A stretch of DNA of 64,000 nt. Origin: Methanobacteriota archaeon (lineage in GTDB: Archaea; Thermoplasmatota; Thermoplasmata; SG8-5; JAGLSY01). The stretch covers positions 320,001-384,000 of the forward strand of contig JAEHCO010000001.1 in the NCBI GenBank assembly GCA_020697715.1. The letters run 5' to 3'. Made by a program: the position numbers and the translations under genes. Below the pieces are notes generated by a model. It saw nothing but the letters and a program-made list of their open reading frames with translations. It ran no database searches and had not been told where the DNA came from. This document shows positions 1-64,000 of the stretch, one piece after another. Position 1 is the first letter of the stretch; each line of letters opens with the position of its first letter.

Positions 1-2
1 TA

Positions 3-458
3 TCATCTCCATTTTTCGAAGGAGAGATCCCTGTAGATGAGGCCATTGGATCAGTCCAATGGTTCATTCTTCAATACTATAATGCAACAGGCAGTGATGA
101 TCAATGGAGATCCAACTATTTCTTTCCGGTGCCAGAGGCTTTGAAGGATCTTAAGACTGTGAATAATTCGATGGCGATATGGGCATATACCAAAAATGGC
201 TTCTTCGTAACAGCCGGTAGAGTGTCGAATATCACGATGGAACTGCATGCGGGGTGGAATTTCGTGTCTTATCCATTCCATGGAGAGAAACAGGTGCAGG
301 ATGCCCTTATCGGCGTGCCTTATGATAAGGTCGAGGGATTCAATCCATCATCTGCTTATAATCTGGAAGTATTGACAGATACGAGTATCATGGTTCCAGG
401 CCAGGGATATTGGGTACATTGTACATCGGCTTCGACCTGGCAGGCCATAAATACTTGA
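3..458 (+). CDS. 5'-truncated secreted protein; C-terminal tandem GWN(L/F)xSxP...GYW domain
   Basis: Frame is open from the window start (SSPFFEGEIPVDEAIG...). It aligns by eye with the last ~150 aa of the 3412..6636 protein (GWNFVSYPFHGEKQVQDAL vs GWNLISYPYHEGKQVADAL). Confidence 0.8.
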   Translation, partial: SSPFFEGEIPVDEAIGSVQWFILQYYNATGSDDQWRSNYFFPVPEALKDLKTVNNSMAIWAYTKNGFFVTAGRVSNITMELHAGWNFVSYPFHGEKQVQDALIGVPYDKVEGFNPSSAYNLEVLTDTSIMVPGQGYWVHCTSASTWQAINT

Positions 459-525
459 TGAATGATGTTCATATATCGAGCCAGCAATCGTTAAATCACA
501 TCATGACTTACTATCCCATGAGTGA

Positions 526-1599
526 GTGAATATGGTGAATATAAGAAATGATGCTGAAGGGATCTTCAAGCAAATGTTATTGGCAGAGTCCGAACCTGAC
601 ATGCCCAAGGACAAGATATTGAATGTAGTTCTGCCCATACTGGAGGATCTTGGAATGAGGGTGACGATCCATGATAATGATGGGAATCCAGCTATCTACG
701 CAACTACTGCGGATCCCCGAGCACTGCTCAGCGGCCATCTGGATACTGTGAAAATGGGAAGTGGATGGAACTATTCCCAGACAGAGGAAGTGGATGAAAA
801 GATCTACGGAAGAGGGGCACTGGACATGAAAGGGCCATGTGTGTCTATGTTGATAGCGGCGGAGCAATTGATATCCGAAGGAATAGGAGTGGCTTTGGCT
901 TTCACAACGGATGAAGAAGTGGGAATGGCCGGAGCCAAGGTCATGGCAGCCCAGCATCCGGAAATATCAGATATTCCCCTTATCATCATCTGCGAGCCTA
1001 CTGATCTCAAACTAATGGTGGAGGAGAAGGGGCTTGTGCAATTCAAAATAATCGCGCATGGGATTAATGCCCATGGAAGCATGCCGGAAGAAGGGCGCAA
1101 TGCGATCACCGATCTCACATACGCGGTGAATGAACTTATGAGCTCTGGCATATTTGGCAAGACTGGTAAAGACCCAGTAACTGCAAATCTTGGCATATTC
1201 CAAGGTGGGACCCTGATAAACATGATACCGGATAGAGCGGAGGCCGAGTTCGATGTGCGGTATAGTCCCGATAACACTGGGCAGGGTGTACTGGATGATG
1301 TGAAGAAGGCCCTTGACAGTACTGGTATTGACTATGAAATTGAGGTCACAAGAGAGATAAGAGCTGCCAGATCCGAGCTGGAACCAAAATATCTGGAGCC
1401 TCTGGAAGAGATGTTCGGGTCAGGAGAGTCCGTGCCTTATGCGACGGAGATGGCGGTCTTCTGCGAGCTTAATCCCCGTGTCTTCATAATGGGAGCGGGA
1501 GAAACCACCAGGGCACACAAGCCTGATGAGTTCATGACCATGGACGAGATAATAGAAGGAGCGGAAGCTATTATCAAATGTGCCAGGCTTGCTAAATGA
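526..1599 (+). CDS. M20 family metallopeptidase/deacylase (ArgE/DapE-like)
   Basis: Motifs GHLDTV, GRGALDMKG, DEEVG, EPT, AHGS and C-terminal AHxxDE. Confidence 0.9.
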   Translation: MNMVNIRNDAEGIFKQMLLAESEPDMPKDKILNVVLPILEDLGMRVTIHDNDGNPAIYATTADPRALLSGHLDTVKMGSGWNYSQTEEVDEKIYGRGALDMKGPCVSMLIAAEQLISEGIGVALAFTTDEEVGMAGAKVMAAQHPEISDIPLIIICEPTDLKLMVEEKGLVQFKIIAHGINAHGSMPEEGRNAITDLTYAVNELMSSGIFGKTGKDPVTANLGIFQGGTLINMIPDRAEAEFDVRYSPDNTGQGVLDDVKKALDSTGIDYEIEVTREIRAARSELEPKYLEPLEEMFGSGESVPYATEMAVFCELNPRVFIMGAGETTRAHKPDEFMTMDEIIEGAEAIIKCARLAK

Positions 1600-1654
1600 G
1601 GATATATCGATTAAGAATGGAGCAATAAATAAGATTGGCTCCCTTCAATCATCA

Positions 1655-2293
1655 TTAATCATTTACCAATCCACATCCAGAGCTTAGGAGGCTCTGCTTT
1701 ACCTCGTCCGCCCTCTCATAATCCACCACGAGCATTATGCGATCATATTTTTTGGATAGCTCATTCACTTCCCTGGTGATCTTGCTCACCCTGCTGCTCT
1801 CAATACTTCGCATGGCTTTTGAATCATTGATGAACTGATCCCATTCAATGACGAACTCTTCAGCTGTCTTGCTTTTGAACTTCTTTCGAGCCAGAGATCT
1901 CTGTTTGGAAGGTTGCTTCAGCCATTCCACGCCAGTGACATGATGGCAATAGATATCGGTGAACTCTTCATCATCCAGGTCCACGGCCATCGTGGGTATG
2001 TCCTTCTCCAAACCCAACTCCCAGGCCTTGACAAAGCAAGGTGGAGGTTTGCTCACATCTCCAAATTTCTTCAGAGCTTGAACATAATATTCCTCCTCCA
2101 CATTGTCAGAGCCAGCATCATCCTCATTATCGGATCTAAGATATTCCGCCATCGCCTGTAATCCTTCCTTAGAGACAGATAATGCGATGACCTCGGGGTC
2201 GAACCTGGAAAAATGCTCCTGAACTTTTTCGGACTCGGATACAAGTCCCTTCACGGCTCCAATGACCAGTGTCTTTCCTTTTTCCTTCTTCAT
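1655..2293 (-). CDS. conserved hypothetical protein (weak TraB/GumN-like resemblance)
   Basis: 212-aa ORF 4 nt downstream of the regulator, same strand, native composition. Confidence 0.65.
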   Translation of the reverse strand: MKKEKGKTLVIGAVKGLVSESEKVQEHFSRFDPEVIALSVSKEGLQAMAEYLRSDNEDDAGSDNVEEEYYVQALKKFGDVSKPPPCFVKAWELGLEKDIPTMAVDLDDEEFTDIYCHHVTGVEWLKQPSKQRSLARKKFKSKTAEEFVIEWDQFINDSKAMRSIESSRVSKITREVNELSKKYDRIMLVVDYERADEVKQSLLSSGCGLVND

Positions 2294-2297
2294 CTGT

Positions 2298-3248
2298 TCA
2301 TCCCCTCTCGCTTATGAGCTCCAAGATCTTTTTCTTGTCATATATCTTCTCAAGCTCCATATTGGATATCAATGGCGTGCCCTCCAGATTGGTCTTCATC
2401 CCTCTGTTCTCGACAAAGAAGACCGCGTGCCTCTCCAATAATTTCGATATATTGGCCATGGCCATCGCCCTTCTCTTGATATTTCGATCTATTCTTCCAA
2501 CACCAGTGAATAAAAGGTTTTCCCTATCTGAAGTGAGAGCGTCGAAGGGGCATCTGTTCGTGGGCTCGACCAGGTAACCCATATCATTCAATTGCTCAAA
2601 GATATTGGTCACCATCTCATCGCCATCAACACCCTCGCATAATTCCAAATTATCATTTTTCATCTGAATGGTCAAAGGATCGATGGGAACTATTAGATCG
2701 ATGCCGAATGTATTCTCCAATCTTATGGCCGCGGTCAATTTCGCGCCCATTCCCTCCTCATACATCTGTATCGTCCTTCTGGAGACACCGGCTGTCTCTG
2801 CTAATTCACCGAGGGATATACCCTGCTGTCTTAATTTCCCCATTCCCTCGGTGTCCAGCTTTACATAAAAGCCTCCGGGAGCGGAATAAACGAGAGGTGG
2901 AACCTCCTCAATAAAAAGGTCATGTAGTGAGTTCACCGACATCAGGGAAATACCATATCTGGAATAGACCACCCCATCCTCTATACTTCCAGATGTTTTG
3001 CCTATTCCGATCATCAAAGGAACACCCTCTACGGCTCGAGCCAGTGCGACCATCCCATTCAGAGAGGTTGCTTTCACGGACTCCCTGCTGGAGATGGCTT
3101 TGATGACCAATATGAGGCCACCTCTTCTCGCGACTATGTCGAATCCAGAATGTATTAGGAAAGAAGGATCCGAAGTGGAGAAACCGGCTTTCTCCAGTAT
3201 GTTGATGGTCATCTTTACAAGATCGTCCCTTTTCATTGAGATTTCCAT
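2298..3248 (-). CDS. archaeal HTH transcriptional regulator (COG1395-type; Cro/C1 HTH with PD-(D/E)xK-like flanking domains)
   Basis: FDIVARR N-terminal domain, APGGFYV motif, HTH SLGELAETAGVSRRTIQMYE, PFDAL. Confidence 0.85.
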   Translation of the reverse strand: MEISMKRDDLVKMTINILEKAGFSTSDPSFLIHSGFDIVARRGGLILVIKAISSRESVKATSLNGMVALARAVEGVPLMIGIGKTSGSIEDGVVYSRYGISLMSVNSLHDLFIEEVPPLVYSAPGGFYVKLDTEGMGKLRQQGISLGELAETAGVSRRTIQMYEEGMGAKLTAAIRLENTFGIDLIVPIDPLTIQMKNDNLELCEGVDGDEMVTNIFEQLNDMGYLVEPTNRCPFDALTSDRENLLFTGVGRIDRNIKRRAMAMANISKLLERHAVFFVENRGMKTNLEGTPLISNMELEKIYDKKKILELISERG

Positions 3249-3411
3249 AGTCTCTTCCCCTTATAAATTTTCTTCTACTGTATCGATATCAAAATCACTA
3301 TTTTATCCATTTATGCAGGTTTCAGGTGAAATAGCAAAACTAGCTGACATGGTGTACAAGTAGGTGTTTTGCGCCATATCTATTTATATAATTTACAAGT
3401 ATTTGAATAAT

Positions 3412-6400
3412 ATGTCGCATTCTAAAGGATTCAGGAAATCATTTGTAATTTGTATAACATTTATTTTCATGGCCATGCCATTCTTCACTCTTATATCTCC
3501 CACGAATGCCGAGAGCCTGACAAATGATATTTCTCCTATATTGCTGACCGATATCACTGATGATGAACTATCAAGCTTCAATATGGCCAGTGAGATAGAG
3601 AATATACTGTATCAGGTGGATGAGGAATTGATGGGGGGCCATATTGAGGCATTACAGAATTTTGGCACCAGGTATTGCTACGCCGTGGATGAATGCTATG
3701 AAGCGGCCGATTATATTTATTCAGTCTTCGAAAGAAATGGCCTCCAGGTTAGCTTCGATGATTTCATAGCTGGTGGACATCCAATGCGAAATGTAGTTGC
3801 TGAGCTTCCTGGCAAGACCACATCAGATAAGGTCTTCATAATCTGTGCCCATTATGATTCTATCACCAGCAACCCATACGAATTCGCTCCCGGTGCTGAT
3901 GATAATGGGAGCGGGACAGCGGCGGTAATGGCCGCGGCTGAGCTTCTTTCAGATTATGAGTTCAATTACACCATACGCTTCATCGCTTTCTCGGGAGAGG
4001 AAGAGGGGCTCTATGGAAGTTATCACTATAATGACATGATGCTTCAGAACGGAGAGAATATCTGTGGCGTAGTGAATCTGGATATGATCGCCTACAATCC
4101 AGATCCTGGATCGCTCTTCGTGGATATGGACACAGCTGGCTCCAATGAGATTTCTGAACCTCTGGCTGATTTCACAGAAAGCATTGCGGAGAAATATGAG
4201 CATATATCTAAACTGGATATATGGAAGACCCGAGGGGTTGACAGTAGTGATCATGCAGCTTTCTGGGATGATTTTCCGGCCTTCATGTTCATTGAAAGGA
4301 TATTCAATACTCCCAATTATCACCAAGCCTCGGATACCATAGACAAATTGAACCTCACTTATTGCTCGAATGTGACTCAGATCGCCATAGCGACATTGGC
4401 AGAACTGGCAGAATTGGATGCCACCGATTCTTCTCCTCCAGATCATTTTGATGAATATCCAGTAGATGGAGGCTATGGTCCCGGAGATGCAGAGATATCC
4501 ATTGATATCATTGATTCATCACAGATCAATTCTTCCAGCATCGAACTTCATGTACTGGGCTCGCCAGTAATCCCCACTTTGACACCCACCCCAACTGGCT
4601 TTACTGTTTCTTATTTACATGTCCCAGGCTATGCTGATGAAGATATCGTGGAATGCAATATCACGGCTGCCGACATACATGGCAATACGATGTATTTCAA
4701 TTGGTCCTTCACTATCGATGCCATACCACCAGCTCCTCCAACGAACTTCAATATAGAGATTGACAGGATCGAGATGGAAAAATATGCCTGTGTCCTTGCC
4801 AGAGGGCCCTCGGAATATGATGGCAATGGCACATCATCACCATCAATAATCTTCCATGACAATGAGTACAAGATGTGGTATGCTGGCCGAGATACAGGAT
4901 TACAGATCCTATATGCGAACTCCACGAATGGTATTTCGTGGAACAAGCATGGGATAGTATTGCCCCATGGTGGTGTAGGCACTCTGGATTATGCTGGAAC
5001 TAGCTCACCATCTGTTCTTTACGAGGATGGGGAATACAAAATATGGTACACTGGAGATAATGGCACCACATCGAGAATTCTTTATGCAAATTCTACAGAC
5101 GGCATCAGCTGGATCAAACAAGGCATTGCTTTGGACCTTGGCACTATTGGCGAATATGATGATGCTCAATTGCTATCACCATCCGTCCTCTACGAGGGTG
5201 GTGAATACAAAATATGGTATACTGGCATCCATGATTCTATTCATCGCATATTGTATGCGAATTCTGCAGATGGCATGAGTTGGAACAAATACGGTATGGT
5301 ACTGGAGGCCTCACAATATGGTGAGTTCGATACACATGAGGTGAAAAATTCCTGTGTGGTCATGACCCAGGATGGATATGAGATGTATTACTCTGGTTCT
5401 AAATACGACACCTTCAGGATCCTACTTGCGAACTCCACGGATGGCATCAATTGGAACAAACTTGGCATGGTTTTGGACACTGGTGATCACGCGGAATACG
5501 ATAGTATTCAAGCCAGTGATTGCACCGTGCTTTATCATGATGACGAGCTCAAAATATGGTATTCGGGATATGATGGTGGATTTTGGGCCATCCTATATTC
5601 CTATCTTTCTGATAATGAGCAGGATACAGATATCTCATTGAGCTGGTCCTCCTCCCCGTCAGAGGATATAGCTTATTATGAACTGGCCAGATCTCATAGT
5701 CCCCACTCCTTTGGATGCGGAAGCAGCGTGATCCTGAACGGTACTCTAGCAGGCCCATTATCATTGGGCCAGAGATTTTTTGATCTGGGGTGCACGAACA
5801 TACGATTCTGTGAGCTTTGGGTGGATGACGATGAGTTCGGCGAGTCTCCTTGGGATTGGTGGAGCCTTGATGAGGTCGGAACTGGTGGCTGGGATGATTA
5901 TTATATAGATTATAAGACTGGAATTGTTACCTTGAATCCAGTCAACTGGCCGACAGGATGGTGGGACAATCCATCATATATTCATGGGTGGATATATTGC
6001 ACTGGCGATCCGGTATCAAGAACCACCAGCACATCTATGGTCGACAATGGGATCGGAGATGAGGATACAAATGATTATTATTATACCTTGAAGGCTGTTG
6101 ATAAAGCTGGCAATACTGTCGAATGTGCATACAAAGTGGGCAAAGTGGGCACAGAAACATCCACTGGTTGGAATCTAATCTCATCTCCTTTTATTGAAGG
6201 CAATGTCCCGATAAAGGATGCCCTCGGATCTTTGGAGTGGACCGAGGTATTCTCCTATAACTCATCCGACCATGCGGACCACTGGAGGATGAACTCCACT
6301 TCCATGCCCGATGTACTGGATGACCTGGATACCATAACGGATGGTGCAGCATATTGGATCAATGTTCCACCTGCCGAGGTCTATGTTTCAACAGGAATTG

Positions 6401-6636
6401 TGTCCAATACCAGCATTCGATTGGATTCGGGCTGGAACTTGATATCATATCCATATCATGAGGGGAAACAGGTGGCGGATGCACTGGCTGGCCTCCCATA
6501 TGAAAGGGTGGAAGGCTTTGATCCCATTGCTCCTTACAAGATCGCCACCATGCTGGACACGGACATCATGGTGCCAGGATTTGGATATTGGATATATACG
6601 AGCTCCGCAGCCACGTGGAATATCGTGAACACTTGA
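3412..6636 (+). CDS. secreted M28 family aminopeptidase fused to beta-propeller (GH32/GH130-like fold), FN3-like and C-terminal GWNL-repeat domains
   Basis: Signal peptide; M28 motifs AHYDS, PGADDNGSG, GEEEGL, NLDM, SDH, YH; repeated SPSVLYEDGEYKIWYxG...ILYANSTDGIxW blades. Start moved to ATG 3412. Confidence 0.88.
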   Translation: MSHSKGFRKSFVICITFIFMAMPFFTLISPTNAESLTNDISPILLTDITDDELSSFNMASEIENILYQVDEELMGGHIEALQNFGTRYCYAVDECYEAADYIYSVFERNGLQVSFDDFIAGGHPMRNVVAELPGKTTSDKVFIICAHYDSITSNPYEFAPGADDNGSGTAAVMAAAELLSDYEFNYTIRFIAFSGEEEGLYGSYHYNDMMLQNGENICGVVNLDMIAYNPDPGSLFVDMDTAGSNEISEPLADFTESIAEKYEHISKLDIWKTRGVDSSDHAAFWDDFPAFMFIERIFNTPNYHQASDTIDKLNLTYCSNVTQIAIATLAELAELDATDSSPPDHFDEYPVDGGYGPGDAEISIDIIDSSQINSSSIELHVLGSPVIPTLTPTPTGFTVSYLHVPGYADEDIVECNITAADIHGNTMYFNWSFTIDAIPPAPPTNFNIEIDRIEMEKYACVLARGPSEYDGNGTSSPSIIFHDNEYKMWYAGRDTGLQILYANSTNGISWNKHGIVLPHGGVGTLDYAGTSSPSVLYEDGEYKIWYTGDNGTTSRILYANSTDGISWIKQGIALDLGTIGEYDDAQLLSPSVLYEGGEYKIWYTGIHDSIHRILYANSADGMSWNKYGMVLEASQYGEFDTHEVKNSCVVMTQDGYEMYYSGSKYDTFRILLANSTDGINWNKLGMVLDTGDHAEYDSIQASDCTVLYHDDELKIWYSGYDGGFWAILYSYLSDNEQDTDISLSWSSSPSEDIAYYELARSHSPHSFGCGSSVILNGTLAGPLSLGQRFFDLGCTNIRFCELWVDDDEFGESPWDWWSLDEVGTGGWDDYYIDYKTGIVTLNPVNWPTGWWDNPSYIHGWIYCTGDPVSRTTSTSMVDNGIGDEDTNDYYYTLKAVDKAGNTVECAYKVGKVGTETSTGWNLISSPFIEGNVPIKDALGSLEWTEVFSYNSSDHADHWRMNSTSMPDVLDDLDTITDGAAYWINVPPAEVYVSTGIVSNTSIRLDSGWNLISYPYHEGKQVADALAGLPYERVEGFDPIAPYKIATMLDTDIMVPGFGYWIYTSSAATWNIVNT

Positions 6637-6736
6637 GCTTCGCTTGCCAGAATGGAAACTATCAGATTCTGAAATTATAGTGAGTCTGATAATTTCCACC
6701 CCAAACATTTATTACGAATTGATATTTCCTTTGCTC

Positions 6737-8044
6737 ATGAAGCTATTCGGATCTTCAGGAATTAGAGGCACATTTGGTGAGAAGATAACTACTCAACTGG
6801 CTAATGAAGTTGGATTGGCAGTTGGTACGGTCTATGACTCGGTCGTCATCGGATGGGACACAAGGACTACCAGTGAGCTTATCAGCAAGGCACTTGCCGC
6901 CGGGCTCATGAGCGCGGGAGCTCGTGTGGGCATCGCGGGAATGACCTCCACACCCACACTGGCGAACGAGACAAAGAATTTCGCGGCTGGTCTGATGATA
7001 ACAGCCTCCCATAATCCAGCACCTGACAATGGAATAAAGTTCTGGAATCCAGACGGCTCTTCTTTTGGAAGCCAGCAGATGGAAGAATTGGAGGACATTC
7101 TGGCAAATAAGAAATTCGCTCATGTTTCCTGGGACAAGGTCGGCAGATGTTTTGAGATAGTCGACGCCGTGGAGAAACATATGCAGTCCATCGAGTCCAA
7201 GATGGGCAAGCTCAGCGGAAAAGTGGTCATCGATTGTGGTAATGGAGCGACGACCAATATCAGCCCATATCTGCTAAGAAGAATGGGATGCGAGGTCATA
7301 ACGATCAATTCACATCCAGATGGTACTTTCCCTGGACGTGGTTCAGAGCCAACGACTGAGAACACGAGGCTTCTGGCCGAGTGCGTGAAAAGCTCCGGAG
7401 CAATGCTCGGCATAGCTCACGACGGCGACGGAGATCGAACACTGGCAGTTGATGAAAAAGGCAGGTTCCTGAACGGAGATCTTCTTTTACCAATACTAGC
7501 CAAGCTGGAAGGAAAGACCAGCATCGTCGTACCGCTCAATGTGTCCATGGGTGTGGACACATACCTGAAGGGCGTGGATGTCATCAGATGCAAGGTCGGT
7601 GATGTATACGTCGCAGAGAAAATGAAGGAAGTGGGAGCGGATTTCGGTGGTGAGGAATCCGGAACCTGGATCTTCCCAGAAAATTCATTCTGCCCAGATG
7701 GTGTATTTGCAGCTGCCAAACTGGTTCAAATAGCCATGGAACGCCCACTATCTGAATATCTGGACGAGCTGCCCAAATTCGATATCATGAGAAAAAGAAT
7801 AGACTTCGGCACAAGGGATAAAGTAGAAGTGATGAAGGAGATCCGACCTCTTATGGAAGCATGGAGCCCCTTGGATATATCCGATATGGACGGTCTGTAT
7901 GCGAAATTCCAAGATGGTTGGATATTGATGAGACCATCAGGTACCGAGCCTAAGTTGAAGATCGTTATCGAAGGTGAAAATGAAGCAAGGGCCAATGAGC
8001 TCATGGCGATGGCGATGGCCGCTGTTGAGAAGGTGCTCGGATGA
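6737..8044 (+). CDS. glmM: phosphoglucosamine mutase
   Basis: LFGSSGIRG, TASHNP, DGDGDR, RPSGTEP; overlaps glmU (ATGA). Start moved to MKLFG. Confidence 0.85.
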   Translation: MKLFGSSGIRGTFGEKITTQLANEVGLAVGTVYDSVVIGWDTRTTSELISKALAAGLMSAGARVGIAGMTSTPTLANETKNFAAGLMITASHNPAPDNGIKFWNPDGSSFGSQQMEELEDILANKKFAHVSWDKVGRCFEIVDAVEKHMQSIESKMGKLSGKVVIDCGNGATTNISPYLLRRMGCEVITINSHPDGTFPGRGSEPTTENTRLLAECVKSSGAMLGIAHDGDGDRTLAVDEKGRFLNGDLLLPILAKLEGKTSIVVPLNVSMGVDTYLKGVDVIRCKVGDVYVAEKMKEVGADFGGEESGTWIFPENSFCPDGVFAAAKLVQIAMERPLSEYLDELPKFDIMRKRIDFGTRDKVEVMKEIRPLMEAWSPLDISDMDGLYAKFQDGWILMRPSGTEPKLKIVIEGENEARANELMAMAMAAVEKVLG

Positions 8045-9276
8045 AAGCCTTCATTCTGGCAGCTGGCGAAGGAACGAGGATGCGTCCTCTGACCTCGAAG
8101 ATATCAAAATCACTACTGCCAATTGCTGGAAAGCCCTTCATCGAACACACCCTGGACGCCCTCAGGGCCAATGGGATCACCGAGGTGTCCATACTCATTG
8201 GTTGGGGCGCGAAAGAATTGGAATCACACTTCGGGAACGGCTCCAATCTGGGAATGAAGATCAGATACATTCATCAGAAAGACAGACTGGGAACGGCCCA
8301 TGCCATTGGCTATGCCAGGAAGCATATGAAGACCGATCCTTTCCTCGCGATAAACGGTGATGTGGTCATCACCAAGGGAACTATCAAAAGCGTGCTGGCC
8401 AATTTCAAAAAGTATGGTGATATGATAATAACAGGCGCGGAGGTTCCCAATCCCTGCGATTATGGAATAATAAAGCTGGGCAAGGGCAATTGCCTATCAT
8501 GTCTTATGGAAAAACCAAAGGACCCGCCGACCAATCTGGCCAATGCTGGTCTTTACCTATTCACACATGAGATATTCGATGCAATCGACAAGACCGAGCT
8601 CTCCATGCGTGGTGAGTATGAAGTTACTGATTCGATCCAGATGCTGACCGATGATGACAAGAAATTCAGATGCGTCACTATCAAGGACGACTGGGTGGAT
8701 GTAGGTCGCCCATGGGATCTCCTGAAGGCGAATTCCATACTCATGAAAGACCTCGAGGAGAATATCGAGGGCGAAGTTCAGCCATACGCCACTATCGAAG
8801 GGCCAGTGGTCGTCGGTAAAGGAACCGTGATCCGAAATGGTTCCTATATCATCGGGCCAGTGATAATCGGCAAGAACTCGGATATCGGGCCCAATTGTTA
8901 CATTAGACCTTCCACATACATAGGTGACAAGTGCAAAGTGGGAAATGCGACGGAAGTGAAAAATTCCGTAATAATGAACGGAAGCAAGGTTCCACATCAC
9001 AATTACATGGGTGACAGCGTGATCGGTCGAAATTGTAATTTCGGATCAGGAACCAAGGTGGCCAATCTACGTCTGGATGGCAAGAATATCATTGTCAATA
9101 TCAAGGGCCAGCACGTGAACACCGGGATCAGAAAATTCGGAGTGATCGCGGGCGATGATGTCAAGACCGGCATAAATGCCACGATAGACCCAGGCACCAT
9201 AATTGGTGAGAAGTCATTCATAGGTCCAGGAGCTATAGTAAAAGGTATAATCGCGCCTGGCAGTAAGGTTCATTAG
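8041..9276 (+). CDS. glmU: bifunctional sugar-1-phosphate nucleotidylyltransferase/acetyltransferase
   Basis: LAAGEGTRMRPLT nucleotidyltransferase domain plus hexapeptide left-handed beta-helix C-terminus. Confidence 0.9.
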   Translation: MKAFILAAGEGTRMRPLTSKISKSLLPIAGKPFIEHTLDALRANGITEVSILIGWGAKELESHFGNGSNLGMKIRYIHQKDRLGTAHAIGYARKHMKTDPFLAINGDVVITKGTIKSVLANFKKYGDMIITGAEVPNPCDYGIIKLGKGNCLSCLMEKPKDPPTNLANAGLYLFTHEIFDAIDKTELSMRGEYEVTDSIQMLTDDDKKFRCVTIKDDWVDVGRPWDLLKANSILMKDLEENIEGEVQPYATIEGPVVVGKGTVIRNGSYIIGPVIIGKNSDIGPNCYIRPSTYIGDKCKVGNATEVKNSVIMNGSKVPHHNYMGDSVIGRNCNFGSGTKVANLRLDGKNIIVNIKGQHVNTGIRKFGVIAGDDVKTGINATIDPGTIIGEKSFIGPGAIVKGIIAPGSKVH

Positions 9277-9280
9277 ATCA

Positions 9281-10936
9281 TCAATTAATGAATTTATCAG
9301 CGAACAATTCGAAGCCCGCTATTGGACAACCCAGGTCGAAGTTCATTATGACCTGGGGGTGCAATTCCCCGAAGTGGCCGACCATCTCTCCCTTCACCAT
9401 TATCTTGGCCGCCCTTCCATCGATGTAGGCTGGCTCGTCGTGTCCTTCTATTTCGAACTCCACATCCAAGTCCCTCATCAATGACTGGACGAGGGATTTT
9501 ATATTGGTATAACTGGCCTTGGGGTGGATGGTCATCGCTCCCATGAATCTCAGGTTTTTGTGATCGATAACAACATTCCCTGCCTCGAAGATGCTCTGAG
9601 GCAGATCCCTGTGTTTGTTCACACTGAGAACCTCCAGAAGGCTGGGGTAAATTGACTGTCTGGCACAAGTTAGCTCTTCATTAATTGGATTGAGTATGAC
9701 CGTGAGGTTATTCGGTATCTCGCGCTGGAGCAGGGTGAATTGCTTTTTCTGGCTTGAGATCGTCAGACCCATGGTCTCCTGATACCCATAGCCAATCATC
9801 AGATCTCTAAGAATATTGGAATAAGCTTCGATCTCCCTTTCTTTTGCAAATGTGAGATTGGTTGGAAGCCGACCCTTGAAATTCTCAAAGCCGTGGGCGA
9901 TTGCGATATCCTCCACCAGATCCACCGGATGGATGACATCGTTTCGGTAAGCTGGAACCTGAACTTTGACGGTTCCATTCGGGTCTCCTTCGACAATACT
10001 GGCCCCGAATCTCATCATCCGAAGATATTCAACAATATCTTCGGATCCGAGTCCGATGCCCAGGATCTTATCCACATATTCCGGGGTTATCTCTCTTTCC
10101 CTGGGAGCCAGGTCCGGCAATGTGAGGGGGGAGTCCTTGTATCTCACTTCCACTGTTTTGATCTGCCCGCCACGTTCTGCCAGCATGGTGGCCAGGATAT
10201 TTAGCGCGGTCTTCAGAGTTTCAAGATCCGTGCCAGTCATGTCCAGGAAAATGTTTTCCGTATTTTCTGTCACGGTCGTGTAAGTGCCATTGATAATTGG
10301 TGGGAATGAAAGCACCTTCCCTTCCGAATCCTGGATGATCGGATACTTATCCTTGCCTTCGAGAACCCAGGCATATTCCATCCCTTTCTCATGCTTCTCC
10401 AGTATCTCGTCCAGGTCCAATTCTTTGAAATGACCCAGTGGCATGAATTTCATTGACTTCGGATCAACCGCCTTGTACGTGAAGGGCGGTTTCAGGTCCT
10501 TGAAATCATGAACTCCAATGGCCAGTTTCTTCCTCTTTCTGCCCATTGTGAGATGTAATTTTTCCTGTATCTCCATAAGTGATTTGATCAGGCTGTCGTC
10601 CATCTGGACATTTTGAATGTAAGCCGCGACTATGAAGGGCCTGACTTCCTCAACAGAAGGATCAACCTCGAGCACCATGCCACTGCTGGACATGGGATAG
10701 TCCACCATGCCCTTTTCCAGGCCGAAGAAACCACGTAATGCACGGGCGACACCCTCCACCGAGTATAGGTCTGGCCTATTGGGGAAGAACTCGATATTCA
10801 TCGTGTCTCCTTCTATCGAGTCGATATCGGAGCCGATCATCGGCAATCTCTCGATTATCTCTTCCTGCGGAATGTCCTTGCCAATGAGGGCTATGAGGTC
10901 ATGATAGTCTATTGTTATAACTGCCATATGCATCAC
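9281..10936 (-). CDS. pheT: phenylalanyl-tRNA synthetase beta subunit (archaeal type)
   Basis: [27 protein letters not shown], [18 protein letters not shown], FGELHP. Confidence 0.95.
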
Positions 10937-11127
10937 TTACTGATAGGTTATGGAAATATGATATTCTATAATTATGTTTGTAATAGAAGAATTATGTGAT
11001 ATTCGATCGATTATATTAACATAATAAATACCTTTTTTCCAGGTATCTGGCTATATAAAGATGTTCCTCATCCTAAATCTTATATACTCCACCCAAATAT
11101 CCAGGTCGAAATCTCAGGGTGAGGTGC

Positions 11128-11292
11128 ATGGAAGAATCATTATGCAATGTGGAGTTCCTTAAGGGACCAAAAGGCTATATCGCGAAAGTTCAGAGCGATC
11201 TTGGCGGTTTGAGAGAGTACAGAAGTGAGTCATTTGAAGAAGTACTGGAGCAGGTCATCATTGACATCCAGGAAGAATTCGAGACCTCCTGA
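11128..11292 (+). CDS. small 54-aa protein MEESLCNVEFLKGPKGYIAKVQSDLGGLREYRSESFEEVLEQVIIDIQEEFETS (not in ORF track)
   Basis: GAGGTG RBS at 11121-11126, TTATATA box near 11080, GC-rich hairpin downstream; fills an otherwise empty gap. Confidence 0.75.
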   Translation: MEESLCNVEFLKGPKGYIAKVQSDLGGLREYRSESFEEVLEQVIIDIQEEFETS

Positions 11293-11333
11293 TCTCTATC
11301 ACACCCCGATTATTGATCTAGACTTTCTAGAAA

Positions 11334-11357
11334 CGAGCGCGTAGTGATGCGCGCTCG
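11334..11357 (+). terminator. GC-rich hairpin between convergent genes
   Basis: cgagcgcgta-GTGA-tgcgcgctcg: 10-bp stem with one G-U pair, GNRA loop, followed by T-rich sequence. Confidence 0.6.
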
Positions 11358-11409
11358 ATCTTTATATTCAGCAATTTGATATGTTATATTATGATCATTA
11401 TTTTGTAAT

Positions 11410-12546
11410 TCACCTGATAAGATCCCCGTCTTTCATTATGATCTCCGAGCTTCCATCTGGGTAATGCAATTCGATGGTGGGTTTTAGGATCAATCCATCC
11501 AGATGTATCAGAGCCTTCGCATCATTGTCATAGTTCGCTCCTATCGCGATGTGGCAAGTGGAATACACTTTCTCATCTTCCAGCATATTGCCAATAATAT
11601 TGGCATTGTGATTGAGTCCTATGCCCAACTCTCCAAGGTTCCGGGCATTTTTAATATACTCGTCAGCCTGCTCCTGGCCGATCTCTCCATCTTTCAACAT
11701 CTCCCTGGCATTGTCCTCGCCAGAGCGTAGGGAGGCCTCCAGAAGCCTGGCTTCCTCGCCCCCTTCGAGTTCGATCACCATATTGTCCTTGACAGTGGCC
11801 AGTATCGGCTCCTCGATGATGATCTCCCCATCCGTGGCAGATATTGAGCCATCAAAAGCGATCGTTCCATGAGAACTGCCCAAAGCCGGAGATATATACA
11901 CCTCTCCGGCCGGTAGATTCCCGCCCTGTCCAGGCTTTCTGAAATCCCCATCGTCCGATTCGCCCAGCCTTCCTTCCAAGCCGAGCATGACATCGGTTCC
12001 TATCGCGGTGGTGATCCTGGCACTTCCAGCTCTATCCAGCTTCTCCTTCAGATACGCACATTCGTCCCTCAGTTTTGCATAATCTATCGGAACCGTCCTG
12101 GAAAACATGTCCAGTGTCGTGCTTGGGGACCAAAATGCTCGCAATTTCTTATCTTTCAGATGAAGGTCGAACACGTGCTCGTAATCCTCGCCATCCAAGC
12201 CTTTGTATGGCTTGGATATGCCCCCTCTGTCCTTGCCCAGCTTTTCCGCGCTCAGGGATATCGCGATGTCAGGTATGGTAGCTAGTGCCCCCACAACCCC
12301 TTCTTCGGCATAATCCAACTGGGTCTTGTAAGGCTGGACCATTATCAGGGGTTTCCCACCTGCGGAAATTGCAGCATCATAAATGGCCAGGGCGATCGTG
12401 TAAACCCCCTTTTCAGGATTGGTTATGATGTGCAAGGTCTCTCCGGGCTTGACGGCCAGTACCTCATTCACAGCCACCTCCGCTGCCTTTTTGATATCAT
12501 TCATATCTTCAACAAAATCTGAGAACTTTGAATTTTCATCAACCAT
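11410..12546 (-). CDS. aminopeptidase, M29 (thermophilic metalloprotease) family
   Basis: GNLPAGEV, GELGIG, LEDEK, HIAIG, HLD motifs. Start at MVDENSK after GGAGAGG. Confidence 0.88.
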   Translation of the reverse strand: MVDENSKFSDFVEDMNDIKKAAEVAVNEVLAVKPGETLHIITNPEKGVYTIALAIYDAAISAGGKPLIMVQPYKTQLDYAEEGVVGALATIPDIAISLSAEKLGKDRGGISKPYKGLDGEDYEHVFDLHLKDKKLRAFWSPSTTLDMFSRTVPIDYAKLRDECAYLKEKLDRAGSARITTAIGTDVMLGLEGRLGESDDGDFRKPGQGGNLPAGEVYISPALGSSHGTIAFDGSISATDGEIIIEEPILATVKDNMVIELEGGEEARLLEASLRSGEDNAREMLKDGEIGQEQADEYIKNARNLGELGIGLNHNANIIGNMLEDEKVYSTCHIAIGANYDNDAKALIHLDGLILKPTIELHYPDGSSEIIMKDGDLIR

Positions 12547-12553
12547 CTTGAAC

Positions 12554-12606
12554 CTCTCCATTTCATTACGAGCTTATGAATGCAATCGCTTTGCTCTCGC
12601 ATTCAT
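12554..12606 (-). repeat. dispersed structured element, copy 1 (hairpin plus SD upstream of the aminopeptidase)
   Basis: Near-identical to 44191..44244; stem atgaatgc/gcattcat. Confidence 0.85.
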
Positions 12607-12671
12607 GATTCCTCCATTATCATTACGGAATCTGAAAGGATTCTCATTGATATAAAACTGCTGGCCATGGC

Positions 12672-13304
12672 TTACGAGAAGGGGAACACTACAAAAGCGA
12701 TCAGATCCCAGAAGGCATGGCTGATGATATTCACCCACAGATTCTTGTAATAATGATATAACAAGGCCCAGAATAACCCTGCGGAAAAAGCGGCCAGAAG
12801 GAGCATCGGGTTTCCCGATGCTAAATGAACACCAGCATAGGCCAACACACCGAATAACACACCCAATCTGCCATAATGCCTGACAAATGTCTTCTGCAGA
12901 TATCCTCTCCAGAATATCTCCTCACCTGGACCGATGATGAACAGGAGGAGGAAGGCGATCATTCGGGGATCCATATTGTTCCCGAAGCCGTATATTCCTC
13001 CTATACCCGCCTTGCCAAATGATATGAAATGATTGGCTAGATCATTCCCAATCATGAAGATGAAGTAGAGGAAGACACCAGAAAGTAGTCCCAGGGCTAT
13101 GATGTAAGGTAGCTGTTCCTTTGAAATAGCCAGCTGCCTTCTGATATCATCATTTCTGAAGAAAAAGGCCAATGACGTTAGCACCAGGGCCGTGATGGCC
13201 ATCTGTCCCCAGAAATGAAAGAAAATACCGCCAAATATCAATGAGAATCCCACGGCTGCCACGAGAAGGGAAAATAAAGCCTTGTTAAATTGGTCTTTGT
13301 TCAT
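12672..13304 (-). CDS. CPBP (Abi/CAAX protease II-like) intramembrane metalloprotease
   Basis: EEIFWRG, GVH and SHAFWD motifs; multiple TM helices; start MNKDQ 1 nt after the menA stop. Confidence 0.85.
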   Translation of the reverse strand: MNKDQFNKALFSLLVAAVGFSLIFGGIFFHFWGQMAITALVLTSLAFFFRNDDIRRQLAISKEQLPYIIALGLLSGVFLYFIFMIGNDLANHFISFGKAGIGGIYGFGNNMDPRMIAFLLLFIIGPGEEIFWRGYLQKTFVRHYGRLGVLFGVLAYAGVHLASGNPMLLLAAFSAGLFWALLYHYYKNLWVNIISHAFWDLIAFVVFPFS

Positions 13305-13305
13305 A

Positions 13306-14259
13306 TCACAGCATCTCGGTGATGTAAGGGGACACGAAAAGTCCAATGGTCAGGAGTATGCCGAACTTCATCTGCATCTGGGCCGTGACGCCATCAAGCA
13401 TCATGAACTTCTGCATATCGTCCTCCTTCTTGAACTTCGCAAGTTTATAGGCTGTTGGGAAGGCCAGGAAAACTATTAGGGCCAACATAGGTGCTGGAGC
13501 CATGAGGTCCAGACCCGGTATGAGACCGAGCACAACATACGAGCAAACAAGAAGGAATGGTACCAGCATGAGAGCTTTGTAGTATTTGGCAGATCCTCCA
13601 TGACCGAGCTTGGAGGCCACGGTCACGCAACCCTTCTCGGTATCTGTTTCGATATCATGCCAGTTATTCGAATGAAGTATTCCAACAGTGTAAAATACCA
13701 GTGGTATGCTCCATAATATAGGCAATATGCTGAAGGTCTGTGTTTGAACCCAAAATGTCCCGAACACAGGAAGCATACCATAGAGGAAAAAGAAGCTCAT
13801 GTCCCCCAGTCCGATATATTTCAGGGAGAAACCTGGTGTCGTGTACAGAAGGGTAAGTGCGATGCCTATTAGGCATATGAATAGGATCATCCAGCCTATG
13901 ACAAATACTAGGTAAATACCAATGGCAAAACCTACGGTCAAAAATACCATGGCAGCTCTTTTCACCTGTTCAGGCGTGAGCCAGCCACGAACAACAGCCC
14001 CACTTACAGGCAGTACCATGGTGTCAACCCCATTCTTGAAGTCATATACATCATTGAGCAGGTTGGCGGCAGTGTGCACGCACACCACACCGGCCAGGGT
14101 CATTATGAAATGTAGCCAGTTGATGTCAAAACCAGCATAATGAGTGAGAGCCAGCCCCAATACCACCGCAGACACTGAAGCCGTGTAGGCAAAGGGTCTA
14201 ACTGCTGTTATCCATATCTTCATTTTACTTGATGGTATCTCGTTCTCTGATCCTGACAT
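13306..14259 (-). CDS. menA: UbiA-family prenyltransferase, MenA-like (DHNA polyprenyltransferase)
   Basis: W...RP N-terminus, NLLNDVYDFKNGVD, LKYIGLGD, NNWHDIETD. Confidence 0.75.
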   Translation of the reverse strand: MSGSENEIPSSKMKIWITAVRPFAYTASVSAVVLGLALTHYAGFDINWLHFIMTLAGVVCVHTAANLLNDVYDFKNGVDTMVLPVSGAVVRGWLTPEQVKRAAMVFLTVGFAIGIYLVFVIGWMILFICLIGIALTLLYTTPGFSLKYIGLGDMSFFFLYGMLPVFGTFWVQTQTFSILPILWSIPLVFYTVGILHSNNWHDIETDTEKGCVTVASKLGHGGSAKYYKALMLVPFLLVCSYVVLGLIPGLDLMAPAPMLALIVFLAFPTAYKLAKFKKEDDMQKFMMLDGVTAQMQMKFGILLTIGLFVSPYITEML

Positions 14260-14376
14260 TCAATTCACCTCAGATACACACCCAAAATATGCTCTATGAT
14301 AAATAAGTGATTGTTAGGATAAGATTATTATTATCCGAGTTCATAACCCATGATATATATTATGTAAGGTGAGAAG

Positions 14377-14691
14377 ATGGAAAAAGATCAAGGATATGAA
14401 AAAGTCATCACGGAATATTATGGGGAAGAGCAGGTCGTGTCATTGATAATGCTAAAGATAGACACACAGCAATCGGAAGCAATTGCCAGACGGGTTTCAG
14501 GATATGAGATCGTTGAGGATCTGTTCATGGTCACTGGCGAGGTGGATCTCATCCTCAAAGCGAGATTTGAGAACTACACTGCCATGAAATCATTCGTCCT
14601 GGATAAATTGGCCACGATACAGGGTATAAAGGATACGAAGACCATGATGGTGGTCACTGCTTTCAAAGAAGGTGGGAAGCTACAGGCCTGA
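14377..14691 (+). CDS. stand-alone Lrp/AsnC ligand-binding (RAM) domain protein
   Basis: VTGEVDLILK...IQGIKDTKT pattern; no HTH. Confidence 0.85.
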   Translation: MEKDQGYEKVITEYYGEEQVVSLIMLKIDTQQSEAIARRVSGYEIVEDLFMVTGEVDLILKARFENYTAMKSFVLDKLATIQGIKDTKTMMVVTAFKEGGKLQA

Positions 14692-14720
14692 CGGCTAAAT
14701 TGGTGGACTGGGTACACTCA

Positions 14721-16172
14721 CTAATTACTGATCAATACACTACTATTAGCTACAGGGCTTGCATTGCCACTAGCATCTATGGCCACAATATCATAATAAA
14801 ATCTCCCAGCAATTGAGAACGTTCTATCAATGGACCAGCTATCACCACTGGTGTGGGTGAGATGTGTTACAGTTGTGGATCCCACGAATTTTATGGTCAC
14901 AGAACTCACACCCACTATATCGGACACGGAGGCAGTGAAATAAACAGTCTTGTTCACAGCCTGAGAGACTGGTGAAGCACCAAAGCTAGATATCACCGGA
15001 GCCGTAGTGTCCTGAATCTTGAAAGTAGAAATACTTGAAGTTTCCCAGTTCCCGGATGTGTCTTCAGCAGAGAAGACATATGAGTATGAGCCAGGAGTGA
15101 TCAAATCAATATTGAATGACCATTCATCAGATCCTATATTGGCCATGACATAATTGTTTATGACAGCATCTGGGGTGGTGATATTGATATGAACACTTTT
15201 GACCTCGGCATTATCTGAAGCACCTACATAGAATATGGCACTGTCCCCACTCTCTAAAATATCTGTGTTTATCCGAGCATTGTACAATACTGGAGGTTGA
15301 GAATCTTTGATATTGAATGTCTGCCAATCCGTGAAAACTATGCGACCAAAAACATCCTGAGCCCATATCTTGTACGAGTGATCGCCAATTATCGTGCAGT
15401 TTATCTCATTATAATACTCAGTTCCTGATCCCTGTGACATGGTGATAGTGTTCTTATCACCATCAGGATCCTCAATAGAATAGAATACACGATTTATATG
15501 ATCCCCGCCAACATCGACAGTGATATTCACATCATTATTGACCTCCTGGGGATTGGGATCGCTCGTCGCATTGCTGATACTTGGAGCTTTACTATCTCCA
15601 TATATCAATTGCTTGCCCCCATCATCAATACCAGAATCATATATCGTGTCAGTGAACATGAAGACGAATACCTTGTAGTGTTCATTAGGCAAGCCCTCAT
15701 CTATTAATCGGCTGGCAATTCCAAAATCCTGATTGGAATATACTGTCAGTTTTTTGACATACGAATTTGCTGGATCATCAAGAAGTTTCTCCAACTCCAC
15801 ATTTGTCTCTGTACCATTCATCTGTAATGGCTGGATATTTGTTCCAAACCGCAGAGAAATATCGATATCTCCAGAAAGGGATGTGCCTCTGATATAACTT
15901 TCATAGAATTCGAATTTATAGATATCACCACCCACTTTGCCAGGCAGGTAAAATGCCCGATAGGAATAATATCTATCAAAGGTGAAATTGACATTCATTT
16001 CTCCATTGATCCCGTCCAATCTTTTGATGACACGATCCACCTCCTGAGTGGCGCTTTGGAGCATGTTCTCATCTATGGTGTCCACTTGTATCTGGTAGAA
16101 ACCCACGATGAAAGACATGACCAATATCGAGGTGATGAGCCAGGTCATCTTGGAAAGGACGAAATCCAGCAT
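14721..16172 (-). CDS. minor pilin-like membrane-anchored protein with ~3 Ig-like repeats
   Basis: N-terminal hydrophobic helix; repeats starting DxxxP and ending AxDxxGN; last gene of the pilus operon (TGATG overlap). Confidence 0.65.
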   Translation of the reverse strand: MLDFVLSKMTWLITSILVMSFIVGFYQIQVDTIDENMLQSATQEVDRVIKRLDGINGEMNVNFTFDRYYSYRAFYLPGKVGGDIYKFEFYESYIRGTSLSGDIDISLRFGTNIQPLQMNGTETNVELEKLLDDPANSYVKKLTVYSNQDFGIASRLIDEGLPNEHYKVFVFMFTDTIYDSGIDDGGKQLIYGDSKAPSISNATSDPNPQEVNNDVNITVDVGGDHINRVFYSIEDPDGDKNTITMSQGSGTEYYNEINCTIIGDHSYKIWAQDVFGRIVFTDWQTFNIKDSQPPVLYNARINTDILESGDSAIFYVGASDNAEVKSVHINITTPDAVINNYVMANIGSDEWSFNIDLITPGSYSYVFSAEDTSGNWETSSISTFKIQDTTAPVISSFGASPVSQAVNKTVYFTASVSDIVGVSSVTIKFVGSTTVTHLTHTSGDSWSIDRTFSIAGRFYYDIVAIDASGNASPVANSSVLISN

Positions 16173-17593
16173 CAGTCGTCACCTATTTTCTTACCGTACA
16201 GGTCACCGAAGCTGGAGTTATTTTCTTTGGACTGACTGCTATCTTTCTCATCTGCAGATCGTATTTTCTCCACTCTGGGAAACAATGTCGCATCTAGCCC
16301 TGTATGGAGGGTCATTCGTGGTCTCACGCATACCAATTCCATCTTCCGGGTCTTATCATCCATAATGACAGCCAGACCTCGTCTGAACTCCATTGTAGAG
16401 ACCAGTTTATCAAAATCCTTTGTTCCGGATGTGTATGACTGCTTCGCCATCTTCAAAGCCTCTATATCTGGTGCGGCAGTGACATTGTGGGCGATGATCA
16501 GATCAGCTTGCTTTATCGCACTCTGATGAAGTGCGGAAGGTTCCTGAGTGGCCAAGATCAATGAAAGACCAGGATGTCGTCCTAATTTGATCCAATCTAT
16601 CAAGGCATCGGTGGCGATGGTCTTGCCTTTGTTCGGGAGGAAAAGGTGGGCCTCATCTATCATCATGTAAACCAAAGGATGTTCTTTGGTGATATCCTTG
16701 GCCACTTCTTCATCTATGAGATTTGCCTCGGCCTGCATCTCCAATGTGGTGTACAATGTCCTAGCCCGCATGAGATGACTGGCTATGATGGAGACTATGA
16801 GATTACGTATATCGAAACCACCCAGGCGTCCCAGATAGCTTATGTCCAATATAGTCATACGACCGGCTTTCACAATGTCGGAAAAGGGTGTTCCTTCCTT
16901 ATCGAACACTCCAAGATCCTCGATCATCTGGATCGTTCCTTTCAGACTATCATTGGTTCCTTCACCCTCGAATATTTTCTGGTTATCTATCTCTCTGTAA
17001 ATGTCCTCATAGCCGTAGGGGTCGTTCTTGTGCTGAAGGGTTCTTATCACCTTTATCAAAAGAGTGCCAACAGGGTCAGTTATAGTAAGACCGAATAGAT
17101 CCAACCAGTCCTGAACACTTATCTCATGCAATGGAAGCTGGAGAACCTGATCATAGAGAACATCATGTCCTGACTTTTCCAATTCCGCGATAGCTAACTT
17201 GGGCATGAGGATGTGGACATAATCACCCATTCCCTTTGGTGTTAGACCATTAAAGCTCTTCAAACGGTCTACTTCGTAAGCATTGGAATTGGCAGTTTTC
17301 AGACTGTGAAAGACACTCATTGTATCGACTATCAGGACAGAGAGTCGATCTTTCTGTTCTGCTTCCATCATGCCAAATGACTCGGCCATGACGCCCAATG
17401 TGTACGATTTGCCAGTACCTCGCTTGCCCATGACGAGCATACAATGAGGAAAGGCCAGATCCAATTGGACCTCACCCATCTCTTCATACCGTCCAGCTGG
17501 GTAGCTGACTATCTTACCCAAGTAGCCGCATCCTCTGATACCGTATTTGTCTATGTCCTTGTCCGTTCTTCCAAATATGACCCTTTGTGACAT
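16172..17593 (-). CDS. HerA/VirB4-like (DUF87) P-loop ATPase
   Basis: Walker A GKRGTGKS, Walker B MMIDEAH, GRHPG, ATQEP sensor. Confidence 0.88.
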   Translation of the reverse strand: MSQRVIFGRTDKDIDKYGIRGCGYLGKIVSYPAGRYEEMGEVQLDLAFPHCMLVMGKRGTGKSYTLGVMAESFGMMEAEQKDRLSVLIVDTMSVFHSLKTANSNAYEVDRLKSFNGLTPKGMGDYVHILMPKLAIAELEKSGHDVLYDQVLQLPLHEISVQDWLDLFGLTITDPVGTLLIKVIRTLQHKNDPYGYEDIYREIDNQKIFEGEGTNDSLKGTIQMIEDLGVFDKEGTPFSDIVKAGRMTILDISYLGRLGGFDIRNLIVSIIASHLMRARTLYTTLEMQAEANLIDEEVAKDITKEHPLVYMMIDEAHLFLPNKGKTIATDALIDWIKLGRHPGLSLILATQEPSALHQSAIKQADLIIAHNVTAAPDIEALKMAKQSYTSGTKDFDKLVSTMEFRRGLAVIMDDKTRKMELVCVRPRMTLHTGLDATLFPRVEKIRSADEKDSSQSKENNSSFGDLYGKKIGDD

Positions 17594-17596
17594 TCT

Positions 17597-19663
17597 CTAA
17601 CCTCCCATTAATGATTGACTCAATATCGTGACTATGGAGAAAGTGATGGCAGCAACTGGCAGAGATATTCCTATTGAATACTTCGCCTCTATCGTGTCTA
17701 TGCCATTTTGAATACCCACTGCGAAATATCCTGTTATACCTACTACCATTAGCAAATATACACCTATTATGAGCACGAAATCAGAGGGATCCATCATGGA
17801 TGATGTGAAAGGAAGATCCTGAAATTGATTGTACAGCATGAAGTAAAGTCCAATGGTTATACCCATAACTATTGGAGCGAAGAGAATGGCAGTTGTCTTC
17901 ATCATGTCAACAACTGAACTGAGAGAGTTCTTTATCTCCTGATCCACCTGTATCATATCCCTCAGATAATTGGATATGGTGACTATGGTCTGGCCTGCTG
18001 TGGACGCATCCTTCTGGACAGCCTCTACAACTGTTTCCATGGTGGCTCTTATTGTCCTCGAAGGCACATCTTTCAGAACACCAATGTTCCTATTGAACAG
18101 TATCTCATTAAGTGGTGCCCTTGTCATCTTCAGATTATATGATATGGTGGCGAAAAGCTCGGCCACCATTGTGCCTTTAAGTGTATCGGCCACTTTCTGA
18201 AAAGCGGATTCCAATGGCTCCCCCTCTGAAATACGACTACCCAATTGGAACAATGCATCCGGAAATTCTGCCTCGAGCTTCTTGGTCTCATCCCTCTTCT
18301 TCTTCTGGTATCTGGTCGTGGTAACGAGATAGAAAGATGCTCCCACTGATATTCCCACAACTAAAGGGGTTACACCGAACATATCGATGCCCACCTTCTC
18401 ATATACCACGGGTAAACCAAATGCTCCAATACATATGGTGATAAGCAGGGCGGCGAACCCTATGGTGCGCTTTTGTTTGGTATCGAAAGGTGATTTAATA
18501 TCAGGCGGACTCGTGGTTCCAGGTCTATTACCAAGAACATAATATGAATAAACAAGAGTGATGACCGGAAATACCACGTCCAGCAGAAGTACGATGGGCA
18601 TGATATTGTATTCTTCCACGCTATCGCCAGCCTCCAGAGTGTTTTCCATCCCAGTTGCATCGAAATTCATCATATCTCCCATGTTCATGGAGAGCATGGG
18701 AAGCATGGAGCCCATTATCAGTGGAAGCAATACTCCTAGGGCGAAGACAATCATGGTTGGGCCACTCAAAGAAGCGGCGTAGCCTTCCATGCGGGTCTTG
18801 GTTCCGGTGAGGATTATATCATTTGCTTTGTCCAGTGTTCGTTTTAGTCCTTCCTCTGTCCTTTCCAATGTAGCGGTCCTGATAGCGTACAAAGCTCTAC
18901 GAAAATCCTCATTCCACTGCCCCCATCTTGATGCAAAGTCAACAAGTCCATCCTCTATATTGTTGTACTTTCTCATCATGAGATCCCATGTGAGTTTTTT
19001 AAATTCAGATGCTAAAGGCTCATCCGTGTGATTGCCTGTGAACATAATGGCCTTATCTAGTGTTGGGGAGAGCCTCATTGACATCACAAGATAATTAATG
19101 GCCTCGGGAGCTCTTCCAAGACTCTGTATCCTGACCCTTTGAGCAAGGTTTTCAGGATATGTGGCAAAGAATCCCAGAACTATCAAAGGAAATATGAAGA
19201 CAAAGGGGATGGCGTACATCAAAGAAGTTGCTCCATATATCATGAATATAGGTATTGTGGCCACTGCATTTATGGCAAATACGATCATGGTCATGATCTG
19301 GCTGACCGCCATAACATCGAACTCATCGATGTCCCAACTCAAGAAATCGACAGCTGCTCTAAATTTCTCTTGTTTGAAGACCGCCTCGGCTTTTTCCATC
19401 TTCTTCTTGGCTTCCTTATACTTAGATTCCGCTCTTCTGAACTCCCTGGTAGTATCATCACCACGGATCCTGGCCTCATTCACCTTCTCAAAGGCTTCAT
19501 TAGCCGCGACATCAGCAGTCTCGAAGGCAGTACGGGTCTCCTCGCGCTTCCTCTCTTTGTCCGCTTCAGATGGTCCAGCAGATCTCAAAATTTTTCTTGA
19601 TAATGATATATACCATACGCCGTAAGGTGGCAGATCCTTTTCCAGTCCCTTATTATCATGCAT
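17597..19663 (-). CDS. type II/IV secretion platform membrane protein (TadC/GspF-like, duplicated domain)
   Basis: Two GspF-like halves (APEAINYLVMSMR; EFPDALFQLG), many TM helices, follows the ATPase. Start MHDNK overlaps the ATPase stop. Confidence 0.85.
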   Translation of the reverse strand: MHDNKGLEKDLPPYGVWYISLSRKILRSAGPSEADKERKREETRTAFETADVAANEAFEKVNEARIRGDDTTREFRRAESKYKEAKKKMEKAEAVFKQEKFRAAVDFLSWDIDEFDVMAVSQIMTMIVFAINAVATIPIFMIYGATSLMYAIPFVFIFPLIVLGFFATYPENLAQRVRIQSLGRAPEAINYLVMSMRLSPTLDKAIMFTGNHTDEPLASEFKKLTWDLMMRKYNNIEDGLVDFASRWGQWNEDFRRALYAIRTATLERTEEGLKRTLDKANDIILTGTKTRMEGYAASLSGPTMIVFALGVLLPLIMGSMLPMLSMNMGDMMNFDATGMENTLEAGDSVEEYNIMPIVLLLDVVFPVITLVYSYYVLGNRPGTTSPPDIKSPFDTKQKRTIGFAALLITICIGAFGLPVVYEKVGIDMFGVTPLVVGISVGASFYLVTTTRYQKKKRDETKKLEAEFPDALFQLGSRISEGEPLESAFQKVADTLKGTMVAELFATISYNLKMTRAPLNEILFNRNIGVLKDVPSRTIRATMETVVEAVQKDASTAGQTIVTISNYLRDMIQVDQEIKNSLSSVVDMMKTTAILFAPIVMGITIGLYFMLYNQFQDLPFTSSMMDPSDFVLIIGVYLLMVVGITGYFAVGIQNGIDTIEAKYSIGISLPVAAITFSIVTILSQSLMGG

Positions 19664-21767
19664 ACTTGGCACCTTCCAGGAACCATTTTCTCCATTGTTC
19701 CAGGATCTTATTGAAATCAAGATCGCCATCACTTATGGCATTCTCACGAAGTGCCCAGTATTTGTTATTCATGCGCGAGACCCATTCGATCTTCAGGAGC
19801 TGTGGTTTATCATGCTGTCTCGCATATTCAACCGCATCCAATCGATATCTAGCTCTGACCCTGATATCATTCAAAGCATCCTCCATGGATATGCCCCATT
19901 TCCTGGCGATCTCCCCGATACGCTCGGATTTGTAATTGAAGACATCGGTCTCCATTAATAGATCATTATCACTATCATACATCATCAGGTCATTGAACTC
20001 TCCAGGAACTTCAGATGTCTTGACTGTTTCAGCTATCTGGGTACATCTTCTAAGCAGTTTTTGAGAGCCTTTGGATTGCGTCAAGGTCTGAACCACTATG
20101 ATATCAGTGGCCATGAAGGATGTGGCTGGAATGCCCATGTCACTGGTCGCCCTTTCGAAGGTGGATTTTGCAGAATCCGCATGAAATGTTCCCATGACCG
20201 ATGATCCAGCAGTTCCCGTTCTCATGGCCTCGTATAGAGTTCTAGCCTCCTGGCCTCTTACCTCACCCAATATCAAGGCAGACTCACCCAGTCTGAGAGA
20301 TGTTCTCAAGGCATCATCAGCCGTCATCTCGCCCTTTCCACCAAGGGTGGACTGTACGAACATCCTCTGAACCTTATAGCCCAATTTCTGCATCTCAGGC
20401 ACTGGCAATTCTAAAGTATCTTCGATGGTCAGTATCCTCTGTATTGATGGGAATTCGAGAAGTAAGCTACCCAGAAGTGAAGATTTTCCAGAACCCCTAC
20501 TTCCTGATACCAGCATGGTGCAATGGCCCTCTATAAGGAATGAAAGAAGACCAGCTGAAAGAGGAGATACAGTTCCATTATCAATGAGCTTCAACATCGT
20601 CCAGGGATCGGTCGAGTGTCTGCGGAAAGCGATACCTATGCCATCTGGACTCAATGGCTTTCCTATGGCAGTCACCCTGGTCTGGTGTTGGACAAGATCT
20701 GTTTCCAGCACTGGCATGGCCTCGGAGAAAGGTCTGCCACTCTCATACCTGAACCTGGATACCATACTATCCACGTCCTCATTGCTGAGTATCACATTGG
20801 TAACAAGCTTATCATAGAGATCCTTGTGTGAAAGGCCTCCTATACTGGCATGAATTGGGTTCTTCGGAGCGGGGGCATCGATGTAGATATCCTGCATATA
20901 TGGGTCTTCAAGAAAATATTCAAAAAGCCCGAGTCCGACTGTGTACCTTGCGAGAACGGAAGTGAGATCATCTAGAACCTTCATTTCTTCTTCGGGAGTA
21001 TTGCCTATCTTGATAGAATGCTTATTAGCTATCTGATAGAGTATCTTCTTTCCAAAGGTATCCACATATAGCCTAGCTTGGCCAGGCCTGTCCAATTGGA
21101 TATGCCTTGGACGGTTCCTCATTAATTCTATCTTAGCAAGGTGAATTAGTTTCATAAGATCCGATGGTAGAGAATATTCCTTGGGTTTGATATGATAATG
21201 AGAGTGGGTGAAATCCTTGATCTGCCAAAGGCTCACGAGAGCATCTCCCACCCAATATTCAAGCACCTTTTCAGAATTCTCCGGGGGTTCGGGTGTCACC
21301 CAGGAATAGGAGAAGCCAGGGCGAAGATCATAGTATTTTTCCATAATAAGGGTCATGGCTCGATGAACACGTTTTGCATCTACCGCATAAGGGCCCTTGT
21401 TCTCGAGAGAGATAATAACATCATTTAGAGATGTTATCTTCTCTGTCTTATTTTCTTCACTGGCTTTGGTTATAGTAGGTTCTTCCTTGATGATCACAGG
21501 GGCAGGAGATTCGTACACTTCCTCGGGTTCTGGAACTTCTTCCTCGATGATCACAGGGGCAGGAGATTCGTACACTTCCTCGGGTTCTGGAACTTCTTCC
21601 TCGATGATCACAGGAACAGGAGATTCGTCTAATTCCTCAAGCTCTGGAATTTCCACCTCTTCGATATTATCGGTTGAAATGATCTTCACACCTTTCTTTT
21701 TCGTGTCTTTGTCATCTGCTTCGGTGTTTTCCGATCCCTTATCTTCCTGACCTATAATTTTCACCAT
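19656..21767 (-). CDS. type IV pilus/secretion assembly ATPase (VirB11/TadA/CpaF family)
   Basis: GSRGSGKS, TIEDTLEL (Asp box), LRLGESALILGEVRG, GTFHA (His box). Confidence 0.92.
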   Translation of the reverse strand: MVKIIGQEDKGSENTEADDKDTKKKGVKIISTDNIEEVEIPELEELDESPVPVIIEEEVPEPEEVYESPAPVIIEEEVPEPEEVYESPAPVIIKEEPTITKASEENKTEKITSLNDVIISLENKGPYAVDAKRVHRAMTLIMEKYYDLRPGFSYSWVTPEPPENSEKVLEYWVGDALVSLWQIKDFTHSHYHIKPKEYSLPSDLMKLIHLAKIELMRNRPRHIQLDRPGQARLYVDTFGKKILYQIANKHSIKIGNTPEEEMKVLDDLTSVLARYTVGLGLFEYFLEDPYMQDIYIDAPAPKNPIHASIGGLSHKDLYDKLVTNVILSNEDVDSMVSRFRYESGRPFSEAMPVLETDLVQHQTRVTAIGKPLSPDGIGIAFRRHSTDPWTMLKLIDNGTVSPLSAGLLSFLIEGHCTMLVSGSRGSGKSSLLGSLLLEFPSIQRILTIEDTLELPVPEMQKLGYKVQRMFVQSTLGGKGEMTADDALRTSLRLGESALILGEVRGQEARTLYEAMRTGTAGSSVMGTFHADSAKSTFERATSDMGIPATSFMATDIIVVQTLTQSKGSQKLLRRCTQIAETVKTSEVPGEFNDLMMYDSDNDLLMETDVFNYKSERIGEIARKWGISMEDALNDIRVRARYRLDAVEYARQHDKPQLLKIEWVSRMNNKYWALRENAISDGDLDFNKILEQWRKWFLEGAKYA
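21489..21628. repeat. 57-bp coding tandem repeat (~2.5 copies; ESPAPVIIEEEVPEPEEVY)
   Basis: gatgatcacagg recurs at 21489, 21546 and 21603; the first two units are identical. Confidence 0.95.
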
Positions 21768-21778
21768 TCATTTCACCC

Positions 21779-22396
21779 CTATATGACCACACTGAACCCT
21801 TCAAAATACAGGAAGGCTCTGAACTCTTCTGTTAGATTGAATACATAGACCATGGCCTCTTCCGTTGTCTTGACACATACCTGGCACTCGGCCGTTCTTG
21901 TTTGTTTGACGATCTTGGAAGAGGTGAGGAACTCACTATAGAAGACCTCGATGTCCTCCAATATCATCTTTTTCATACGCCGAAAGATGACTTGGGGGTT
22001 GGCCTTACAACTATTACATGTGGCTCTTCTCTTATCCTTCGCACTCTGGGCTTTGATATCACTGAAGTATTCTCTTGGAGGGTTCCGTAGGGAAAGATTA
22101 TCGATCTCACTAGAGAGGTCTATCAATGTCTTCAGCATCTTCATAGATGGGCCAGAGTATCGCAATTCCGCATAATCACTCAATACCACATTGTCCGCAT
22201 TGTAATTGGCTCCAAGGGCTGTTAATACGCCTTTAAGGCAATGTTTATTTTTAAGATCGGCATCCACTGGACATTCCTTACAATCAAATACCAGACGCAT
22301 CTCCACCGTGGATGATTCAACATCATGATTACAGAATGCTTCCACTTTCTTTTCACCCATTGTCGATCCTTTCGCTTCAGCTGCTTTCTTTCCCAT
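21779..22396 (-). CDS. Cys-rich cytoplasmic protein of the pilus operon (putative Zn-binding)
   Basis: Three CxxC motifs (DCKEC, TCNSC, ECQVC); 11 nt upstream of the ATPase start. Confidence 0.7.
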   Translation of the reverse strand: MGKKAAEAKGSTMGEKKVEAFCNHDVESSTVEMRLVFDCKECPVDADLKNKHCLKGVLTALGANYNADNVVLSDYAELRYSGPSMKMLKTLIDLSSEIDNLSLRNPPREYFSDIKAQSAKDKRRATCNSCKANPQVIFRRMKKMILEDIEVFYSEFLTSSKIVKQTRTAECQVCVKTTEEAMVYVFNLTEEFRAFLYFEGFSVVI

Positions 22397-22413
22397 AACT
22401 ATCTCTCCAGATA

Positions 22414-25400
22414 CTATTCCTCATTCCTGTCGCCCCTTCGCTTCTTGATATAGAGTACGGCCAATATGACCGCGACCAATAGCAATATGCCCACCATGGA
22501 CACAGCGTATATCGCGCTCGTGGTCCAAACACTGTCATCACCCGCATCATCATCACTTGCCCAGGTTCCGAAATCCAGATCTTCAGACGCTTGGTTATTG
22601 TCCTCATCCTTCTCGATTATGCGATCCATCGGATCCACAGTGGCGTACACTGTTTTTGTTCCGATCGGAGCCGCCCACTCATAATACAAGAGACTATAGG
22701 AAGATTCATCGATCCTTGTGATATTGAAAGAATGGAGTAATGTGTCATCACCCGCATCATTGCTTTCATAGAGATCGACCCCCACATCTGTCAAATTGCC
22801 GTAACCTATATTAGACACATTGGTCGTGATATTCAGTATCCCATTATCATGTTCAGCAAGTATCATGTCGATGGTGAGATCCTTGGAAGTGAGAACTGCC
22901 AGATGTACCGTCTTTTTATTTTCAGCCTCCTCATGCTCCATTATATTATCAGTTGGGAATGCGACAGCGTATATCTGATAATTGCCAATTGGTGCCTGCC
23001 AGTCTATAGAAACTGTGTCGATTTCTCCATGTTCCAATGATATGAACTTTCCCTCTATGAAATCGTCGAAGGTGAAGAACTTCACGAAAACAGAGTCAGA
23101 ATCGGCCTTTCCATCATTTTGTATCGTGGCTGAAACTGTCGCTTTCTCACCTTCATTTATGAGACCGCTGGATATAGAAAGGCTGGAAATACATATATCT
23201 GGAACAAGAGACACTCTCCTGAATGCGAGATTGTTATCGAGGATAAGATCGCTGACATTTAGGAAAACAAAGAGTTCGTGGGCTCCCAGATCCGCAGTCC
23301 AGTAGGCGACCACGGTCGCATTTTCTCCCATATCCACGGAGATTATGTACTTGGTGGCAAATAATTCTCCGTCTTCGGTAGGGTCGCCATCATAGAATTC
23401 CACCTGCACATTGGAGGCGGAAGTATAACCCACGTTCTTGATCATGGCGGTTATGGCCACTGCCTCACCTTGATTTGGGGTATCCGAACTTAGGTCGATA
23501 TTATCGAAGGTGATCGAAAGATCTACTGGACATGTGATGGTGCAATTAAGCCTATTATTATTCTTGACAATTTCAGTAATGGTATTATCATGATCAGCAA
23601 TGGCGAACACATTGTGTATACCACCTGGCACTTCCCAATCTATGGAAACATTCACCATACCAAAACGACTGATGGAAGATACAGGAACGCTCTCGATCAA
23701 TGTACCTCCCGCCTCGGGTTCTCCATCATAGAAGCTCACATTGAAGGCTTGTGTGACGAGGTCCCCTGTGTTTTTTATAATGGCTTCTAACTGGACGGTC
23801 TCGCCTTCCTTGGCGATGATATCCGAGTGATCTCCATTAACAGAAAATGAACTGACCTCCATATCGGGTCTGAAGTAGATCTTGATCGACACCTGTTCCT
23901 CCGTGGTTCTATCATTAGGAGTTGTCAGATTGTTGTAAGTGTAGACTATCGTGTTCCTTTCTATCAATTCAGTATCACAATTGAAATCAAGGAAATGCGC
24001 ATTTGTAGCGGCCACAAACCTTGGCTTTGTCCAGACCCTATCACCCATTAGATCTATAGTGCAATAATAAATGCCTGAATAGGTCACATTGTCAATATCT
24101 ATTATCTTATTGTTCTTCCACACTACGGCGGCCAAACCATCCTGGTTCACCACCGCCTGAGGAAGTTGCACTGGCCTGGTAGTGTAGTTCACCAACTTGA
24201 TAGTTGACCAGGTCTCGGTGGCAGTGTCCCAGGTGCAGTATCTTATATGACTGTCGAATTCCCAATCCTGGGCATGCCAGACAAGGATGATATTGTCACC
24301 ATTTGCCGCAAGAGATGTTGATTCCACACTGAGATTGTCATTCGTGATATATTTGTAAGCTGTCCAATTGGTGCCATTAAAGATGGAATAGACTATCTGC
24401 TGGTCATCCGTGGTATTGAATAGCTCATCGCCATCTCTCGTATGGATGGACATAATGTCACCATTAGGTAGATTGACCATCTTATTATCATAATGGAAAC
24501 TGCCAGATATGAACATGAGTGTAGGAATACTCCAATTGGTGCCATTCCATAAGGAGGATCTTGTGCGTTGATCTCCAGTGGACATCATATCACCATCTGT
24601 GTCATATAGCCAAGACAGAGCGATATTGTCATCAGAGAGCAGTATCGCGCTAGGCTGCATATCTGATGCCACGGCAGGCTTAGTATAAACTATATCTGGA
24701 CCGGATATCATAACATCGTTCTCATCTATTATAGCATATTTCAACACAGCACCATTCATGAAGTTCGTGAGACCGAATGTGGTTGAGGTGAGATCCTGAT
24801 TAGGCACTGTTTCGATCCAGAATACATAAGCCGATCCAGTTTTATTGTATATGACTTCAGGAGTGGTCTCTATTACTGCATTATTGGTCAAGGTTAGGGT
24901 GGTAGAACCAGATGGGCTATCGATCTTAGCCTGGATCTCGTAGTTTGGATTGTGAAAGTCATTGTTAAGGTCCTTACTTGTCACGACTATGGTCTTACCC
25001 TCGAAAGTCGCACTTGCCGGACCTCGGGGGAAGTTTATAGTACCATCCTTATCTGCCATCGCATCTAGGTCCTGCTCGGGTGGAACATATGGAGGTGGTG
25101 TTTCCGTTGTGCCTTCGAAAACATCAAATTCCCAATGGCCAAGTTGGAAAGTGTCCTCGTAGAAGGTCCAATCTTTCCTCCACCACAGGAATTCTATGTA
25201 AGCCCCAATTTCTGCCATCAGGGACACATCCAGGGCGCCATAACAAACAGGATAGAAGCCACCAGCTGTAGAACCATCGATACCGATGGTCGGAGTGTTG
25301 TAAGTGAATCCTGTTGTCAAAGCAATATTCGGATTTCCAGTTATCCTTCCAAACATACCTCCTCCAGCTATCCCGAAGCTCACTCCTATATTAAATTCGC

Positions 25401-27792
25401 AAGTCAGATACAGGCCAAGACCCAGAGTGAATGTGGCTGTTACCTGACCGAATTTCACACCTGACAAAGTTGCTGATATCATTGCTTCTGTAGCTGCCAC
25501 TGCTGAAAAATCCGCGCTCACATCAACAGATGCCATGACAAATGGAGGGAATATGGGGTATTTGGCACTGAATATCTGCCATTCCTTCATAACCTCAAGG
25601 GACGCATACACCCGGGCCTCGAAACTCACCAGATCCAGTAAACTTGCCGGATTCTCAGCGATGTTCATGACAGTGCCCCAAACTTCTTTCAGGGTTTCGA
25701 AAGTTGCCTGATATTCCTCAACTATCTCTACAATATTGGATATGGAATCTGTGAGTCCACTATAATCCGTCGAGCTATTTCTAGATTGATTCTCGGCCGC
25801 ATTTCTTGTCTCATTGAGTGCATTGAGCAGATCGGCCGCATTATCTGGTTTCAGTACCTTTTTCCACAGTTCACCAACTGATGTTTCCAGAACTGTTCCT
25901 TCATTGATCTTCACATCTTTCAGAAGAGAGCCGAATTGCTTCCAATTTGTCAATAGATATTTCCCTTCTTTGATAAGGTCGAATATCTTGGTCAGATTGA
26001 TCTCAATATCCGGAAATCCCACATTCACAGAAGCTTCAACACCTGCCGTGCCCGTGACCTTCATACCCATGACTGTCGATTCCAGTGTTTTCTCCTTCCC
26101 AAAGGATATCTCACCACCTATGGGTATCTTTAATTCCAATACATACTTCTCAGATTGTTGATTTTCCTGACCACTGACATATGGCGTATCATCTGAAGCT
26201 TCAGCCTTCTTACCATCATTGAGGGTTTGAGGAAGCTCCAGTATCAATGTGAAATAATTCAATTGAGCTTTGACAGGGCCATTTCCTCCAGTAGCATTTC
26301 CCGATGTGCTCGGAGTGAAAGTTCGCTCCTGTGTGCCAGTCTCTCTACTGGTGGTCGCCCTTGTTGGATCGTCGGTGTTCTCCATCCAGCGCGGGGGGAG
26401 TTCCATGTATATCGAGGTCTTGTAAGGATCACTTCCAACACCTGCATTGTCAATCGCGGCTATTGTAAGGTTCGAGGTGCCATTTATTCCGCCCATATCG
26501 ATATAGGTCATGAATAAATCTCCTCTACGAGCTTCTTCCATAAGTATCTGGGTAGGTGGAATAGTGCGCTTGGTCGGATCCAAAGAGAATTCATCTTCAT
26601 TGTACCACATAAGGACCTGCCACACGAAGCCATTCTCATCGGTCGCATTTATGGTGAACTTATTGAATACCTCTATACCTTGAACAAATACACCAATTCC
26701 AGGGTCTGGATCATCATATTCGGCTTCTACTGAATTAACCACTGGAGGGATCTCAATGTGTAGATATTCTCTGAAGTTGTTCTTCCCATCGATCTCATCG
26801 ATATTGTCCCCACCTATCATCTCACTGGTCTCATTTGCCTCATCAACATCATATTCGATATAATCCACCTGGGCGATTATTTTCCTGTTCAGTAATGTTC
26901 TGTCAAATGCATCATCATGGTAAAGGTAATCCACCACCCTCCATGGTTGGTCGGCTGTAACTGATATTTCTCCATCTGGGTCAAGGTCCGTGATGATAAT
27001 TGGTTCACCTATTTGGCGGGTCTCATTTCGATCCATTAGATAATCAATGAATCTGACCCTTATCACTCCATCATCATTACCTATGCCATCTACCCATTTG
27101 GCACCCTCTTCATCAGTGCCCATGGTCCCGATGTTCTTTATGACTGCGGAGACCGAATATCCAGGTGGGACATACTTGGTCATCATCTCCGGCTGATATT
27201 CTGCCCAGGTATCATCATCCACCTCATAAGCATCCTCCAAAGGATTATCTATAACTGAAATAGAGCCCACGTACATATCTGGCATCCTTAATTCGCCTTC
27301 CTGACCTTTGACCCTGACAACGACAAAATCTGTGAAGCCTATCGTCTCTTTCTGGATGACCAATTCCCATTTGTCATATCCATCCAATGTCAAGGCGCTG
27401 TTATCAGGAGAAGTTATCGGGATATTCGGATCAGTGACCACTATATGCTCCCAGGCAGACCCGTATTTGTATGATATTGTGGATTGGTTCATACCTGGAT
27501 GTTCTCCTATCCTGTCCCCAATTATTATTGGCCCTAGATCAGAAAATCTTGAAGCACCCAGATCAAGGGTGACCTCTCTTGTTTCCAATGTTCCCTGGCC
27601 ATATACAAAGCGTATGGCAGTGACCAGTTCATCCATGGCCTCCTGTAGATCATTTTTAGTCTGATTCTGAGCATTGACACTCATACCATGATATGCCGCT
27701 GGCACAATGAATCCCACAGCCACCATTATGACCAATAATTTCATTGGCATCTCTTCTAAACCTCTCCAGTCTCCACCGATACGTCTTCCCAT
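22414..27792 (-). CDS. giant pilin-adhesin fusion: class III-like signal peptide, beta-rich region, CARDB repeats, C-terminal TM anchor
   Basis: DWRG|LEEMP followed by a hydrophobic helix; CARDB-type PD...IKNxG...E...NN repeats; TM plus KKRR tail. Confidence 0.8.
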   Translation of the reverse strand: MGRRIGGDWRGLEEMPMKLLVIMVAVGFIVPAAYHGMSVNAQNQTKNDLQEAMDELVTAIRFVYGQGTLETREVTLDLGASRFSDLGPIIIGDRIGEHPGMNQSTISYKYGSAWEHIVVTDPNIPITSPDNSALTLDGYDKWELVIQKETIGFTDFVVVRVKGQEGELRMPDMYVGSISVIDNPLEDAYEVDDDTWAEYQPEMMTKYVPPGYSVSAVIKNIGTMGTDEEGAKWVDGIGNDDGVIRVRFIDYLMDRNETRQIGEPIIITDLDPDGEISVTADQPWRVVDYLYHDDAFDRTLLNRKIIAQVDYIEYDVDEANETSEMIGGDNIDEIDGKNNFREYLHIEIPPVVNSVEAEYDDPDPGIGVFVQGIEVFNKFTINATDENGFVWQVLMWYNEDEFSLDPTKRTIPPTQILMEEARRGDLFMTYIDMGGINGTSNLTIAAIDNAGVGSDPYKTSIYMELPPRWMENTDDPTRATTSRETGTQERTFTPSTSGNATGGNGPVKAQLNYFTLILELPQTLNDGKKAEASDDTPYVSGQENQQSEKYVLELKIPIGGEISFGKEKTLESTVMGMKVTGTAGVEASVNVGFPDIEINLTKIFDLIKEGKYLLTNWKQFGSLLKDVKINEGTVLETSVGELWKKVLKPDNAADLLNALNETRNAAENQSRNSSTDYSGLTDSISNIVEIVEEYQATFETLKEVWGTVMNIAENPASLLDLVSFEARVYASLEVMKEWQIFSAKYPIFPPFVMASVDVSADFSAVAATEAMISATLSGVKFGQVTATFTLGLGLYLTCEFNIGVSFGIAGGGMFGRITGNPNIALTTGFTYNTPTIGIDGSTAGGFYPVCYGALDVSLMAEIGAYIEFLWWRKDWTFYEDTFQLGHWEFDVFEGTTETPPPYVPPEQDLDAMADKDGTINFPRGPASATFEGKTIVVTSKDLNNDFHNPNYEIQAKIDSPSGSTTLTLTNNAVIETTPEVIYNKTGSAYVFWIETVPNQDLTSTTFGLTNFMNGAVLKYAIIDENDVMISGPDIVYTKPAVASDMQPSAILLSDDNIALSWLYDTDGDMMSTGDQRTRSSLWNGTNWSIPTLMFISGSFHYDNKMVNLPNGDIMSIHTRDGDELFNTTDDQQIVYSIFNGTNWTAYKYITNDNLSVESTSLAANGDNIILVWHAQDWEFDSHIRYCTWDTATETWSTIKLVNYTTRPVQLPQAVVNQDGLAAVVWKNNKIIDIDNVTYSGIYYCTIDLMGDRVWTKPRFVAATNAHFLDFNCDTELIERNTIVYTYNNLTTPNDRTTEEQVSIKIYFRPDMEVSSFSVNGDHSDIIAKEGETVQLEAIIKNTGDLVTQAFNVSFYDGEPEAGGTLIESVPVSSISRFGMVNVSIDWEVPGGIHNVFAIADHDNTITEIVKNNNRLNCTITCPVDLSITFDNIDLSSDTPNQGEAVAITAMIKNVGYTSASNVQVEFYDGDPTEDGELFATKYIISVDMGENATVVAYWTADLGAHELFVFLNVSDLILDNNLAFRRVSLVPDICISSLSISSGLINEGEKATVSATIQNDGKADSDSVFVKFFTFDDFIEGKFISLEHGEIDTVSIDWQAPIGNYQIYAVAFPTDNIMEHEEAENKKTVHLAVLTSKDLTIDMILAEHDNGILNITTNVSNIGYGNLTDVGVDLYESNDAGDDTLLHSFNITRIDESSYSLLYYEWAAPIGTKTVYATVDPMDRIIEKDEDNNQASEDLDFGTWASDDDAGDDSVWTTSAIYAVSMVGILLLVAVILAVLYIKKRRGDRNEE

Positions 27793-27832
27793 TTTATCAT
27801 CTCTCCAATATACTTACTTTGAATCTAATTAC

Positions 27833-28342
27833 TTAATAAACCAATCTCACCTCGACCACCCATGAATACGCAGCCCCATCTCCATCAAGATCACCTTCGA
27901 CCAATTCATCCAGTGTTCTGACCTCCACCATTCGATTTCCCTCTCTGAATTCAAGTACACCTGTCATATTCACCATCGCGATATTGGGATCGGTGATCAT
28001 AAAATATTGCTCCAAACCACCATTGATCCTGTATCTGAAACTCGATAGATTTGACCAAACATCATTGGGGGATCCGCCAATACGCATGTATTCCATACTC
28101 GATGCCACGCCACCAGATAGTTCCAGCTCCACCACTCTCGAGTTCCCGGGACCCATGGAGTACACCTCCCTCACTGCAGACTCAAGATAGCTTAATTGAG
28201 TATCAATAGTCTGCTGGGTCTGCCTTGTGGAATAGACCTCGAGGTAATTCCAAGATATTGGAACCACCATGGCAACGACAATGAACATTATCAGAAGATT
28301 GAGGGGGAATCCCTCCATCCCCCTCCTGTCTAATGGCCTCAT
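27833..28342 (-). CDS. type IV pilin-like protein
   Basis: DRRG|MEGFP followed by a hydrophobic stretch; paralogous to the N-terminus of the downstream giant protein. Confidence 0.75.
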   Translation of the reverse strand: MRPLDRRGMEGFPLNLLIMFIVVAMVVPISWNYLEVYSTRQTQQTIDTQLSYLESAVREVYSMGPGNSRVVELELSGGVASSMEYMRIGGSPNDVWSNLSSFRYRINGGLEQYFMITDPNIAMVNMTGVLEFREGNRMVEVRTLDELVEGDLDGDGAAYSWVVEVRLVY

Positions 28343-28782
28343 TTATTCACTGCAATGCTTTGAGTGACTTGATTTCCGCCGCCTGATACTGTTACTGTGA
28401 TGAAATCCGAGTTAGTGTTTGGGGGCAATACAGGTGAGACATCCACAAAAGTGTATGAACCATCATCGCCTGTTATGGCCTTCATATCTATACCAGCTCC
28501 CTCGATCGTTATCTCACAGCCGCTCATTGTTCCCTTATCATTGTGAGCGATTATCTCTATATCAAAGGTGGTGTTAGCAGTTGAAACATCACTGACCATT
28601 GTCGGTGTGACCTCTATGTAATCTAGAGGCGGTGTCAAAAGAAACATCCACGACAATATAATGCCTATTGCTACAGCTGCAATTACAACCATAATCAACA
28701 GATTCAGTGGTAGTCCAAGCACACCTCTGTCATCTTCCCTCATGCCCTTATGGATACTAATTTTAGTTCTAAGATTAATCAT
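28339..28782 (-). CDS. type IV pilin-like protein (probable major pilin) with Ig-like domain
   Basis: EDDRG|VLGLP followed by a hydrophobic helix; first gene of the operon. Confidence 0.75.
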   Translation of the reverse strand: MINLRTKISIHKGMREDDRGVLGLPLNLLIMVVIAAVAIGIILSWMFLLTPPLDYIEVTPTMVSDVSTANTTFDIEIIAHNDKGTMSGCEITIEGAGIDMKAITGDDGSYTFVDVSPVLPPNTNSDFITVTVSGGGNQVTQSIAVNK

Positions 28783-29078
28783 AATATCACGAAGAAGGAA
28801 CTTGAAGAATGTATATATTTGTTTCGTATAGGTATAAATATTACCAATAATATAGTGTTAATAGTTTACTATTGTTATGTTTATGTTATTCAGTGTCAGT
28901 GTTGCGAGGATTAGGATAGATGTTCTGAGGAAACCTAGCTGAGTGTGGGAGGTGTTGGACACTTCACAATATTGGAACAATAAATAAACCGATACCTAAG
29001 ATAACCCGGGTAAATGTGGATATTACAGCACATGATAATAATTAATTTAAAACTCTCTAATAGCTCTATATTCTTCTT

Positions 29079-29633
29079 CTATTTCGCTATCTTCTCCACC
29101 ATCAGCCAGTACACGAAAAGCTCCATGTCGAACTTTTTATGATCTGGATATTTCTGTCTTATCAATTTCCAGAAATTCTTGCCATGGTTCATCTCCAGCC
29201 GATGCACCACTTCGTGGAATATGACAAATTCAATTAATTCGTCTGGCAGTTTCTTCAGAAGGGTATTTACAGTGAGATTACCACCTGTGTCGCAACTCGC
29301 CCATTTATCATGTAATTTCTTAAATCTTATCTTGTAAAAGTCCACACCCAGCTCGGTGGAATATACTTCCGCAAGCTCCCACACATACTGCCTGAAATTT
29401 TCCTGCGTTCTCTTTTCCAGGGTCTTGGCTTCCGCTTGCTGAAGAGAATATAACACATTGCCATGCACCTTGCTGATCCACGCAAGATGCTTTTTCACGG
29501 CCTCGTCCTGATTAGCGGCCTCTGGAAGTATCAGGGTCATCTGGCCGGAATTGAATTCCAGAACTGGTTCTTTCACCCTGCGCATATCCACCCTGTATTG
29601 ATGGTCTGGCTTGATCTGAATATGAAATACCAT
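29079..29633 (-). CDS. YgjP/DUF45 (M48-like) zinc metallo-hydrolase
   Basis: KWASC, VIFHEVVHRLEMNH...FW. Confidence 0.88.
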   Translation of the reverse strand: MVFHIQIKPDHQYRVDMRRVKEPVLEFNSGQMTLILPEAANQDEAVKKHLAWISKVHGNVLYSLQQAEAKTLEKRTQENFRQYVWELAEVYSTELGVDFYKIRFKKLHDKWASCDTGGNLTVNTLLKKLPDELIEFVIFHEVVHRLEMNHGKNFWKLIRQKYPDHKKFDMELFVYWLMVEKIAK

Positions 29634-29788
29634 GTCGATGTGGAATCAGAGGGGGTGATTAATAAGATTTGGGAAGCTGATTGTTCAATAGATCTCTAAG
29701 ATTAGTTTTATTAACAATATTTATTAACAATCAATAATATCTGCTCCGTTAACAGCATTAATATGTTGAGAAGTGTGAGGGTGATAAT

Positions 29789-32700
29789 TTGAATCAAAAG
29801 AAAAATATATCGATATTATTAGTGAGTTTATTGATCGGAATGTCCTTTACCGGGATAACTGGTATGGTAAGGACGGTAGATGCTGCGAAGCCAGAGATAG
29901 CTAATCCGCTGTCCACGGTTCCAGGGGACTTCCCAACCATCCAGGCAGCAATAGACGCCGCCGTACCAGGTGATACGATCAATGTCCTGGCAGGAACCTA
30001 CAATGAGAATATAATCGTGAACAAGGCTGTCACCATCATCGGGAGTGGGGTAGGAATCACCACGATCACCGGCACTGGCGTGGGGGATGTCGTTCACATA
30101 ACCGCGGACGGGGTTAACATGAATGGGTTCACGGTCACCAACGGCGGCGCAAATGCAGCCGACGCAGGGATAAAACTGGATGGTGCTCAGAACTGCGACA
30201 TCAGCTACAACAGCGTCACCAGCAGTTATCACGGTATATATATCATATATTCCAATAATACCAACATAATTGGCAATGATATATTTGGCAACAACGGATA
30301 CGGTATTTATTCGTCTGGGTCGAGTGGGTATGATATCTCGCAGAACACGATAACGACCAGCAACTATGGAATATACTCGATTATCAGCGAAACGTCTCTC
30401 ACTACTGATTACACTGTCTTGGATATGAACATAAACTATAATGAGATAAATGTTCTGGTCAATACATACGCGGTGTATATGACGGGCGAACTCGATTATG
30501 ATAATGTCGGGTTCTATGATGTACTGATCGGAGACATCTCGGTATCTAACAACACCGTCTTCCAGAATGGAACCACTGGCAATGGTATTTACGTCTATGC
30601 TATTAATGTGGAGAATTTTGACGGGGGCAGCATCACCGTTGGTGATGTCTCTATTTCTGATAACCAGGTGTATGGCGGCAGATATGGTGTGCACTTCGCC
30701 GGCGATTTCGACTATCTAACCGATGTGGCATTGAATGTCGGTGATGTCATAATCAATGACAATGTCCTGCTAGGCCAGTCATCATCTGGAATTCAGATGT
30801 ACTACTATGAGTCTTACTCTTGGTATGCGGATACGGTTGGCACATACGGTGACCTGATAATAAACAGGAACAATATCACTTCCACTGCCGGTTGGGCGGG
30901 TATTTCTATGTATTGGGGAGAATCCTCTTCTTTCTATGATAGAGCAGAGTCCAATTTTGGAAATCTCTATGTCGAATCAAATGCCATTGACGTTCCTGGT
31001 CGTGCGATCTATTTGGACTATTATGATTACTACAACCTTTTTGATGATTCAAGCGTAACATTTGGTGAGACGCATATTCGGAACAACACAGTATATCGGT
31101 CGGATGTTGGCATCACAGTGTATTGGGAGTATTTTTCGGATCTTTACCAGGATGCCGCAATCACCATCGGCAAAATGTACGTGATGGATAATTATGTAAA
31201 TTCCTCTAGCCAGATATTGGAGTTCGAGTTCTATGACACACCCTATGATGTCTATGGTTTTTCTTCCATTTTCATTGATGACATTTTTGTAGAAAGGAAC
31301 GAATTTATCTCCGACAGCACGGCGATATCGATCGAATATGATTATGTTGGAGAATATATGTATGAATTTTCCAGTGCGCGACTACCGGATATCACGATAA
31401 GGGATAATGATATTACCTCGACATGGGAAGGAATAGAAGTGTATATGGATAGCCCTCCCTATGACATAGAAGGGGATGCTTACATCTATCTGGGCGGCAT
31501 GCTCATAGATAACAATATATTCAATTGTGGCGGCTCTGGCATTTATTTCGATATCTACGGCGTATGCTATGATAACTATGATCAAAGCGTGACGGTGTTA
31601 GGCGATCACACGATAACCAACAACGTCATGAATGTTGGTTATGAAGCTATCATATTATATTATGACTATCTGGGTGACTATCTCTCTGATGATTCAGAAC
31701 TCATTGTGGGCAACCTCACCATAGCTGACAATGTGATATTCGAATGCTCCTCTGGGATATATGTGAATTATTATGATATATATTCTTCAGATACCTCTTC
31801 AGTCATTGTGGGTGACCTGGATATAACCGGCAACACCATCTATAATTGCACCTCGAATGCCATATCTGTACACCAAAGCCAGGAGGTGTATGGTAGTTCG
31901 ACACAGACCATAGGCAGAGTTCTCATCCAGGATAACGCCCTCTACAATGGCAACGGCTATGGAATATACATGATGACAGATTATGACATTAATAGCCCAA
32001 CCGCTTCCTCCACCATAGGTGACCCGATAATATCCAAGAATATCATTGATGGTTTCAGCGATGGCATATATCTTGAAGCCCTTGAGAATTGCACAGTATA
32101 CGCCAACAGGATATCGAATTTCGATGGCACTGGCCTGAACCTTATAGATTCCTATAACAGCCTCATTTATTACAATAGTTTCCTCGGGACTGGTATTTGT
32201 GCCTATGATACCACAGGCGCCAATATTTGGAATGAATCTTATCCTATGGGCGGTAACTACTATTATGACTACACTGGTGTTGATATCTTCTCTGGTCCAG
32301 ATCAAGATATTCTTAACCATGACGAGATAGGGGACACACCATACATGGCCATTGCTGGAGGCATGGGAGCCATAGACAACTATCCGATAGCTGTCCACAG
32401 TGTCATGATAACAAGCCACGTTGATGGAGATCTCATATCAGGAAATGAATTGATCGAAGCTGCAGCAACTGGAGCGGATGTAATAGGCGTCAGTTTCTAT
32501 GTTGACGGGACTATCATGGCCCATGATCCTACGAACGATTACCAGTTCATTCTGGACACCTTGCCATTGGCAGAGGATGTGCCTATTGTGATAATGGCAG
32601 AAGCCATGCTATCATCAGGAATCAACATCACCACCGAAGTTACATTGATACCAAATAACATGGTGAATGCTGGAAATTATATCAGTGCCAGCACTCCGGA

Positions 32701-34375
32701 GCCTGAATATTCTCCGGATGAAGATGTTGCTGTATTGATAGATATCATCAATGCACCACCGATGTTTGACAATCTTGACCTTGTGGTGAGCTATGCCGAG
32801 CCGGGAGGATACACACAGTACGCGAGTGCTATCGCTCTCCCATACAATACCCAGTATCAGATAACTCTCGCTTTGCCAAGTGATGCAGCCCTTGGAACCT
32901 ACGATGTCACAGCAGAAGCCTATGGATATGTGGGTCAGATGATTGTCTGGACGGCCAATGATTCGATCCAATTCGATGTCATGGGACAAAGTGTGCAGGA
33001 ATGGTTGGATGATCTGAACATCACGGTAACGGATACCAATGAAACTGTGACCGATATGAACAACACATTGTTGGACATCGTCGACGATATAGCGGGTATG
33101 AATATCACTCTTGCCGATCTGAACAATGACCTATCTGGTCAACTAGATGCGGTGAACATATCCCTGCACAGCACATTGACCGATCTGGAGAACGATCTCC
33201 TGTCAGAGCTTGCGGGTGTGAATGACACTCTCGCTCTCGATATCCAGAATTTATTGACGAGTGTTACCAATGATATTGCTGGAATGAACTTGACAGTAGG
33301 AGATCAGCTGGCAATACTGGAAGGCAATATATCAGGCAATATATCTGATCTCAATGATTGGCTGGACACCGTATTGACGGCTATGGATGCCAATCTGACA
33401 CAAACAAATAACTCGCTCCATCAGCACATGGCGGATCTGGAGACCATGACCACGGATTTCTATGACAATCTCACAGCCGATCTTGTAGATGTGACAAACC
33501 AGCTGACCAATCTGGAGAATGATCTAACAGCCCAGCATGATGCGCTCAACGATACCATCGGTGTATTGTCCATCGCTGTGGATGATCAGCACAACTTGAC
33601 AAGATCCGAGATACTGGATGCTGTGAATAATAGCTATACCTTGTTGGACAGCCTGGACAATAACATGACCACGCACGATACCGATATCCAGGCATTGTTA
33701 GCCGCACTGGACGCTCTTGTACAAAATGAGGGGACTATGACCAGGGATCAATTGATCGTGAACACCGCCCAGATACTCGCGGACATTTCAGCGCTTGACC
33801 AGGAGATCGTATCACATGATGACGACATTAAGGAAAATATCATCACCCTCTCCGATCTTATGGCCACGCTTGACCAGCAGAGTTTGGAAGCAACAAGCTT
33901 CATTGTGACTGAACTGGCTCAGAACCTTTCGACTCATGATGATGCCATTGGAGCGGACCTTCTGGATATGGATGGTGACATAACCACCTTCCAGGATGAT
34001 GTGGATGCCAAGCTTCTGCTAATCGACGCCACCTTGGAGGATCTGGACAAGCTGGATAGTATAATCACCGACTTGCAGGAACTAGATCTAGCATTGCAAG
34101 ATGCAGAGGCTCAGCTCTCCAGCACGATCGAACAGGAAGCTGATGAGACGAATTCGGGCATAAATGATAATAATTCGGACATCTCGACCAATCTCACCTT
34201 CCTCCTCATAGTCCTGATAGCCAGTATACTATTCTTCCTTCTCAGCGCCATGTCATTGAACAAGACCAAGAAGGAATTGATCTCCAGTATACATGACAAG
34301 CCAAGCAGGGATGAGTTCGAGCATGCGGATATGCCGGAAACATCATCCGAAGAGGAGACACTATCCGAAGAGTGA
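29789..34375 (+). CDS. large cell-surface protein: right-handed beta-helix (NosD-like), Ig-like domains, long coiled-coil stalk, C-terminal TM
   Basis: Signal peptide, VPGDFPTIQAAID, Asn-ladder repeats, GGNYY...DxIGDTPY, ~400 aa of heptad pattern, TM near the C-terminus. Confidence 0.85.
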   Translation: MNQKKNISILLVSLLIGMSFTGITGMVRTVDAAKPEIANPLSTVPGDFPTIQAAIDAAVPGDTINVLAGTYNENIIVNKAVTIIGSGVGITTITGTGVGDVVHITADGVNMNGFTVTNGGANAADAGIKLDGAQNCDISYNSVTSSYHGIYIIYSNNTNIIGNDIFGNNGYGIYSSGSSGYDISQNTITTSNYGIYSIISETSLTTDYTVLDMNINYNEINVLVNTYAVYMTGELDYDNVGFYDVLIGDISVSNNTVFQNGTTGNGIYVYAINVENFDGGSITVGDVSISDNQVYGGRYGVHFAGDFDYLTDVALNVGDVIINDNVLLGQSSSGIQMYYYESYSWYADTVGTYGDLIINRNNITSTAGWAGISMYWGESSSFYDRAESNFGNLYVESNAIDVPGRAIYLDYYDYYNLFDDSSVTFGETHIRNNTVYRSDVGITVYWEYFSDLYQDAAITIGKMYVMDNYVNSSSQILEFEFYDTPYDVYGFSSIFIDDIFVERNEFISDSTAISIEYDYVGEYMYEFSSARLPDITIRDNDITSTWEGIEVYMDSPPYDIEGDAYIYLGGMLIDNNIFNCGGSGIYFDIYGVCYDNYDQSVTVLGDHTITNNVMNVGYEAIILYYDYLGDYLSDDSELIVGNLTIADNVIFECSSGIYVNYYDIYSSDTSSVIVGDLDITGNTIYNCTSNAISVHQSQEVYGSSTQTIGRVLIQDNALYNGNGYGIYMMTDYDINSPTASSTIGDPIISKNIIDGFSDGIYLEALENCTVYANRISNFDGTGLNLIDSYNSLIYYNSFLGTGICAYDTTGANIWNESYPMGGNYYYDYTGVDIFSGPDQDILNHDEIGDTPYMAIAGGMGAIDNYPIAVHSVMITSHVDGDLISGNELIEAAATGADVIGVSFYVDGTIMAHDPTNDYQFILDTLPLAEDVPIVIMAEAMLSSGINITTEVTLIPNNMVNAGNYISASTPEPEYSPDEDVAVLIDIINAPPMFDNLDLVVSYAEPGGYTQYASAIALPYNTQYQITLALPSDAALGTYDVTAEAYGYVGQMIVWTANDSIQFDVMGQSVQEWLDDLNITVTDTNETVTDMNNTLLDIVDDIAGMNITLADLNNDLSGQLDAVNISLHSTLTDLENDLLSELAGVNDTLALDIQNLLTSVTNDIAGMNLTVGDQLAILEGNISGNISDLNDWLDTVLTAMDANLTQTNNSLHQHMADLETMTTDFYDNLTADLVDVTNQLTNLENDLTAQHDALNDTIGVLSIAVDDQHNLTRSEILDAVNNSYTLLDSLDNNMTTHDTDIQALLAALDALVQNEGTMTRDQLIVNTAQILADISALDQEIVSHDDDIKENIITLSDLMATLDQQSLEATSFIVTELAQNLSTHDDAIGADLLDMDGDITTFQDDVDAKLLLIDATLEDLDKLDSIITDLQELDLALQDAEAQLSSTIEQEADETNSGINDNNSDISTNLTFLLIVLIASILFFLLSAMSLNKTKKELISSIHDKPSRDEFEHADMPETSSEEETLSEE

Positions 34376-34405
34376 TGGTTGAATATTCAGTCAGGATAAT
34401 GGATC

Positions 34406-34433
34406 GCCCCAAGTCAAATACTGAGCTTGGGGC
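34406..34433 (+). terminator. hairpin downstream of the surface-protein gene
   Basis: gccccaag...cttggggc inverted repeat. Confidence 0.5.
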
Positions 34434-34550
34434 ACTCTCATTAACACATAGGCTCTAGCATATGATATAGACCATAGTCTGGTCACCATCTCCAACTTTC
34501 ATCTTCATTCTTGGAGGTAATAAGAACTTATAAATACTTCATCCGCCATA

Positions 34551-34570
34551 ATGTAAGTAAGCACTTGCAT
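34551..34570. promoter_or_regulatory. probable TetR operator (imperfect palindrome) downstream of a TATA box
   Basis: ATGTAAGT-aagc-ACTTGCAT, 7/8 symmetric, ~23 nt after TTATAAATA at 34528 and just upstream of tetR. Confidence 0.65.
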
Positions 34571-34583
34571 GCATGGTGAGAAT

Positions 34584-35180
34584 ATGGGTGGAAAAAACAC
34601 AAAGATCAGGATACTGGATGCCGCATTGGAGCTTATCTCCAAGGATGGGTTAAAGGCCACGACGACAAAGGCAATTGCGGAAAAGGCCAGCGTGAATGAA
34701 GTTACACTTTTCAGGCATTTCGAGTCCAAGGAGAAATTATTCCTGGCAGTTATCGATCGTGAGGCGATGGTCAGGTTCGAGATAATTCAACATGATATCG
34801 AACCATCAGGGGATCTTGTGGAGGAACTGACAATGATAGGTAATTTCATGTCCAAGGCAATGGTGGGAAAGGCCAATTTCTTCAAACTAATGGTGATGGA
34901 AGTTAATAGATACCCAGAGATATTCGATCATATTGGGACAGTGCCAATGGCGGCGATCGATATGTTGAAAAAATACTTCGATAAGGCCAAGGAAATGGGC
35001 ATTGTGCGAAAGGATGTGCATTCCGAAATAATGGCCATTACCTATTTTAGCTATCTATTCAGAATTCTAGTTACCACCGCCTTCCTGGGTGATGATATAT
35101 TTATGAAAAATAGAACAGGTGATGGAATGAGACAATTTGCAGAGATCTTTGTAAACGGCGTGGCAAGTAGGGGTGATTGA
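34584..35180 (+). CDS. TetR/AcrR family transcriptional regulator
   Basis: ILDAA...TTKAIAEKASVNEVTLFRHFESKEKL; start after GGTGAG RBS. Confidence 0.92.
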   Translation: MGGKNTKIRILDAALELISKDGLKATTTKAIAEKASVNEVTLFRHFESKEKLFLAVIDREAMVRFEIIQHDIEPSGDLVEELTMIGNFMSKAMVGKANFFKLMVMEVNRYPEIFDHIGTVPMAAIDMLKKYFDKAKEMGIVRKDVHSEIMAITYFSYLFRILVTTAFLGDDIFMKNRTGDGMRQFAEIFVNGVASRGD

Positions 35181-35181
35181 G

Positions 35182-35937
35182 ATGTTAGCAGTTAAGACAG
35201 ATAAATTGACAAAGAACTATGGTGATTTCAAGGCCCTGGATGAACTGGAACTCCAGGTGATCAAGGGCGAGATATATGGACTACTTGGTCCGAATGGAGC
35301 TGGTAAGACCACGGCTATCAAGGTTCTTGTTGGCTTACTGAAAAAAACCTCGGGCACAGCCCAGGTCCTTGACATCGAGATCCCAAACAAGCAGATAGCC
35401 AGTGATATTGGTTTCATGCCACAGGAGACCGCGATGTACATCGGCCTCACGGTCCATCAGAACATGGAATTTTTCGGAAAGCTCTTTGGCATGACGAAAG
35501 AACAAATAGCCATCAAGGAAGCGGAATTACTGAAATTCGTTGATCTGGAGGATTGGAAGGACGAGCTCGTGCAGAACCTCAGTGGTGGTATGAAACATCG
35601 TGTTAGTCTAGCATGTACTTTGATACACGAGCCTGATATTCTATTTCTTGATGAGCCAACAGTTGGTGTTGACCCTAAACTGAGAGCCAATTTCTGGAAG
35701 TATTTCAATAAGCTGAAGGAGAATGGAACGACCGTCATCATCACCACCCATTACATGGACGAGGCCAGGAACTGCGACAGGGTGGGTTTCATGCGCCAGG
35801 GGAAGCTCATTGCCGAAGGCATACCGAATGAGATAATGAAAGACACTGGCACGGATAATTTGGAGGACGCTTTTCTTCATTATGCGACCATCGGGGAGGC
35901 CTCCGACGGTCCCACGCCCGATGGAGGTGGGGAATAA
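35182..35937 (+). CDS. ABC-2 type exporter ATP-binding subunit
   Basis: GPNGAGKT, LSGGM, LDEPT, TTH. Confidence 0.95.
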   Translation: MLAVKTDKLTKNYGDFKALDELELQVIKGEIYGLLGPNGAGKTTAIKVLVGLLKKTSGTAQVLDIEIPNKQIASDIGFMPQETAMYIGLTVHQNMEFFGKLFGMTKEQIAIKEAELLKFVDLEDWKDELVQNLSGGMKHRVSLACTLIHEPDILFLDEPTVGVDPKLRANFWKYFNKLKENGTTVIITTHYMDEARNCDRVGFMRQGKLIAEGIPNEIMKDTGTDNLEDAFLHYATIGEASDGPTPDGGGE

Positions 35938-37070
35938 TGGATCTGGGAAGAATACTGGCCGTCAGTAAAAGAGTGTTCATCGACCTGAAGAATGACAAAC
36001 GTAGCCTTGCCTTGATAATCATAGCTCCTCTTTTCTCAATGGCAGTTTTTGGTCTAGCCTTCAGCGGAGAGGTGGAGAATATAGGTGTTATTATTGTGAA
36101 TCATGATACTGGCATGGACATTCCCATTGTAGGAGATGTTGATTTTGCAGATCAGGTGATAGATAATATAGATCATGACACGTTAGATATTCAGGAAAGC
36201 GATGATCTGGTCACGGCAATTGAAAGTCTTGAGGCGGGAGATGCCTGGGCCGTCATATATTTCTCTGAGAATTATACGGCAAACACGATGGCCAGTATAA
36301 TTCCATTCACTAATGCCAGCTCGGAGATCGAGCTGTATATTGATATGAGTAATGTGAACTTGGCAGAAGCGATAATCATAGAGGTCAATTCCGCCCTCAT
36401 GGCAACCATGGAAGAGAATGGCGGAAGCTTGCCAGTCACTGTGGAAAGGACCGAGGTATACGGTCAGAATGCGGAGTTCATGGACTTCTTCGTTCCCGGG
36501 ATAGTGAGCTTCGCTGTCTATCTATTCACCACTCTCCTCACACTCATGGCCTTCATCGGCGAGCGGGTGAGTGGCACATTATCACGAGTACTGGCCACAC
36601 CACTTAGAGAATCAGAGATCGTATCAGGTTACGCGCTGACCTTCAGCATTGTGGGAACTCTCCAATCGATATTCATGATAGTCGTGGGAATTCTGGCATT
36701 CGATGTCATGATCGAAGGAAACATACTCCTGGTCTTCATGGTCGTCGCCCTGTTGGCCATAGTGTGCCAGGCCCTGGGGATCCTCCTCTCATCATTTGCT
36801 CAAAGAGAGGCACAGGCTGCACAGTTCCTTCCATTGATCGTCATGCCAGCCTTCCTCCTTTCGGGGGTCTTTTGGCCATTGGAAGCAATACCTGCCTGGC
36901 TCAGGCCAGCCAGCTTTTTAGTCCCTCCTTCATACTCGATAACGGCCGCAAGGTCCGTCATGATAAGAGGTTGGGGACTGGACATGATATGGATGGACAT
37001 GGTGGCATTGGTGATATTCGCAATGGTCCTGTTGACACTGGCTGTTATATCTCTGAAGAAAAAGGGTTGA
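35937..37070 (+). CDS. ABC-2 type exporter permease
   Basis: ERVSGTL...TP, LSGVFWP, six TM helices with a large extracellular loop. Confidence 0.92.
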   Translation: MDLGRILAVSKRVFIDLKNDKRSLALIIIAPLFSMAVFGLAFSGEVENIGVIIVNHDTGMDIPIVGDVDFADQVIDNIDHDTLDIQESDDLVTAIESLEAGDAWAVIYFSENYTANTMASIIPFTNASSEIELYIDMSNVNLAEAIIIEVNSALMATMEENGGSLPVTVERTEVYGQNAEFMDFFVPGIVSFAVYLFTTLLTLMAFIGERVSGTLSRVLATPLRESEIVSGYALTFSIVGTLQSIFMIVVGILAFDVMIEGNILLVFMVVALLAIVCQALGILLSSFAQREAQAAQFLPLIVMPAFLLSGVFWPLEAIPAWLRPASFLVPPSYSITAARSVMIRGWGLDMIWMDMVALVIFAMVLLTLAVISLKKKG

Positions 37071-37159
37071 CATGATGCAGCTTGCGATGATCGGAACCAT
37101 GGGAAAGCCGAAACAAAGTTAATATACTCAATCAAGCTTAACTTCATTAGAATAGGGGA

Positions 37160-37702
37160 TTGAAAATGACGGATCTCAGACAGAAAGTTGAAGATGACAG
37201 AGGATTATTGAAGAAGATACAACTGGTAATTCCAGGTTTCAAGGGCTACAGGGAGAAAGAAGACCTGCGGATAGCGGATCGTCTCCTCAGGGAGCAATTG
37301 GCTGATAAGCTGGGGCATGCGGTGAAAGACCTGGAAGCATCCCGAGACAATCTTGTCTCCAGCAATGAGGTCGAATGCCTGGATGACATCGGGAAGCTGA
37401 TAAACCTCACATCGGCCGCCATGAACAAGATAAGGCACGCGGAGCAGGGCTACACAGGCATATCCCCGGACTATCGCATACAGCAGGGCCAGCTTTACAA
37501 TATGTACGATTGGGATCTTAGCCTCATTTACAATATCGACAATGTCAAAGGTGCATCAGAGAAATTGAAAAGTGCCACATCATCCAGTAATAAGGATGAT
37601 GCGTGCAAAGGTATCGATATTGCGAAGGAAGCCCTGAACAAGTTCGAAGAGCTCTTTGAAAAGAGACGGGAAGCGATTGCGGGATTGCTTGCAGTGGAAT
37701 GA
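37160..37702 (+). CDS. conserved alpha-helical hypothetical protein, first gene of the SPFH operon
   Basis: IPGFKGYREKEDLRIAD motif, helical pattern, operon position. Confidence 0.7.
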   Translation: MKMTDLRQKVEDDRGLLKKIQLVIPGFKGYREKEDLRIADRLLREQLADKLGHAVKDLEASRDNLVSSNEVECLDDIGKLINLTSAAMNKIRHAEQGYTGISPDYRIQQGQLYNMYDWDLSLIYNIDNVKGASEKLKSATSSSNKDDACKGIDIAKEALNKFEELFEKRREAIAGLLAVE

Positions 37703-37721
37703 AATGGAGAGGTGATGAAAC

Positions 37722-38876
37722 ATGGGAATATTTAACAGAGGTAAAAGTTCAAAAGGCGATGTGGCCAGGAACACATACACATGGCCAGTGGAATACAAAG
37801 GTGAGAATATCCTTTACAAGATACCCACGAATATCTATTACAATGATAATATCGTGGTAAATGAGGATGAGTTCGCGGTCTTCTTCAGAGATGGAAAGGC
37901 AATGCATGTCTTCGACCAGCCAGGAAGGTTCGCACTCACGACCCAGAACCTGCCGATCCTCACATCATTGGGCTCGGCGATCACCGGCGTGAAGCAGCTG
38001 GGGGAGGTTTATTATCTCCAGAGAAGGGAATTCCGTGGCAAATTTGGCACAGCCGAGCCATTGGTCTTCAAGGATCAGGATTTCGGCATGGTGAGAATAA
38101 GGGTGTTTGGAAATTTCGCATACAAGGTGACAGACCCAATACAATTCATAACACAATTCATCGGAACACGAGGATACAGTTCCAGCCAGCAAGTTATCGA
38201 ATGGCTGAAGACCGAACTGATCCAGACCGTGAATGACGCCCTCGGCGAGCTGAAGAAGGACAAGAACATGGCATTGGTCGAGATGCCAGCCTATCTTCAG
38301 GAGATCGAGCAATTGGTTATCAGCAAGGTATCTGGAGAGGTATCACAATATGGTTTGAAGATCATGAACCTGGCTGGCTTGACGATCACACCTCCAAAGG
38401 AAGTGCAGGAAGCCATTGACAAGAGAGGTGCGATGGGCGCTCTGGGTGTCAATTATATGCAATATCAGACTGGAAAGGCCATTGAGGGTGTTGGAGAAGG
38501 TGCGTCCAAAGGCGGCGATAGTGGAGCCACAGCTCTGGCTGGCCTTGGCGCGGGAGCCGGTATGGGTCTTGGAATGGGAGGCGCGATGAGCCAGGGAATG
38601 CAGCAAGGATCTGAACCACAGACCGAGGTGAAGGTCAAATGTCCACATTGTGAGGCACTATTGGCCCAGGACGCGAAGTTCTGCAAGGAATGTGGCAAAG
38701 AAGTGACTCAGGCCAGCATGACCAAATGTGCGAAATGTGATGCTCAGATAGCCAGTGATGCGAAGTTCTGTAAAGAATGTGGATCCCCAACCAAGATACA
38801 ATGTCCAAAATGCGATGCCGAGCTGGCCGCGGATGCCAAGTTCTGCAAAGAATGCGGTGAGAAGATCGGCGAGTGA
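37722..38876 (+). CDS. SPFH (band 7-like) domain protein with C-terminal zinc ribbons
   Basis: AVFFRDGK...PGRF, FGT..P, Gly-rich linker, three CxxC...AKFCxECG repeats. Confidence 0.88.
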   Translation: MGIFNRGKSSKGDVARNTYTWPVEYKGENILYKIPTNIYYNDNIVVNEDEFAVFFRDGKAMHVFDQPGRFALTTQNLPILTSLGSAITGVKQLGEVYYLQRREFRGKFGTAEPLVFKDQDFGMVRIRVFGNFAYKVTDPIQFITQFIGTRGYSSSQQVIEWLKTELIQTVNDALGELKKDKNMALVEMPAYLQEIEQLVISKVSGEVSQYGLKIMNLAGLTITPPKEVQEAIDKRGAMGALGVNYMQYQTGKAIEGVGEGASKGGDSGATALAGLGAGAGMGLGMGGAMSQGMQQGSEPQTEVKVKCPHCEALLAQDAKFCKECGKEVTQASMTKCAKCDAQIASDAKFCKECGSPTKIQCPKCDAELAADAKFCKECGEKIGE

Positions 38877-39532
38877 TATTCAATTCATCCTGGGCAAGAG
38901 TTATCTATCAAAATGACCTTGAAGACAGCATGGACATAATGGCATCTGTGAAAGAATTACTTGAACGTCCAGAGATATTCCGCAGAAAGAGGCCACACAT
39001 CCCTATTCTTATCGTGTTCGTTCTTACTCTGCTATGGTTCTTGGGAGCCACTTTCTCACCATATCTTGTGGATGCTGGCACCATCAATCTTGGAGACGAT
39101 GGTGTTGTGGGGACAAGGGATTTCACCCATACAATATCTCAGATAGACAGCCCAGTTGCCAAGTTCTTCTACGATGCGGGAGATGTTAATTGCCATCAGA
39201 AGGCCAGTCGCTCTTACTTTCTGAATGATAATCAAATGCCCTTCTGCGCTCGAGATGCCGCAATATTCATGGGCCTGGCCATAGGTGTGCTGGCCATGGT
39301 GTTCATATCGATAGAATTGAATATCTTCTGGATAATCCTGGGCCTGGTCCCGATGGGCATAGATGGTACGACCCAGCTCTTATTCGATAGCTATGAGAGC
39401 ACTAATTTCATAAGATTGATAACAGGCATGATCGCAGGTATTGTGATCGGTATCGCCCTGGGATATATCATTGGCGAGTTCTCACTCATATCAAAGGAAA
39501 GGAAAATGACCAAGAATATGAAGGAAAAATAG
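38873..39532 (+). CDS. DUF2085 family membrane protein
   Basis: CHQxxxRS, QMPFCARD, PMGIDGTTQ, YESTNxIR. Confidence 0.85.
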   Translation: MIFNSSWARVIYQNDLEDSMDIMASVKELLERPEIFRRKRPHIPILIVFVLTLLWFLGATFSPYLVDAGTINLGDDGVVGTRDFTHTISQIDSPVAKFFYDAGDVNCHQKASRSYFLNDNQMPFCARDAAIFMGLAIGVLAMVFISIELNIFWIILGLVPMGIDGTTQLLFDSYESTNFIRLITGMIAGIVIGIALGYIIGEFSLISKERKMTKNMKEK

Positions 39533-39671
39533 GAGTGGGATAATATAACTGGCTCAATACAGAGGCCTAATAATACAGGATCTGGACAGTCATATATCAA
39601 AGTACCAAACAAACCCCCCAATGTATAAATATTAGTCAATCGATTTACTGGTATAGGTTACGAGGATTGGT

Positions 39672-42086
39672 ATGGTTTTTTCTGATGAGTTTCAAAATTT
39701 GTTTATCGAACATCTTGACAAAGCAAAAGCCAGTGAACCAAAAGTTATTCTTATTGAAAAAGAACCAGGCGCATCAATAATGCCTGTGATGAATGCCATG
39801 GACACCGCGGATATGGCCGGTGCAATTGTATGGAGTGCTTATTGTGGGGATAGAAGCCAGTCTCCCTTTGAACAATTACTTCCAGAGAATAAGAAGAAGG
39901 TCCTGAACATTGAAAAACCACCTCGAATTGAATTGGCATTACTGGCTGATGAAAGCGGAATGAACCTGGGAACTGTGAGCAGGGACAATAGCTCCCTGGA
40001 TCCAGATATAATAAGCGGAATGATGGCCGCAGTTCGGAATTTTGTCAAGGATTCCTTGTCAATGCATGCTGGCAAGGAATTTTCAGAACGGGGTGTTGAG
40101 AGGTTCGAAATGCAGGGATACAAAATACTCGTATGCTCAGGTAATTTGCTTAATCTTACTTTGATCTTATCGGGCTCCATCCCTGACCAGCTTATTTCAG
40201 AGATGAGGAGGGTTCTTGCTCGGATTGAAAGTGCGAATCAAGATATACTAGCAAAATGGAATGGCTCTGCCAGCGACATCGAAGGCATCGAGGCCCCAGT
40301 ATTTCACAGCTTCTTCGCATCAAAGCAATATGAGGGGGAATGGGACTTCCAGCAAATGAATCAGCACAGATCAAAAATGTATGATGATGTTCTGAACATA
40401 GTGGAAAAACAATCCAGAGATGGAACTATTGCATTCTTTGTCGAGGATATGGATAAGGCAGATATCACTTCATTACAGCTTCTTTCATATATCCTCAGAA
40501 ACCTTGAATCTTCCAAGGTCCTTTTCCTGGGAACTCATGGAGTTCTCGATTGTATGGATGGAAATATGAAAGAAATAATAAATTCGATCGGGGCTCTGGA
40601 ACATTCAATATCAATGAGGCAGGAATCAGAGATCAATCTAAGCCAGATGATTGGAAAAATATCTCATAATAATAGGAGAGCGGTGAACACTGTTCTTCGT
40701 CACGGAGCCATATTGGGAACAATGGATCCAGGCACACTTCAAGATTCCACTGGGCTTGATAGATCCGTGGTTTCAAATGCTCTGGAAGAAATGATGACAT
40801 CTGGTTTTATTTCCGGTTCTGGCCAGCATCTACCTCCATCAATTGGAGAAAGCATTCTCAATGAAATGGAAAAGAGCGAAAGAACAAAGATAACAGAATC
40901 CGGGGCACTAGCTTTAGAGGCAAATCACCCTGATGAAACAGTGGTATTGGCCGATCTCTTCTGTTGGCTTGCTGAGCAGAATCCCGAGTACAGGGACAAA
41001 GCAGTGAAATACGCATCTTCCTGCGCCGAGATATATATTAATAATTTCAACAAGGAAGGGGCCATTCGAATGTGGTTGGCTGCCTATGAATTTTCCCATG
41101 ATATTGACGATAAATGCCTCTTTCTTTGGAAAGCAATAGAATTGGAAGATAATTATCAAGAAAAAGAGTTAGAAGAACATTTAAAAGAACTACTGAACCT
41201 ATCAGAGGCCAGTAAATCTGAAAAATATCGCGGGCGGGCGTATTGGGGACTGGGACAGGTTATAGAAAAAACAGGAGATTTTGATACAGCAATATCATAT
41301 TTGGAAATTGCTGAAGAGGCCCTAAGTTCTGTCGAAGATTATGACACGGTTGGACTTGTTCTTAATACGAAAGGAGCTTTCTTCTTATGGAGAGGAAAGA
41401 ACGAAGAGGCATTGAACCTTTTCCAGAAATCAATAGAGTTTTGTAATTTACATAATGATCTAAATCTGAAAGCCACATTAATGGTCAATATGGCCTATAT
41501 TCAGATGTCCCAGGGTGATCTACAAGGCTCTGATGAGACACTGAAAGAAGCATATGATATTGCCAATAATACTGGAATCATGTGGCGCCTGCCAGATATA
41601 TTATGGCATATGGCCATGCTCGCCTACCATCAGGAAGAGTATGAAAAAGGGATCGAACACTGTAAAGAGGCATTGGACATCACCTACAAATCTGGGCAAT
41701 GGTCCCAGACCATAAACACCCTGAGCGTGCTTTCGGTCATGTACCTTAAGCTTGACCAGGAAAACCTGTCCCATGAAAAGAATTTGGAGGCCTATAGAAT
41801 GGCCAAAAGAACCGGCAAGGGAGATCTGCTTGCATTGACCCATAATATTTTTTGTTATCATTCCAGAGCTCGTTCAACCTGGCTCATAAAGAATATGGAC
41901 GTTTTAAAGGGCCCACGCACCCATGCTGAAACCTTGAAGGCGGTTAAAGAAGATCTTGCAGATATTTTCATAAATGAGATCAAAACCATGTCCGACGTGA
42001 TAGATAGCTCCATGTCGGATGAGAACAAGCAAAAGCTGGCACAAGAAATGAAAGATATGCTTGAACTGCTAGAGTCAGACAATTGA
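39672..42086 (+). CDS. degenerate STAND-like ATPase with inserted longin/roadblock-like domain and TPR repeats
   Basis: Degenerate Walker A IEKEPGASIM, Walker B-like FVEDMDKAD, DPDIISGMMAAVRNFVKDS domain, C-terminal TPRs. Confidence 0.65.
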   Translation: MVFSDEFQNLFIEHLDKAKASEPKVILIEKEPGASIMPVMNAMDTADMAGAIVWSAYCGDRSQSPFEQLLPENKKKVLNIEKPPRIELALLADESGMNLGTVSRDNSSLDPDIISGMMAAVRNFVKDSLSMHAGKEFSERGVERFEMQGYKILVCSGNLLNLTLILSGSIPDQLISEMRRVLARIESANQDILAKWNGSASDIEGIEAPVFHSFFASKQYEGEWDFQQMNQHRSKMYDDVLNIVEKQSRDGTIAFFVEDMDKADITSLQLLSYILRNLESSKVLFLGTHGVLDCMDGNMKEIINSIGALEHSISMRQESEINLSQMIGKISHNNRRAVNTVLRHGAILGTMDPGTLQDSTGLDRSVVSNALEEMMTSGFISGSGQHLPPSIGESILNEMEKSERTKITESGALALEANHPDETVVLADLFCWLAEQNPEYRDKAVKYASSCAEIYINNFNKEGAIRMWLAAYEFSHDIDDKCLFLWKAIELEDNYQEKELEEHLKELLNLSEASKSEKYRGRAYWGLGQVIEKTGDFDTAISYLEIAEEALSSVEDYDTVGLVLNTKGAFFLWRGKNEEALNLFQKSIEFCNLHNDLNLKATLMVNMAYIQMSQGDLQGSDETLKEAYDIANNTGIMWRLPDILWHMAMLAYHQEEYEKGIEHCKEALDITYKSGQWSQTINTLSVLSVMYLKLDQENLSHEKNLEAYRMAKRTGKGDLLALTHNIFCYHSRARSTWLIKNMDVLKGPRTHAETLKAVKEDLADIFINEIKTMSDVIDSSMSDENKQKLAQEMKDMLELLESDN

Positions 42087-42122
42087 TCTTTTTTACTCAA
42101 GCCAATTTCTGAAAAATAAAAT

Positions 42123-43481
42123 TCAAGCTAAATCTTGAATTATCTTTTTCAGCAAAACTTTGAATTCATCCAATTTATCTTGTGCCATCTGTGGGTTCGC
42201 AGCCTCCGCGGTGACTCTGAAAATAGGCTCGGTACCTGATGGTCTAAGTAAAACCCACCAGTCATCCCCTTCTATTTTGACACCGTCAATGTCTATGACC
42301 TCGAAGTCCGTCATGGCCTTTTTGACATTATCCAGCACCTGATGTTTCAGCTTCTCATTACATTTGAATTTTGATCGTATTATAGTATAATCTGGAAGGT
42401 CACTCACCATTTCAGAAAGCTTGCGATCGCCAGTGGCCAGTATCTCCACCATCTTGGCCGCCGTCATGATGCCATCTCTGCAAAGCATGTTCTCAGGGAA
42501 TATCACTCCACCATTCCCTTCTCCTCCGACCCTGGCTCCAATTCCCTTCATTCTACGGGCGATGATAGGAGATCCTATTGGGGTGAGCTCTACTTCTCCT
42601 CCATTATCAATGATCGAATCCGTGACCTTTCTGGAGGTGTTGACAGGCACGACGACCTTTCCTTTTTCCGCATCCAGGCTGTCAATGGCGAACAAGGCCA
42701 AGCTCTCATCTCCATTTATGTAATTACCTTTCTCATCCACGAAAGTTGCTCGATCCGCATCTCCATCATGAGCAATACCAAGATCAGCTCCCAAGTTCGC
42801 AACCGTATCCATCAGACCACTCAGATTCTTCTCCAATGGTTCTGGTAATCTTCCTGGGAACATTCCATCTGGCTGTGCATTTATCGTGTGAACCTCACAC
42901 CCCATATCTCGGAGTATGTTGGGCGTGAACTTGCCTGCTGGCCCATTAGAGCAATCGATAACCACTTTCAATTTCTTCCACCCAGAGTTTGGAACGATGA
43001 GTGATGAGATACGATCCATATGGGCGAAACTGACCTCGTCATTGACCTTGAATTTGCCAACTTCATCCCATCCCGCATATTGAAAATTCTTGGAGAAATA
43101 AACATCCTCTATCTTTTCTTCATTATCTCTGGCCATCTCCGTGCCATCATTGTCAATACATTTGAGTCCATTGAATTCCGGTGGATTGTGGGAGGCTGTG
43201 ATCATCACACCCCCTGCGACATCAAGCATCTTGACCCCGAATTGAACTGTAGGTGTGGGAACCACTCCGATATCGATGATGTCACAACCTGCTGACATTA
43301 TTCCTGAAGCCACAGCGGCTGATATGACTGGCCCGGTTATTCGAGTATCCCGACCCATGCACACGGTATTACCTTTTCCAAAATAAGTGCCAATAGCTAA
43401 CCCAAGTTCCACTGAGAAGTTGTGATCTTGCTTTTTATCAGGACGCCACCTGATCCCATTTGTTCCAAATAAACGAGTCAT
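42123..43481 (-). CDS. second phosphohexomutase (GlmM/PMM-PGM family)
   Basis: LFGTNGIR, TASHNP, DGDADR, GGEGNG, RPSGTEP. Confidence 0.92.
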   Translation of the reverse strand: MTRLFGTNGIRWRPDKKQDHNFSVELGLAIGTYFGKGNTVCMGRDTRITGPVISAAVASGIMSAGCDIIDIGVVPTPTVQFGVKMLDVAGGVMITASHNPPEFNGLKCIDNDGTEMARDNEEKIEDVYFSKNFQYAGWDEVGKFKVNDEVSFAHMDRISSLIVPNSGWKKLKVVIDCSNGPAGKFTPNILRDMGCEVHTINAQPDGMFPGRLPEPLEKNLSGLMDTVANLGADLGIAHDGDADRATFVDEKGNYINGDESLALFAIDSLDAEKGKVVVPVNTSRKVTDSIIDNGGEVELTPIGSPIIARRMKGIGARVGGEGNGGVIFPENMLCRDGIMTAAKMVEILATGDRKLSEMVSDLPDYTIIRSKFKCNEKLKHQVLDNVKKAMTDFEVIDIDGVKIEGDDWWVLLRPSGTEPIFRVTAEAANPQMAQDKLDEFKVLLKKIIQDLA

Positions 43482-43513
43482 CGCTCACCAGCTAACTCAA
43501 ACGCTGGTTATTA

Positions 43514-43735
43514 TTATTTTGGTGAAATCGAGACTATGTTATTGCCCCTGAGGATGACCATGCCAATTCTTTTTAAATTGTCATTATGGGTCTCTTCTGT
43601 ATCCTCTAGGACCATGTTCATATATTCATCATAGCCTGTCAGCTTTCCTTCGAGCATTCTGCCGTCCTTTAGTAAAAGGGTTACTTTTCTCATTACGGAT
43701 TTTTCAAGTACATGCAATGGCATAGCCAATGGCAT
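43514..43735 (-). CDS. Sm-like archaeal protein (SmAP/Lsm)
   Basis: GKLTGYDEYMNMVL (Sm1 motif), ILRGNNIV (Sm2 motif). Confidence 0.95.
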   Translation of the reverse strand: MPLAMPLHVLEKSVMRKVTLLLKDGRMLEGKLTGYDEYMNMVLEDTEETHNDNLKRIGMVILRGNNIVSISPK

Positions 43736-43819
43736 TCCTCCCCAGATCTATATTTTTATAATACCTAATCGCCCTCAATGGATTTAAAGCTTTTGTAAAT
43801 GGTCTGGCCCGACAGTTAC

Positions 43820-44185
43820 TTAGCTCATCAATTTAATGATGGCCTCAGCCGGCTCTCCATCACATTCTACCAGTGCTTCCTTCGCTTTCTCATATGAGAC
43901 ATTGGCCTGCATCGCGACCAGTTCAATGTCCTCTTCAGGGATGACCAGACCAACCGGCTCACTGGAAACCTCTCCATGGACTATCTCCGGGTCGCCAACT
44001 ATCTGAAAGGTCTTCTGCCCCTGAACTTCCATCATGGTCACCTCTGGTTTGGTGATGACGTAGCTCTTGTCCTGGGTCTTGATAATGACCTCTTCGACAT
44101 CTCTCATCTCCTCGGATTTGATCCCGAGTCTTTTCATCGCTTGCTGCATCTGGCGCGGGTTCATCCCTTTCATTCCAGGCATCAT
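43820..44185 (-). CDS. nac: nascent polypeptide-associated complex protein
   Basis: MNPRQM...VEEVII...FQIVG and C-terminal UBA domain (EDIELV...AEAII). Confidence 0.95.
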   Translation of the reverse strand: MMPGMKGMNPRQMQQAMKRLGIKSEEMRDVEEVIIKTQDKSYVITKPEVTMMEVQGQKTFQIVGDPEIVHGEVSSEPVGLVIPEEDIELVAMQANVSYEKAKEALVECDGEPAEAIIKLMS

Positions 44186-44190
44186 CTAAT

Positions 44191-44244
44191 CTCTCCATTG
44201 ACATTACGAGCTTTTGAAAGCAATCGCTCTGCTCTCGCTTTCAA
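44191..44244 (-). repeat. dispersed structured element, copy 2 (hairpin plus SD upstream of nac)
   Basis: Near-identical to 12554..12606; stem ttgaaagc/gctttcaa. Confidence 0.85.
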
Positions 44245-44396
44245 TATCACATCCCATAATAGTGGATTTTGATATTAATAGTTAATGAGAACATTTTCTC
44301 AAAGATATCATCATATCTCCATCAATTACCCTACATCTACGTTACATGCACATATGCTCCTTTATATCTCGAAGAAAAAATCAGGAGGCCGATAAT

Positions 44397-44900
44397 ATGT
44401 CAAACGAACTCATACACGGAATGGCGGCCAGTGCGGCCCAATGCGCCCTGAACATCACATTAGGAGAAACAATGCTGGATGCAAATGTCTTCCTGGCAGC
44501 TGTAATAGCCATGCTGATAAACCTGGACAGGTTCGGCAGTATGTCCATATCCTGGAACAATAGCGGCAGTAATGCGGAAAAGCGAAGCCCCATCGGACAT
44601 TCAATAGGTCTTGCGATCATCTGGATATATGTCGGATACGTGATCCTCAGATCCCTGGATGCATACCTGGGTATAGCTTATGATCCTGCCACCTTCGCCG
44701 CCATCATACTGGCCTACACGACCCATCTGGCTCTCGATCACATGGATGGAGGTATATACCATCTGCCAAGGTCGATGGATATTCCAAGCTGGCTCAGGCC
44801 GATAATACCAGGCAGGGATAGATACTGGCCTGCCTGGAATGATCGATCCTCCAAACATAGAAACCTATATACCACCAAGCCTCAATCATCTAGCCAATGA
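44397..44900 (+). CDS. membrane-bound metal-dependent hydrolase-like protein (YdjM-like)
   Basis: N-terminal His, LD, GHS and THLALD motifs; TM segments. Confidence 0.55.
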   Translation: MSNELIHGMAASAAQCALNITLGETMLDANVFLAAVIAMLINLDRFGSMSISWNNSGSNAEKRSPIGHSIGLAIIWIYVGYVILRSLDAYLGIAYDPATFAAIILAYTTHLALDHMDGGIYHLPRSMDIPSWLRPIIPGRDRYWPAWNDRSSKHRNLYTTKPQSSSQ

Positions 44901-46537
44901 GTGGCAAAGAACACACACCGTCCAAATACCGGGCGATCATCCAGGAATCCAAATCGGGCAGGGGTAAGCCAATTGAGAAGCTCGTGGAGGATGCGAGATC
45001 CATCCCCGATCCATATTATCAAGCTCTGGCTCTTTTCGGCCTATCTGCTGACAGAAGGACATCGGAAGCCCTGGCCAAGACCCTGATAAAGGACAGCATC
45101 CAACTCTCGGACAAAGAGGCAAGGGCATGGAGGAAGGCGGAACTTCTTACCACGATGTGCAAGAAAGCCAAAAATAATCCAGCCAGTATGCATGATCTAA
45201 TCCGCAATGAGGTCATGGAAAAGATCTGGAATTTCCCCAAGGGCAAAGGCCAGTCCGACGCAGTCATAGGATGCGCCGGTTTCCTCGGCTGCCCATACAT
45301 GCACGGTCTTCTGAAGTTGGCTGCCAAGAATTCGGGATTCGAGATGGAAACATGCAAGCCACTTCTCCGTCAATGGGCAAAGGACTGCCCATCTTTCCCA
45401 AATACTTCTCTGGAAGACATGGTGAAGATTCTGGCAAGCATGCCAGCCAGTCTTATGAAAGTGAAGCTTCACGGTTACCTGCACGTCCAGATCACGAGAT
45501 CCGGTAATGATGATCTGGTAGTTCTGGAAAACGCCCTATCCCATGCCATGAAATTATCCGATGATGAGAGGATCCAGTCTATCAAATATCTGGCTGACCA
45601 GTCATCCAAACTGGAGGAATTGGAACTTATAGCCACGGCGATCACCGAACTCGGAGAGCCTGTGAACGAGGCCAGCCTCTTCAGCACACTGGCCGCGAAT
45701 GCTGATAAATCCGGGCACAAGGATCTCGCTCTGGACTGGTTCACCACCGGCCTCGATATCTTGGAGGAAGTGGATGATAAAGAAAAGCGCGCACTGGCCA
45801 GGATCAAACTGGCCACCGGCCTCAGGCGACTCGGCAACCAGGAATTGGCAGACAAGACCCTGGAGAAAGCACTGGAGGATGCAGAGGGCGATGAGAAGAT
45901 AACTGCCAAGGTGCGGAAGGCCATTGGCACACCTTCAAAAGATCAAGATCCTGTCCATCAGGAAACTCACATATCCGAAAATACCAGCCAGGATGTCAAG
46001 CGACACACCCTGGGTTTATACGACACCTACGAGGGTGGCCTGAAACCCGTGCACATCCGAATGGTCGCGCGTGCCGCTCCTCTCTGCGTCGCTTACGATC
46101 TCGATCTCGCACTTTTCGGCTTCCCGGAAAAAGACCTGCCCAGGCTGATAAAAAAAGTTCTCAATGACACGAATATCGGCAAGGGGGGGAAGTATCTCAA
46201 AGACCTCCAGAAACAAGGCCGTATATCTCTGATAAAATGTTCACAACAGGTACCACCCAGTGAGGATGATTGGAAGGATATCGGCCTTCCAATTGCCACC
46301 ACTTCCAGACCCGCGAACAATAAGGACACTTGCCTTGAAACCGCCCTGGAGAAAGCGATAGCCAGCCATCCGAAAAAGCACCTGTGCATGATAATGGGGC
46401 TTGGCAAAAAAGGCCTGCCACAGTCGCTTTTGAACAGCGTGGACCATCATATGGAATTGACAGGCCACAACATCGCGTTGGAGACAGCGACCGCGATGGG
46501 GATCATTGCCCAGATGTTGGGTAGTCTGGGTGTTTGA
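44897..46537 (+). CDS. DUF531 (SPOUT-like) domain protein with long N-terminal helical-repeat region
   Basis: TLGLYDTY...ARAAPLC...LALFGFP, ATTSRP, GLGKKGLP, LETATAMG. Confidence 0.8.
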   Translation: MSGKEHTPSKYRAIIQESKSGRGKPIEKLVEDARSIPDPYYQALALFGLSADRRTSEALAKTLIKDSIQLSDKEARAWRKAELLTTMCKKAKNNPASMHDLIRNEVMEKIWNFPKGKGQSDAVIGCAGFLGCPYMHGLLKLAAKNSGFEMETCKPLLRQWAKDCPSFPNTSLEDMVKILASMPASLMKVKLHGYLHVQITRSGNDDLVVLENALSHAMKLSDDERIQSIKYLADQSSKLEELELIATAITELGEPVNEASLFSTLAANADKSGHKDLALDWFTTGLDILEEVDDKEKRALARIKLATGLRRLGNQELADKTLEKALEDAEGDEKITAKVRKAIGTPSKDQDPVHQETHISENTSQDVKRHTLGLYDTYEGGLKPVHIRMVARAAPLCVAYDLDLALFGFPEKDLPRLIKKVLNDTNIGKGGKYLKDLQKQGRISLIKCSQQVPPSEDDWKDIGLPIATTSRPANNKDTCLETALEKAIASHPKKHLCMIMGLGKKGLPQSLLNSVDHHMELTGHNIALETATAMGIIAQMLGSLGV

Positions 46538-46668
46538 GAAAAGAATGGATATGATAGCATAATATTTTTCCACCTAACTCCACCCCCAACATGAATTTTT
46601 ATTGAATGCCTCCACCCAAGTTTTCCCTACAAAAGATTTTTCTAACCTCGCCACATACACTCGAGCAT

Positions 46669-48417
46669 ATGAGCAAGATACTTGGTTTTTCAGATATCAA
46701 AGCCACCCGGGAATCCGTGACCGGATGCAGTGGTGCGATGATATCCTCCTTCGCAAGGGAGGATTTTCGAATAGCCAGGGGTTTCATCATACCCCGGGAT
46801 TCAATTAGCGACATGCTCTTGTCCGAGGATGCTCGAAATGCCGTGGACCAGTATGTTCGATCCTGCTCGAACACTCAACAGAATGATGCAGGAGCGAAGG
46901 AGTATCTTTCCAATATCGTCTTAAAGTCCAGGCTGGATTGGTCGGTGGAGATGGACGCCATCACTCGCTTCCGGGATCTGGACGGCCTGGTGAGTGTCAA
47001 GATTTCCACACCCTCTGGAAGGCGCATGGCTCCTGTTTTTGCATATTCCGAATCCAGTTTTATCAGCGGGATCGCCAGGTCGATCGAGGAATGGCTGATG
47101 TCCTGCCCGCCCCATGATATTGAGAAAGAGGTACCTGCTCTTATTATTCAGGAAGTGGTCGATGCCGAGACGAGCATCGAGATAAAGAGGAAAAAGGACG
47201 GCTTCATGATAAGAGGGGTCTTCGGTCTGCCAGAAGGTCTTTTCGACCCTGCTATTTCGAGCGATCATCATCATTTCGATAATAATTTAGAGCTGGTAAG
47301 GTCTGAGGAAAAGAAACAAAGATTCCAGCATATTTCCGGTATCGATGGCATCCAGCGCGTGGATGTCCAGGAAGATTTTAGAGCAGAACCCAAGGTGTCC
47401 AAAGAGCAGCTGGACGGCCTCATTGGCATAATGAGCTACATGCTGGAAAAACCCTCTGTTGGCGAGGTGATCCTTGCCACTATCGATGATACTCCGATAA
47501 TCATAGACATCAGGTGGGAAAGGGATGGTCCTCGACCGCCTCTTTCCCAGCCCAGGGACAAGAGCCACATCATCATTCCAGATAATATTCCCAATGGTAT
47601 CACGCCGGGAGATGTGTCTTCCGGCAATATCCAGATACCGGAAGAAGTGGATCCCTTGCAGTTGCAACAGGCCATTGACAAGGTGGGCGCCAATAAACCC
47701 CGACCAAGAAGGCCAAGAACGAGACTTTTTGTAAAAGCACATGGCCTGGATGAGATCGAATCTCTGGATACCACCAATGTCGAAGGCATCCTCTTGCTCG
47801 GCAATTGGCCTGGACCAGAAGGTATCGAACACACAATTGATGAATTGGTTCGCCAATATCCTTCGACAGAGATAGTTCTCCAGCTGCTGGATGACAATAT
47901 ATGGATAAAAGAGTGCATGAAGGCGTTGATCAAACGCGGATCTGGAGGATCCCGATTCAGTATCATGCTCCCATCCACCAGGACATTGAAGGACCATGCG
48001 AGGCTCATCAGCTTCCTGGAGGACATCATGCCAGCATCATCCTTCCGACCCCCGATATGGGCCAGTTTGGTCTATCCAAGTAATTTATTCTTCGTAAAGG
48101 AAATGACAAGGGATGTGGATGTCATATCCGCGGATCTGGAATCATTGGCCATGCATTTGACCGGCAGGGGCACGGGCCTCGGGCAGAGATATGACGATCA
48201 TGCCATGAAGGAAGCGATGTCCCATTTCATCGATCATGTCAGGTCCAGCAATAAGAAATTGGCCATCCACACTCCAGGCTTTGCCGGAAATCCCGCACTT
48301 CTGGAATCCCTCATCAGACAGGAAATTGACATCATGTGCATCTCCCGAAAGGAATTGGAGCTGGTGAACCAGATCGCGCGATCATTGGAGGAAAAAGTGA
48401 TCGCGGAGAAAGGATGA
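46669..48417 (+). CDS. degenerate PEP synthase-like protein lacking the phosphohistidine domain
   Basis: Remnants RGFII, IIQEVV, FGLPEG, IMLP, VYPS, IDIMCIS occur in PpsA order; no TSH motif; directly upstream of mfnA. Confidence 0.65.
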   Translation: MSKILGFSDIKATRESVTGCSGAMISSFAREDFRIARGFIIPRDSISDMLLSEDARNAVDQYVRSCSNTQQNDAGAKEYLSNIVLKSRLDWSVEMDAITRFRDLDGLVSVKISTPSGRRMAPVFAYSESSFISGIARSIEEWLMSCPPHDIEKEVPALIIQEVVDAETSIEIKRKKDGFMIRGVFGLPEGLFDPAISSDHHHFDNNLELVRSEEKKQRFQHISGIDGIQRVDVQEDFRAEPKVSKEQLDGLIGIMSYMLEKPSVGEVILATIDDTPIIIDIRWERDGPRPPLSQPRDKSHIIIPDNIPNGITPGDVSSGNIQIPEEVDPLQLQQAIDKVGANKPRPRRPRTRLFVKAHGLDEIESLDTTNVEGILLLGNWPGPEGIEHTIDELVRQYPSTEIVLQLLDDNIWIKECMKALIKRGSGGSRFSIMLPSTRTLKDHARLISFLEDIMPASSFRPPIWASLVYPSNLFFVKEMTRDVDVISADLESLAMHLTGRGTGLGQRYDDHAMKEAMSHFIDHVRSSNKKLAIHTPGFAGNPALLESLIRQEIDIMCISRKELELVNQIARSLEEKVIAEKG

Positions 48418-49577
48418 TACAGGATAGGTGTAGGTGTTTGTGGGAAACTGGATCGTCTGAGGAAGTGGTGATGGCCGAATTGGATAAGGCCAGATCAAAG
48501 GATATGCATTTTTCCGATGGCCGGGTGATCAATTCCATGTGCACCGCCCCCCCACCTTTATCACTGAAAGCCCACATGGATTTTATTGAAAGTAATCTTG
48601 GAAATTCCGGTCTGTATCCGGGAACGAGCCAACTGGAGACCCAGGTCATCGACCAGCTAGGCCAGCTAATGAATGGTCATAACATATCCGGCCACATCGT
48701 GAATGGAGGCACGGAATCCAATATCATGGCCCTCTGGATCGCGCGGAATACCACTGGGAAGAAAGAAGTGGTCTTCCCCAAGAGCGCGCATTTTTCCTTT
48801 GCCAAGGCCTGTGATCTGCTTGGCATGAAGCCCATCAGCGTCCCACTTAGCGACGATCTCACCATCGACATTGCCAAGGCCAGGCAGGCGATAAACAATA
48901 AAACGGCCATCGTTATCGGGATGGCCGGGACCACGGAACTCGGACTCATAGACCCGCTCAGGGAACTAGGAGAGATGATCCCTGAAGGAACCTTCTTCCA
49001 TGTGGACGCGGCCTTCGGAGGTTTCGTCATACCTTTTTTGAAGGATCTGGGTCATGAAATGCCAGACTTTGATTTTAAGATACCAGAAGTAACGTCGATC
49101 ACCATCGATCCGCACAAGATGGGGATGTCCACCATGCCTTCCGGGGCTTTCCTGACAAGACAGATTGAGAATTCAGATAATATCGCGACCAGGGCTCCAT
49201 ATCTCACCTTGCTGAAGCAAACGACCCTTTCTGGAACCAGATGTAGTGCGGCAGTGGCATCCACCTACGCGGCCATGCGAAATCTTGGCCGAGCCGGATA
49301 CCGCCAGATAGTCAAGGAATGCATGGATACCACCTACCACGCGGCCGCCTGTACCCGCAATTTGGGTCTTGAACTGGTCAAGGAGCCAGTTATGAATGTT
49401 CTTGGTATCCGTCTACCAGATGGCAAGGAACCGGAGCATGTCCAGGCACTATTGAAGAAAAGAGGCTGGATGGTGTCCAGGGCTGAAGCCCCCAAATGCC
49501 TCAGACTGGTCCTGATGCCACATGTCGAAAAACGACATGTGGATCAACTATTCAAGGAGCTGGAGGCCGTGATCTGA
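48414..49577 (+). CDS. mfnA: PLP-dependent L-tyrosine/L-aspartate decarboxylase
   Basis: SMCT, NLGNxGL, GGTESN, AHFS, GTTELG, HVDAAFGG, DPHKMG; start may instead be TTG 48438. Confidence 0.92.
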   Translation: MIQDRCRCLWETGSSEEVVMAELDKARSKDMHFSDGRVINSMCTAPPPLSLKAHMDFIESNLGNSGLYPGTSQLETQVIDQLGQLMNGHNISGHIVNGGTESNIMALWIARNTTGKKEVVFPKSAHFSFAKACDLLGMKPISVPLSDDLTIDIAKARQAINNKTAIVIGMAGTTELGLIDPLRELGEMIPEGTFFHVDAAFGGFVIPFLKDLGHEMPDFDFKIPEVTSITIDPHKMGMSTMPSGAFLTRQIENSDNIATRAPYLTLLKQTTLSGTRCSAAVASTYAAMRNLGRAGYRQIVKECMDTTYHAAACTRNLGLELVKEPVMNVLGIRLPDGKEPEHVQALLKKRGWMVSRAEAPKCLRLVLMPHVEKRHVDQLFKELEAVI

Positions 49578-50569
49578 CATCCGATACAGCACCATTTGAT
49601 TTCGAGATATCTCGCATAGTGGCCACCGTGAAAAAAGCTGGCCACACCTCCATAATCCTGCAATTCCCGGAGGGTTTGAAAAGAAATGCCATCGATGTTG
49701 CAGGTGACATCGATGCACAACTGAAAGACGTGCACGTCCAGATATCTGGAGAACCATGCTTCGGCGCTTGCGATCTTCCATCCAATCCAGACGGCCTGAT
49801 CGTCAATTTCGGTCATTATCCCATTCCCAACCTGGCACATGATGGTGAAGTTCTATTCATCCCGGCCAGGTCCAATAAAGACCCTATCCCGATCGTCAGG
49901 AAAGTCCTTCCTGAATTGAAAGGAAGGGTCGGAGTGGTGTCCACCCCCCAGTACATTCATCGTGTACCGGATATCGTGGATCTTCTATCCGATAATGACA
50001 TCACACCCTTTGTCAGCAAGGGGGATGATCGCATTTTCAAGGAGGGCCAGGTACTTGGCTGCAATACCTCGGCCGCGAGAGCGATAGCCAAAGATATTGA
50101 CATCATCCTCTTCATAGGAGCGGGTGATTTCCACCCACTGGCACTCGCCCTGGGAACCAACAAGGATATTGTCATCGCGGATCCAGATATGGACGAGATA
50201 CGCGGAATACGCGATCTAAAAGACCGCGTACTCCGACAAAGACACGCGGTCATATCACAGGCAAAGGATGCGGAGGTGTTTGGCGTGATACTTTCGACCA
50301 AGCCAGGTCAGCGACGTGAAGACCTTGCCAGGGATATTGTCAAAGATCTGAGAAAGGCAGGGAAAAAGGCCTATATTGTGGAGATGGAGAATACCTCTCC
50401 ACAAATATTGGACTCATTCAGCGCGACAGCCTGGGTGTCCACCGCTTGCCCCAGATTGGCGATCGACGATCATCTCGCATATAATAAGCCGATAATAACC
50501 CCGCCAGAGCTGGATATCATCCTGGGAAAGCGCGAGTGGGAAGATTATATTTTTGATGAAATTGTTTGA
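49574..50569 (+). CDS. dph2: diphthamide biosynthesis 2-(3-amino-3-carboxypropyl)histidine synthase
   Basis: LQFPEGLK, CFGACD, GQVLGC, TACPR; start uncertain (CTG at 49574 proposed). Confidence 0.92.
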   Translation: MTSDTAPFDFEISRIVATVKKAGHTSIILQFPEGLKRNAIDVAGDIDAQLKDVHVQISGEPCFGACDLPSNPDGLIVNFGHYPIPNLAHDGEVLFIPARSNKDPIPIVRKVLPELKGRVGVVSTPQYIHRVPDIVDLLSDNDITPFVSKGDDRIFKEGQVLGCNTSAARAIAKDIDIILFIGAGDFHPLALALGTNKDIVIADPDMDEIRGIRDLKDRVLRQRHAVISQAKDAEVFGVILSTKPGQRREDLARDIVKDLRKAGKKAYIVEMENTSPQILDSFSATAWVSTACPRLAIDDHLAYNKPIITPPELDIILGKREWEDYIFDEIV

Positions 50570-50692
50570 TATTCAGGTTCAAATAGATCCTTAGCAATTC
50601 ATCCCTCTGTTCTTTATTATAATAATAAGCAAATATTATATACGCGTATTTCCATTACTGGTTGAATTCAATTTCATAGGGATGGGAATAAA

Positions 50693-51787
50693 ATGAAGTC
50701 GATAATAGATGAAGCATTAGCCAGGCATGAGACAGATCAGGGTAAACCAGGTATAGAGGGCTCTCCGGATGACGCCGAGCTCCGCGCACTCGTTGAGACG
50801 CTTAAAATAAGTGTCAAGATCGTGGGCTGTGGCGGCGGCGGAAGCAATACCGTCAACCGTCTAACGGACACAGGTGTCACAGGAGCCGAAATGGCCGCCA
50901 TAAACACCGATGCCACACACCTTCTACATATGCATGTTCCAAAGAAGATACTTATTGGAAGAAGAGCCACCAAAGGTCTTGGAGCTGGCGCATTGCCAGA
51001 GGTCGGAGAGACCGCGGCACGTGAGAATGAAGAAGATATCAAAGGATTCCTGGACGATGCCCATGTGGTATTCGTCACAGCGGGAATGGGTGGCGGAACT
51101 GGAACTGGCTCCGCACCAGTCGTAGCTCAAATGGCCAAGGAGCAGAGCAATGCGATGGTCATGGGTATAGTCACCATGCCTTTCAAGGCAGAGGGACACA
51201 TGAGATATGACAATGCTCTCAAAGGCTTGAACAAGCTGAGACAGCACTGTGATACCACCATCGTTATCCAGAACAATAAGCTTCTGGAATTGGTGCCAAG
51301 ATTACCACTGGATGCAGCTTTCAAAGTAGCTGATGAAATATTGATGAACTCCATTAAAGGGATAACCGAGACCGTGACCAAACCAGGTCTCGTTAACTTG
51401 GACTTCAGTGACCTTATGACCGTTATGACAAATGGCGGTGTCGCGATGATAGGAATTGGATCATCTGATGATGACCGCGAGCGCGTGGACATGGCTGTGA
51501 ACGAAGCACTGACATCACCACTTCTCGGTGATGTAGATCTCTCCAATGCCAAGGGTGCGCTGGTCAGGGTCGTCGGTGGTCATGATATGACACTGGCCGA
51601 GGCCGAGCGCGCGGTTGAACTGGTTGGAGAAAAGATCAGTCCAAATGCCAGGATCATCTGGGGTTGCTCCGTGGACCCGACTATCAGTAAGGAAGTTCAG
51701 ATCTTGCTGGTAATAACCGGTGTTTCCGCACCTTCTCTGGTCGAAGGAACAAGTCGCCCGGATTCCACAATGGATATGGTTCAGTAA
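50693..51787 (+). CDS. ftsZ: cell division protein FtsZ (FtsZ1-like paralog)
   Basis: [26 protein letters not shown]. Confidence 0.96.
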
Positions 51788-51808
51788 GCCGTTGATGGTG
51801 GAACCAAT

Positions 51809-52135
51809 ATGCCTATCAGGGAATTCAGAAAAAGATATGTCGCATTCAGAATAATTGCACCCAGGAATATCCAGAGATGGGAATTGATCGGGGCTTTACA
51901 GAACAGAGCGGAACAGATGGGCATGGCCGGAGAAGGCCTTGCCCGCCCCTGGTTGACCACTTATAAGGAAAATCGAGGTGTCCTGAGATGCGCGCACACT
52001 AACAAGGATAATGCGATAGAACTTCTGACATCCATCACCGAGGTTGGTGATGACAACCTGCAGGTGACGATCGAGACCGTTGTGACATCTGGCACGATAA
52101 AACAGGCCAAGGCAAAAGGCTCTGTTGAAGATTGA
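51809..52135 (+). CDS. rnp2: RNase P protein component 2 (Pop5/Rpp14)
   Basis: RKRYVAF...GVLRC...TSGTIK. Confidence 0.82.
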   Translation: MPIREFRKRYVAFRIIAPRNIQRWELIGALQNRAEQMGMAGEGLARPWLTTYKENRGVLRCAHTNKDNAIELLTSITEVGDDNLQVTIETVVTSGTIKQAKAKGSVED

Positions 52136-52165
52136 TCATACGATCAGCTGAACAATGACTTTAAT

Positions 52166-52187
52166 GGGGATCTGGCAACAGATCCCC
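52166..52187 (+). terminator. hairpin after ftsZ-rnp2
   Basis: ggggatctg-GCAA-cagatcccc perfect 9-bp stem, T-rich tail. Confidence 0.65.
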
Positions 52188-52248
52188 CAATTTCCATTCA
52201 TATATTTTATCAATAACATATTACATATCTTCTTGAGGGAGAATCAAC

Positions 52249-53163
52249 ATGACCATCATATCCAGACCTTACAGATATCCAGAAGATTTTGAGAGAATTG
52301 GAAAATTCCTAATTGATAATTATCAGCCAATGAACAGGGATGGCAATTGGTTCCAACCTCAATGGGAATATATGCATTTCCACCCCCTCATGGATAGTTC
52401 CACCTTTGATAAGTTCAGAATATGGGAGGACTCTGGTGAAATAGTGGGTGTGGTCCATTTGGAATGGTTTCCAGGAGCAGCATTCTTTCAGACCCACCCA
52501 GATCATCACGATTTAAGATCCGATATGCTGGAATATGCAGAAACCAACCTCATCAAAAGACTGGATGATGGCCAAGGATGCATCAAGGCATATATCAGGG
52601 ATTTTGACAAGGAGTTCGAATCCATAGCATTTGAAAAAGGCTATAGAAAAAATGAAAATAAAGAGGATAACTGGCCTCTTTCTTATTTCAAGATTCCAGA
52701 TCCATTTCCGAGTATCGATCTACCCGACGGCTATAAATTAAAGAGCCTTGAGGATGAAAATGATCTGCACAAGATCAACAGTGTGTTATGGCGTGGTTTT
52801 GACCATTCAGGAGAGCCGCCAGAGGAAGAAATAGAGGGTAGGATCAAGATGCAATCCGGTCCCCACTTTAGGAAGGACCTGACCATCATTGCTCAAGCTC
52901 CGGATGGGAACTACGCATCTTTCTCCGGAACATGGTATGACAGCGCGAACAAGATAGCACTTGTCGAACCTGTTGCCACAGATCCCGATCACCGGTTAAT
53001 GGGACTTGGAAGAGCGGTGGTCATGGAAGGGATACGTCGCTGCGGTATCCTGGGTGCGGAGATCGCGTATGTCGGCTCGTATCAAACATTTTACGAGCGC
53101 ATTGGATTCAAAAGACTTCCCCCGAGCAATTCATGGGTGAAGTTCATTGATAAGGTGGATTAG
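52249..53163 (+). CDS. GNAT family N-acetyltransferase (tandem GNAT)
   Basis: EPVATDPDHRLMGLGRA acetyl-CoA motif; FYERIGF. Confidence 0.88.
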   Translation: MTIISRPYRYPEDFERIGKFLIDNYQPMNRDGNWFQPQWEYMHFHPLMDSSTFDKFRIWEDSGEIVGVVHLEWFPGAAFFQTHPDHHDLRSDMLEYAETNLIKRLDDGQGCIKAYIRDFDKEFESIAFEKGYRKNENKEDNWPLSYFKIPDPFPSIDLPDGYKLKSLEDENDLHKINSVLWRGFDHSGEPPEEEIEGRIKMQSGPHFRKDLTIIAQAPDGNYASFSGTWYDSANKIALVEPVATDPDHRLMGLGRAVVMEGIRRCGILGAEIAYVGSYQTFYERIGFKRLPPSNSWVKFIDKVD

Positions 53164-53196
53164 TTATTAAACAATATAAGCAGAAGGGTAAAGGGG

Positions 53197-53224
53197 AAAA
53201 CCCCGCATTTTTCAGCGGGGTTTT
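53197..53224. terminator. bidirectional-type terminator hairpin between convergent GNAT and thermosome genes
   Basis: aaaaccccgc...gcggggtttt inverted repeat with A/T tracts on both sides. Confidence 0.65.
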
Positions 53225-53258
53225 ATTCTGTTTTTCAGGTTGTGCTGGTTGAACGAAC

Positions 53259-54908
53259 TTAGAAGTCCATTCCGCCCATGCCGCCCATTCCTGGAGGCAT
53301 GCCGCCTGCTCCACCTGGTGGGCCGCCAGCCATCTTCTTGCCAGCTATGACGTCATCTATCCTGAGGATCATATTCGCCACTTCGGTAGCTGATTCGATA
53401 GCCTGGGTCTTGACCCTGAGGGGCTCGATGATATTGAGCTTCTTCATGTCAACGACCTTTCCAGTGTCCACATTGATGCCAGCTGTCTTGACCTTCTTAC
53501 CCTCGTGCTCGCTTCTTAGTTTGATGAGGATGTCGATAGAATCCAGACCTGCGTTCTCTGCCAATGTCCATGGGATGATCTCGGTTGCCTTTGCGAAAGC
53601 CTCTATGGCCAGCTGTTCCCTTCCACCGATCTTGGTGCCGAACTTTGTCAAGCCCATTGATAATTCAATTTCAGCTGATCCGCCGCCTGGTATGACCATT
53701 CCGTCCTCGACTGCGACTGCCACTACTTTCAAAGCATCGTGCAGAGCCCTGTCACTCTCATCTATGACGTGTTCTGTCGCGCCCCTGATGAGCATGGAAA
53801 CGGATTTCGCATCCTTGCAACCAGTGACGAATGTCATGTCACTGTCAGCGACCTTCCTCTCTTCCACCATTCCGGCAGTTCCGAGGTCGGACTTCTTGAT
53901 GTCCTCGAGGTTGGTGACAACGTGACCACCAGTCGCCATAGAGAGCTTCTCCATGTCGGACTTCTTGATCCTGCGTATGGTGAAGATATTCTCCTTGGCC
54001 AAGTAGTGCTGGACCAGATCGTCCACGCCCTTCTGGCAGAAGACGACATTCGCGCCTGATTTCTTGATGAGGTCCACTTTCTTCTTCAGTGTCTTCTCTT
54101 CCTCATCCAGGAAAGCCTGCAATTGTGTCGGGTCTGTGATCTGGATCTTTGCATCCACTTCGGTCTTCTTGATCTCGAGAGCGGAATCGATGAGTGCGAT
54201 CTTCGCGTTCTTAACAGAGCTTGGCATCCTTGGGTGAACCTTTTCCTTGTCCAGTATGATACCCTCGATGAGCTCTGAATCACTGACATTTCCACCAGTC
54301 TTCTTCTCGATCTTGATATTGTCGATGTCAACAACGTACTTCGATCCTTTCTTCTCCGCGACTGCCTTCACTGCCTTGACTGTGATGTCCGCGAGGTAGC
54401 TCTTCTCGGTTCCAATGCTCTTTCCGGTCATCGCGGTCATGGCCACACTCTTCAGGGCCTTCCCATCTGTTGGGCTGACCTTCACACCAAGCTTGTTCAG
54501 GATACCGATGGCCTCGATGGAAGCCAGTCTGTATCCGTTCGCTATGACAGTAGGGTGCACATTGTGTTCGATAAGATCTTCAGCTTTCTTCAGTAATTCG
54601 CCAGCCAGTACGACTGCGGATGTTGTTCCATCCCCACACTCATTATCCTGGGTCTTGGCAACCTCGACGACCATCTTGGCCGCAGGGTGTTCGATGTCGA
54701 TCTCCTTCAGGATGGTGGCCCCGTCATTCGTGATGACGACGTCTCCCATTCCATCGACCAGCATCTTGTCCATTCCTTTTGGACCCAAGGTCGAGCGCAC
54801 TGCCTCAGCCACAGCTTTTGCTGCAGCTATATTGTTGAGCTGGGCACCTCTGCCTTTCATGTCCTTCGCTCCTTCTCTTAATACGATAATTGGTTGTTGT
54901 CCTTGCAT
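53259..54908 (-). CDS. ths: thermosome (group II chaperonin) subunit
   Basis: [25 protein letters not shown]-terminal GGM repeats. Confidence 0.97.
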
Positions 54909-55046
54909 GTTTTCATCTCCTTAATATATAAATTCGGACTCCCCCAAGAGTTTGAACTTCTATAAAAGCTTTATTGCTAAGTCAACTACTATTTGGAATG
55001 CAAAATTATATGACTTCCATCCCATTCCTATTGATGAGGCAGTATC

Positions 55047-56345
55047 ATTTATATCGGGGTAGACGACACGGATTCCACAAGCGGGATGTGCACCACGTAC
55101 CTGGCCACTGAGCTGATCAGGGAGTTCAGTGAATACGATATCATTGGTAATCCTCGACTTGTTAGATTGAACCCGAATGTTCCGTGGAAGACCAGGGGCA
55201 ATGGCGCGGTTTCTATATTATTTGGCAAGGGCCAGGGCGAGAAGAAGATCATCGGCAATATCGATGGCGAGGATATCTGGGGCTATTATTACGGCGCCTC
55301 CACTCCTTCGACCGAAGCTGATTTCGAAAGGGCATGCGCGGTGGTGAAGGATCTATCCATGTTCGAGGATGAGAAGACCAATCCTGGAATCGTCATGTAC
55401 GATACCAAACCCTCGGAAAGGATATACTGGCAAGCGGTGCGCGACATCGTGACACAAGAGGGCTTGTGGATAATCACCGAGCCTAAGTTCAAACGCGGGT
55501 ACAAGAACGGTCGCGGGCTCATAGGTGCGACCGCGGCAACTGCGTGGAAGCCCAGGGATCGGACATACGAGCTAATTGCTTATCGTGAGAAGGAAAAATG
55601 GGGAACGGAGAGGAAGATAGACGAGGCCAGTGTTATCGCCATGGATAAGAAATTCTATTCCACTTTCAATAATTACGATTATGAAGAAAAGCACATGATC
55701 ATCGCCCCCAGCTCCCCATGCCCGGTGCTTTTCGGGATACGAGGTGATAGTGAATCAATTCTTCCAAAGGCCATGGACCTTCTCGAGACCGAGAAGGTAG
55801 ACCGTTGGCTCTTGTATCTGAGCAATCAGGGCACGGACGATCACATAGTTCCCAAATCTCTAGGGGCTCTAGAGCCATATTCTTCTGTCATGACCACTGG
55901 TATGGTGTCAAAAAATCCGGCTATGATAGCGGGTGGGCATCTGGTATTTGGAATATCCTCAAGAGGAAAGGAGGTGGATTGCACCATATACGAGCCAGCC
56001 AAGAAATTCCGGGACATCGGGATGAAGTTAAGGGTGGGCGATGTTCTGACGATTCTCGGCGGTGTGAGGGAAAGGCCCTTCACCATCAATGTGGAGAAGA
56101 TCCATGTTGATTCTCTGTCACCTCACAGGATCAAGACCTCGAATCCCATTTGCCAGGACTGCTCCAAGGCCATGAAGTCCATAGGGCGCGGTCAAGGATA
56201 CAAATGTGCCAAATGCGGGAAGAAGGCCAAAGAGCAGGATGCGAAGTTCGAAGATGAGATCAGAGACCTCGAGGAGAAATGGTACGAGCCCACGACCAGC
56301 GCATTGCGGCATCTGGCCATGCCATTGAAGAGGATGCAGACGTAA
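55047..56345 (+). CDS. tiaS: tRNA(Ile2) 2-agmatinylcytidine synthetase
   Basis: YIGVDDTDS..GMCTTY, LVRLNPNVPWKTRGN, NQGTDDH, OB fold, Zn ribbon; conserved N-terminus lies upstream of the first in-frame ATG. Confidence 0.93.
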   Translation: MYIGVDDTDSTSGMCTTYLATELIREFSEYDIIGNPRLVRLNPNVPWKTRGNGAVSILFGKGQGEKKIIGNIDGEDIWGYYYGASTPSTEADFERACAVVKDLSMFEDEKTNPGIVMYDTKPSERIYWQAVRDIVTQEGLWIITEPKFKRGYKNGRGLIGATAATAWKPRDRTYELIAYREKEKWGTERKIDEASVIAMDKKFYSTFNNYDYEEKHMIIAPSSPCPVLFGIRGDSESILPKAMDLLETEKVDRWLLYLSNQGTDDHIVPKSLGALEPYSSVMTTGMVSKNPAMIAGGHLVFGISSRGKEVDCTIYEPAKKFRDIGMKLRVGDVLTILGGVRERPFTINVEKIHVDSLSPHRIKTSNPICQDCSKAMKSIGRGQGYKCAKCGKKAKEQDAKFEDEIRDLEEKWYEPTTSALRHLAMPLKRMQT

Positions 56346-56429
56346 TCCTCTTTACAAGGATCCGAACAATGAGCAGTCTCGAATCAAATCACACCTCGAG
56401 ATCATCCATATATCAGTATCCCATCTAAA

Positions 56430-56445
56430 CGAAACCTTTTATATA
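56430..56445 (+). promoter_or_regulatory. BRE/TATA promoter of the ftsZ-secE-spt5-rpl11 cluster
   Basis: CGAAA-cc-TTTTATATA matches archaeal BRE plus TATA. Confidence 0.6.
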
Positions 56446-56547
56446 ACTATAAGTTAAGGGTGAAATATTGGTAGGCATTACCGATGTTTTAATATATTCA
56501 TTAATCGATGTCTACTTAGTCAAGAAATCAATACGGTAGGTGTACAT

Positions 56548-57660
56548 ATGAGCTCTATTGTAAAAGAAGTATTATCCCGGTCCGCATCAGAGACCACGCC
56601 GCAAGAGTCACCGACAGCGAGAGTTGGAGGCCTTAGTGCGCAGGACGAAGAATTAGAGAGGATACTGGCAGGTTTGAAGACCAATATCAAGATATTTGGT
56701 TGCGGTGGCGGAGGCAGTAATACTGTCGACAGGCTAGTGGACTCTGGAATAATGGGTGCGGAGCTATATGCATTGAATACGGATGCCCAGCATCTCCTGA
56801 CAGTACATGTTCCACACAAGATCCTGCTCGGCAGAAGGGCTACAAGAGGACTCGGCGCTGGAGCTCTCCCACAGGTTGGAGAAGAGGCCGCAAGGGAAGC
56901 TGAGGAAGAGATCAAAGCATCACTGGCCGGCGCAGATATCGTATTTGTCACATGTGGCCTTGGTGGCGGTACTGGAACAGGTTCCGCACCAGTCGTCGCT
57001 CAGATGGCGAAAGAGATGGGAGCACTTGCCATTGCTATTTGTACATCCCCTTTCAAAGCAGAGGGAAATATCAGACAAGAGAATGCGAATTATGGTTTGG
57101 AAAGACTGAGGGACGTGGCAGACACGGTCATAGTCATACCGAACGACAAGCTACTGGATCTTGTTCCACGCTTGTCAGTTACAGCAGCCTTCAAGGTTGC
57201 GGATGAAGTTCTGATGAGATCCATCAAGGGTATCACGGAAGTTGTTACCAAACCCGGTTTGGTCAATCTGGACTTCAATGATCTCAAGACCATCATGCGC
57301 GGCGGAGGCGTGGCCATGATAGGACTTGGAGAGGCCGAGGACGAGGACAGAGCATCAGAAGCTGTCAATGAAGCTATCAATTCCCCACTTATAGACGTGG
57401 ACATAACAGAAGCTGCTGGCGCCCTGGTAAATGTCACTGGCGGTCCGGATATGTCCATTGCCGAAGCTGAGGAAGTGGCTGAGATCGTTCAGAGCAGGAT
57501 AAGTGGCAATGCCCGGATCATCTGGGGAGCTGCTGTTGATCCAGAACTAGAGGGAAAGATACGCGTGATGGTGGTCATCACTGGTGTGAAATCCAATCAG
57601 ATGTACTCCCGCGAGGAAGGAGCCAAGACCAGTAAGGTAGGTCTGGACCTGATAAACTAA
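56548..57660 (+). CDS. ftsZ: cell division protein FtsZ1
   Basis: GGGTGTG tubulin signature; conserved ftsZ1-secE-spt5-rpl11 context. Confidence 0.97.
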
Positions 57661-57691
57661 AGAATAACAATAACTCAAAGGAGCTGAACAT

Positions 57692-57928
57692 ATGGATATA
57701 GTCGATGAATCATGGAAAGTTCAAAATAAGATCGAAGATAAGGCCAGGAATCTCGGAAAAGGCAAGTATGGCCGAGTTCTGAAGATGGCCAGAAAACCAG
57801 AGACCGATGAATATGTCAAGATATTGCAAATAACCAGCCTTGGACTCATCCTTATGGGTGGCCTGGGATTTTTGATATACTGGCTCTGGTACAGGCTTCC
57901 AATACATCTTGGATGGGCCCTGTTCTGA
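57692..57928 (+). CDS. secE: protein translocase subunit SecE/Sec61-gamma
   Basis: RVLKMARKP..EY...G..GFLIY. Confidence 0.92.
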   Translation: MDIVDESWKVQNKIEDKARNLGKGKYGRVLKMARKPETDEYVKILQITSLGLILMGGLGFLIYWLWYRLPIHLGWALF

Positions 57929-57952
57929 TATATTTAGATTTAAGGTGATATT

Positions 57953-58864
57953 ATGTCATTATTAGATGGTATTGAAAAAGATGATGAGGAAAACGATGAT
58001 AAGGCTGTGGCATCCCACACGCCATTTGTTCAGAGAACGATATCATTGTTCACTCTCGGTGAGGATAGGAGGACGATCACTACAGGGATCGAGAGTAATT
58101 ACCGCTTCCTATTGAAGAATGAAGGTTCCAGCAAAGACACAGTGGAGATATCCGCTGACCTTATAGCTGCAACCAGCCTTGGAGAAGATGCTGCAGAATG
58201 GCATGTGTCTTTAAGGCAAAAGGGCGGCAAGCCCTGGGAAGTTATCAAGGGCAGCCTGAAAGGCAAGGAAATAAAATTGCCTGGTGGCGAATCCCTGGAG
58301 CTTGTATTGGCAGTATCATCACCAAGGGGAGCCAGATACGGTGACACGATGAATGTCGTGGTCACAGCTACCTCTCTCACCAATAGAGCGATATCAGATT
58401 CAATAACCTTCAGAACGACAGCCCAGCAATCCGTTCTGGCGATAAAGACCCAAATAGGCCATGAAAGAACTGTGGCCGATACTCTGTCTGCCAGAAGCAA
58501 GGACCTTGGCGTTCAATCCATTTTATGCCCCAATGCTTTGAGAGGGTATATCATCGTGGAGGCCATGAACACCGACCGTCTGGCCGAGACCGTGCGCGGG
58601 ATCAAAAGAGCCAGGGGTGTTGTTGAAGGTGAGATGACCTTTGATGAGATAACACATTACCTGACACCAAAGCCATTGGTGTCCGGAATTGTCGAAGGAG
58701 ATATAGTGGAGCTTATTGCTGGCCCATTCAAGGGTGAGAAGGCGAGGGTTCAGCTGATAGACGAGGGCAAGGAAGAAATAACAGTGGAGCTTTTCGAGGC
58801 TCTCGTGCCCATCCCAGTGACTGTCAAGGGTGACAGTGTACGGGTGATAGAAAAGGATAGATAA
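57953..58864 (+). CDS. spt5: transcription elongation factor Spt5 (NusG) with ~155-aa N-terminal extension
   Basis: NGN domain (GHE...GYIIVEA) and KOW domain (GDIVELIAGPFKGE). Confidence 0.93.
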   Translation: MSLLDGIEKDDEENDDKAVASHTPFVQRTISLFTLGEDRRTITTGIESNYRFLLKNEGSSKDTVEISADLIAATSLGEDAAEWHVSLRQKGGKPWEVIKGSLKGKEIKLPGGESLELVLAVSSPRGARYGDTMNVVVTATSLTNRAISDSITFRTTAQQSVLAIKTQIGHERTVADTLSARSKDLGVQSILCPNALRGYIIVEAMNTDRLAETVRGIKRARGVVEGEMTFDEITHYLTPKPLVSGIVEGDIVELIAGPFKGEKARVQLIDEGKEEITVELFEALVPIPVTVKGDSVRVIEKDR

Positions 58865-58886
58865 TTACAATTCAGGAGTTGAATAA

Positions 58887-59363
58887 ATGGCAGAAAAAAT
58901 AGAAGTACTTGTGGACGGCGGAAAGGCCACACCAGGACCGCCATTGGGACCCGCTTTGGGCCCAATGGGAGTAAATGTTGTGGAGATCGTCGGCGCTATA
59001 AATGAAAAGACAAAGGCCTTCGTGGGAATGAAGGTGCCAGTCAAGCTAACGATCGACCCAAAGACCAAGGCTTACGAGATATCTGTGGGAACACCACCGA
59101 CCAGTGCTTTAGTTCTAAAAGAACTTAAGCTGGATAGCGGATCCGGCAATGCCCCGAATGTCAAGGTTGGAAGCCTGACCATCGACCAGATAAAGAGAGT
59201 TGGTGAGATGAAGCAGGATTCCTTGCTTGGCACTACTCTGAAAGAGAGGGTGATGGAAGTCGCTGGGACATGCGTGTCCATGGGTGTGGAAGTTGAAGGA
59301 CTTGATGCAAAACAATTCCAGGACCAGATGAGACGTGGCAAGTTCGATAAGCATTTCGAGTAG
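58887..59363 (+). CDS. rpl11: 50S ribosomal protein uL11
   Basis: GGKATPGPPLGPALGP, GTCVSMG. Confidence 0.97.
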   Translation: MAEKIEVLVDGGKATPGPPLGPALGPMGVNVVEIVGAINEKTKAFVGMKVPVKLTIDPKTKAYEISVGTPPTSALVLKELKLDSGSGNAPNVKVGSLTIDQIKRVGEMKQDSLLGTTLKERVMEVAGTCVSMGVEVEGLDAKQFQDQMRRGKFDKHFE

Positions 59364-59372
59364 TCAATAAAT

Positions 59373-59398
59373 AATGCCCCGAACTATCAAGGGGCATT
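59373..59398 (+). terminator. hairpin after rpl11
   Basis: aatgcccc...ggggcatt followed by T-rich sequence. Confidence 0.6.
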
Positions 59399-59503
59399 CC
59401 TTTCATATTTTCTAGTATAATTCATTTGTATGATCTTGAATTAATTGTATGATGATCTCACATCTTCAGACAAGTTTTATAAGATAAGGGAGCAATCCTA
59501 CTC

Positions 59504-60013
59504 ATGGAGAAGGGTATGAGCGAAGAGGAAAGCGCAGGGAAGATTATAGGAAGTGGGAAGAAAACTATAGTTTATGTCATCATAATTATAGCAATAATTT
59601 CTGGTTTATATTTGCTTTATTTAACTACACCATCTCCTTCAATTGCTAATCCTGATCCATATTTTTCAATAATTTCTGTTAATAATACTACAACATTTGA
59701 ATTAGTATCAATTGATTATAAATATCCAATTGAATGTTTTAATATTACAAATATGACAGTCTCTATTTCTTCAACTCTTTCAATTGATGATAACTTATCT
59801 AATGGTGATTATTTTTTTAAAGGAAAACTAATCGAATTACATAATAATGTGAGTAGGCCAGTAGTTTTTTATGATAATGACAATGATTTTATTTTGAGTG
59901 AAGGAGATACATTTATTTCAGATTCGACCAATTTCCCTGAAGAGAATATAAAAAATCATGAATTTATTCTATGGATTAACTATAACAATTCTGAAATAAG
60001 GTTGAATATGTGA
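59504..60013 (+). CDS. AT-rich membrane-anchored extracellular protein
   Basis: Basic residues plus TM helix, NxS/T sequons, DNDND..LSEGD loop. Confidence 0.65.
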   Translation: MEKGMSEEESAGKIIGSGKKTIVYVIIIIAIISGLYLLYLTTPSPSIANPDPYFSIISVNNTTTFELVSIDYKYPIECFNITNMTVSISSTLSIDDNLSNGDYFFKGKLIELHNNVSRPVVFYDNDNDFILSEGDTFISDSTNFPEENIKNHEFILWINYNNSEIRLNM

Positions 60014-60055
60014 TAGATAGCACAGATGAATTATCAAGCTATTATGTAATCTAAT

Positions 60056-61477
60056 TCACATCTTCAAACAGGTCTTCAGCACCATTGGCACTTCCTCGAT
60101 TATGTCAGTTGCTGTTAATGAATAGCCCAGTTTTTCAAATGCATTATCACCTGCGGCTCCCGAAAGGAAGACACCCATCCTGGCCGCGGCAAAAGGTCCG
60201 ATTCCTTTTGCCGTCAAGCCCGCTATCAAGCCCGCAAGCACATCTCCTGTACCTCCAACGGTCATTGCGGGGTTTCCTGTGAGGTTCTTCTTGGTCATGC
60301 GACCATCGGACACCAGATCGATCTTCCCCTTCAGAATGACCGTTAAACCCACTTTATCGGCCAATCTCTTTATTGACGCATCCTCCAAATCCTCCACAAG
60401 CTTCTGGAATTCAGCGCCGTGCGGTGTCAGGACACCAGATAACTTGACCTTTTCAAACAGGTCAAGATGTTCGGATATTGCAGTTAGAGCATCAGCATCC
60501 ACCACCACTGGCTTTTCCACCTTCGCCAGGAATTCCCGGACCGCTATCATTGTCCTCTCATCTCTGCCAATGCCGGGCCCGATAAGCACGGCATCGTTGT
60601 CCAAAGCCATTCTCAGAAGATCATCCACATGCTCTGGCTGGATGATGTTTCCCGACAATGGCTTGACAATGAAATTAGGCGAATGAGATGCGATCGGAAC
60701 AAAGCAATTCTCCGGTGTGGCGATGGTGACCAGATCCGCTCCAACTTTGTACGCGGCCAATCCTGCCAGTGCGGGAGCTCCAGTATAAGGTCCGCCTCCG
60801 ATTATCAGCAATCTACCATTATCGCCTTTATGGGAATCGGCTGAAGGTCTTGGGTAGTACTCGAATTCCCCAAGTCCAATGATCTCCACAGCCTCATGGG
60901 GGATTCCAATGTCAATGACTACGATATCTCCAGAATTACCAGCATCCATTCCATTTTTCACATCATGGAAGGTGATGGTCAGAGCCGGTTTGACACAGAT
61001 GTCAGCTCCGAGGCCGCTTGGAATATCTGTTGATATTATCGTTTTGGAACTGTTATTGATAGCATTTATCCAGGCTCTGAAAGGTTCTCTAATGTTCCCT
61101 TTCATTCCCGTGCCCAGCATGGAGTCTATGACGATCTCAGCCTCTCCAATATCATCTGGCTGAGCATTTTCCATTATCTGGATCTTCCCCTCTATCTGCT
61201 GAAGCATATGCCTGGCCACATCCCCACGCACATCATCCTTTCCTTTCACAAGAAGGATGATCGCAGATCTACCAAGCTCATGAAGTCTTCTGGCCGCGAC
61301 AAAACCATCGCCTCCATTGTTCCCCGTTCCACAGACAATGGATATATTTCCTTCTGGATATTTTCCGTGGATCTCATCAGCCAGTGCATCGCCCGCATTG
61401 CTCATGAGCTTGTCAGGCCTCACTCCATAGGCCTCGGAATTTATGTCCAACACTCTTGATTCAATCGGATCCATCAT
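60056..61477 (-). CDS. nnr: bifunctional NAD(P)H-hydrate epimerase/dehydratase (YjeF)
   Basis: GNNGGDG, DIPSG, SHKG, GPGIG, DADAL, TPH, GGTGDVLAG; start moved to MMDPIES. Confidence 0.93.
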   Translation of the reverse strand: MMDPIESRVLDINSEAYGVRPDKLMSNAGDALADEIHGKYPEGNISIVCGTGNNGGDGFVAARRLHELGRSAIILLVKGKDDVRGDVARHMLQQIEGKIQIMENAQPDDIGEAEIVIDSMLGTGMKGNIREPFRAWINAINNSSKTIISTDIPSGLGADICVKPALTITFHDVKNGMDAGNSGDIVVIDIGIPHEAVEIIGLGEFEYYPRPSADSHKGDNGRLLIIGGGPYTGAPALAGLAAYKVGADLVTIATPENCFVPIASHSPNFIVKPLSGNIIQPEHVDDLLRMALDNDAVLIGPGIGRDERTMIAVREFLAKVEKPVVVDADALTAISEHLDLFEKVKLSGVLTPHGAEFQKLVEDLEDASIKRLADKVGLTVILKGKIDLVSDGRMTKKNLTGNPAMTVGGTGDVLAGLIAGLTAKGIGPFAAARMGVFLSGAAGDNAFEKLGYSLTATDIIEEVPMVLKTCLKM

Positions 61478-64000
61478 CTTCTTCATCTCCCAGGTATTTG
61501 TCCAGCACTTTATTGTAAAGCTTGAACTTATCACTTCTTGCAAATTCCTCAATGGTCTTGTCTGGAAGGTCTTCCAGCATATCATCCAGCACCGTCAGGA
61601 TCTTGGCAACTTCATCCTCCCCCTGTTCTCTCATGAGCTTGTCATCTTCGAGCTGAGAGATCTTGAATTGAAGCATATCTATCCGATCCTTGAACTCTCT
61701 CTCCTTCTTCTCCAGTTCAAGTGCTTTCTTCTCAAGGTTCTCCCTGTCCCTATGCACGGAATTCAGATCGGTATTTATGGACTTGATCACATCCTCCGAA
61801 ACACCACCGCCCATGGATGCCGCGGTCAGATCTTCCACTTTGTCGATCTTCCCAGTAATATCGATCGACATCCCGCTCCTCATTTTCAGCAGTGGTCTGG
61901 ACCGTGTATCGAAATGCGAGTCCTTCAATCCCAGTATCCCGATCCCCAATTGCCCATTTGTATCGGAAATATCAATGACACCATCAAAGATCTCTTCCAT
62001 GGTGGCTATCACCTTCTCGCTTTGAGTACCTTTTTCAAGTATCATGAAAGACGTTATGCCTTTCTTATTGAACTTCGCCCTCAGAGACTGGGCGAATTGA
62101 TAGACCGTTTGAAGATCATAATCCCTTAAAGACGAGGATAAAGTATCTACCACGGCCTGGACCTCTTTATCATAGTCCATTTGCTTCAGGGCCAGATCGA
62201 CAGCCACACCAAGATGCATTATGTCCACGGAGGAGCAAAGGACCCCGCCTCTATCCTCCACACCCATTATTCTCTGATTCCTTTGGCTATGCCAATCGAC
62301 GATCCTCATATGATCGCTCTCCATCAGAGGTGGTGTCATTATGCCTTTCCGCTGTATCTTGGTGATGAACTCCGCCGGAGATGTGGTGGAGACCACCATG
62401 ATGAGCCCATGGTCTTTCATCAAGCAATCCACGGACAATTGAGTTATTATCTCAGCTGGAAAAAGTCCAGGAGGTATCAGGACGAGGAAAGAGCCATGCT
62501 CTGGAAGCCCCCCGCCAGTCAATATATCCAGGCCCGGAATGCCAGTTATTATCCTTTCCACTCCTCCTCCTGTAATAGCCTGATAACTGGATCTCCCAAT
62601 AACTGGATCTCCCAATGTGATCCCTCTTGCATCGATCTCAATGGGTATCTTCTCAGAATTGAACATTCCGGAGAATGCCATGACATTTATGCTGTGCTTG
62701 ACAATTCCATTCTTCACTTTCCTCTCTATCTTCAGGACGCCATCAAAATTATCCTGCATCGCACTCAATTCACGCCTCTCATGCATACTATCGCTCAGGG
62801 TCACAAGGCTGAAGCATTCTTTGGATCTCAATTTCGCACATAGGGCGGTAAGAAAATCAAGTGTGGTCTCAAAATCATGCGCCACACTGGCAGGAGAAAT
62901 AAGATCCAGAACCGCCCTTCTATTAGGATTATCCTTCAGGGTCTGGAAAGCGATATCCAATGCAACTCCGACATTGGTAAGGTCATCGGAACATTTGATC
63001 ACTCCTTCTTCAATTTCCACGCCATGAACACGTTCCACGTTCTTGCTATACCAGTCTATGAATATCAATTTCTTGTCCTTGATGTACTGATCCGCATCTA
63101 TGCCGATGAACCCAAATCTCTTCATCACATTCTTTGGGGATTCCATAGAACATACGTATACGACATCTCCGCCATTCTCCAATCCCTTTTTGGCATACAT
63201 CATGGATATCATGTCTTTGGGCATACCTTTCGGGCCACGCAATAACATGATATATTCTTTGGAAATATCATTTCCCATGGCATCATCCAGCACAGGGATT
63301 CCAAACTCGACCTTTGTGGAAAGAAGCCCTCCATAAAGTCTCTTGAGTATACCAAGCTCCTCTATCAGGGATCCAAATTTCTTGATCTCAGGAGCGATGA
63401 TATGCAATGGAACCTCCAGGGAATTGAAGGAATCCGCCAATCCATCTATCTCGTTCTCAAGATCTTCATCCGGTAGTAGATAGATCCTAACATCTTCTCC
63501 ATTTATCTGTATGCCTTTGATGAACTTCAGTTCTCTCACAACATTCTCAATTCCCAGTTTGTCTATGCCTTCAGCTTTCAATGTGGCTGAAAAAAGTCTG
63601 GAGAAAATAGCGGCGATTTGATCTATCTCGTTTTCCCCTCTCAATCCTTCAATATCCACGCCGCCAGAGTATCCGAACAGCTCTGGAAAGAATCTTGTCA
63701 GCTCATGTTTTTGAATTTCAGATCCATACTCTGCCTGGAACTTCTTCGCAGGCTCCATGATGGCCTCTTCTGCCTCTTCATTCCCCAAAAAGATCTCCAT
63801 GATGCCTTTAGCAGCTTTGATCAGAGCCTTAATGCCCAATACTGCCTCATCTGAATCTGGCAATTTGGTGGCATCGACCACAAGATCATTTGAAATATTC
63901 AACCGAGCCAGTACTGGATGTTCCTTTCTATATCTGCCAAAAGCGTTTGTGAATTGGAGCTCCAAAAGTAGTTCTTTATTACTCTCGATTATTGCAGAAA
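61461..64000 (-). CDS. 5'-truncated RAD55/KaiC-like protein with two degenerate ATPase domains and C-terminal coiled coil
   Basis: FGIPVLD and TGIPGLD..GG.P starts, IDWYS and VDWHS, FDGV; frame stays open to the window end. Confidence 0.82.
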   Translation of the reverse strand, partial: SAIIESNKELLLELQFTNAFGRYRKEHPVLARLNISNDLVVDATKLPDSDEAVLGIKALIKAAKGIMEIFLGNEEAEEAIMEPAKKFQAEYGSEIQKHELTRFFPELFGYSGGVDIEGLRGENEIDQIAAIFSRLFSATLKAEGIDKLGIENVVRELKFIKGIQINGEDVRIYLLPDEDLENEIDGLADSFNSLEVPLHIIAPEIKKFGSLIEELGILKRLYGGLLSTKVEFGIPVLDDAMGNDISKEYIMLLRGPKGMPKDMISMMYAKKGLENGGDVVYVCSMESPKNVMKRFGFIGIDADQYIKDKKLIFIDWYSKNVERVHGVEIEEGVIKCSDDLTNVGVALDIAFQTLKDNPNRRAVLDLISPASVAHDFETTLDFLTALCAKLRSKECFSLVTLSDSMHERRELSAMQDNFDGVLKIERKVKNGIVKHSINVMAFSGMFNSEKIPIEIDARGITLGDPVIGRSSYQAITGGGVERIITGIPGLDILTGGGLPEHGSFLVLIPPGLFPAEIITQLSVDCLMKDHGLIMVVSTTSPAEFITKIQRKGIMTPPLMESDHMRIVDWHSQRNQRIMGVEDRGGVLCSSVDIMHLGVAVDLALKQMDYDKEVQAVVDTLSSSLRDYDLQTVYQFAQSLRAKFNKKGITSFMILEKGTQSEKVIATMEEIFDGVIDISDTNGQLGIGILGLKDSHFDTRSRPLLKMRSGMSIDITGKIDKVEDLTAASMGGGVSEDVIKSINTDLNSVHRDRENLEKKALELEKKEREFKDRIDMLQFKISQLEDDKLMREQGEDEVAKILTVLDDMLEDLPDKTIEEFARSDKFKLYNKVLDKYLGDEEDDGSD

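Follow-up and report, generated by a model that had tools for sequence, protein, structure and literature searches.

In a few bacteria, small dispersed repeats are known to supply genes with expression signals. The REP2 repeats of Neisseria and the IR sequences of Borrelia plasmids are described as dispersed sequences located directly upstream of genes, with two predicted stem-loops, which bring a ribosome-binding site (RBS); the bacterial REP2 also carries a promoter and an ATG and precedes a co-regulated gene set (PMC3184786). According to the same available text, REPs are extragenic stem-loops, some of them with a 5' GTAG, RAYT genes are flanked by REPs, and Correia MITEs are small repeats co-transcribed with neighbouring genes that alter expression signals (PMC3184786). 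In the RNA thermometers ROSE and fourU, as far as the available descriptions go, a short helix pairs the Shine-Dalgarno sequence (SD) with an upstream anti-SD.

REPs are mostly found 3' of genes and in both orientations, and MITEs of the Correia/ERIC type have terminal inverted repeats (TIRs) and target-site duplications (TSDs) and are inserted in either orientation. The palindrome-associated elements derived from IS200/IS605 are strand-specific and contain hairpins, without TIRs or TSDs. We know of no co-transcribed MITE that targets the spacer between the SD and the start codon.

The archaeal cassette investigated here resembles REP2 and the Borrelia IR sequences, being a repeat directly 5' of ORFs that supplies an RBS and contains two stem-loops, a functional likeness that results from comparing descriptions alone, on the side of REP2 and IR those of the available text. 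Unlike REP2 as characterised there, it is archaeal, occupies the space from the native SD to the ATG, is internal to operons in many of its copies, gives upstream genes their stop codons and precedes unrelated genes. With ROSE and fourU it shares an SD held in a short helix with an upstream anti-SD, whereas these thermometers, in the descriptions available, are single-locus regulators of heat shock or virulence and not a mobile multi-copy family. The likeness to REP/REPIN and RAYT systems consists of a short multi-copy palindromic unit with covarying stems and of a single-copy Y1 gene in the genome, but each of the 33 copies precedes a start codon on the sense strand, GTAG was not seen by eye and the Y1 gene is not flanked by the hairpin. 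High copy number and presence/absence polymorphism are shared with MITEs, while no TIRs, no consistent TSD and no parent insertion sequence (IS) were found for the cassette. Compared with a riboswitch or the leader of a regulon, its gene set is heterogeneous and it matches no curated RNA family.

In the literature searched, we found no archaeal small dispersed repeat that brings expression signals to genes, and no element placed precisely between SD and start codon that also closes the upstream cistron. The available part of a comparative-genomics paper on the order makes no mention of such an element (PMC4153887).

The copies in the window and their family in the genome

The window, which is the whole stretch of 64,000 nt that was analysed, contains only two matches to the covariance model of the cassette. 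Both have the minus strand as mRNA sense, and they precede genes that Pfam assigns to the family M29 peptidases and to the NAC alpha subunit. The two leaders align from about 10 nt 5' of the hairpin to the start codon. Sequences and coordinates of both copies, already given in the first-pass annotation of this DNA, were re-read from the window and are correct; the cassette of about 54 nt described there is real, although its length is about 60 nt when measured from where the hairpin begins up to the start codon.

In copy 1, hairpin 1 (12576..12606, minus strand) is built of a 10-bp stem, with G·U and A-U among its pairs, then a tandem G·A/A·G and a 2-bp helix capped by the triloop AAA. Its fold has -13.5 kcal/mol (z = -4.35 against dinucleotide shuffles, with 0/200 shuffles as good) and the covariance model scores 66.1 bits on the minus strand versus 13.5 bits on the plus strand. 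It is followed by the anti-SD AAGCTC (12570..12575, minus strand); covariation of helix 2 and a permutation test indicate that this anti-SD pairs with the 3' portion of the SD brought by the cassette, GGAGAGGTT (12551..12559, minus strand). The end of the GGAGAG is 7 nt 5' of the ATG. The true start codon of the M29 peptidase (MVDENSK...) is at 12544..12546 on the minus strand, and cassette-free relatives begin at MVDE. The ORF listing starts at 12561 because the ATGGAG of the cassette is in frame with this true start. The same is often observed elsewhere in the genome, where false N-terminal extensions (MERFKM, MEESNM, MERLAM etc.) affect 10/26 first-ORF calls, and these false 'ME..' extensions are an annotation pitfall.

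Upstream of copy 1, an older unit (12607..12649, minus strand) was recognised by comparison with the sister species, in which it is intact at the same site. It contains the remnant of a perfect-palindrome hairpin (12633-12649, minus strand) and an anti-SD:SD module, GATTCC...GGAGGAATC (12607-12632, minus strand), that now acts as the upstream SD box of copy 1. The intact counterpart in the congener G003 suggests that this unit has decayed here.

Copy 2 has the same architecture with an AGA triloop (hairpin 1 at 44214..44244, minus strand; -13.2 kcal/mol, z = -3.93 against dinucleotide shuffles, 0/200 shuffles as good; 61 bits on the minus strand versus 8.2 bits on the plus strand). Its anti-SD AAGCTC is at 44208..44213 and its own SD, GGAGAGATT, at 44188..44196, both on the minus strand, the end of the GGAGAG being 5 nt 5' of the NAC ATG (44183..44185, minus strand; ORF 43820-44185). 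On the other side of the hairpin, the native SD-like box of NAC, GGGATGTGATA (44245..44255, minus strand), is found unchanged in cassette-free relatives, where it lies 2 nt before the ATG.

Most of what had been read from these two copies holds. The spacings of 7 nt (M29 peptidase) and 5 nt (NAC) are confirmed, the stem differences are compensatory (the outer stems differ at two pairs, A-U to U-A and U-A to A-U), and the tandem G·A capped by GC-NNA-GC corresponds to a 2-bp helix with an NNA triloop. The number of copies, on the other hand, was understated, since the two are part of 33 strong matches in the 2.1-Mb genome by covariance-model scan. The model, built from 28 copies (alignment A2), gives 40 matches at E up to 1, with E < 1e-3 in 33 of them. 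When up to 3 mismatches are allowed, a 19-nt core pattern has 22 hits in the 2.12-Mb genome versus one for the reversed control. The family extends somewhat beyond these 33, since more divergent hairpins, some with Watson-Crick pairs replacing the G·A, also precede the downstream module. Each unit has about 60 nt, consisting of the 31-nt hairpin and then the anti-SD:SD helix, which ends 5-9 nt before the start codon, and units can be stacked in tandem or accompanied by extra hairpins in arrays of up to ~190 nt. A match to a known Rfam family would remove the novelty, as had been pointed out; a search of Rfam returned no match at gathering score, and none of relevance when E was raised to 1.

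All 33 copies are in sense orientation upstream of an SD and a start codon, which is the kind of orientation and position bias, just 5' of a gene start, that the first-pass annotation suggested looking for. An ORF of at least 50 aa after SD and start was found automatically in 32/33, and the 33rd copy precedes a 44-aa ORF. The distance between hairpin and start codon is 27-33 nt in 24/33 copies; the other 9 have extra hairpins and distances of 42-137 nt. The host genes encode, among others, the ribosomal proteins L39e, S8e, L10e and S11, ATP synthase, glutamine synthetase, transketolase, TldD/PmbA, oxidoreductases, FtsJ, a hemerythrin, a multihaem cytochrome, a TPR protein and peptidases. Already described as unrelated for the first two copies, they are functionally heterogeneous across all copies by Pfam, and a regulon is unlikely because they have no common function.

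The 44-aa ORF (MYRCGKCKNQI...), a zinc-ribbon protein encoded 29 nt after the copy at 167025-167075 of contig C11 in G000, looks by eye like a small RNA polymerase subunit and is easily missed by ORF-length filters.

Conserved structure and stop codons in the hairpin arm

The hairpin has 31 nt, with a 10-bp stem, tandem G·A, 2 bp and an NNA triloop. Among 28 copies, 96.4% of the cells of hairpin 1 are in a standard pair and 11/12 pairs have changed on both sides; when the 3' partners are slid by 1-3 columns as a control, merely 29-42% of the cells are paired. The second helix, between anti-SD and SD, has 90% of cells paired and 5/6 pairs changed on both sides in 20 short-form copies (alignment A3), in agreement with the small second arm partly occluding the SD that had been noticed in the window. 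None of 500 shuffles reaches the values observed for hairpin 1 or for the whole structure including the anti-SD:SD helix; shuffle and permutation statistics are inflated here, as the copies are related to one another, and the covariation pattern is clear despite this. RNAalifold independently predicts hairpin 1 and three core pairs of the anti-SD:SD helix. The 11/12 hairpin pairs changed on both sides and the 0/500 matching shuffles agree with the selection on the structure proposed from two copies.

Anti-SDs pair with their own SD at -5.86 kcal/mol versus -4.01 kcal/mol with the SDs of other copies, and 0/5000 permutations are as good (a statistic subject to the same inflation). This preference for the SD of the same copy marks the SD as part of the cassette. 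Stems contain 35 G·T and 1 A·C wobble pairs, an excess from which the sense strand is identified as the folding strand, in the form of RNA or of top-strand DNA. All 28 copies have the tandem G·A and an A as the last base of the loop.

A chance likeness of two leaders, or a sequence convergence driven by the shared SD, could be proposed considering that all SD regions look alike, with nothing further in its favour. We regard it as negligible and rejected it in view of the 33 strong copies, the single hit of the reversed control, the covariation reached by none of the 500 shuffles and the stability of the hairpins against shuffles.

Other candidates were rejected as well. K-turns are defined by tandem G·A pairs adjoining a 3-nt bulge, and in our alignments paired positions directly adjoin the tandem G·A on either strand and there is no 3-nt bulge, which excludes a kink-turn or K-loop. 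A leader peptide or uORF starting at the hairpin's NTG is not conserved, the first codon being TTG, ATG, CTG or TAG with varying stop positions. A riboswitch-like switch or a guide acting by pairing of the anti-SD with the purine box upstream of the cassette was also discarded, given that own and permuted pairings have the same energy (-3.70 and -3.70 kcal/mol) and 2469/5000 permutations are at least as good; this left flank shows no copy-specific complementarity to the anti-SD, and guide-like target recognition is unsupported.

The 5' arm of the hairpin doubles as the stop codon of upstream cistrons, a point absent from the first-pass annotation. In this genome, a long open frame reads into the hairpin in 17/33 copies, and 16 of these frames stop within its first 8 nt (TGA at +4 in ten, TGA at +8 in three, TAG at +3 in two and TAA at +5 in one). 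The 17th is the frame of copy 1, which does not belong to the upstream gene, as this ends 65 nt earlier. In G003, 13/20 loci have a read-in frame and 13/13 stop within 8 nt; the arm therefore gives the stop codon of the upstream cistron in 29/29 usable cases (16 here and 13 in G003). Its variants (TAG, TAA, AATGAG) agree with the frame requiring them. The four copies with an AATGAG arm in this genome are all in frame-2 contexts, where no other copies are found, and frame-0 copies have TAG instead of TTG, with the 3' arm changed to preserve the pair. Because the arm variants match the required frame, the cassette is a complete replacement junction made of stop codon, hairpin and SD.

Several of these features would also be expected from a non-mobile family of host cis-regulatory leader RNAs kept by selection, either because the hairpin binds a shared protein or because the anti-SD:SD helix is a thermosensor. 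Covariation is strong in both helices, the folding strand is that of the mRNA, the tandem G·A and the last loop base do not vary, the SD is partly sequestered and the hairpin remains intact even where its arm has changed into a stop codon. The absence of a common function among the genes is difficult to reconcile with such a family, and so are the lack of an Rfam match even at E up to 1 and the variant hairpins that have Watson-Crick pairs instead of G·A in front of an unchanged downstream module. The comparison of orthologous sites bears on it further.

Filled and empty sites among relatives

All genomes compared are metagenome-assembled genomes (MAGs). At E up to 0.01, three congeners have 59, 31 and 42 matches to the covariance model, and the sister genus has 20. 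In another family, three genomes have 1-5 matches each, and in a third family one genome has a single weak match; the remaining 32/41 relatives have none with the same model and threshold. The same distribution resulted from an order-wide search in 22 genomes. In the species genomes searched, an exact 23-nt pattern was found in 29 stretches, which come from no more than 4 MAGs, all belonging to this lineage; viral contigs gave 0 matches. The cassette thus ranges over one family of uncultured archaea, with some 35-60 insertions in each genome, and occurs in a few copies in a single further genus. In the fragmented relatives, some contigs end inside the element.

Empty orthologous loci, whose comparison had been proposed earlier, exist even between congeneric species. 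The NAC leader is filled here (59 nt) and in G003 (110 nt, in a three-hairpin form), where the outer stem is identical and the apical helix shows a double compensatory swap, a difference that would again suit a host leader RNA. It is empty in the congeners G001 and G002, in G004 from the sister genus and in G020 from another family, which have a TATA-like box (recognised by eye), the native SD, 2 nt and the ATG. The NAC cassette is therefore a gain, since the outgroups are empty. For the M29 leader, this genome and G003 have a filled site, and G001 and G002 an empty one.

We screened the loci of 20 copies from relatives against this genome, and 16 gave a tblastn hit; of the corresponding sites here, 6 are clearly empty, 6 are filled and 4 are ambiguous. 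Among 20 further copies of G003, 14 are empty here, with downstream proteins 93-99% identical (one of the 14 hits is low-complexity, with 52% identity and the flanking DNA still aligned); of the other 6, 3 are filled, 1 is scar-like and 2 are ambiguous. Module make-up differs between orthologous filled sites, even though the neighbouring genes are 97-99% identical.

Two empty sites are inside the window. At the junction of an ABC-transporter gene (35923-35939, plus strand; GGAGGTGGGGAATA-ATG), the site is empty here and in G004, being filled only in G003 (L106), with an array of ~150 nt and several hairpins. Upstream of a chaperonin-like (thermosome-like) gene (MQGQQPI...; 54897-54922, minus strand), it is empty here and in G002, G004, G019 and G020, and occupied in G001 and G003 by cassettes that share their outer stem, a pattern that would need loss or exchange/recombination between species. 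Three empty alleles (L095, L107 and L108) have (C/T)TGAATG and further identity to the 5' arm; the gene of L108 natively starts with ATGAGCGA in an outgroup. These scar-like alleles could be excision scars or targets favoured by microhomology, and some empty alleles may be losses rather than ancestral states.

One of these alleles is in the window, upstream of a UbiA-family gene (13306-14259) whose start is preceded by GAGGTGAATTGA (14260-14271, minus strand). Here SD-TTGAATG is like the first 8 nt of the 5' arm. The site has a full cassette in G003 (L107) and may represent an excision scar or a microhomology-favoured target. In another case, on contig C29 of G000, upstream of the L102 orthologue, we observed two tandem units of ~38 nt of a different type, each ending in AAAATGGAGAGGATGCCTG. 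In G003, L102 carries the standard hairpin, and the tandem units may be another type of SD-bearing repeat.

The purine box upstream of the cassette is identical in filled and empty alleles. Being unchanged in cassette-free alleles, it is the native SD of the gene, which had also escaped the first-pass annotation, and the possibility of its being a part of the element was rejected on the same grounds. The 16S 3' end of this genome is ...GGATCACCTCCT, which the native SD matches. With this SD as its left flank, the insert replaces 0-4 nt of the spacer directly before the ATG; it starts with (N)TGAATG[C/A]G, and its last part is its own SD followed by 5-9 nt. At every left flank there is an SD-like box, in many cases with GAT(T) at its end, and no fixed word adjoins the insert. 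No TSD of fixed length is consistent among 14 filled/empty pairs. The cleanly anchored pairs have overlaps of -1, 0, -2, -1, -1 and -4, and positive values (+7 and +11) arise only from microhomology. TIRs are absent from the ends of the insert, its palindromes being internal hairpins.

Taken as host leader RNAs, the cassettes would have to vary in presence/absence between species whose flanking proteins are 93-99% identical, form tandem arrays, exchange modules between orthologous sites and be confined to one family with few copies elsewhere, and we consider this origin very unlikely. We suggest instead that the cassette is quite probably a lineage-specific, non-autonomous and strand-specific MITE/REP-like insertion cassette that lands between the native SD and the start codon. 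Of the two possibilities raised initially, the REP/MITE-like element carrying its own RBS is favoured by the many copies, filled and empty sites, arrays, contig breaks inside the element and unrelated hosts, with the reservation that the defining features of MITEs and REP/RAYT systems are absent. For the other, a cis-regulatory 5'-UTR RNA, a secondary, exapted role is possible in light of the covariation, the sense-strand fold and the SD in a helix, whereas a conserved regulon is disfavoured by the gene set and the rapid gain and loss.

Possible modes of spread and proposed consequences for translation initiation

The genome has a single intact Y1 (IS200-type) transposase gene, on contig C1 of G000 (16359-16709; L080), adjoining tRNA-Phe and msrA/msrB, and the transposase is detected with E of ~1e-29 here and in two congeners. 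The cassette could then be a REP- or PATE-like derivative of IS200/IS605, moved as single-stranded DNA by this Y1 (HUH) enzyme in trans and inserted 3' of an SD-like target. Like IS200/IS605-derived elements, it is strand-specific and rich in hairpins, with neither TIRs nor TSDs. Its SD-like sequences at the left flank and at the right end are reminiscent of the paired cleavage sites of that family, and an intact single Y1_Tnp gene exists here and in two congeners. Differences are that no fixed tetra- or pentanucleotide target was found adjoining the insert, that there is no correlation with the transposase and no TnpB match above the cut-off, and that its anti-SD is not complementary to the left flank in a copy-specific manner. 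The flanks of the Y1 gene contain no cassette-like hairpin, and contig C1 has no match to the covariance model. The gene was not found in two cassette-bearing genomes (74% and 83% complete), and the transposase is present in 22/41 relatives, including cassette-free families. Linkage to an HUH/TnpA (RAYT) gene, a lead given by the earlier reading, was consequently not borne out, the Y1 gene being neither flanked by the hairpin nor correlated with the cassette, and we see derivation from IS200/IS605 as improbable. A parent IS with matching ends was searched for as well; no longer element with these hairpins was found, all 33 copies being directly 5' of host genes. By their defining tests, the cassette does not qualify as a MITE, a REP/RAYT element or an IS200/IS605 derivative.

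Our leading guess, which we would put near an even chance, is that the cassette spreads between leaders by hairpin- or microhomology-driven template switching or by ectopic gene conversion. We favour it because orthologous sites show shuffled modules although the genes next to them are nearly identical, microhomology occurs at some junctions, a few bases of the spacer are replaced and there is no signature of transposition. Spread by a dedicated single-strand transposase, whether the Y1 enzyme or another kind, is unlikely but deserves consideration, and some other mode of spread we simply hold to be unlikely.

Each unit of the cassette carries, in this order, a 5' arm with stop codons, the 31-nt hairpin, the anti-SD and a new SD 5-9 nt before the old ATG. 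The stops of the arm end an upstream cistron whose frame would else continue into the insert. The native SD would be pushed ~60 nt upstream and retired. Translation would then start at the cassette's SD after its release from the weak 6-bp helix, possibly stacked on hairpin 1. Where the cassette is internal to an operon, hairpin 1 would be melted by ribosomes that terminate in the 5' arm, and this melting may loosen the anti-SD:SD helix and tie initiation at the downstream gene to translation of the upstream one. For a monocistronic gene, the hairpin would be at or near the 5' end of the transcript. These effects at the RNA level are inferred from the sequence comparisons. The compensatory changes and frame-matched stops are signs of selection at the level of the host and agree with a useful RNA no less well than with an element that is purely selfish.

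A tentative reading, to which we give somewhat less than an even chance, is that of a so far undescribed kind of mobile element targeting the translation-initiation region. It would insert in one orientation in the spacer between SD and start codon, persist as a replacement junction (with stops, an insulating hairpin and a gated SD) and depend on a mechanism directed to SD and ATG that is perhaps unrelated to known transposases. If confirmed, the initiation regions of core genes (ribosomal proteins, ATP synthase, NAC and the chaperonin-like gene) would be open to repeated rewiring within one genus. Sister species would offer a natural experiment, in which native and cassette-borne SDs can be compared on identical genes, and there is a real chance that the mechanism of insertion targeting is new.

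Follow-up and report, generated by a model that had tools for sequence, protein, structure and literature searches.

Gene content and layout of the locus

The window, which is the whole 64,000-nucleotide stretch of archaeal DNA analysed here, contains eight close-packed open reading frames on the minus strand, g1 to g8, that fill exactly positions 14721–28782 with intergenic gaps, from g1 to g8, of −4, 40, 17, 11, −77, 3 and −1 bp. A sequence-only reading had placed eight tightly coupled minus-strand genes at this span, and they are real. The downstream border of the block is a convergent AsnC-type gene (14377–14691), and upstream lies an AT-rich spacer of 296 bp (28783–29078, minus strand) that is presumed from its sequence to hold the operon promoter, with a TATA-like 'TTTATA' and the string 'tatttatacc' ~45–55 nt 5' of the g1 ATG. 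A second copy of all eight genes, in the same order, is found on G000:C3 with 82% nucleotide identity over 14,072 bp, and the locus also recurs in G020, where g5–g7 share 86–88% amino-acid identity.

The first gene, g1 (28339–28782, minus strand), encodes a small pilin-like protein of 147 aa in which sequence, alignment and AF2 model reveal a charged leader, a conserved G-x-L-G/E-G-L-P-L motif, one hydrophobic helix and one beta-sandwich. G23, L24 and P25 are invariant in the alignment of 37 family members, and the AF2 model (pLDDT 80.7) contains a helix at residues 26–48 and seven strands. A Foldseek search with this model returned generic Ig-like folds only, with no match to solved pilins; the family itself has members scoring at least 83 bits in 30 of the 41 related genomes. 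The adjacent g2 (27833–28342, minus strand; 169 aa) is a pilin-like protein with the N-terminus RRGMEGFPLNLLIM and weak similarity to DUF7311 (23.9 bits, under the 27-bit cut-off). Weak reciprocal profile matches also connect g2 with the class III pilins of Aenigmatarchaeota, with E-values of 7e-4 for the cl29 model against g2 and 8e-6 for the g2-family model against one cl29 member.

Two much larger surface proteins accompany these subunits. The giant g3 (22414–27792, minus strand; 1792 aa) consists of a pilin-like head homologous to g2 (29.6% identity over 125 aa), a long middle, four CARDB domains (111.9 bits in four stretches) and a C-terminal membrane anchor, with hydrophobic segments at residues 12–30 and 1764–1782. 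At the other end of the block, g8 (14721–16172, minus strand; 483 aa) begins with a hydrophobic helix that lacks a leader and continues with at least three Ig-like repeats, for which all Ig-like Pfam matches fall under cut-off. It is the most variable gene of the locus, being 65% identical between the window and C3 copies while the other seven genes are 84–92% identical and the motor proteins 92%. This faster divergence of the surface proteins between the two copies is a sign of a surface adhesin role, and the CARDB and Ig-like repeats are a further one. In the proposed arrangement, g1 and g2 would be the filament subunits, and g3 and g8 would be large adhesin-like surface proteins with pilin heads.

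How might these subunits be processed? The pilin leaders of the locus are non-canonical with respect to class III signals, and the Pfam Class_IIIsignal model has no match among the window's proteins. The observation that the cluster itself lacks a prepilin peptidase was correct; a divergent FlaK-like peptidase lies ~17 kb off, just beyond the window, at G000:C11:316482-317450 (Arc_PepC_II 52.7 bits, cut-off 29.9; Peptidase_A24 20.7 bits, under cut-off), and the subunits may be processed by this enzyme encoded elsewhere in the genome.

The motor is encoded by g4, g5 and g6. The product of g4 (21779–22396, minus strand; 205 aa) contains eight cysteines and no transmembrane segment, and family-model scans gave it no match. 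The same type of domain is fused to the ATPase in loci L034, L035, L037, L063, L079, L091 and L120–L129 (698–853 aa), and because such fused forms exist g4 groups with g5 as the Cys-rich N-terminal domain of a pilus ATPase carried as its own gene. The Cys-rich protein of the earlier description is this detached domain. The assembly ATPase g5 (19656–21767, minus strand; 703 aa) matches T2SSE at 87.4 bits, and among NCBIfam models FlaI is best (138 bits, under the equivalog cut-off), ahead of TadA (126) and VirB11 (81). Its nearest solved relatives by sequence are 2oap (E 2.8e-34), CpaF (9e-28) and FlaI (2.6e-27), so that a FlaI/TadA/GspE-type label fits better than the VirB11-type label proposed before. 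The protein carries an acidic repeat linker N-terminally and a C-terminal extension, and a repeat with a 57-bp offset lies in the gene at 21480–21659. Finally, g6 (17597–19732, minus strand; 711 aa) is a single-gene membrane platform of FlaJ/TadC type, with ~nine hydrophobic segments in three clusters and two soluble domains between them. Its T2SSF match (22.8 bits) is just short of the 25.2 cut-off and the ArlJ model gives 16.9 bits; the L091 orthologue reaches 28 bits. The true start of g6 is probably Met24 at 19663, which would leave an 8-bp overlap with g5. Together, g4 and g5 would form a split assembly ATPase and g6 the membrane platform, and the gene content points to an operon that most likely encodes a euryarchaeal type IV pilus serving as an adhesion filament.

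The HerA-fold ATPase g7

The remaining gene, g7 (16172–17593, minus strand; 473 aa), encodes a soluble P-loop ATPase with DUF87 (34 bits) and HerA_C (36 bits) matches, both past cut-off, and no predicted transmembrane segment. Its AF2 model (pLDDT 85, pTM 0.85) is closest to Thermococcus HerA (9x1l, E 8e-17) and Sulfolobus HerA (4d2i) over 444–459 columns, and all of the fold matches listed (ranks 1–49) are HerA or HerA-like chains. Walker A (GKRGTGKS), Walker B (D313/E314) and a conserved Arg/His set are invariant in the 38 sequences aligned, and g7 looks to be an active enzyme with intact catalytic motifs. Its close family comprises at least 120 clusters at 48% identity or more, and 308 of 319 matched stretches in the species-genome collection encode a g7 relative. 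The claim that a type IV pilus-like operon here includes an ATPase of the HerA superfamily is supported. The more specific label, a HerA/VirB4-like DUF87 ATPase, holds only in its first half, as the HerA fold is present and the VirB4 signature is not: the CedB, CedD and VirB4 models score 14.9–24.5 bits (CedB 14.9, CedD 16.3) against cut-offs of 590–700.

The likeness to the HerA of HerA-NurA-Mre11-Rad50 extends to the fold (Foldseek E 8e-17 to 1e-15, TM 0.58–0.63, 15% identity) and to the same P-loop motifs. Unlike canonical HerA, however, g7 is shorter, it scores 14.7–19.2 bits against HerA equivalog cut-offs of 800–970, and no NurA, Mre11 or Rad50 gene lies near it, NurA being located on contig C28.

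One alternative hypothesis is that g7 is a retraction or disassembly motor, a ring that would alternate with g5 on the platform and return subunits to the membrane. PilT family members are absent from archaea according to the available text of one survey (PMC4858521). The enzyme belongs to the same superfamily as the pilus ATPases, is optional for its system, like retraction ATPases, and is encoded directly after the platform gene, across the 3-bp gap. However, it is far from the PilT/PilB clade, as the uniformly HerA-like character of the listed fold matches illustrates. PilB/PilT-type ATPases engage the platform through an N-terminal domain, which g7 does not possess, and we consider retraction improbable.

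Linkage of g7 to pilus genes

At least five different arrangements place the g7-type gene next to genes of a type IV pilus: it may share the direction of the motor genes, diverge from them, follow a pilin gene, follow three classical class III pilin genes, as seen in Aenigmatarchaeota, or precede a prepilin peptidase gene. Thirteen of the 50 tabulated Thermoplasmatota loci have a pilus ATPase and/or platform within four genes of g7, another 31 have a g1-type pilin only, mostly directly upstream, and six, one of them truncated, have no pilus gene within that distance. Among Aenigmatarchaeota, 8 of 22 loci place g7 after class III pilin genes whose leaders are of KAQ/KGQ type, and a further locus (L091) places ATPase and platform 2 kb upstream of g7; some loci of this phylum have no pilus gene within four genes. 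A second, more distant g7 subfamily is divergently adjacent to a fused Cys-domain ATPase and platform in all ten sampled loci, and in two of these a Peptidase_A24 gene (46 and 52 bits) directly follows the g7-type gene. Synteny with pilus genes is thus kept among relatives in both Thermoplasmatota and Aenigmatarchaeota, through several independent arrangements, contrary to the lack of synteny that the sequence-only reading had named as its refutation. We consider it very probable that g7 works with the pilus.

In the g7 tree, the pilin-adjacent form constitutes one supported clade (32 loci, support 97/96) and the motor-adjacent form several lineages outside it in an unresolved polytomy, which is consistent with the motor-linked layout being ancestral. 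All five genomes with pilin-adjacent g7 that were compared also carry g5 orthologues elsewhere (45–49% identity). Of the 41 related genomes, 28 have g5 orthologues (E ≤1e-60) and only 9 have g7 orthologues (at least 47% identity); g7 is absent from all 12 sampled g5 loci of genomes lacking it, and the module of Cys-domain, ATPase and platform is found without g7 in many relatives. On this distribution, g7 is a lineage-specific add-on, dispensable for the pilus type as such.

Could g7 instead be a HerA-like ATPase of repair or defence, carried in pilus loci as a passenger? Its best single library match is the PADLOC model mad8 (E 1.1e-15), accompanied by several defence HerA models. However, a defence-model scan of the locus found no other defence component, NurA lies on another contig, and a separate 572-aa open reading frame with weak g7 similarity occurs elsewhere at C11:432113-433114. 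Moreover, chance neighbourhood does not explain a pilus linkage retained in two phyla and both subfamilies, in five or more arrangements, which makes a passenger role very unlikely. The same neighbourhoods bear on the hypothesis that g7 is an export motor that would power the placement of adhesins such as g3 and g8 on the pilus or within the envelope. The window operon does hold surface proteins of 1792 and 483 aa, and protein transport is established for pumping ATPases of the superfamily such as VirB4 and VirD4. Yet most g7 loci, both the pilin-adjacent ones and those of the second subfamily, have no adjoining giant protein, and the association therefore follows pilins and motor rather than adhesins; we regard export as a slim prospect.

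Known systems and a model for g7

Comparison with the available text of two surveys likens the locus to the euryarchaeal 'clade 2' pili (Makarova et al. 2016, PMC4858521), also termed 'system 2' (Sivabalasarma & Albers 2026, PMC13705601), such as Haloferax PilB3-C3 and the Halobacterium pil1 adhesion pili. Shared features are an ATPase with extended N- and C-terminal parts, a platform from one gene, several pilins, among them pilin-like proteins that lack a canonical class III motif, a large adhesin-like protein and multiple loci per genome. By these described features, the locus is most likely of clade 2/'system 2' style. The accessory ATPases described there are of KaiC/FlaH, MinD/FleN and MoxR types, whereas the window locus has the HerA-like g7; a HerA/DUF87 partner is not mentioned in those texts, the supplementary tables of which could list such an arCOG. 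No orthologous characterised pilus was found in the portions of the literature compared.

A second ATPase of the HerA kind would also invite a reading as a DNA uptake or exchange machine, in which the pilus would draw cells or DNA to the surface and a HerA-like hexamer docked on the platform would drive DNA through the membrane, one operon then combining what Sulfolobales split between Ups pili and the Ced importer. The fold of g7 is shared over nearly its full length with the dsDNA translocase HerA. Inteins are typical of nucleic-acid enzymes, and 22 of 48 long distant g7 relatives carry them inside Walker motifs; winged-helix or SAP domains are fused to 7 of the 48. According to the source texts at hand, the FtsK-HerA superfamily consists of pumping ATPases (PMC4858521), CedB is VirB4/HerA-like and a HerA helicase gene is common in Ted loci (PMC9905601), and DNA-processing genes lie near the Ups pilus locus (PMC13705601). 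Like the crenarchaeal Ced (CedA, A1, A2, B) and Ted (TedA, B, C) systems (PMC9905601, available text), the window locus encodes a surface filament together with a HerA/VirB4-like ATPase. However, Ced and Ted descend from type IV secretion systems and have VirB2-like pilins and a channel of VirB6 type, whereas this locus belongs to the type IV pili, its ATPase being FlaI-type, its platform TadC-type and its pilins built from an N-terminal helix and a beta-sandwich.

Against a DNA pump, the sole membrane channel at the locus is the pilus platform, g7 has no membrane segment, and the CedB, CedD and VirB4 scores are far under cut-off. The window locus contains no nuclease, Ced/VirB6-like part or NurA, and in none of the arrangements is a nuclease, DNA-binding protein, CedA/VirB6-like channel, VirB2-like pilin or other Ced/Ted-like gene conserved beside g7. 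Searches of the genome (93.8% complete) detected neither ComEC (PF03772) nor DprA (PF02481), an absence of little weight because those families are mostly bacterial. The DNA uptake or exchange machine proposed from sequence alone drew solely on the general reputation of the g7 family; with none of these parts found, it is therefore conceivable but unsupported, and we judge it unlikely.

We hypothesize instead that g7 forms a second cytoplasmic, hexameric ring at the motor, where it would dock on g5, the soluble domains of g6 or both and would assist or regulate the extraction of subunits and their assembly. Such a ring would fill the slot of the KaiC-like ArlH/FlaH in the archaellum and of the KaiC or MinD ATPases that occur close to other pili of archaea. 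Archaeal pili are known to employ accessory second ATPases, namely FlaH/KaiC, MinD and MoxR (PMC4858521), and docking sites for accessory proteins have been proposed on the N- and C-terminal extensions of pilus ATPases (PMC13705601), as far as the available texts go. The working model is ArlH/FlaH, which is likewise a second soluble RecA-superfamily ATPase in a type IV filament operon and binds the motor ATPase ArlI/FlaI (PMC4858521, available text). In contrast to ArlH/FlaH, g7 has the HerA fold with DUF87/HerA_C domains and no KaiC match, and FlaH is a stable archaellum component whereas g7 is optional for its pilus type.

To our knowledge, the HerA-family enzymes that have been characterised work on DNA, and the winged-helix and SAP fusions of distant g7 relatives agree with a role on nucleic acids no less than with a regulatory one. 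Our preference for a ring at the motor that serves assembly or regulation, over a retraction motor or a pump for DNA or protein, is tentative and stops a little short of even confidence; the full reading, an adhesion pilus with g7 as accessory ATPase ring at its motor, we hold to be evenly balanced. Full-text literature searches found no description of a HerA-like partner of this pilus type in the text they covered. Judged from its gene neighbourhoods, the g7-type gene repeatedly accompanies this type of pilus in uncultured archaea, a partnership that is apparently new to the literature.

The eight-gene operon and its pilus motor

The span 14721–28782 is filled, on a reading of its ORFs, by eight genes on the minus strand, called g1 to g8 in transcription order: two pilin-like genes (g1 and g2), a 1792-aa CARDB adhesin (g3), a Cys-rich protein (g4), an assembly ATPase (g5), a platform protein (g6), a 473-aa HerA-fold/DUF87 ATPase (g7) and an Ig-repeat surface protein (g8). 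The successive intergenic gaps measure −4, 40, 17, 11, −77, 3 and −1 bp, and because of this spacing the block reads as one operon. Upstream lies an AT-rich spacer of 296 bp containing a TATA-like box, beyond which the gene for a YgjP-type peptidase (29079–29633) occupies the same minus strand as the operon; downstream of g8, the block is bounded by an AsnC-type gene in convergent orientation. The G+C content of the locus is 0.445 versus 0.457 for the contig, and a mobile-element reading of the locus was rejected, since none of the flanking genes scanned matches an integrase family. Past the YgjP-like gene and transcribed in the opposite direction to the operon, a gene at 29789–34375 on the plus strand encodes a protein of 1528 aa that combines NosD/right-handed beta-helix repeats with a Big_7 domain and an extended coiled stretch and is probably a further surface protein. 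On the other side, 1.4 kb downstream of the operon and after a UbiA prenyltransferase gene, lies a gene for a CAAX/Rce1-like intramembrane protease (12672–13346, minus strand); a passing remark in a Thermoplasmatales genome paper associates a CAAX protease with a type IV pili-like system (PMC10354927).

The motor of the system is represented by g4, g5 and g6. For the 703-aa g5 protein, T2SSE gives 87.4 bits (cut-off 24.9 bits), and among NCBIfam models FlaI comes first with 138 bits, followed by TadA with 126 bits; it reaches the equivalog cut-off of none of the FlaI, TadA and VirB11 models, and with only 81 bits on VirB11 a FlaI/TadA/GspE-type label suits it better than the VirB11-type label given by the sequence-only reading. 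Its nearest solved relatives among PDB sequences are Archaeoglobus GspE (2oap), CpaF and FlaI (E from 1e-27 to 3e-34). Profile comparison assigns g5 to the secretion ATPases of the PilB/FlaI/TadA kind, in the role of assembly ATPase for a type IV pilus. Its first ~130 residues form an acidic repeat linker. The acidic motif EEVPEPEEVYESPAPVII of this N-terminal linker is specified by a tandem repeat inside the gene (21480–21659; 57-bp offset, 90% identity over 123 bp), and the repeat is not the same in the two genomic copies of the locus, one in the window and one on contig C3 of the same assembly. Two more T2SSE-type ATPase genes lie 3 kb apart elsewhere on the window's contig (C11 of the source genome, G000; G000:C11:631009–635572), and the genome therefore holds at least one further type IV filament locus.

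What, then, is the Cys-rich g4? This protein of 205 aa with 8 Cys matches no family in Pfam, NCBIfam and protein-atlas searches. Its counterpart is fused to that of g5 in single proteins of 698–853 aa in the sampled loci L034, L035, L037, L063, L079 and L091 and in 10/10 of loci L120–L129. Since such fused proteins exist, g4 clusters with g5 and is best understood as the N-terminal Cys-rich domain of the pilus ATPase, split off as a separate gene here. With 22.8 bits on T2SSF, the adjoining 711-aa g6 stays slightly below the cut-off of 25.2 bits, and the ArlJ model gives it 16.9 bits; its membrane segments form three clusters that alternate with two soluble domains, and its orthologue in L091 passes the T2SSF cut-off at 28 bits. 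Architecture and orthology identify g6 as a FlaJ/TadC-type platform adjoining the ATPase, the score of the single sequence being marginal. At its core, the machine is an archaeal type IV pilus of the usual kind. The published traits of the euryarchaeal 'system 2 / clade 2' pili, compared by description only, match those of the window's pilus, and two pili of that group have been demonstrated to serve adhesion (PMC4858521, PMC13705601).

Pilin-like proteins, surface proteins and a candidate prepilin peptidase

A charged leader, the conserved motif R-G-x3-[GE]-[LFM]-P-[LM]-x-L-L and one hydrophobic helix recur in g1, in g2 and in the g3 head. No protein of the window matches the Pfam family Class_IIIsignal, and g2 gives weak reciprocal profile matches (E 7e-4 and 8e-6) with Aenigmatarchaeota pilins that carry classical KAQ/KGQ leaders. 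The model of g1 (pLDDT 80.7) consists of a helix followed by a seven-strand beta-sandwich, and its structure matches are generic Ig-like folds only, with no solved pilin among them. The g1 pilin family is widespread, being found at 83 bits or more in 30 of the 41 related genomes compared, g7-lacking ones included, and the idea that g1 is specific to g7 was dropped on this count. Beyond its pilin-like head, g3 comprises a lengthy central region, four CARDB domains and an anchor at the C-terminus; g8 begins with an N-terminal helix without a leader and continues with Ig-like repeats. The CARDB and Ig-repeat proteins, together with the quick divergence of g8 between the copies of the locus, fit a putative role as surface adhesins.

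No prepilin peptidase is encoded among the eight genes, just as the sequence-only reading had stated. The sole A24-type candidate found in the genome is the gene for a 322-aa FlaK-like membrane protein at G000:C11:316482–317450, ~17 kb from the cluster and ~2.5 kb before the start of the window. This protein scores 52.7 bits on Arc_PepC_II (cut-off 29.9) and 20.7 bits, below the cut-off, on Peptidase_A24, matches the FlaK model with E 6e-13, and carries 'SDLRTR' as its first-aspartate region and 'GGADAK' in place of GxGD. A family A24 prepilin peptidase is thus predicted at the level of the genome only, in the form of this divergent FlaK-like gene.

The HerA-fold ATPase and its linkage to pilus genes

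The g7 protein comprises DUF87 and HerA_C domains and a disordered tail, and is without a membrane segment. A model built from a 38-sequence alignment (pLDDT 85, pTM 0.85) was compared with solved structures by Foldseek, and all matches listed (ranks 1–49) are HerA or HerA-like chains; the best are Thermococcus 9x1l (E 8e-17), chain 9x1m and Sulfolobus 4d2i (E 1e-15), in a range extending to 2e-15, and the alignments span 440–459 columns at ~15% identity. The modeled structure accordingly displays the predicted HerA fold, an N-terminal barrel with a RecA-like core. Profile scores for g7 fall below those of the HerA equivalogs (HerA_Thermprot, 19.2 bits versus 800; helicase_HerA, 14.7 versus 970) and of the VirB4/CedB-type models (CedB, 14.9 bits versus 700; CedD, 16.3 versus 600; VirB4_plasma, 24.5 versus 590), which places its sequence far from every curated family among these models. 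Invariant across the 38 aligned sequences are the Walker A motif GKRGTGKS, the Walker B residues D313/E314 and a set of Arg/His residues, and from these intact motifs g7 is presumably an active ATPase. The source genome also holds a 572-aa ORF weakly similar to g7 at C11:432113–433114. A defence-system reading of g7, raised by PADLOC matches to mad8/HerA, was rejected in that no other defence component is present.

The synteny of g7 with pilus genes, seen by the sequence-only reading in the window, is kept in relatives, and several independent lines agree on it (Thermoplasmatota, Aenigmatarchaeota and a second subfamily of g7). The full eight-gene order is repeated at 82% nucleotide identity on the 17.7-kb contig C3 (locus L022; C3 1–17671 against window 14896–28877), with protein identities of 92% for g5–g7, 84–89% for g1–g4 and 65% for g8; this copy may be a true paralogous locus or a contig of a co-assembled relative. 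The C3 flanks are unlike those of the window and carry, all on the opposite strand, genes for a vWA/zinc-ribbon protein of 598 aa and for two further pilin-like proteins, homologous to genes that follow g7 in L034, L035 and L037. The same eight genes occur in G020, a genome placed in another family (locus L016, G020:C32:1445–15306), where g5–g7 show 86–88% identity, versus only 47–60% for g7 in other relatives of the same order or class; this suggests that the entire locus was acquired horizontally not long ago, or that binning went wrong. The g4-g5-g6-g7 block is also retained in G027, G022 and G036.

A pattern scan of a species-genome collection matched 319 stretches, 308 of which encode a g7 relative, and the best 80 loci were studied. 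Among 50 Thermoplasmatota rows of the resulting ORF tables, the pilus ATPase and/or platform lies within four genes of g7 in 13, another 31 have a g1-type pilin alone, mostly directly upstream of g7 amid housekeeping genes, and 6 have neither near g7. The conserved flanks of the pilin-adjacent form were considered as partners of g7 and rejected, these being housekeeping genes (RtcB, Hef, MBL-fold, DAC-domain, PurL/PurS); where the flanks change, only the pair of g1 and g7 stays. Genomes with a pilin-adjacent g7 encode g5 orthologues elsewhere in 5/5 cases. In 8/22 Aenigmatarchaeota rows, g7 comes after pilin genes, at most three of them, whose leaders are of the classical class III type; one additional locus has the ATPase and platform 2 kb upstream of g7, and other rows show no pilus gene near it. 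A phylum sample of 301 genomes yielded 74 with a g7 profile match at E ≤ 1e-60, with close g7 orthologues in 7 genomes and a second subfamily (~425 aa) in about 40. This second form adjoins, in divergent orientation, a fused Cys-domain ATPase and a platform in 10/10 sampled loci, counting L129, where the gene was dropped by the ORF filter and the profile match sits 167 bp from the ATPase; a Peptidase_A24 gene directly follows it in 2 of the 10. The g7 tree separates Thermoplasmatota and Aenigmatarchaeota at 100/100 support, with the pilin-adjacent form as one clade (97/96) and the motor-adjacent form as several lineages outside it, and this topology, rooted at the midpoint only, suggests that the motor-linked state would be the older one.

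In 15 related loci, which include both layouts, g7 is succeeded by genes of a cytoplasmic protein family of ~175 aa, frequently arrayed as two or three copies in tandem (for example L052:11360–11881 and L079:11560–12105); the family is absent from the window. DUF2378 is matched by 14/18 members and V4R by 4/18 (E ≤ 0.1), which points to a putative small-molecule-binding sensor domain; the profile of this V4R-like family has no match among PDB sequences.

Proposed role of the HerA-fold ATPase in the pilus

Orthologues of g5 are present in 28/41 related genomes, versus 9/41 for g7. No g5 match was seen in two of the nine g7-bearing genomes, the fragmented assemblies G001 and G004; in G004 the contig breaks off within g6. 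Among 12 g5 loci examined from g7-lacking genomes, none holds a g7-like gene, 11 hold the platform, and 7 have a Cys-domain gene preceding the ATPase, a count on which the Cys-rich domain was rejected as a docking site for g7 by co-variation. Judged by this distribution, g7 is an add-on to the pilus, not a core component.

The reading we favour, by analogy, is that g7 would act as a second cytoplasmic ring at the motor, helping or regulating pilus assembly. The slot proposed for it is the one taken by ArlH/FlaH in the archaellum and, next to other pili of archaea, by ATPases of the KaiC or MinD kind. Recruitment of the extra ATPases KaiC/FlaH, MinD and MoxR is described for type IV pili of archaea (PMC4858521), and a 2026 census puts forward the additional domains of pilus ATPases as places where such accessories would dock (PMC13705601).

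A rather unlikely alternative is that the g7 ring is a pump on the pilus motor, either moving DNA in uptake or exchange or serving as a PilT-independent retraction engine; if true, it would constitute a new functional class of pilus ATPase, common to Thermoplasmatota and DPANN archaea. The main rival to an assembly role, that the g7 pilus is a machine for DNA uptake or exchange, appears more improbable still. The fold of g7 is that of a DNA translocase, and precedents exist in CedB and in the HerA genes reported within Ted loci (PMC9905601). Two features of distant long relatives of g7 from outside the window (P0250–P0376) also speak for it; those relatives that bear a name stem from MAGs assigned to Diapherotrites and Lokiarchaeota/Promethearchaeota. 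Inteins, often with a LAGLIDADG domain, are carried by 22 of the 48 scanned, inserted around the Walker A lysine (profile position ~61) and in some a second time near Walker B (~313), and winged-helix (6) or SAP (1) fusions make up 7/48; the other fusions are to DUF835 (6), subtilase (2) and a papain-like peptidase (1). However, no gene for a nuclease, a channel or a DNA-binding protein is kept beside g7 across the related loci examined, and no Ced-, Ted- or Com-type parts were found. NurA has no match in the locus or in related loci with Pfam-scanned neighbours, its sole match in the genome being on contig C28. Moreover, in contrast to VirB4/CedB systems, a VirB6/CedA-like channel and a VirB2-like pilin are not matched among the eight proteins, of which very divergent forms could escape sequence models, and the sole polytopic protein of the cluster is the TadC-type g6.

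In the main texts of the open literature searched, no description was found of a HerA/DUF87 ATPase that partners a type IV pilus, and the corresponding passages of PMC4858521, PMC4158269, PMC6668835, PMC13705601, PMC10354927 and PMC9905601 make no mention of one. Across the collections searched, hundreds of uncultured archaea, ranging from Thermoplasmatota to Aenigmatarchaeota, carry this HerA-fold ATPase, which emerges as a conserved partner of pili. Even on a modest reading, g7 would add a new accessory module to the models that detect archaeal type IV filament systems. It offers a concrete test protein for two questions, namely by what means pilus assembly is controlled or reversed in archaea that lack PilT, and what carries DNA through the membrane in pilus-dependent uptake.
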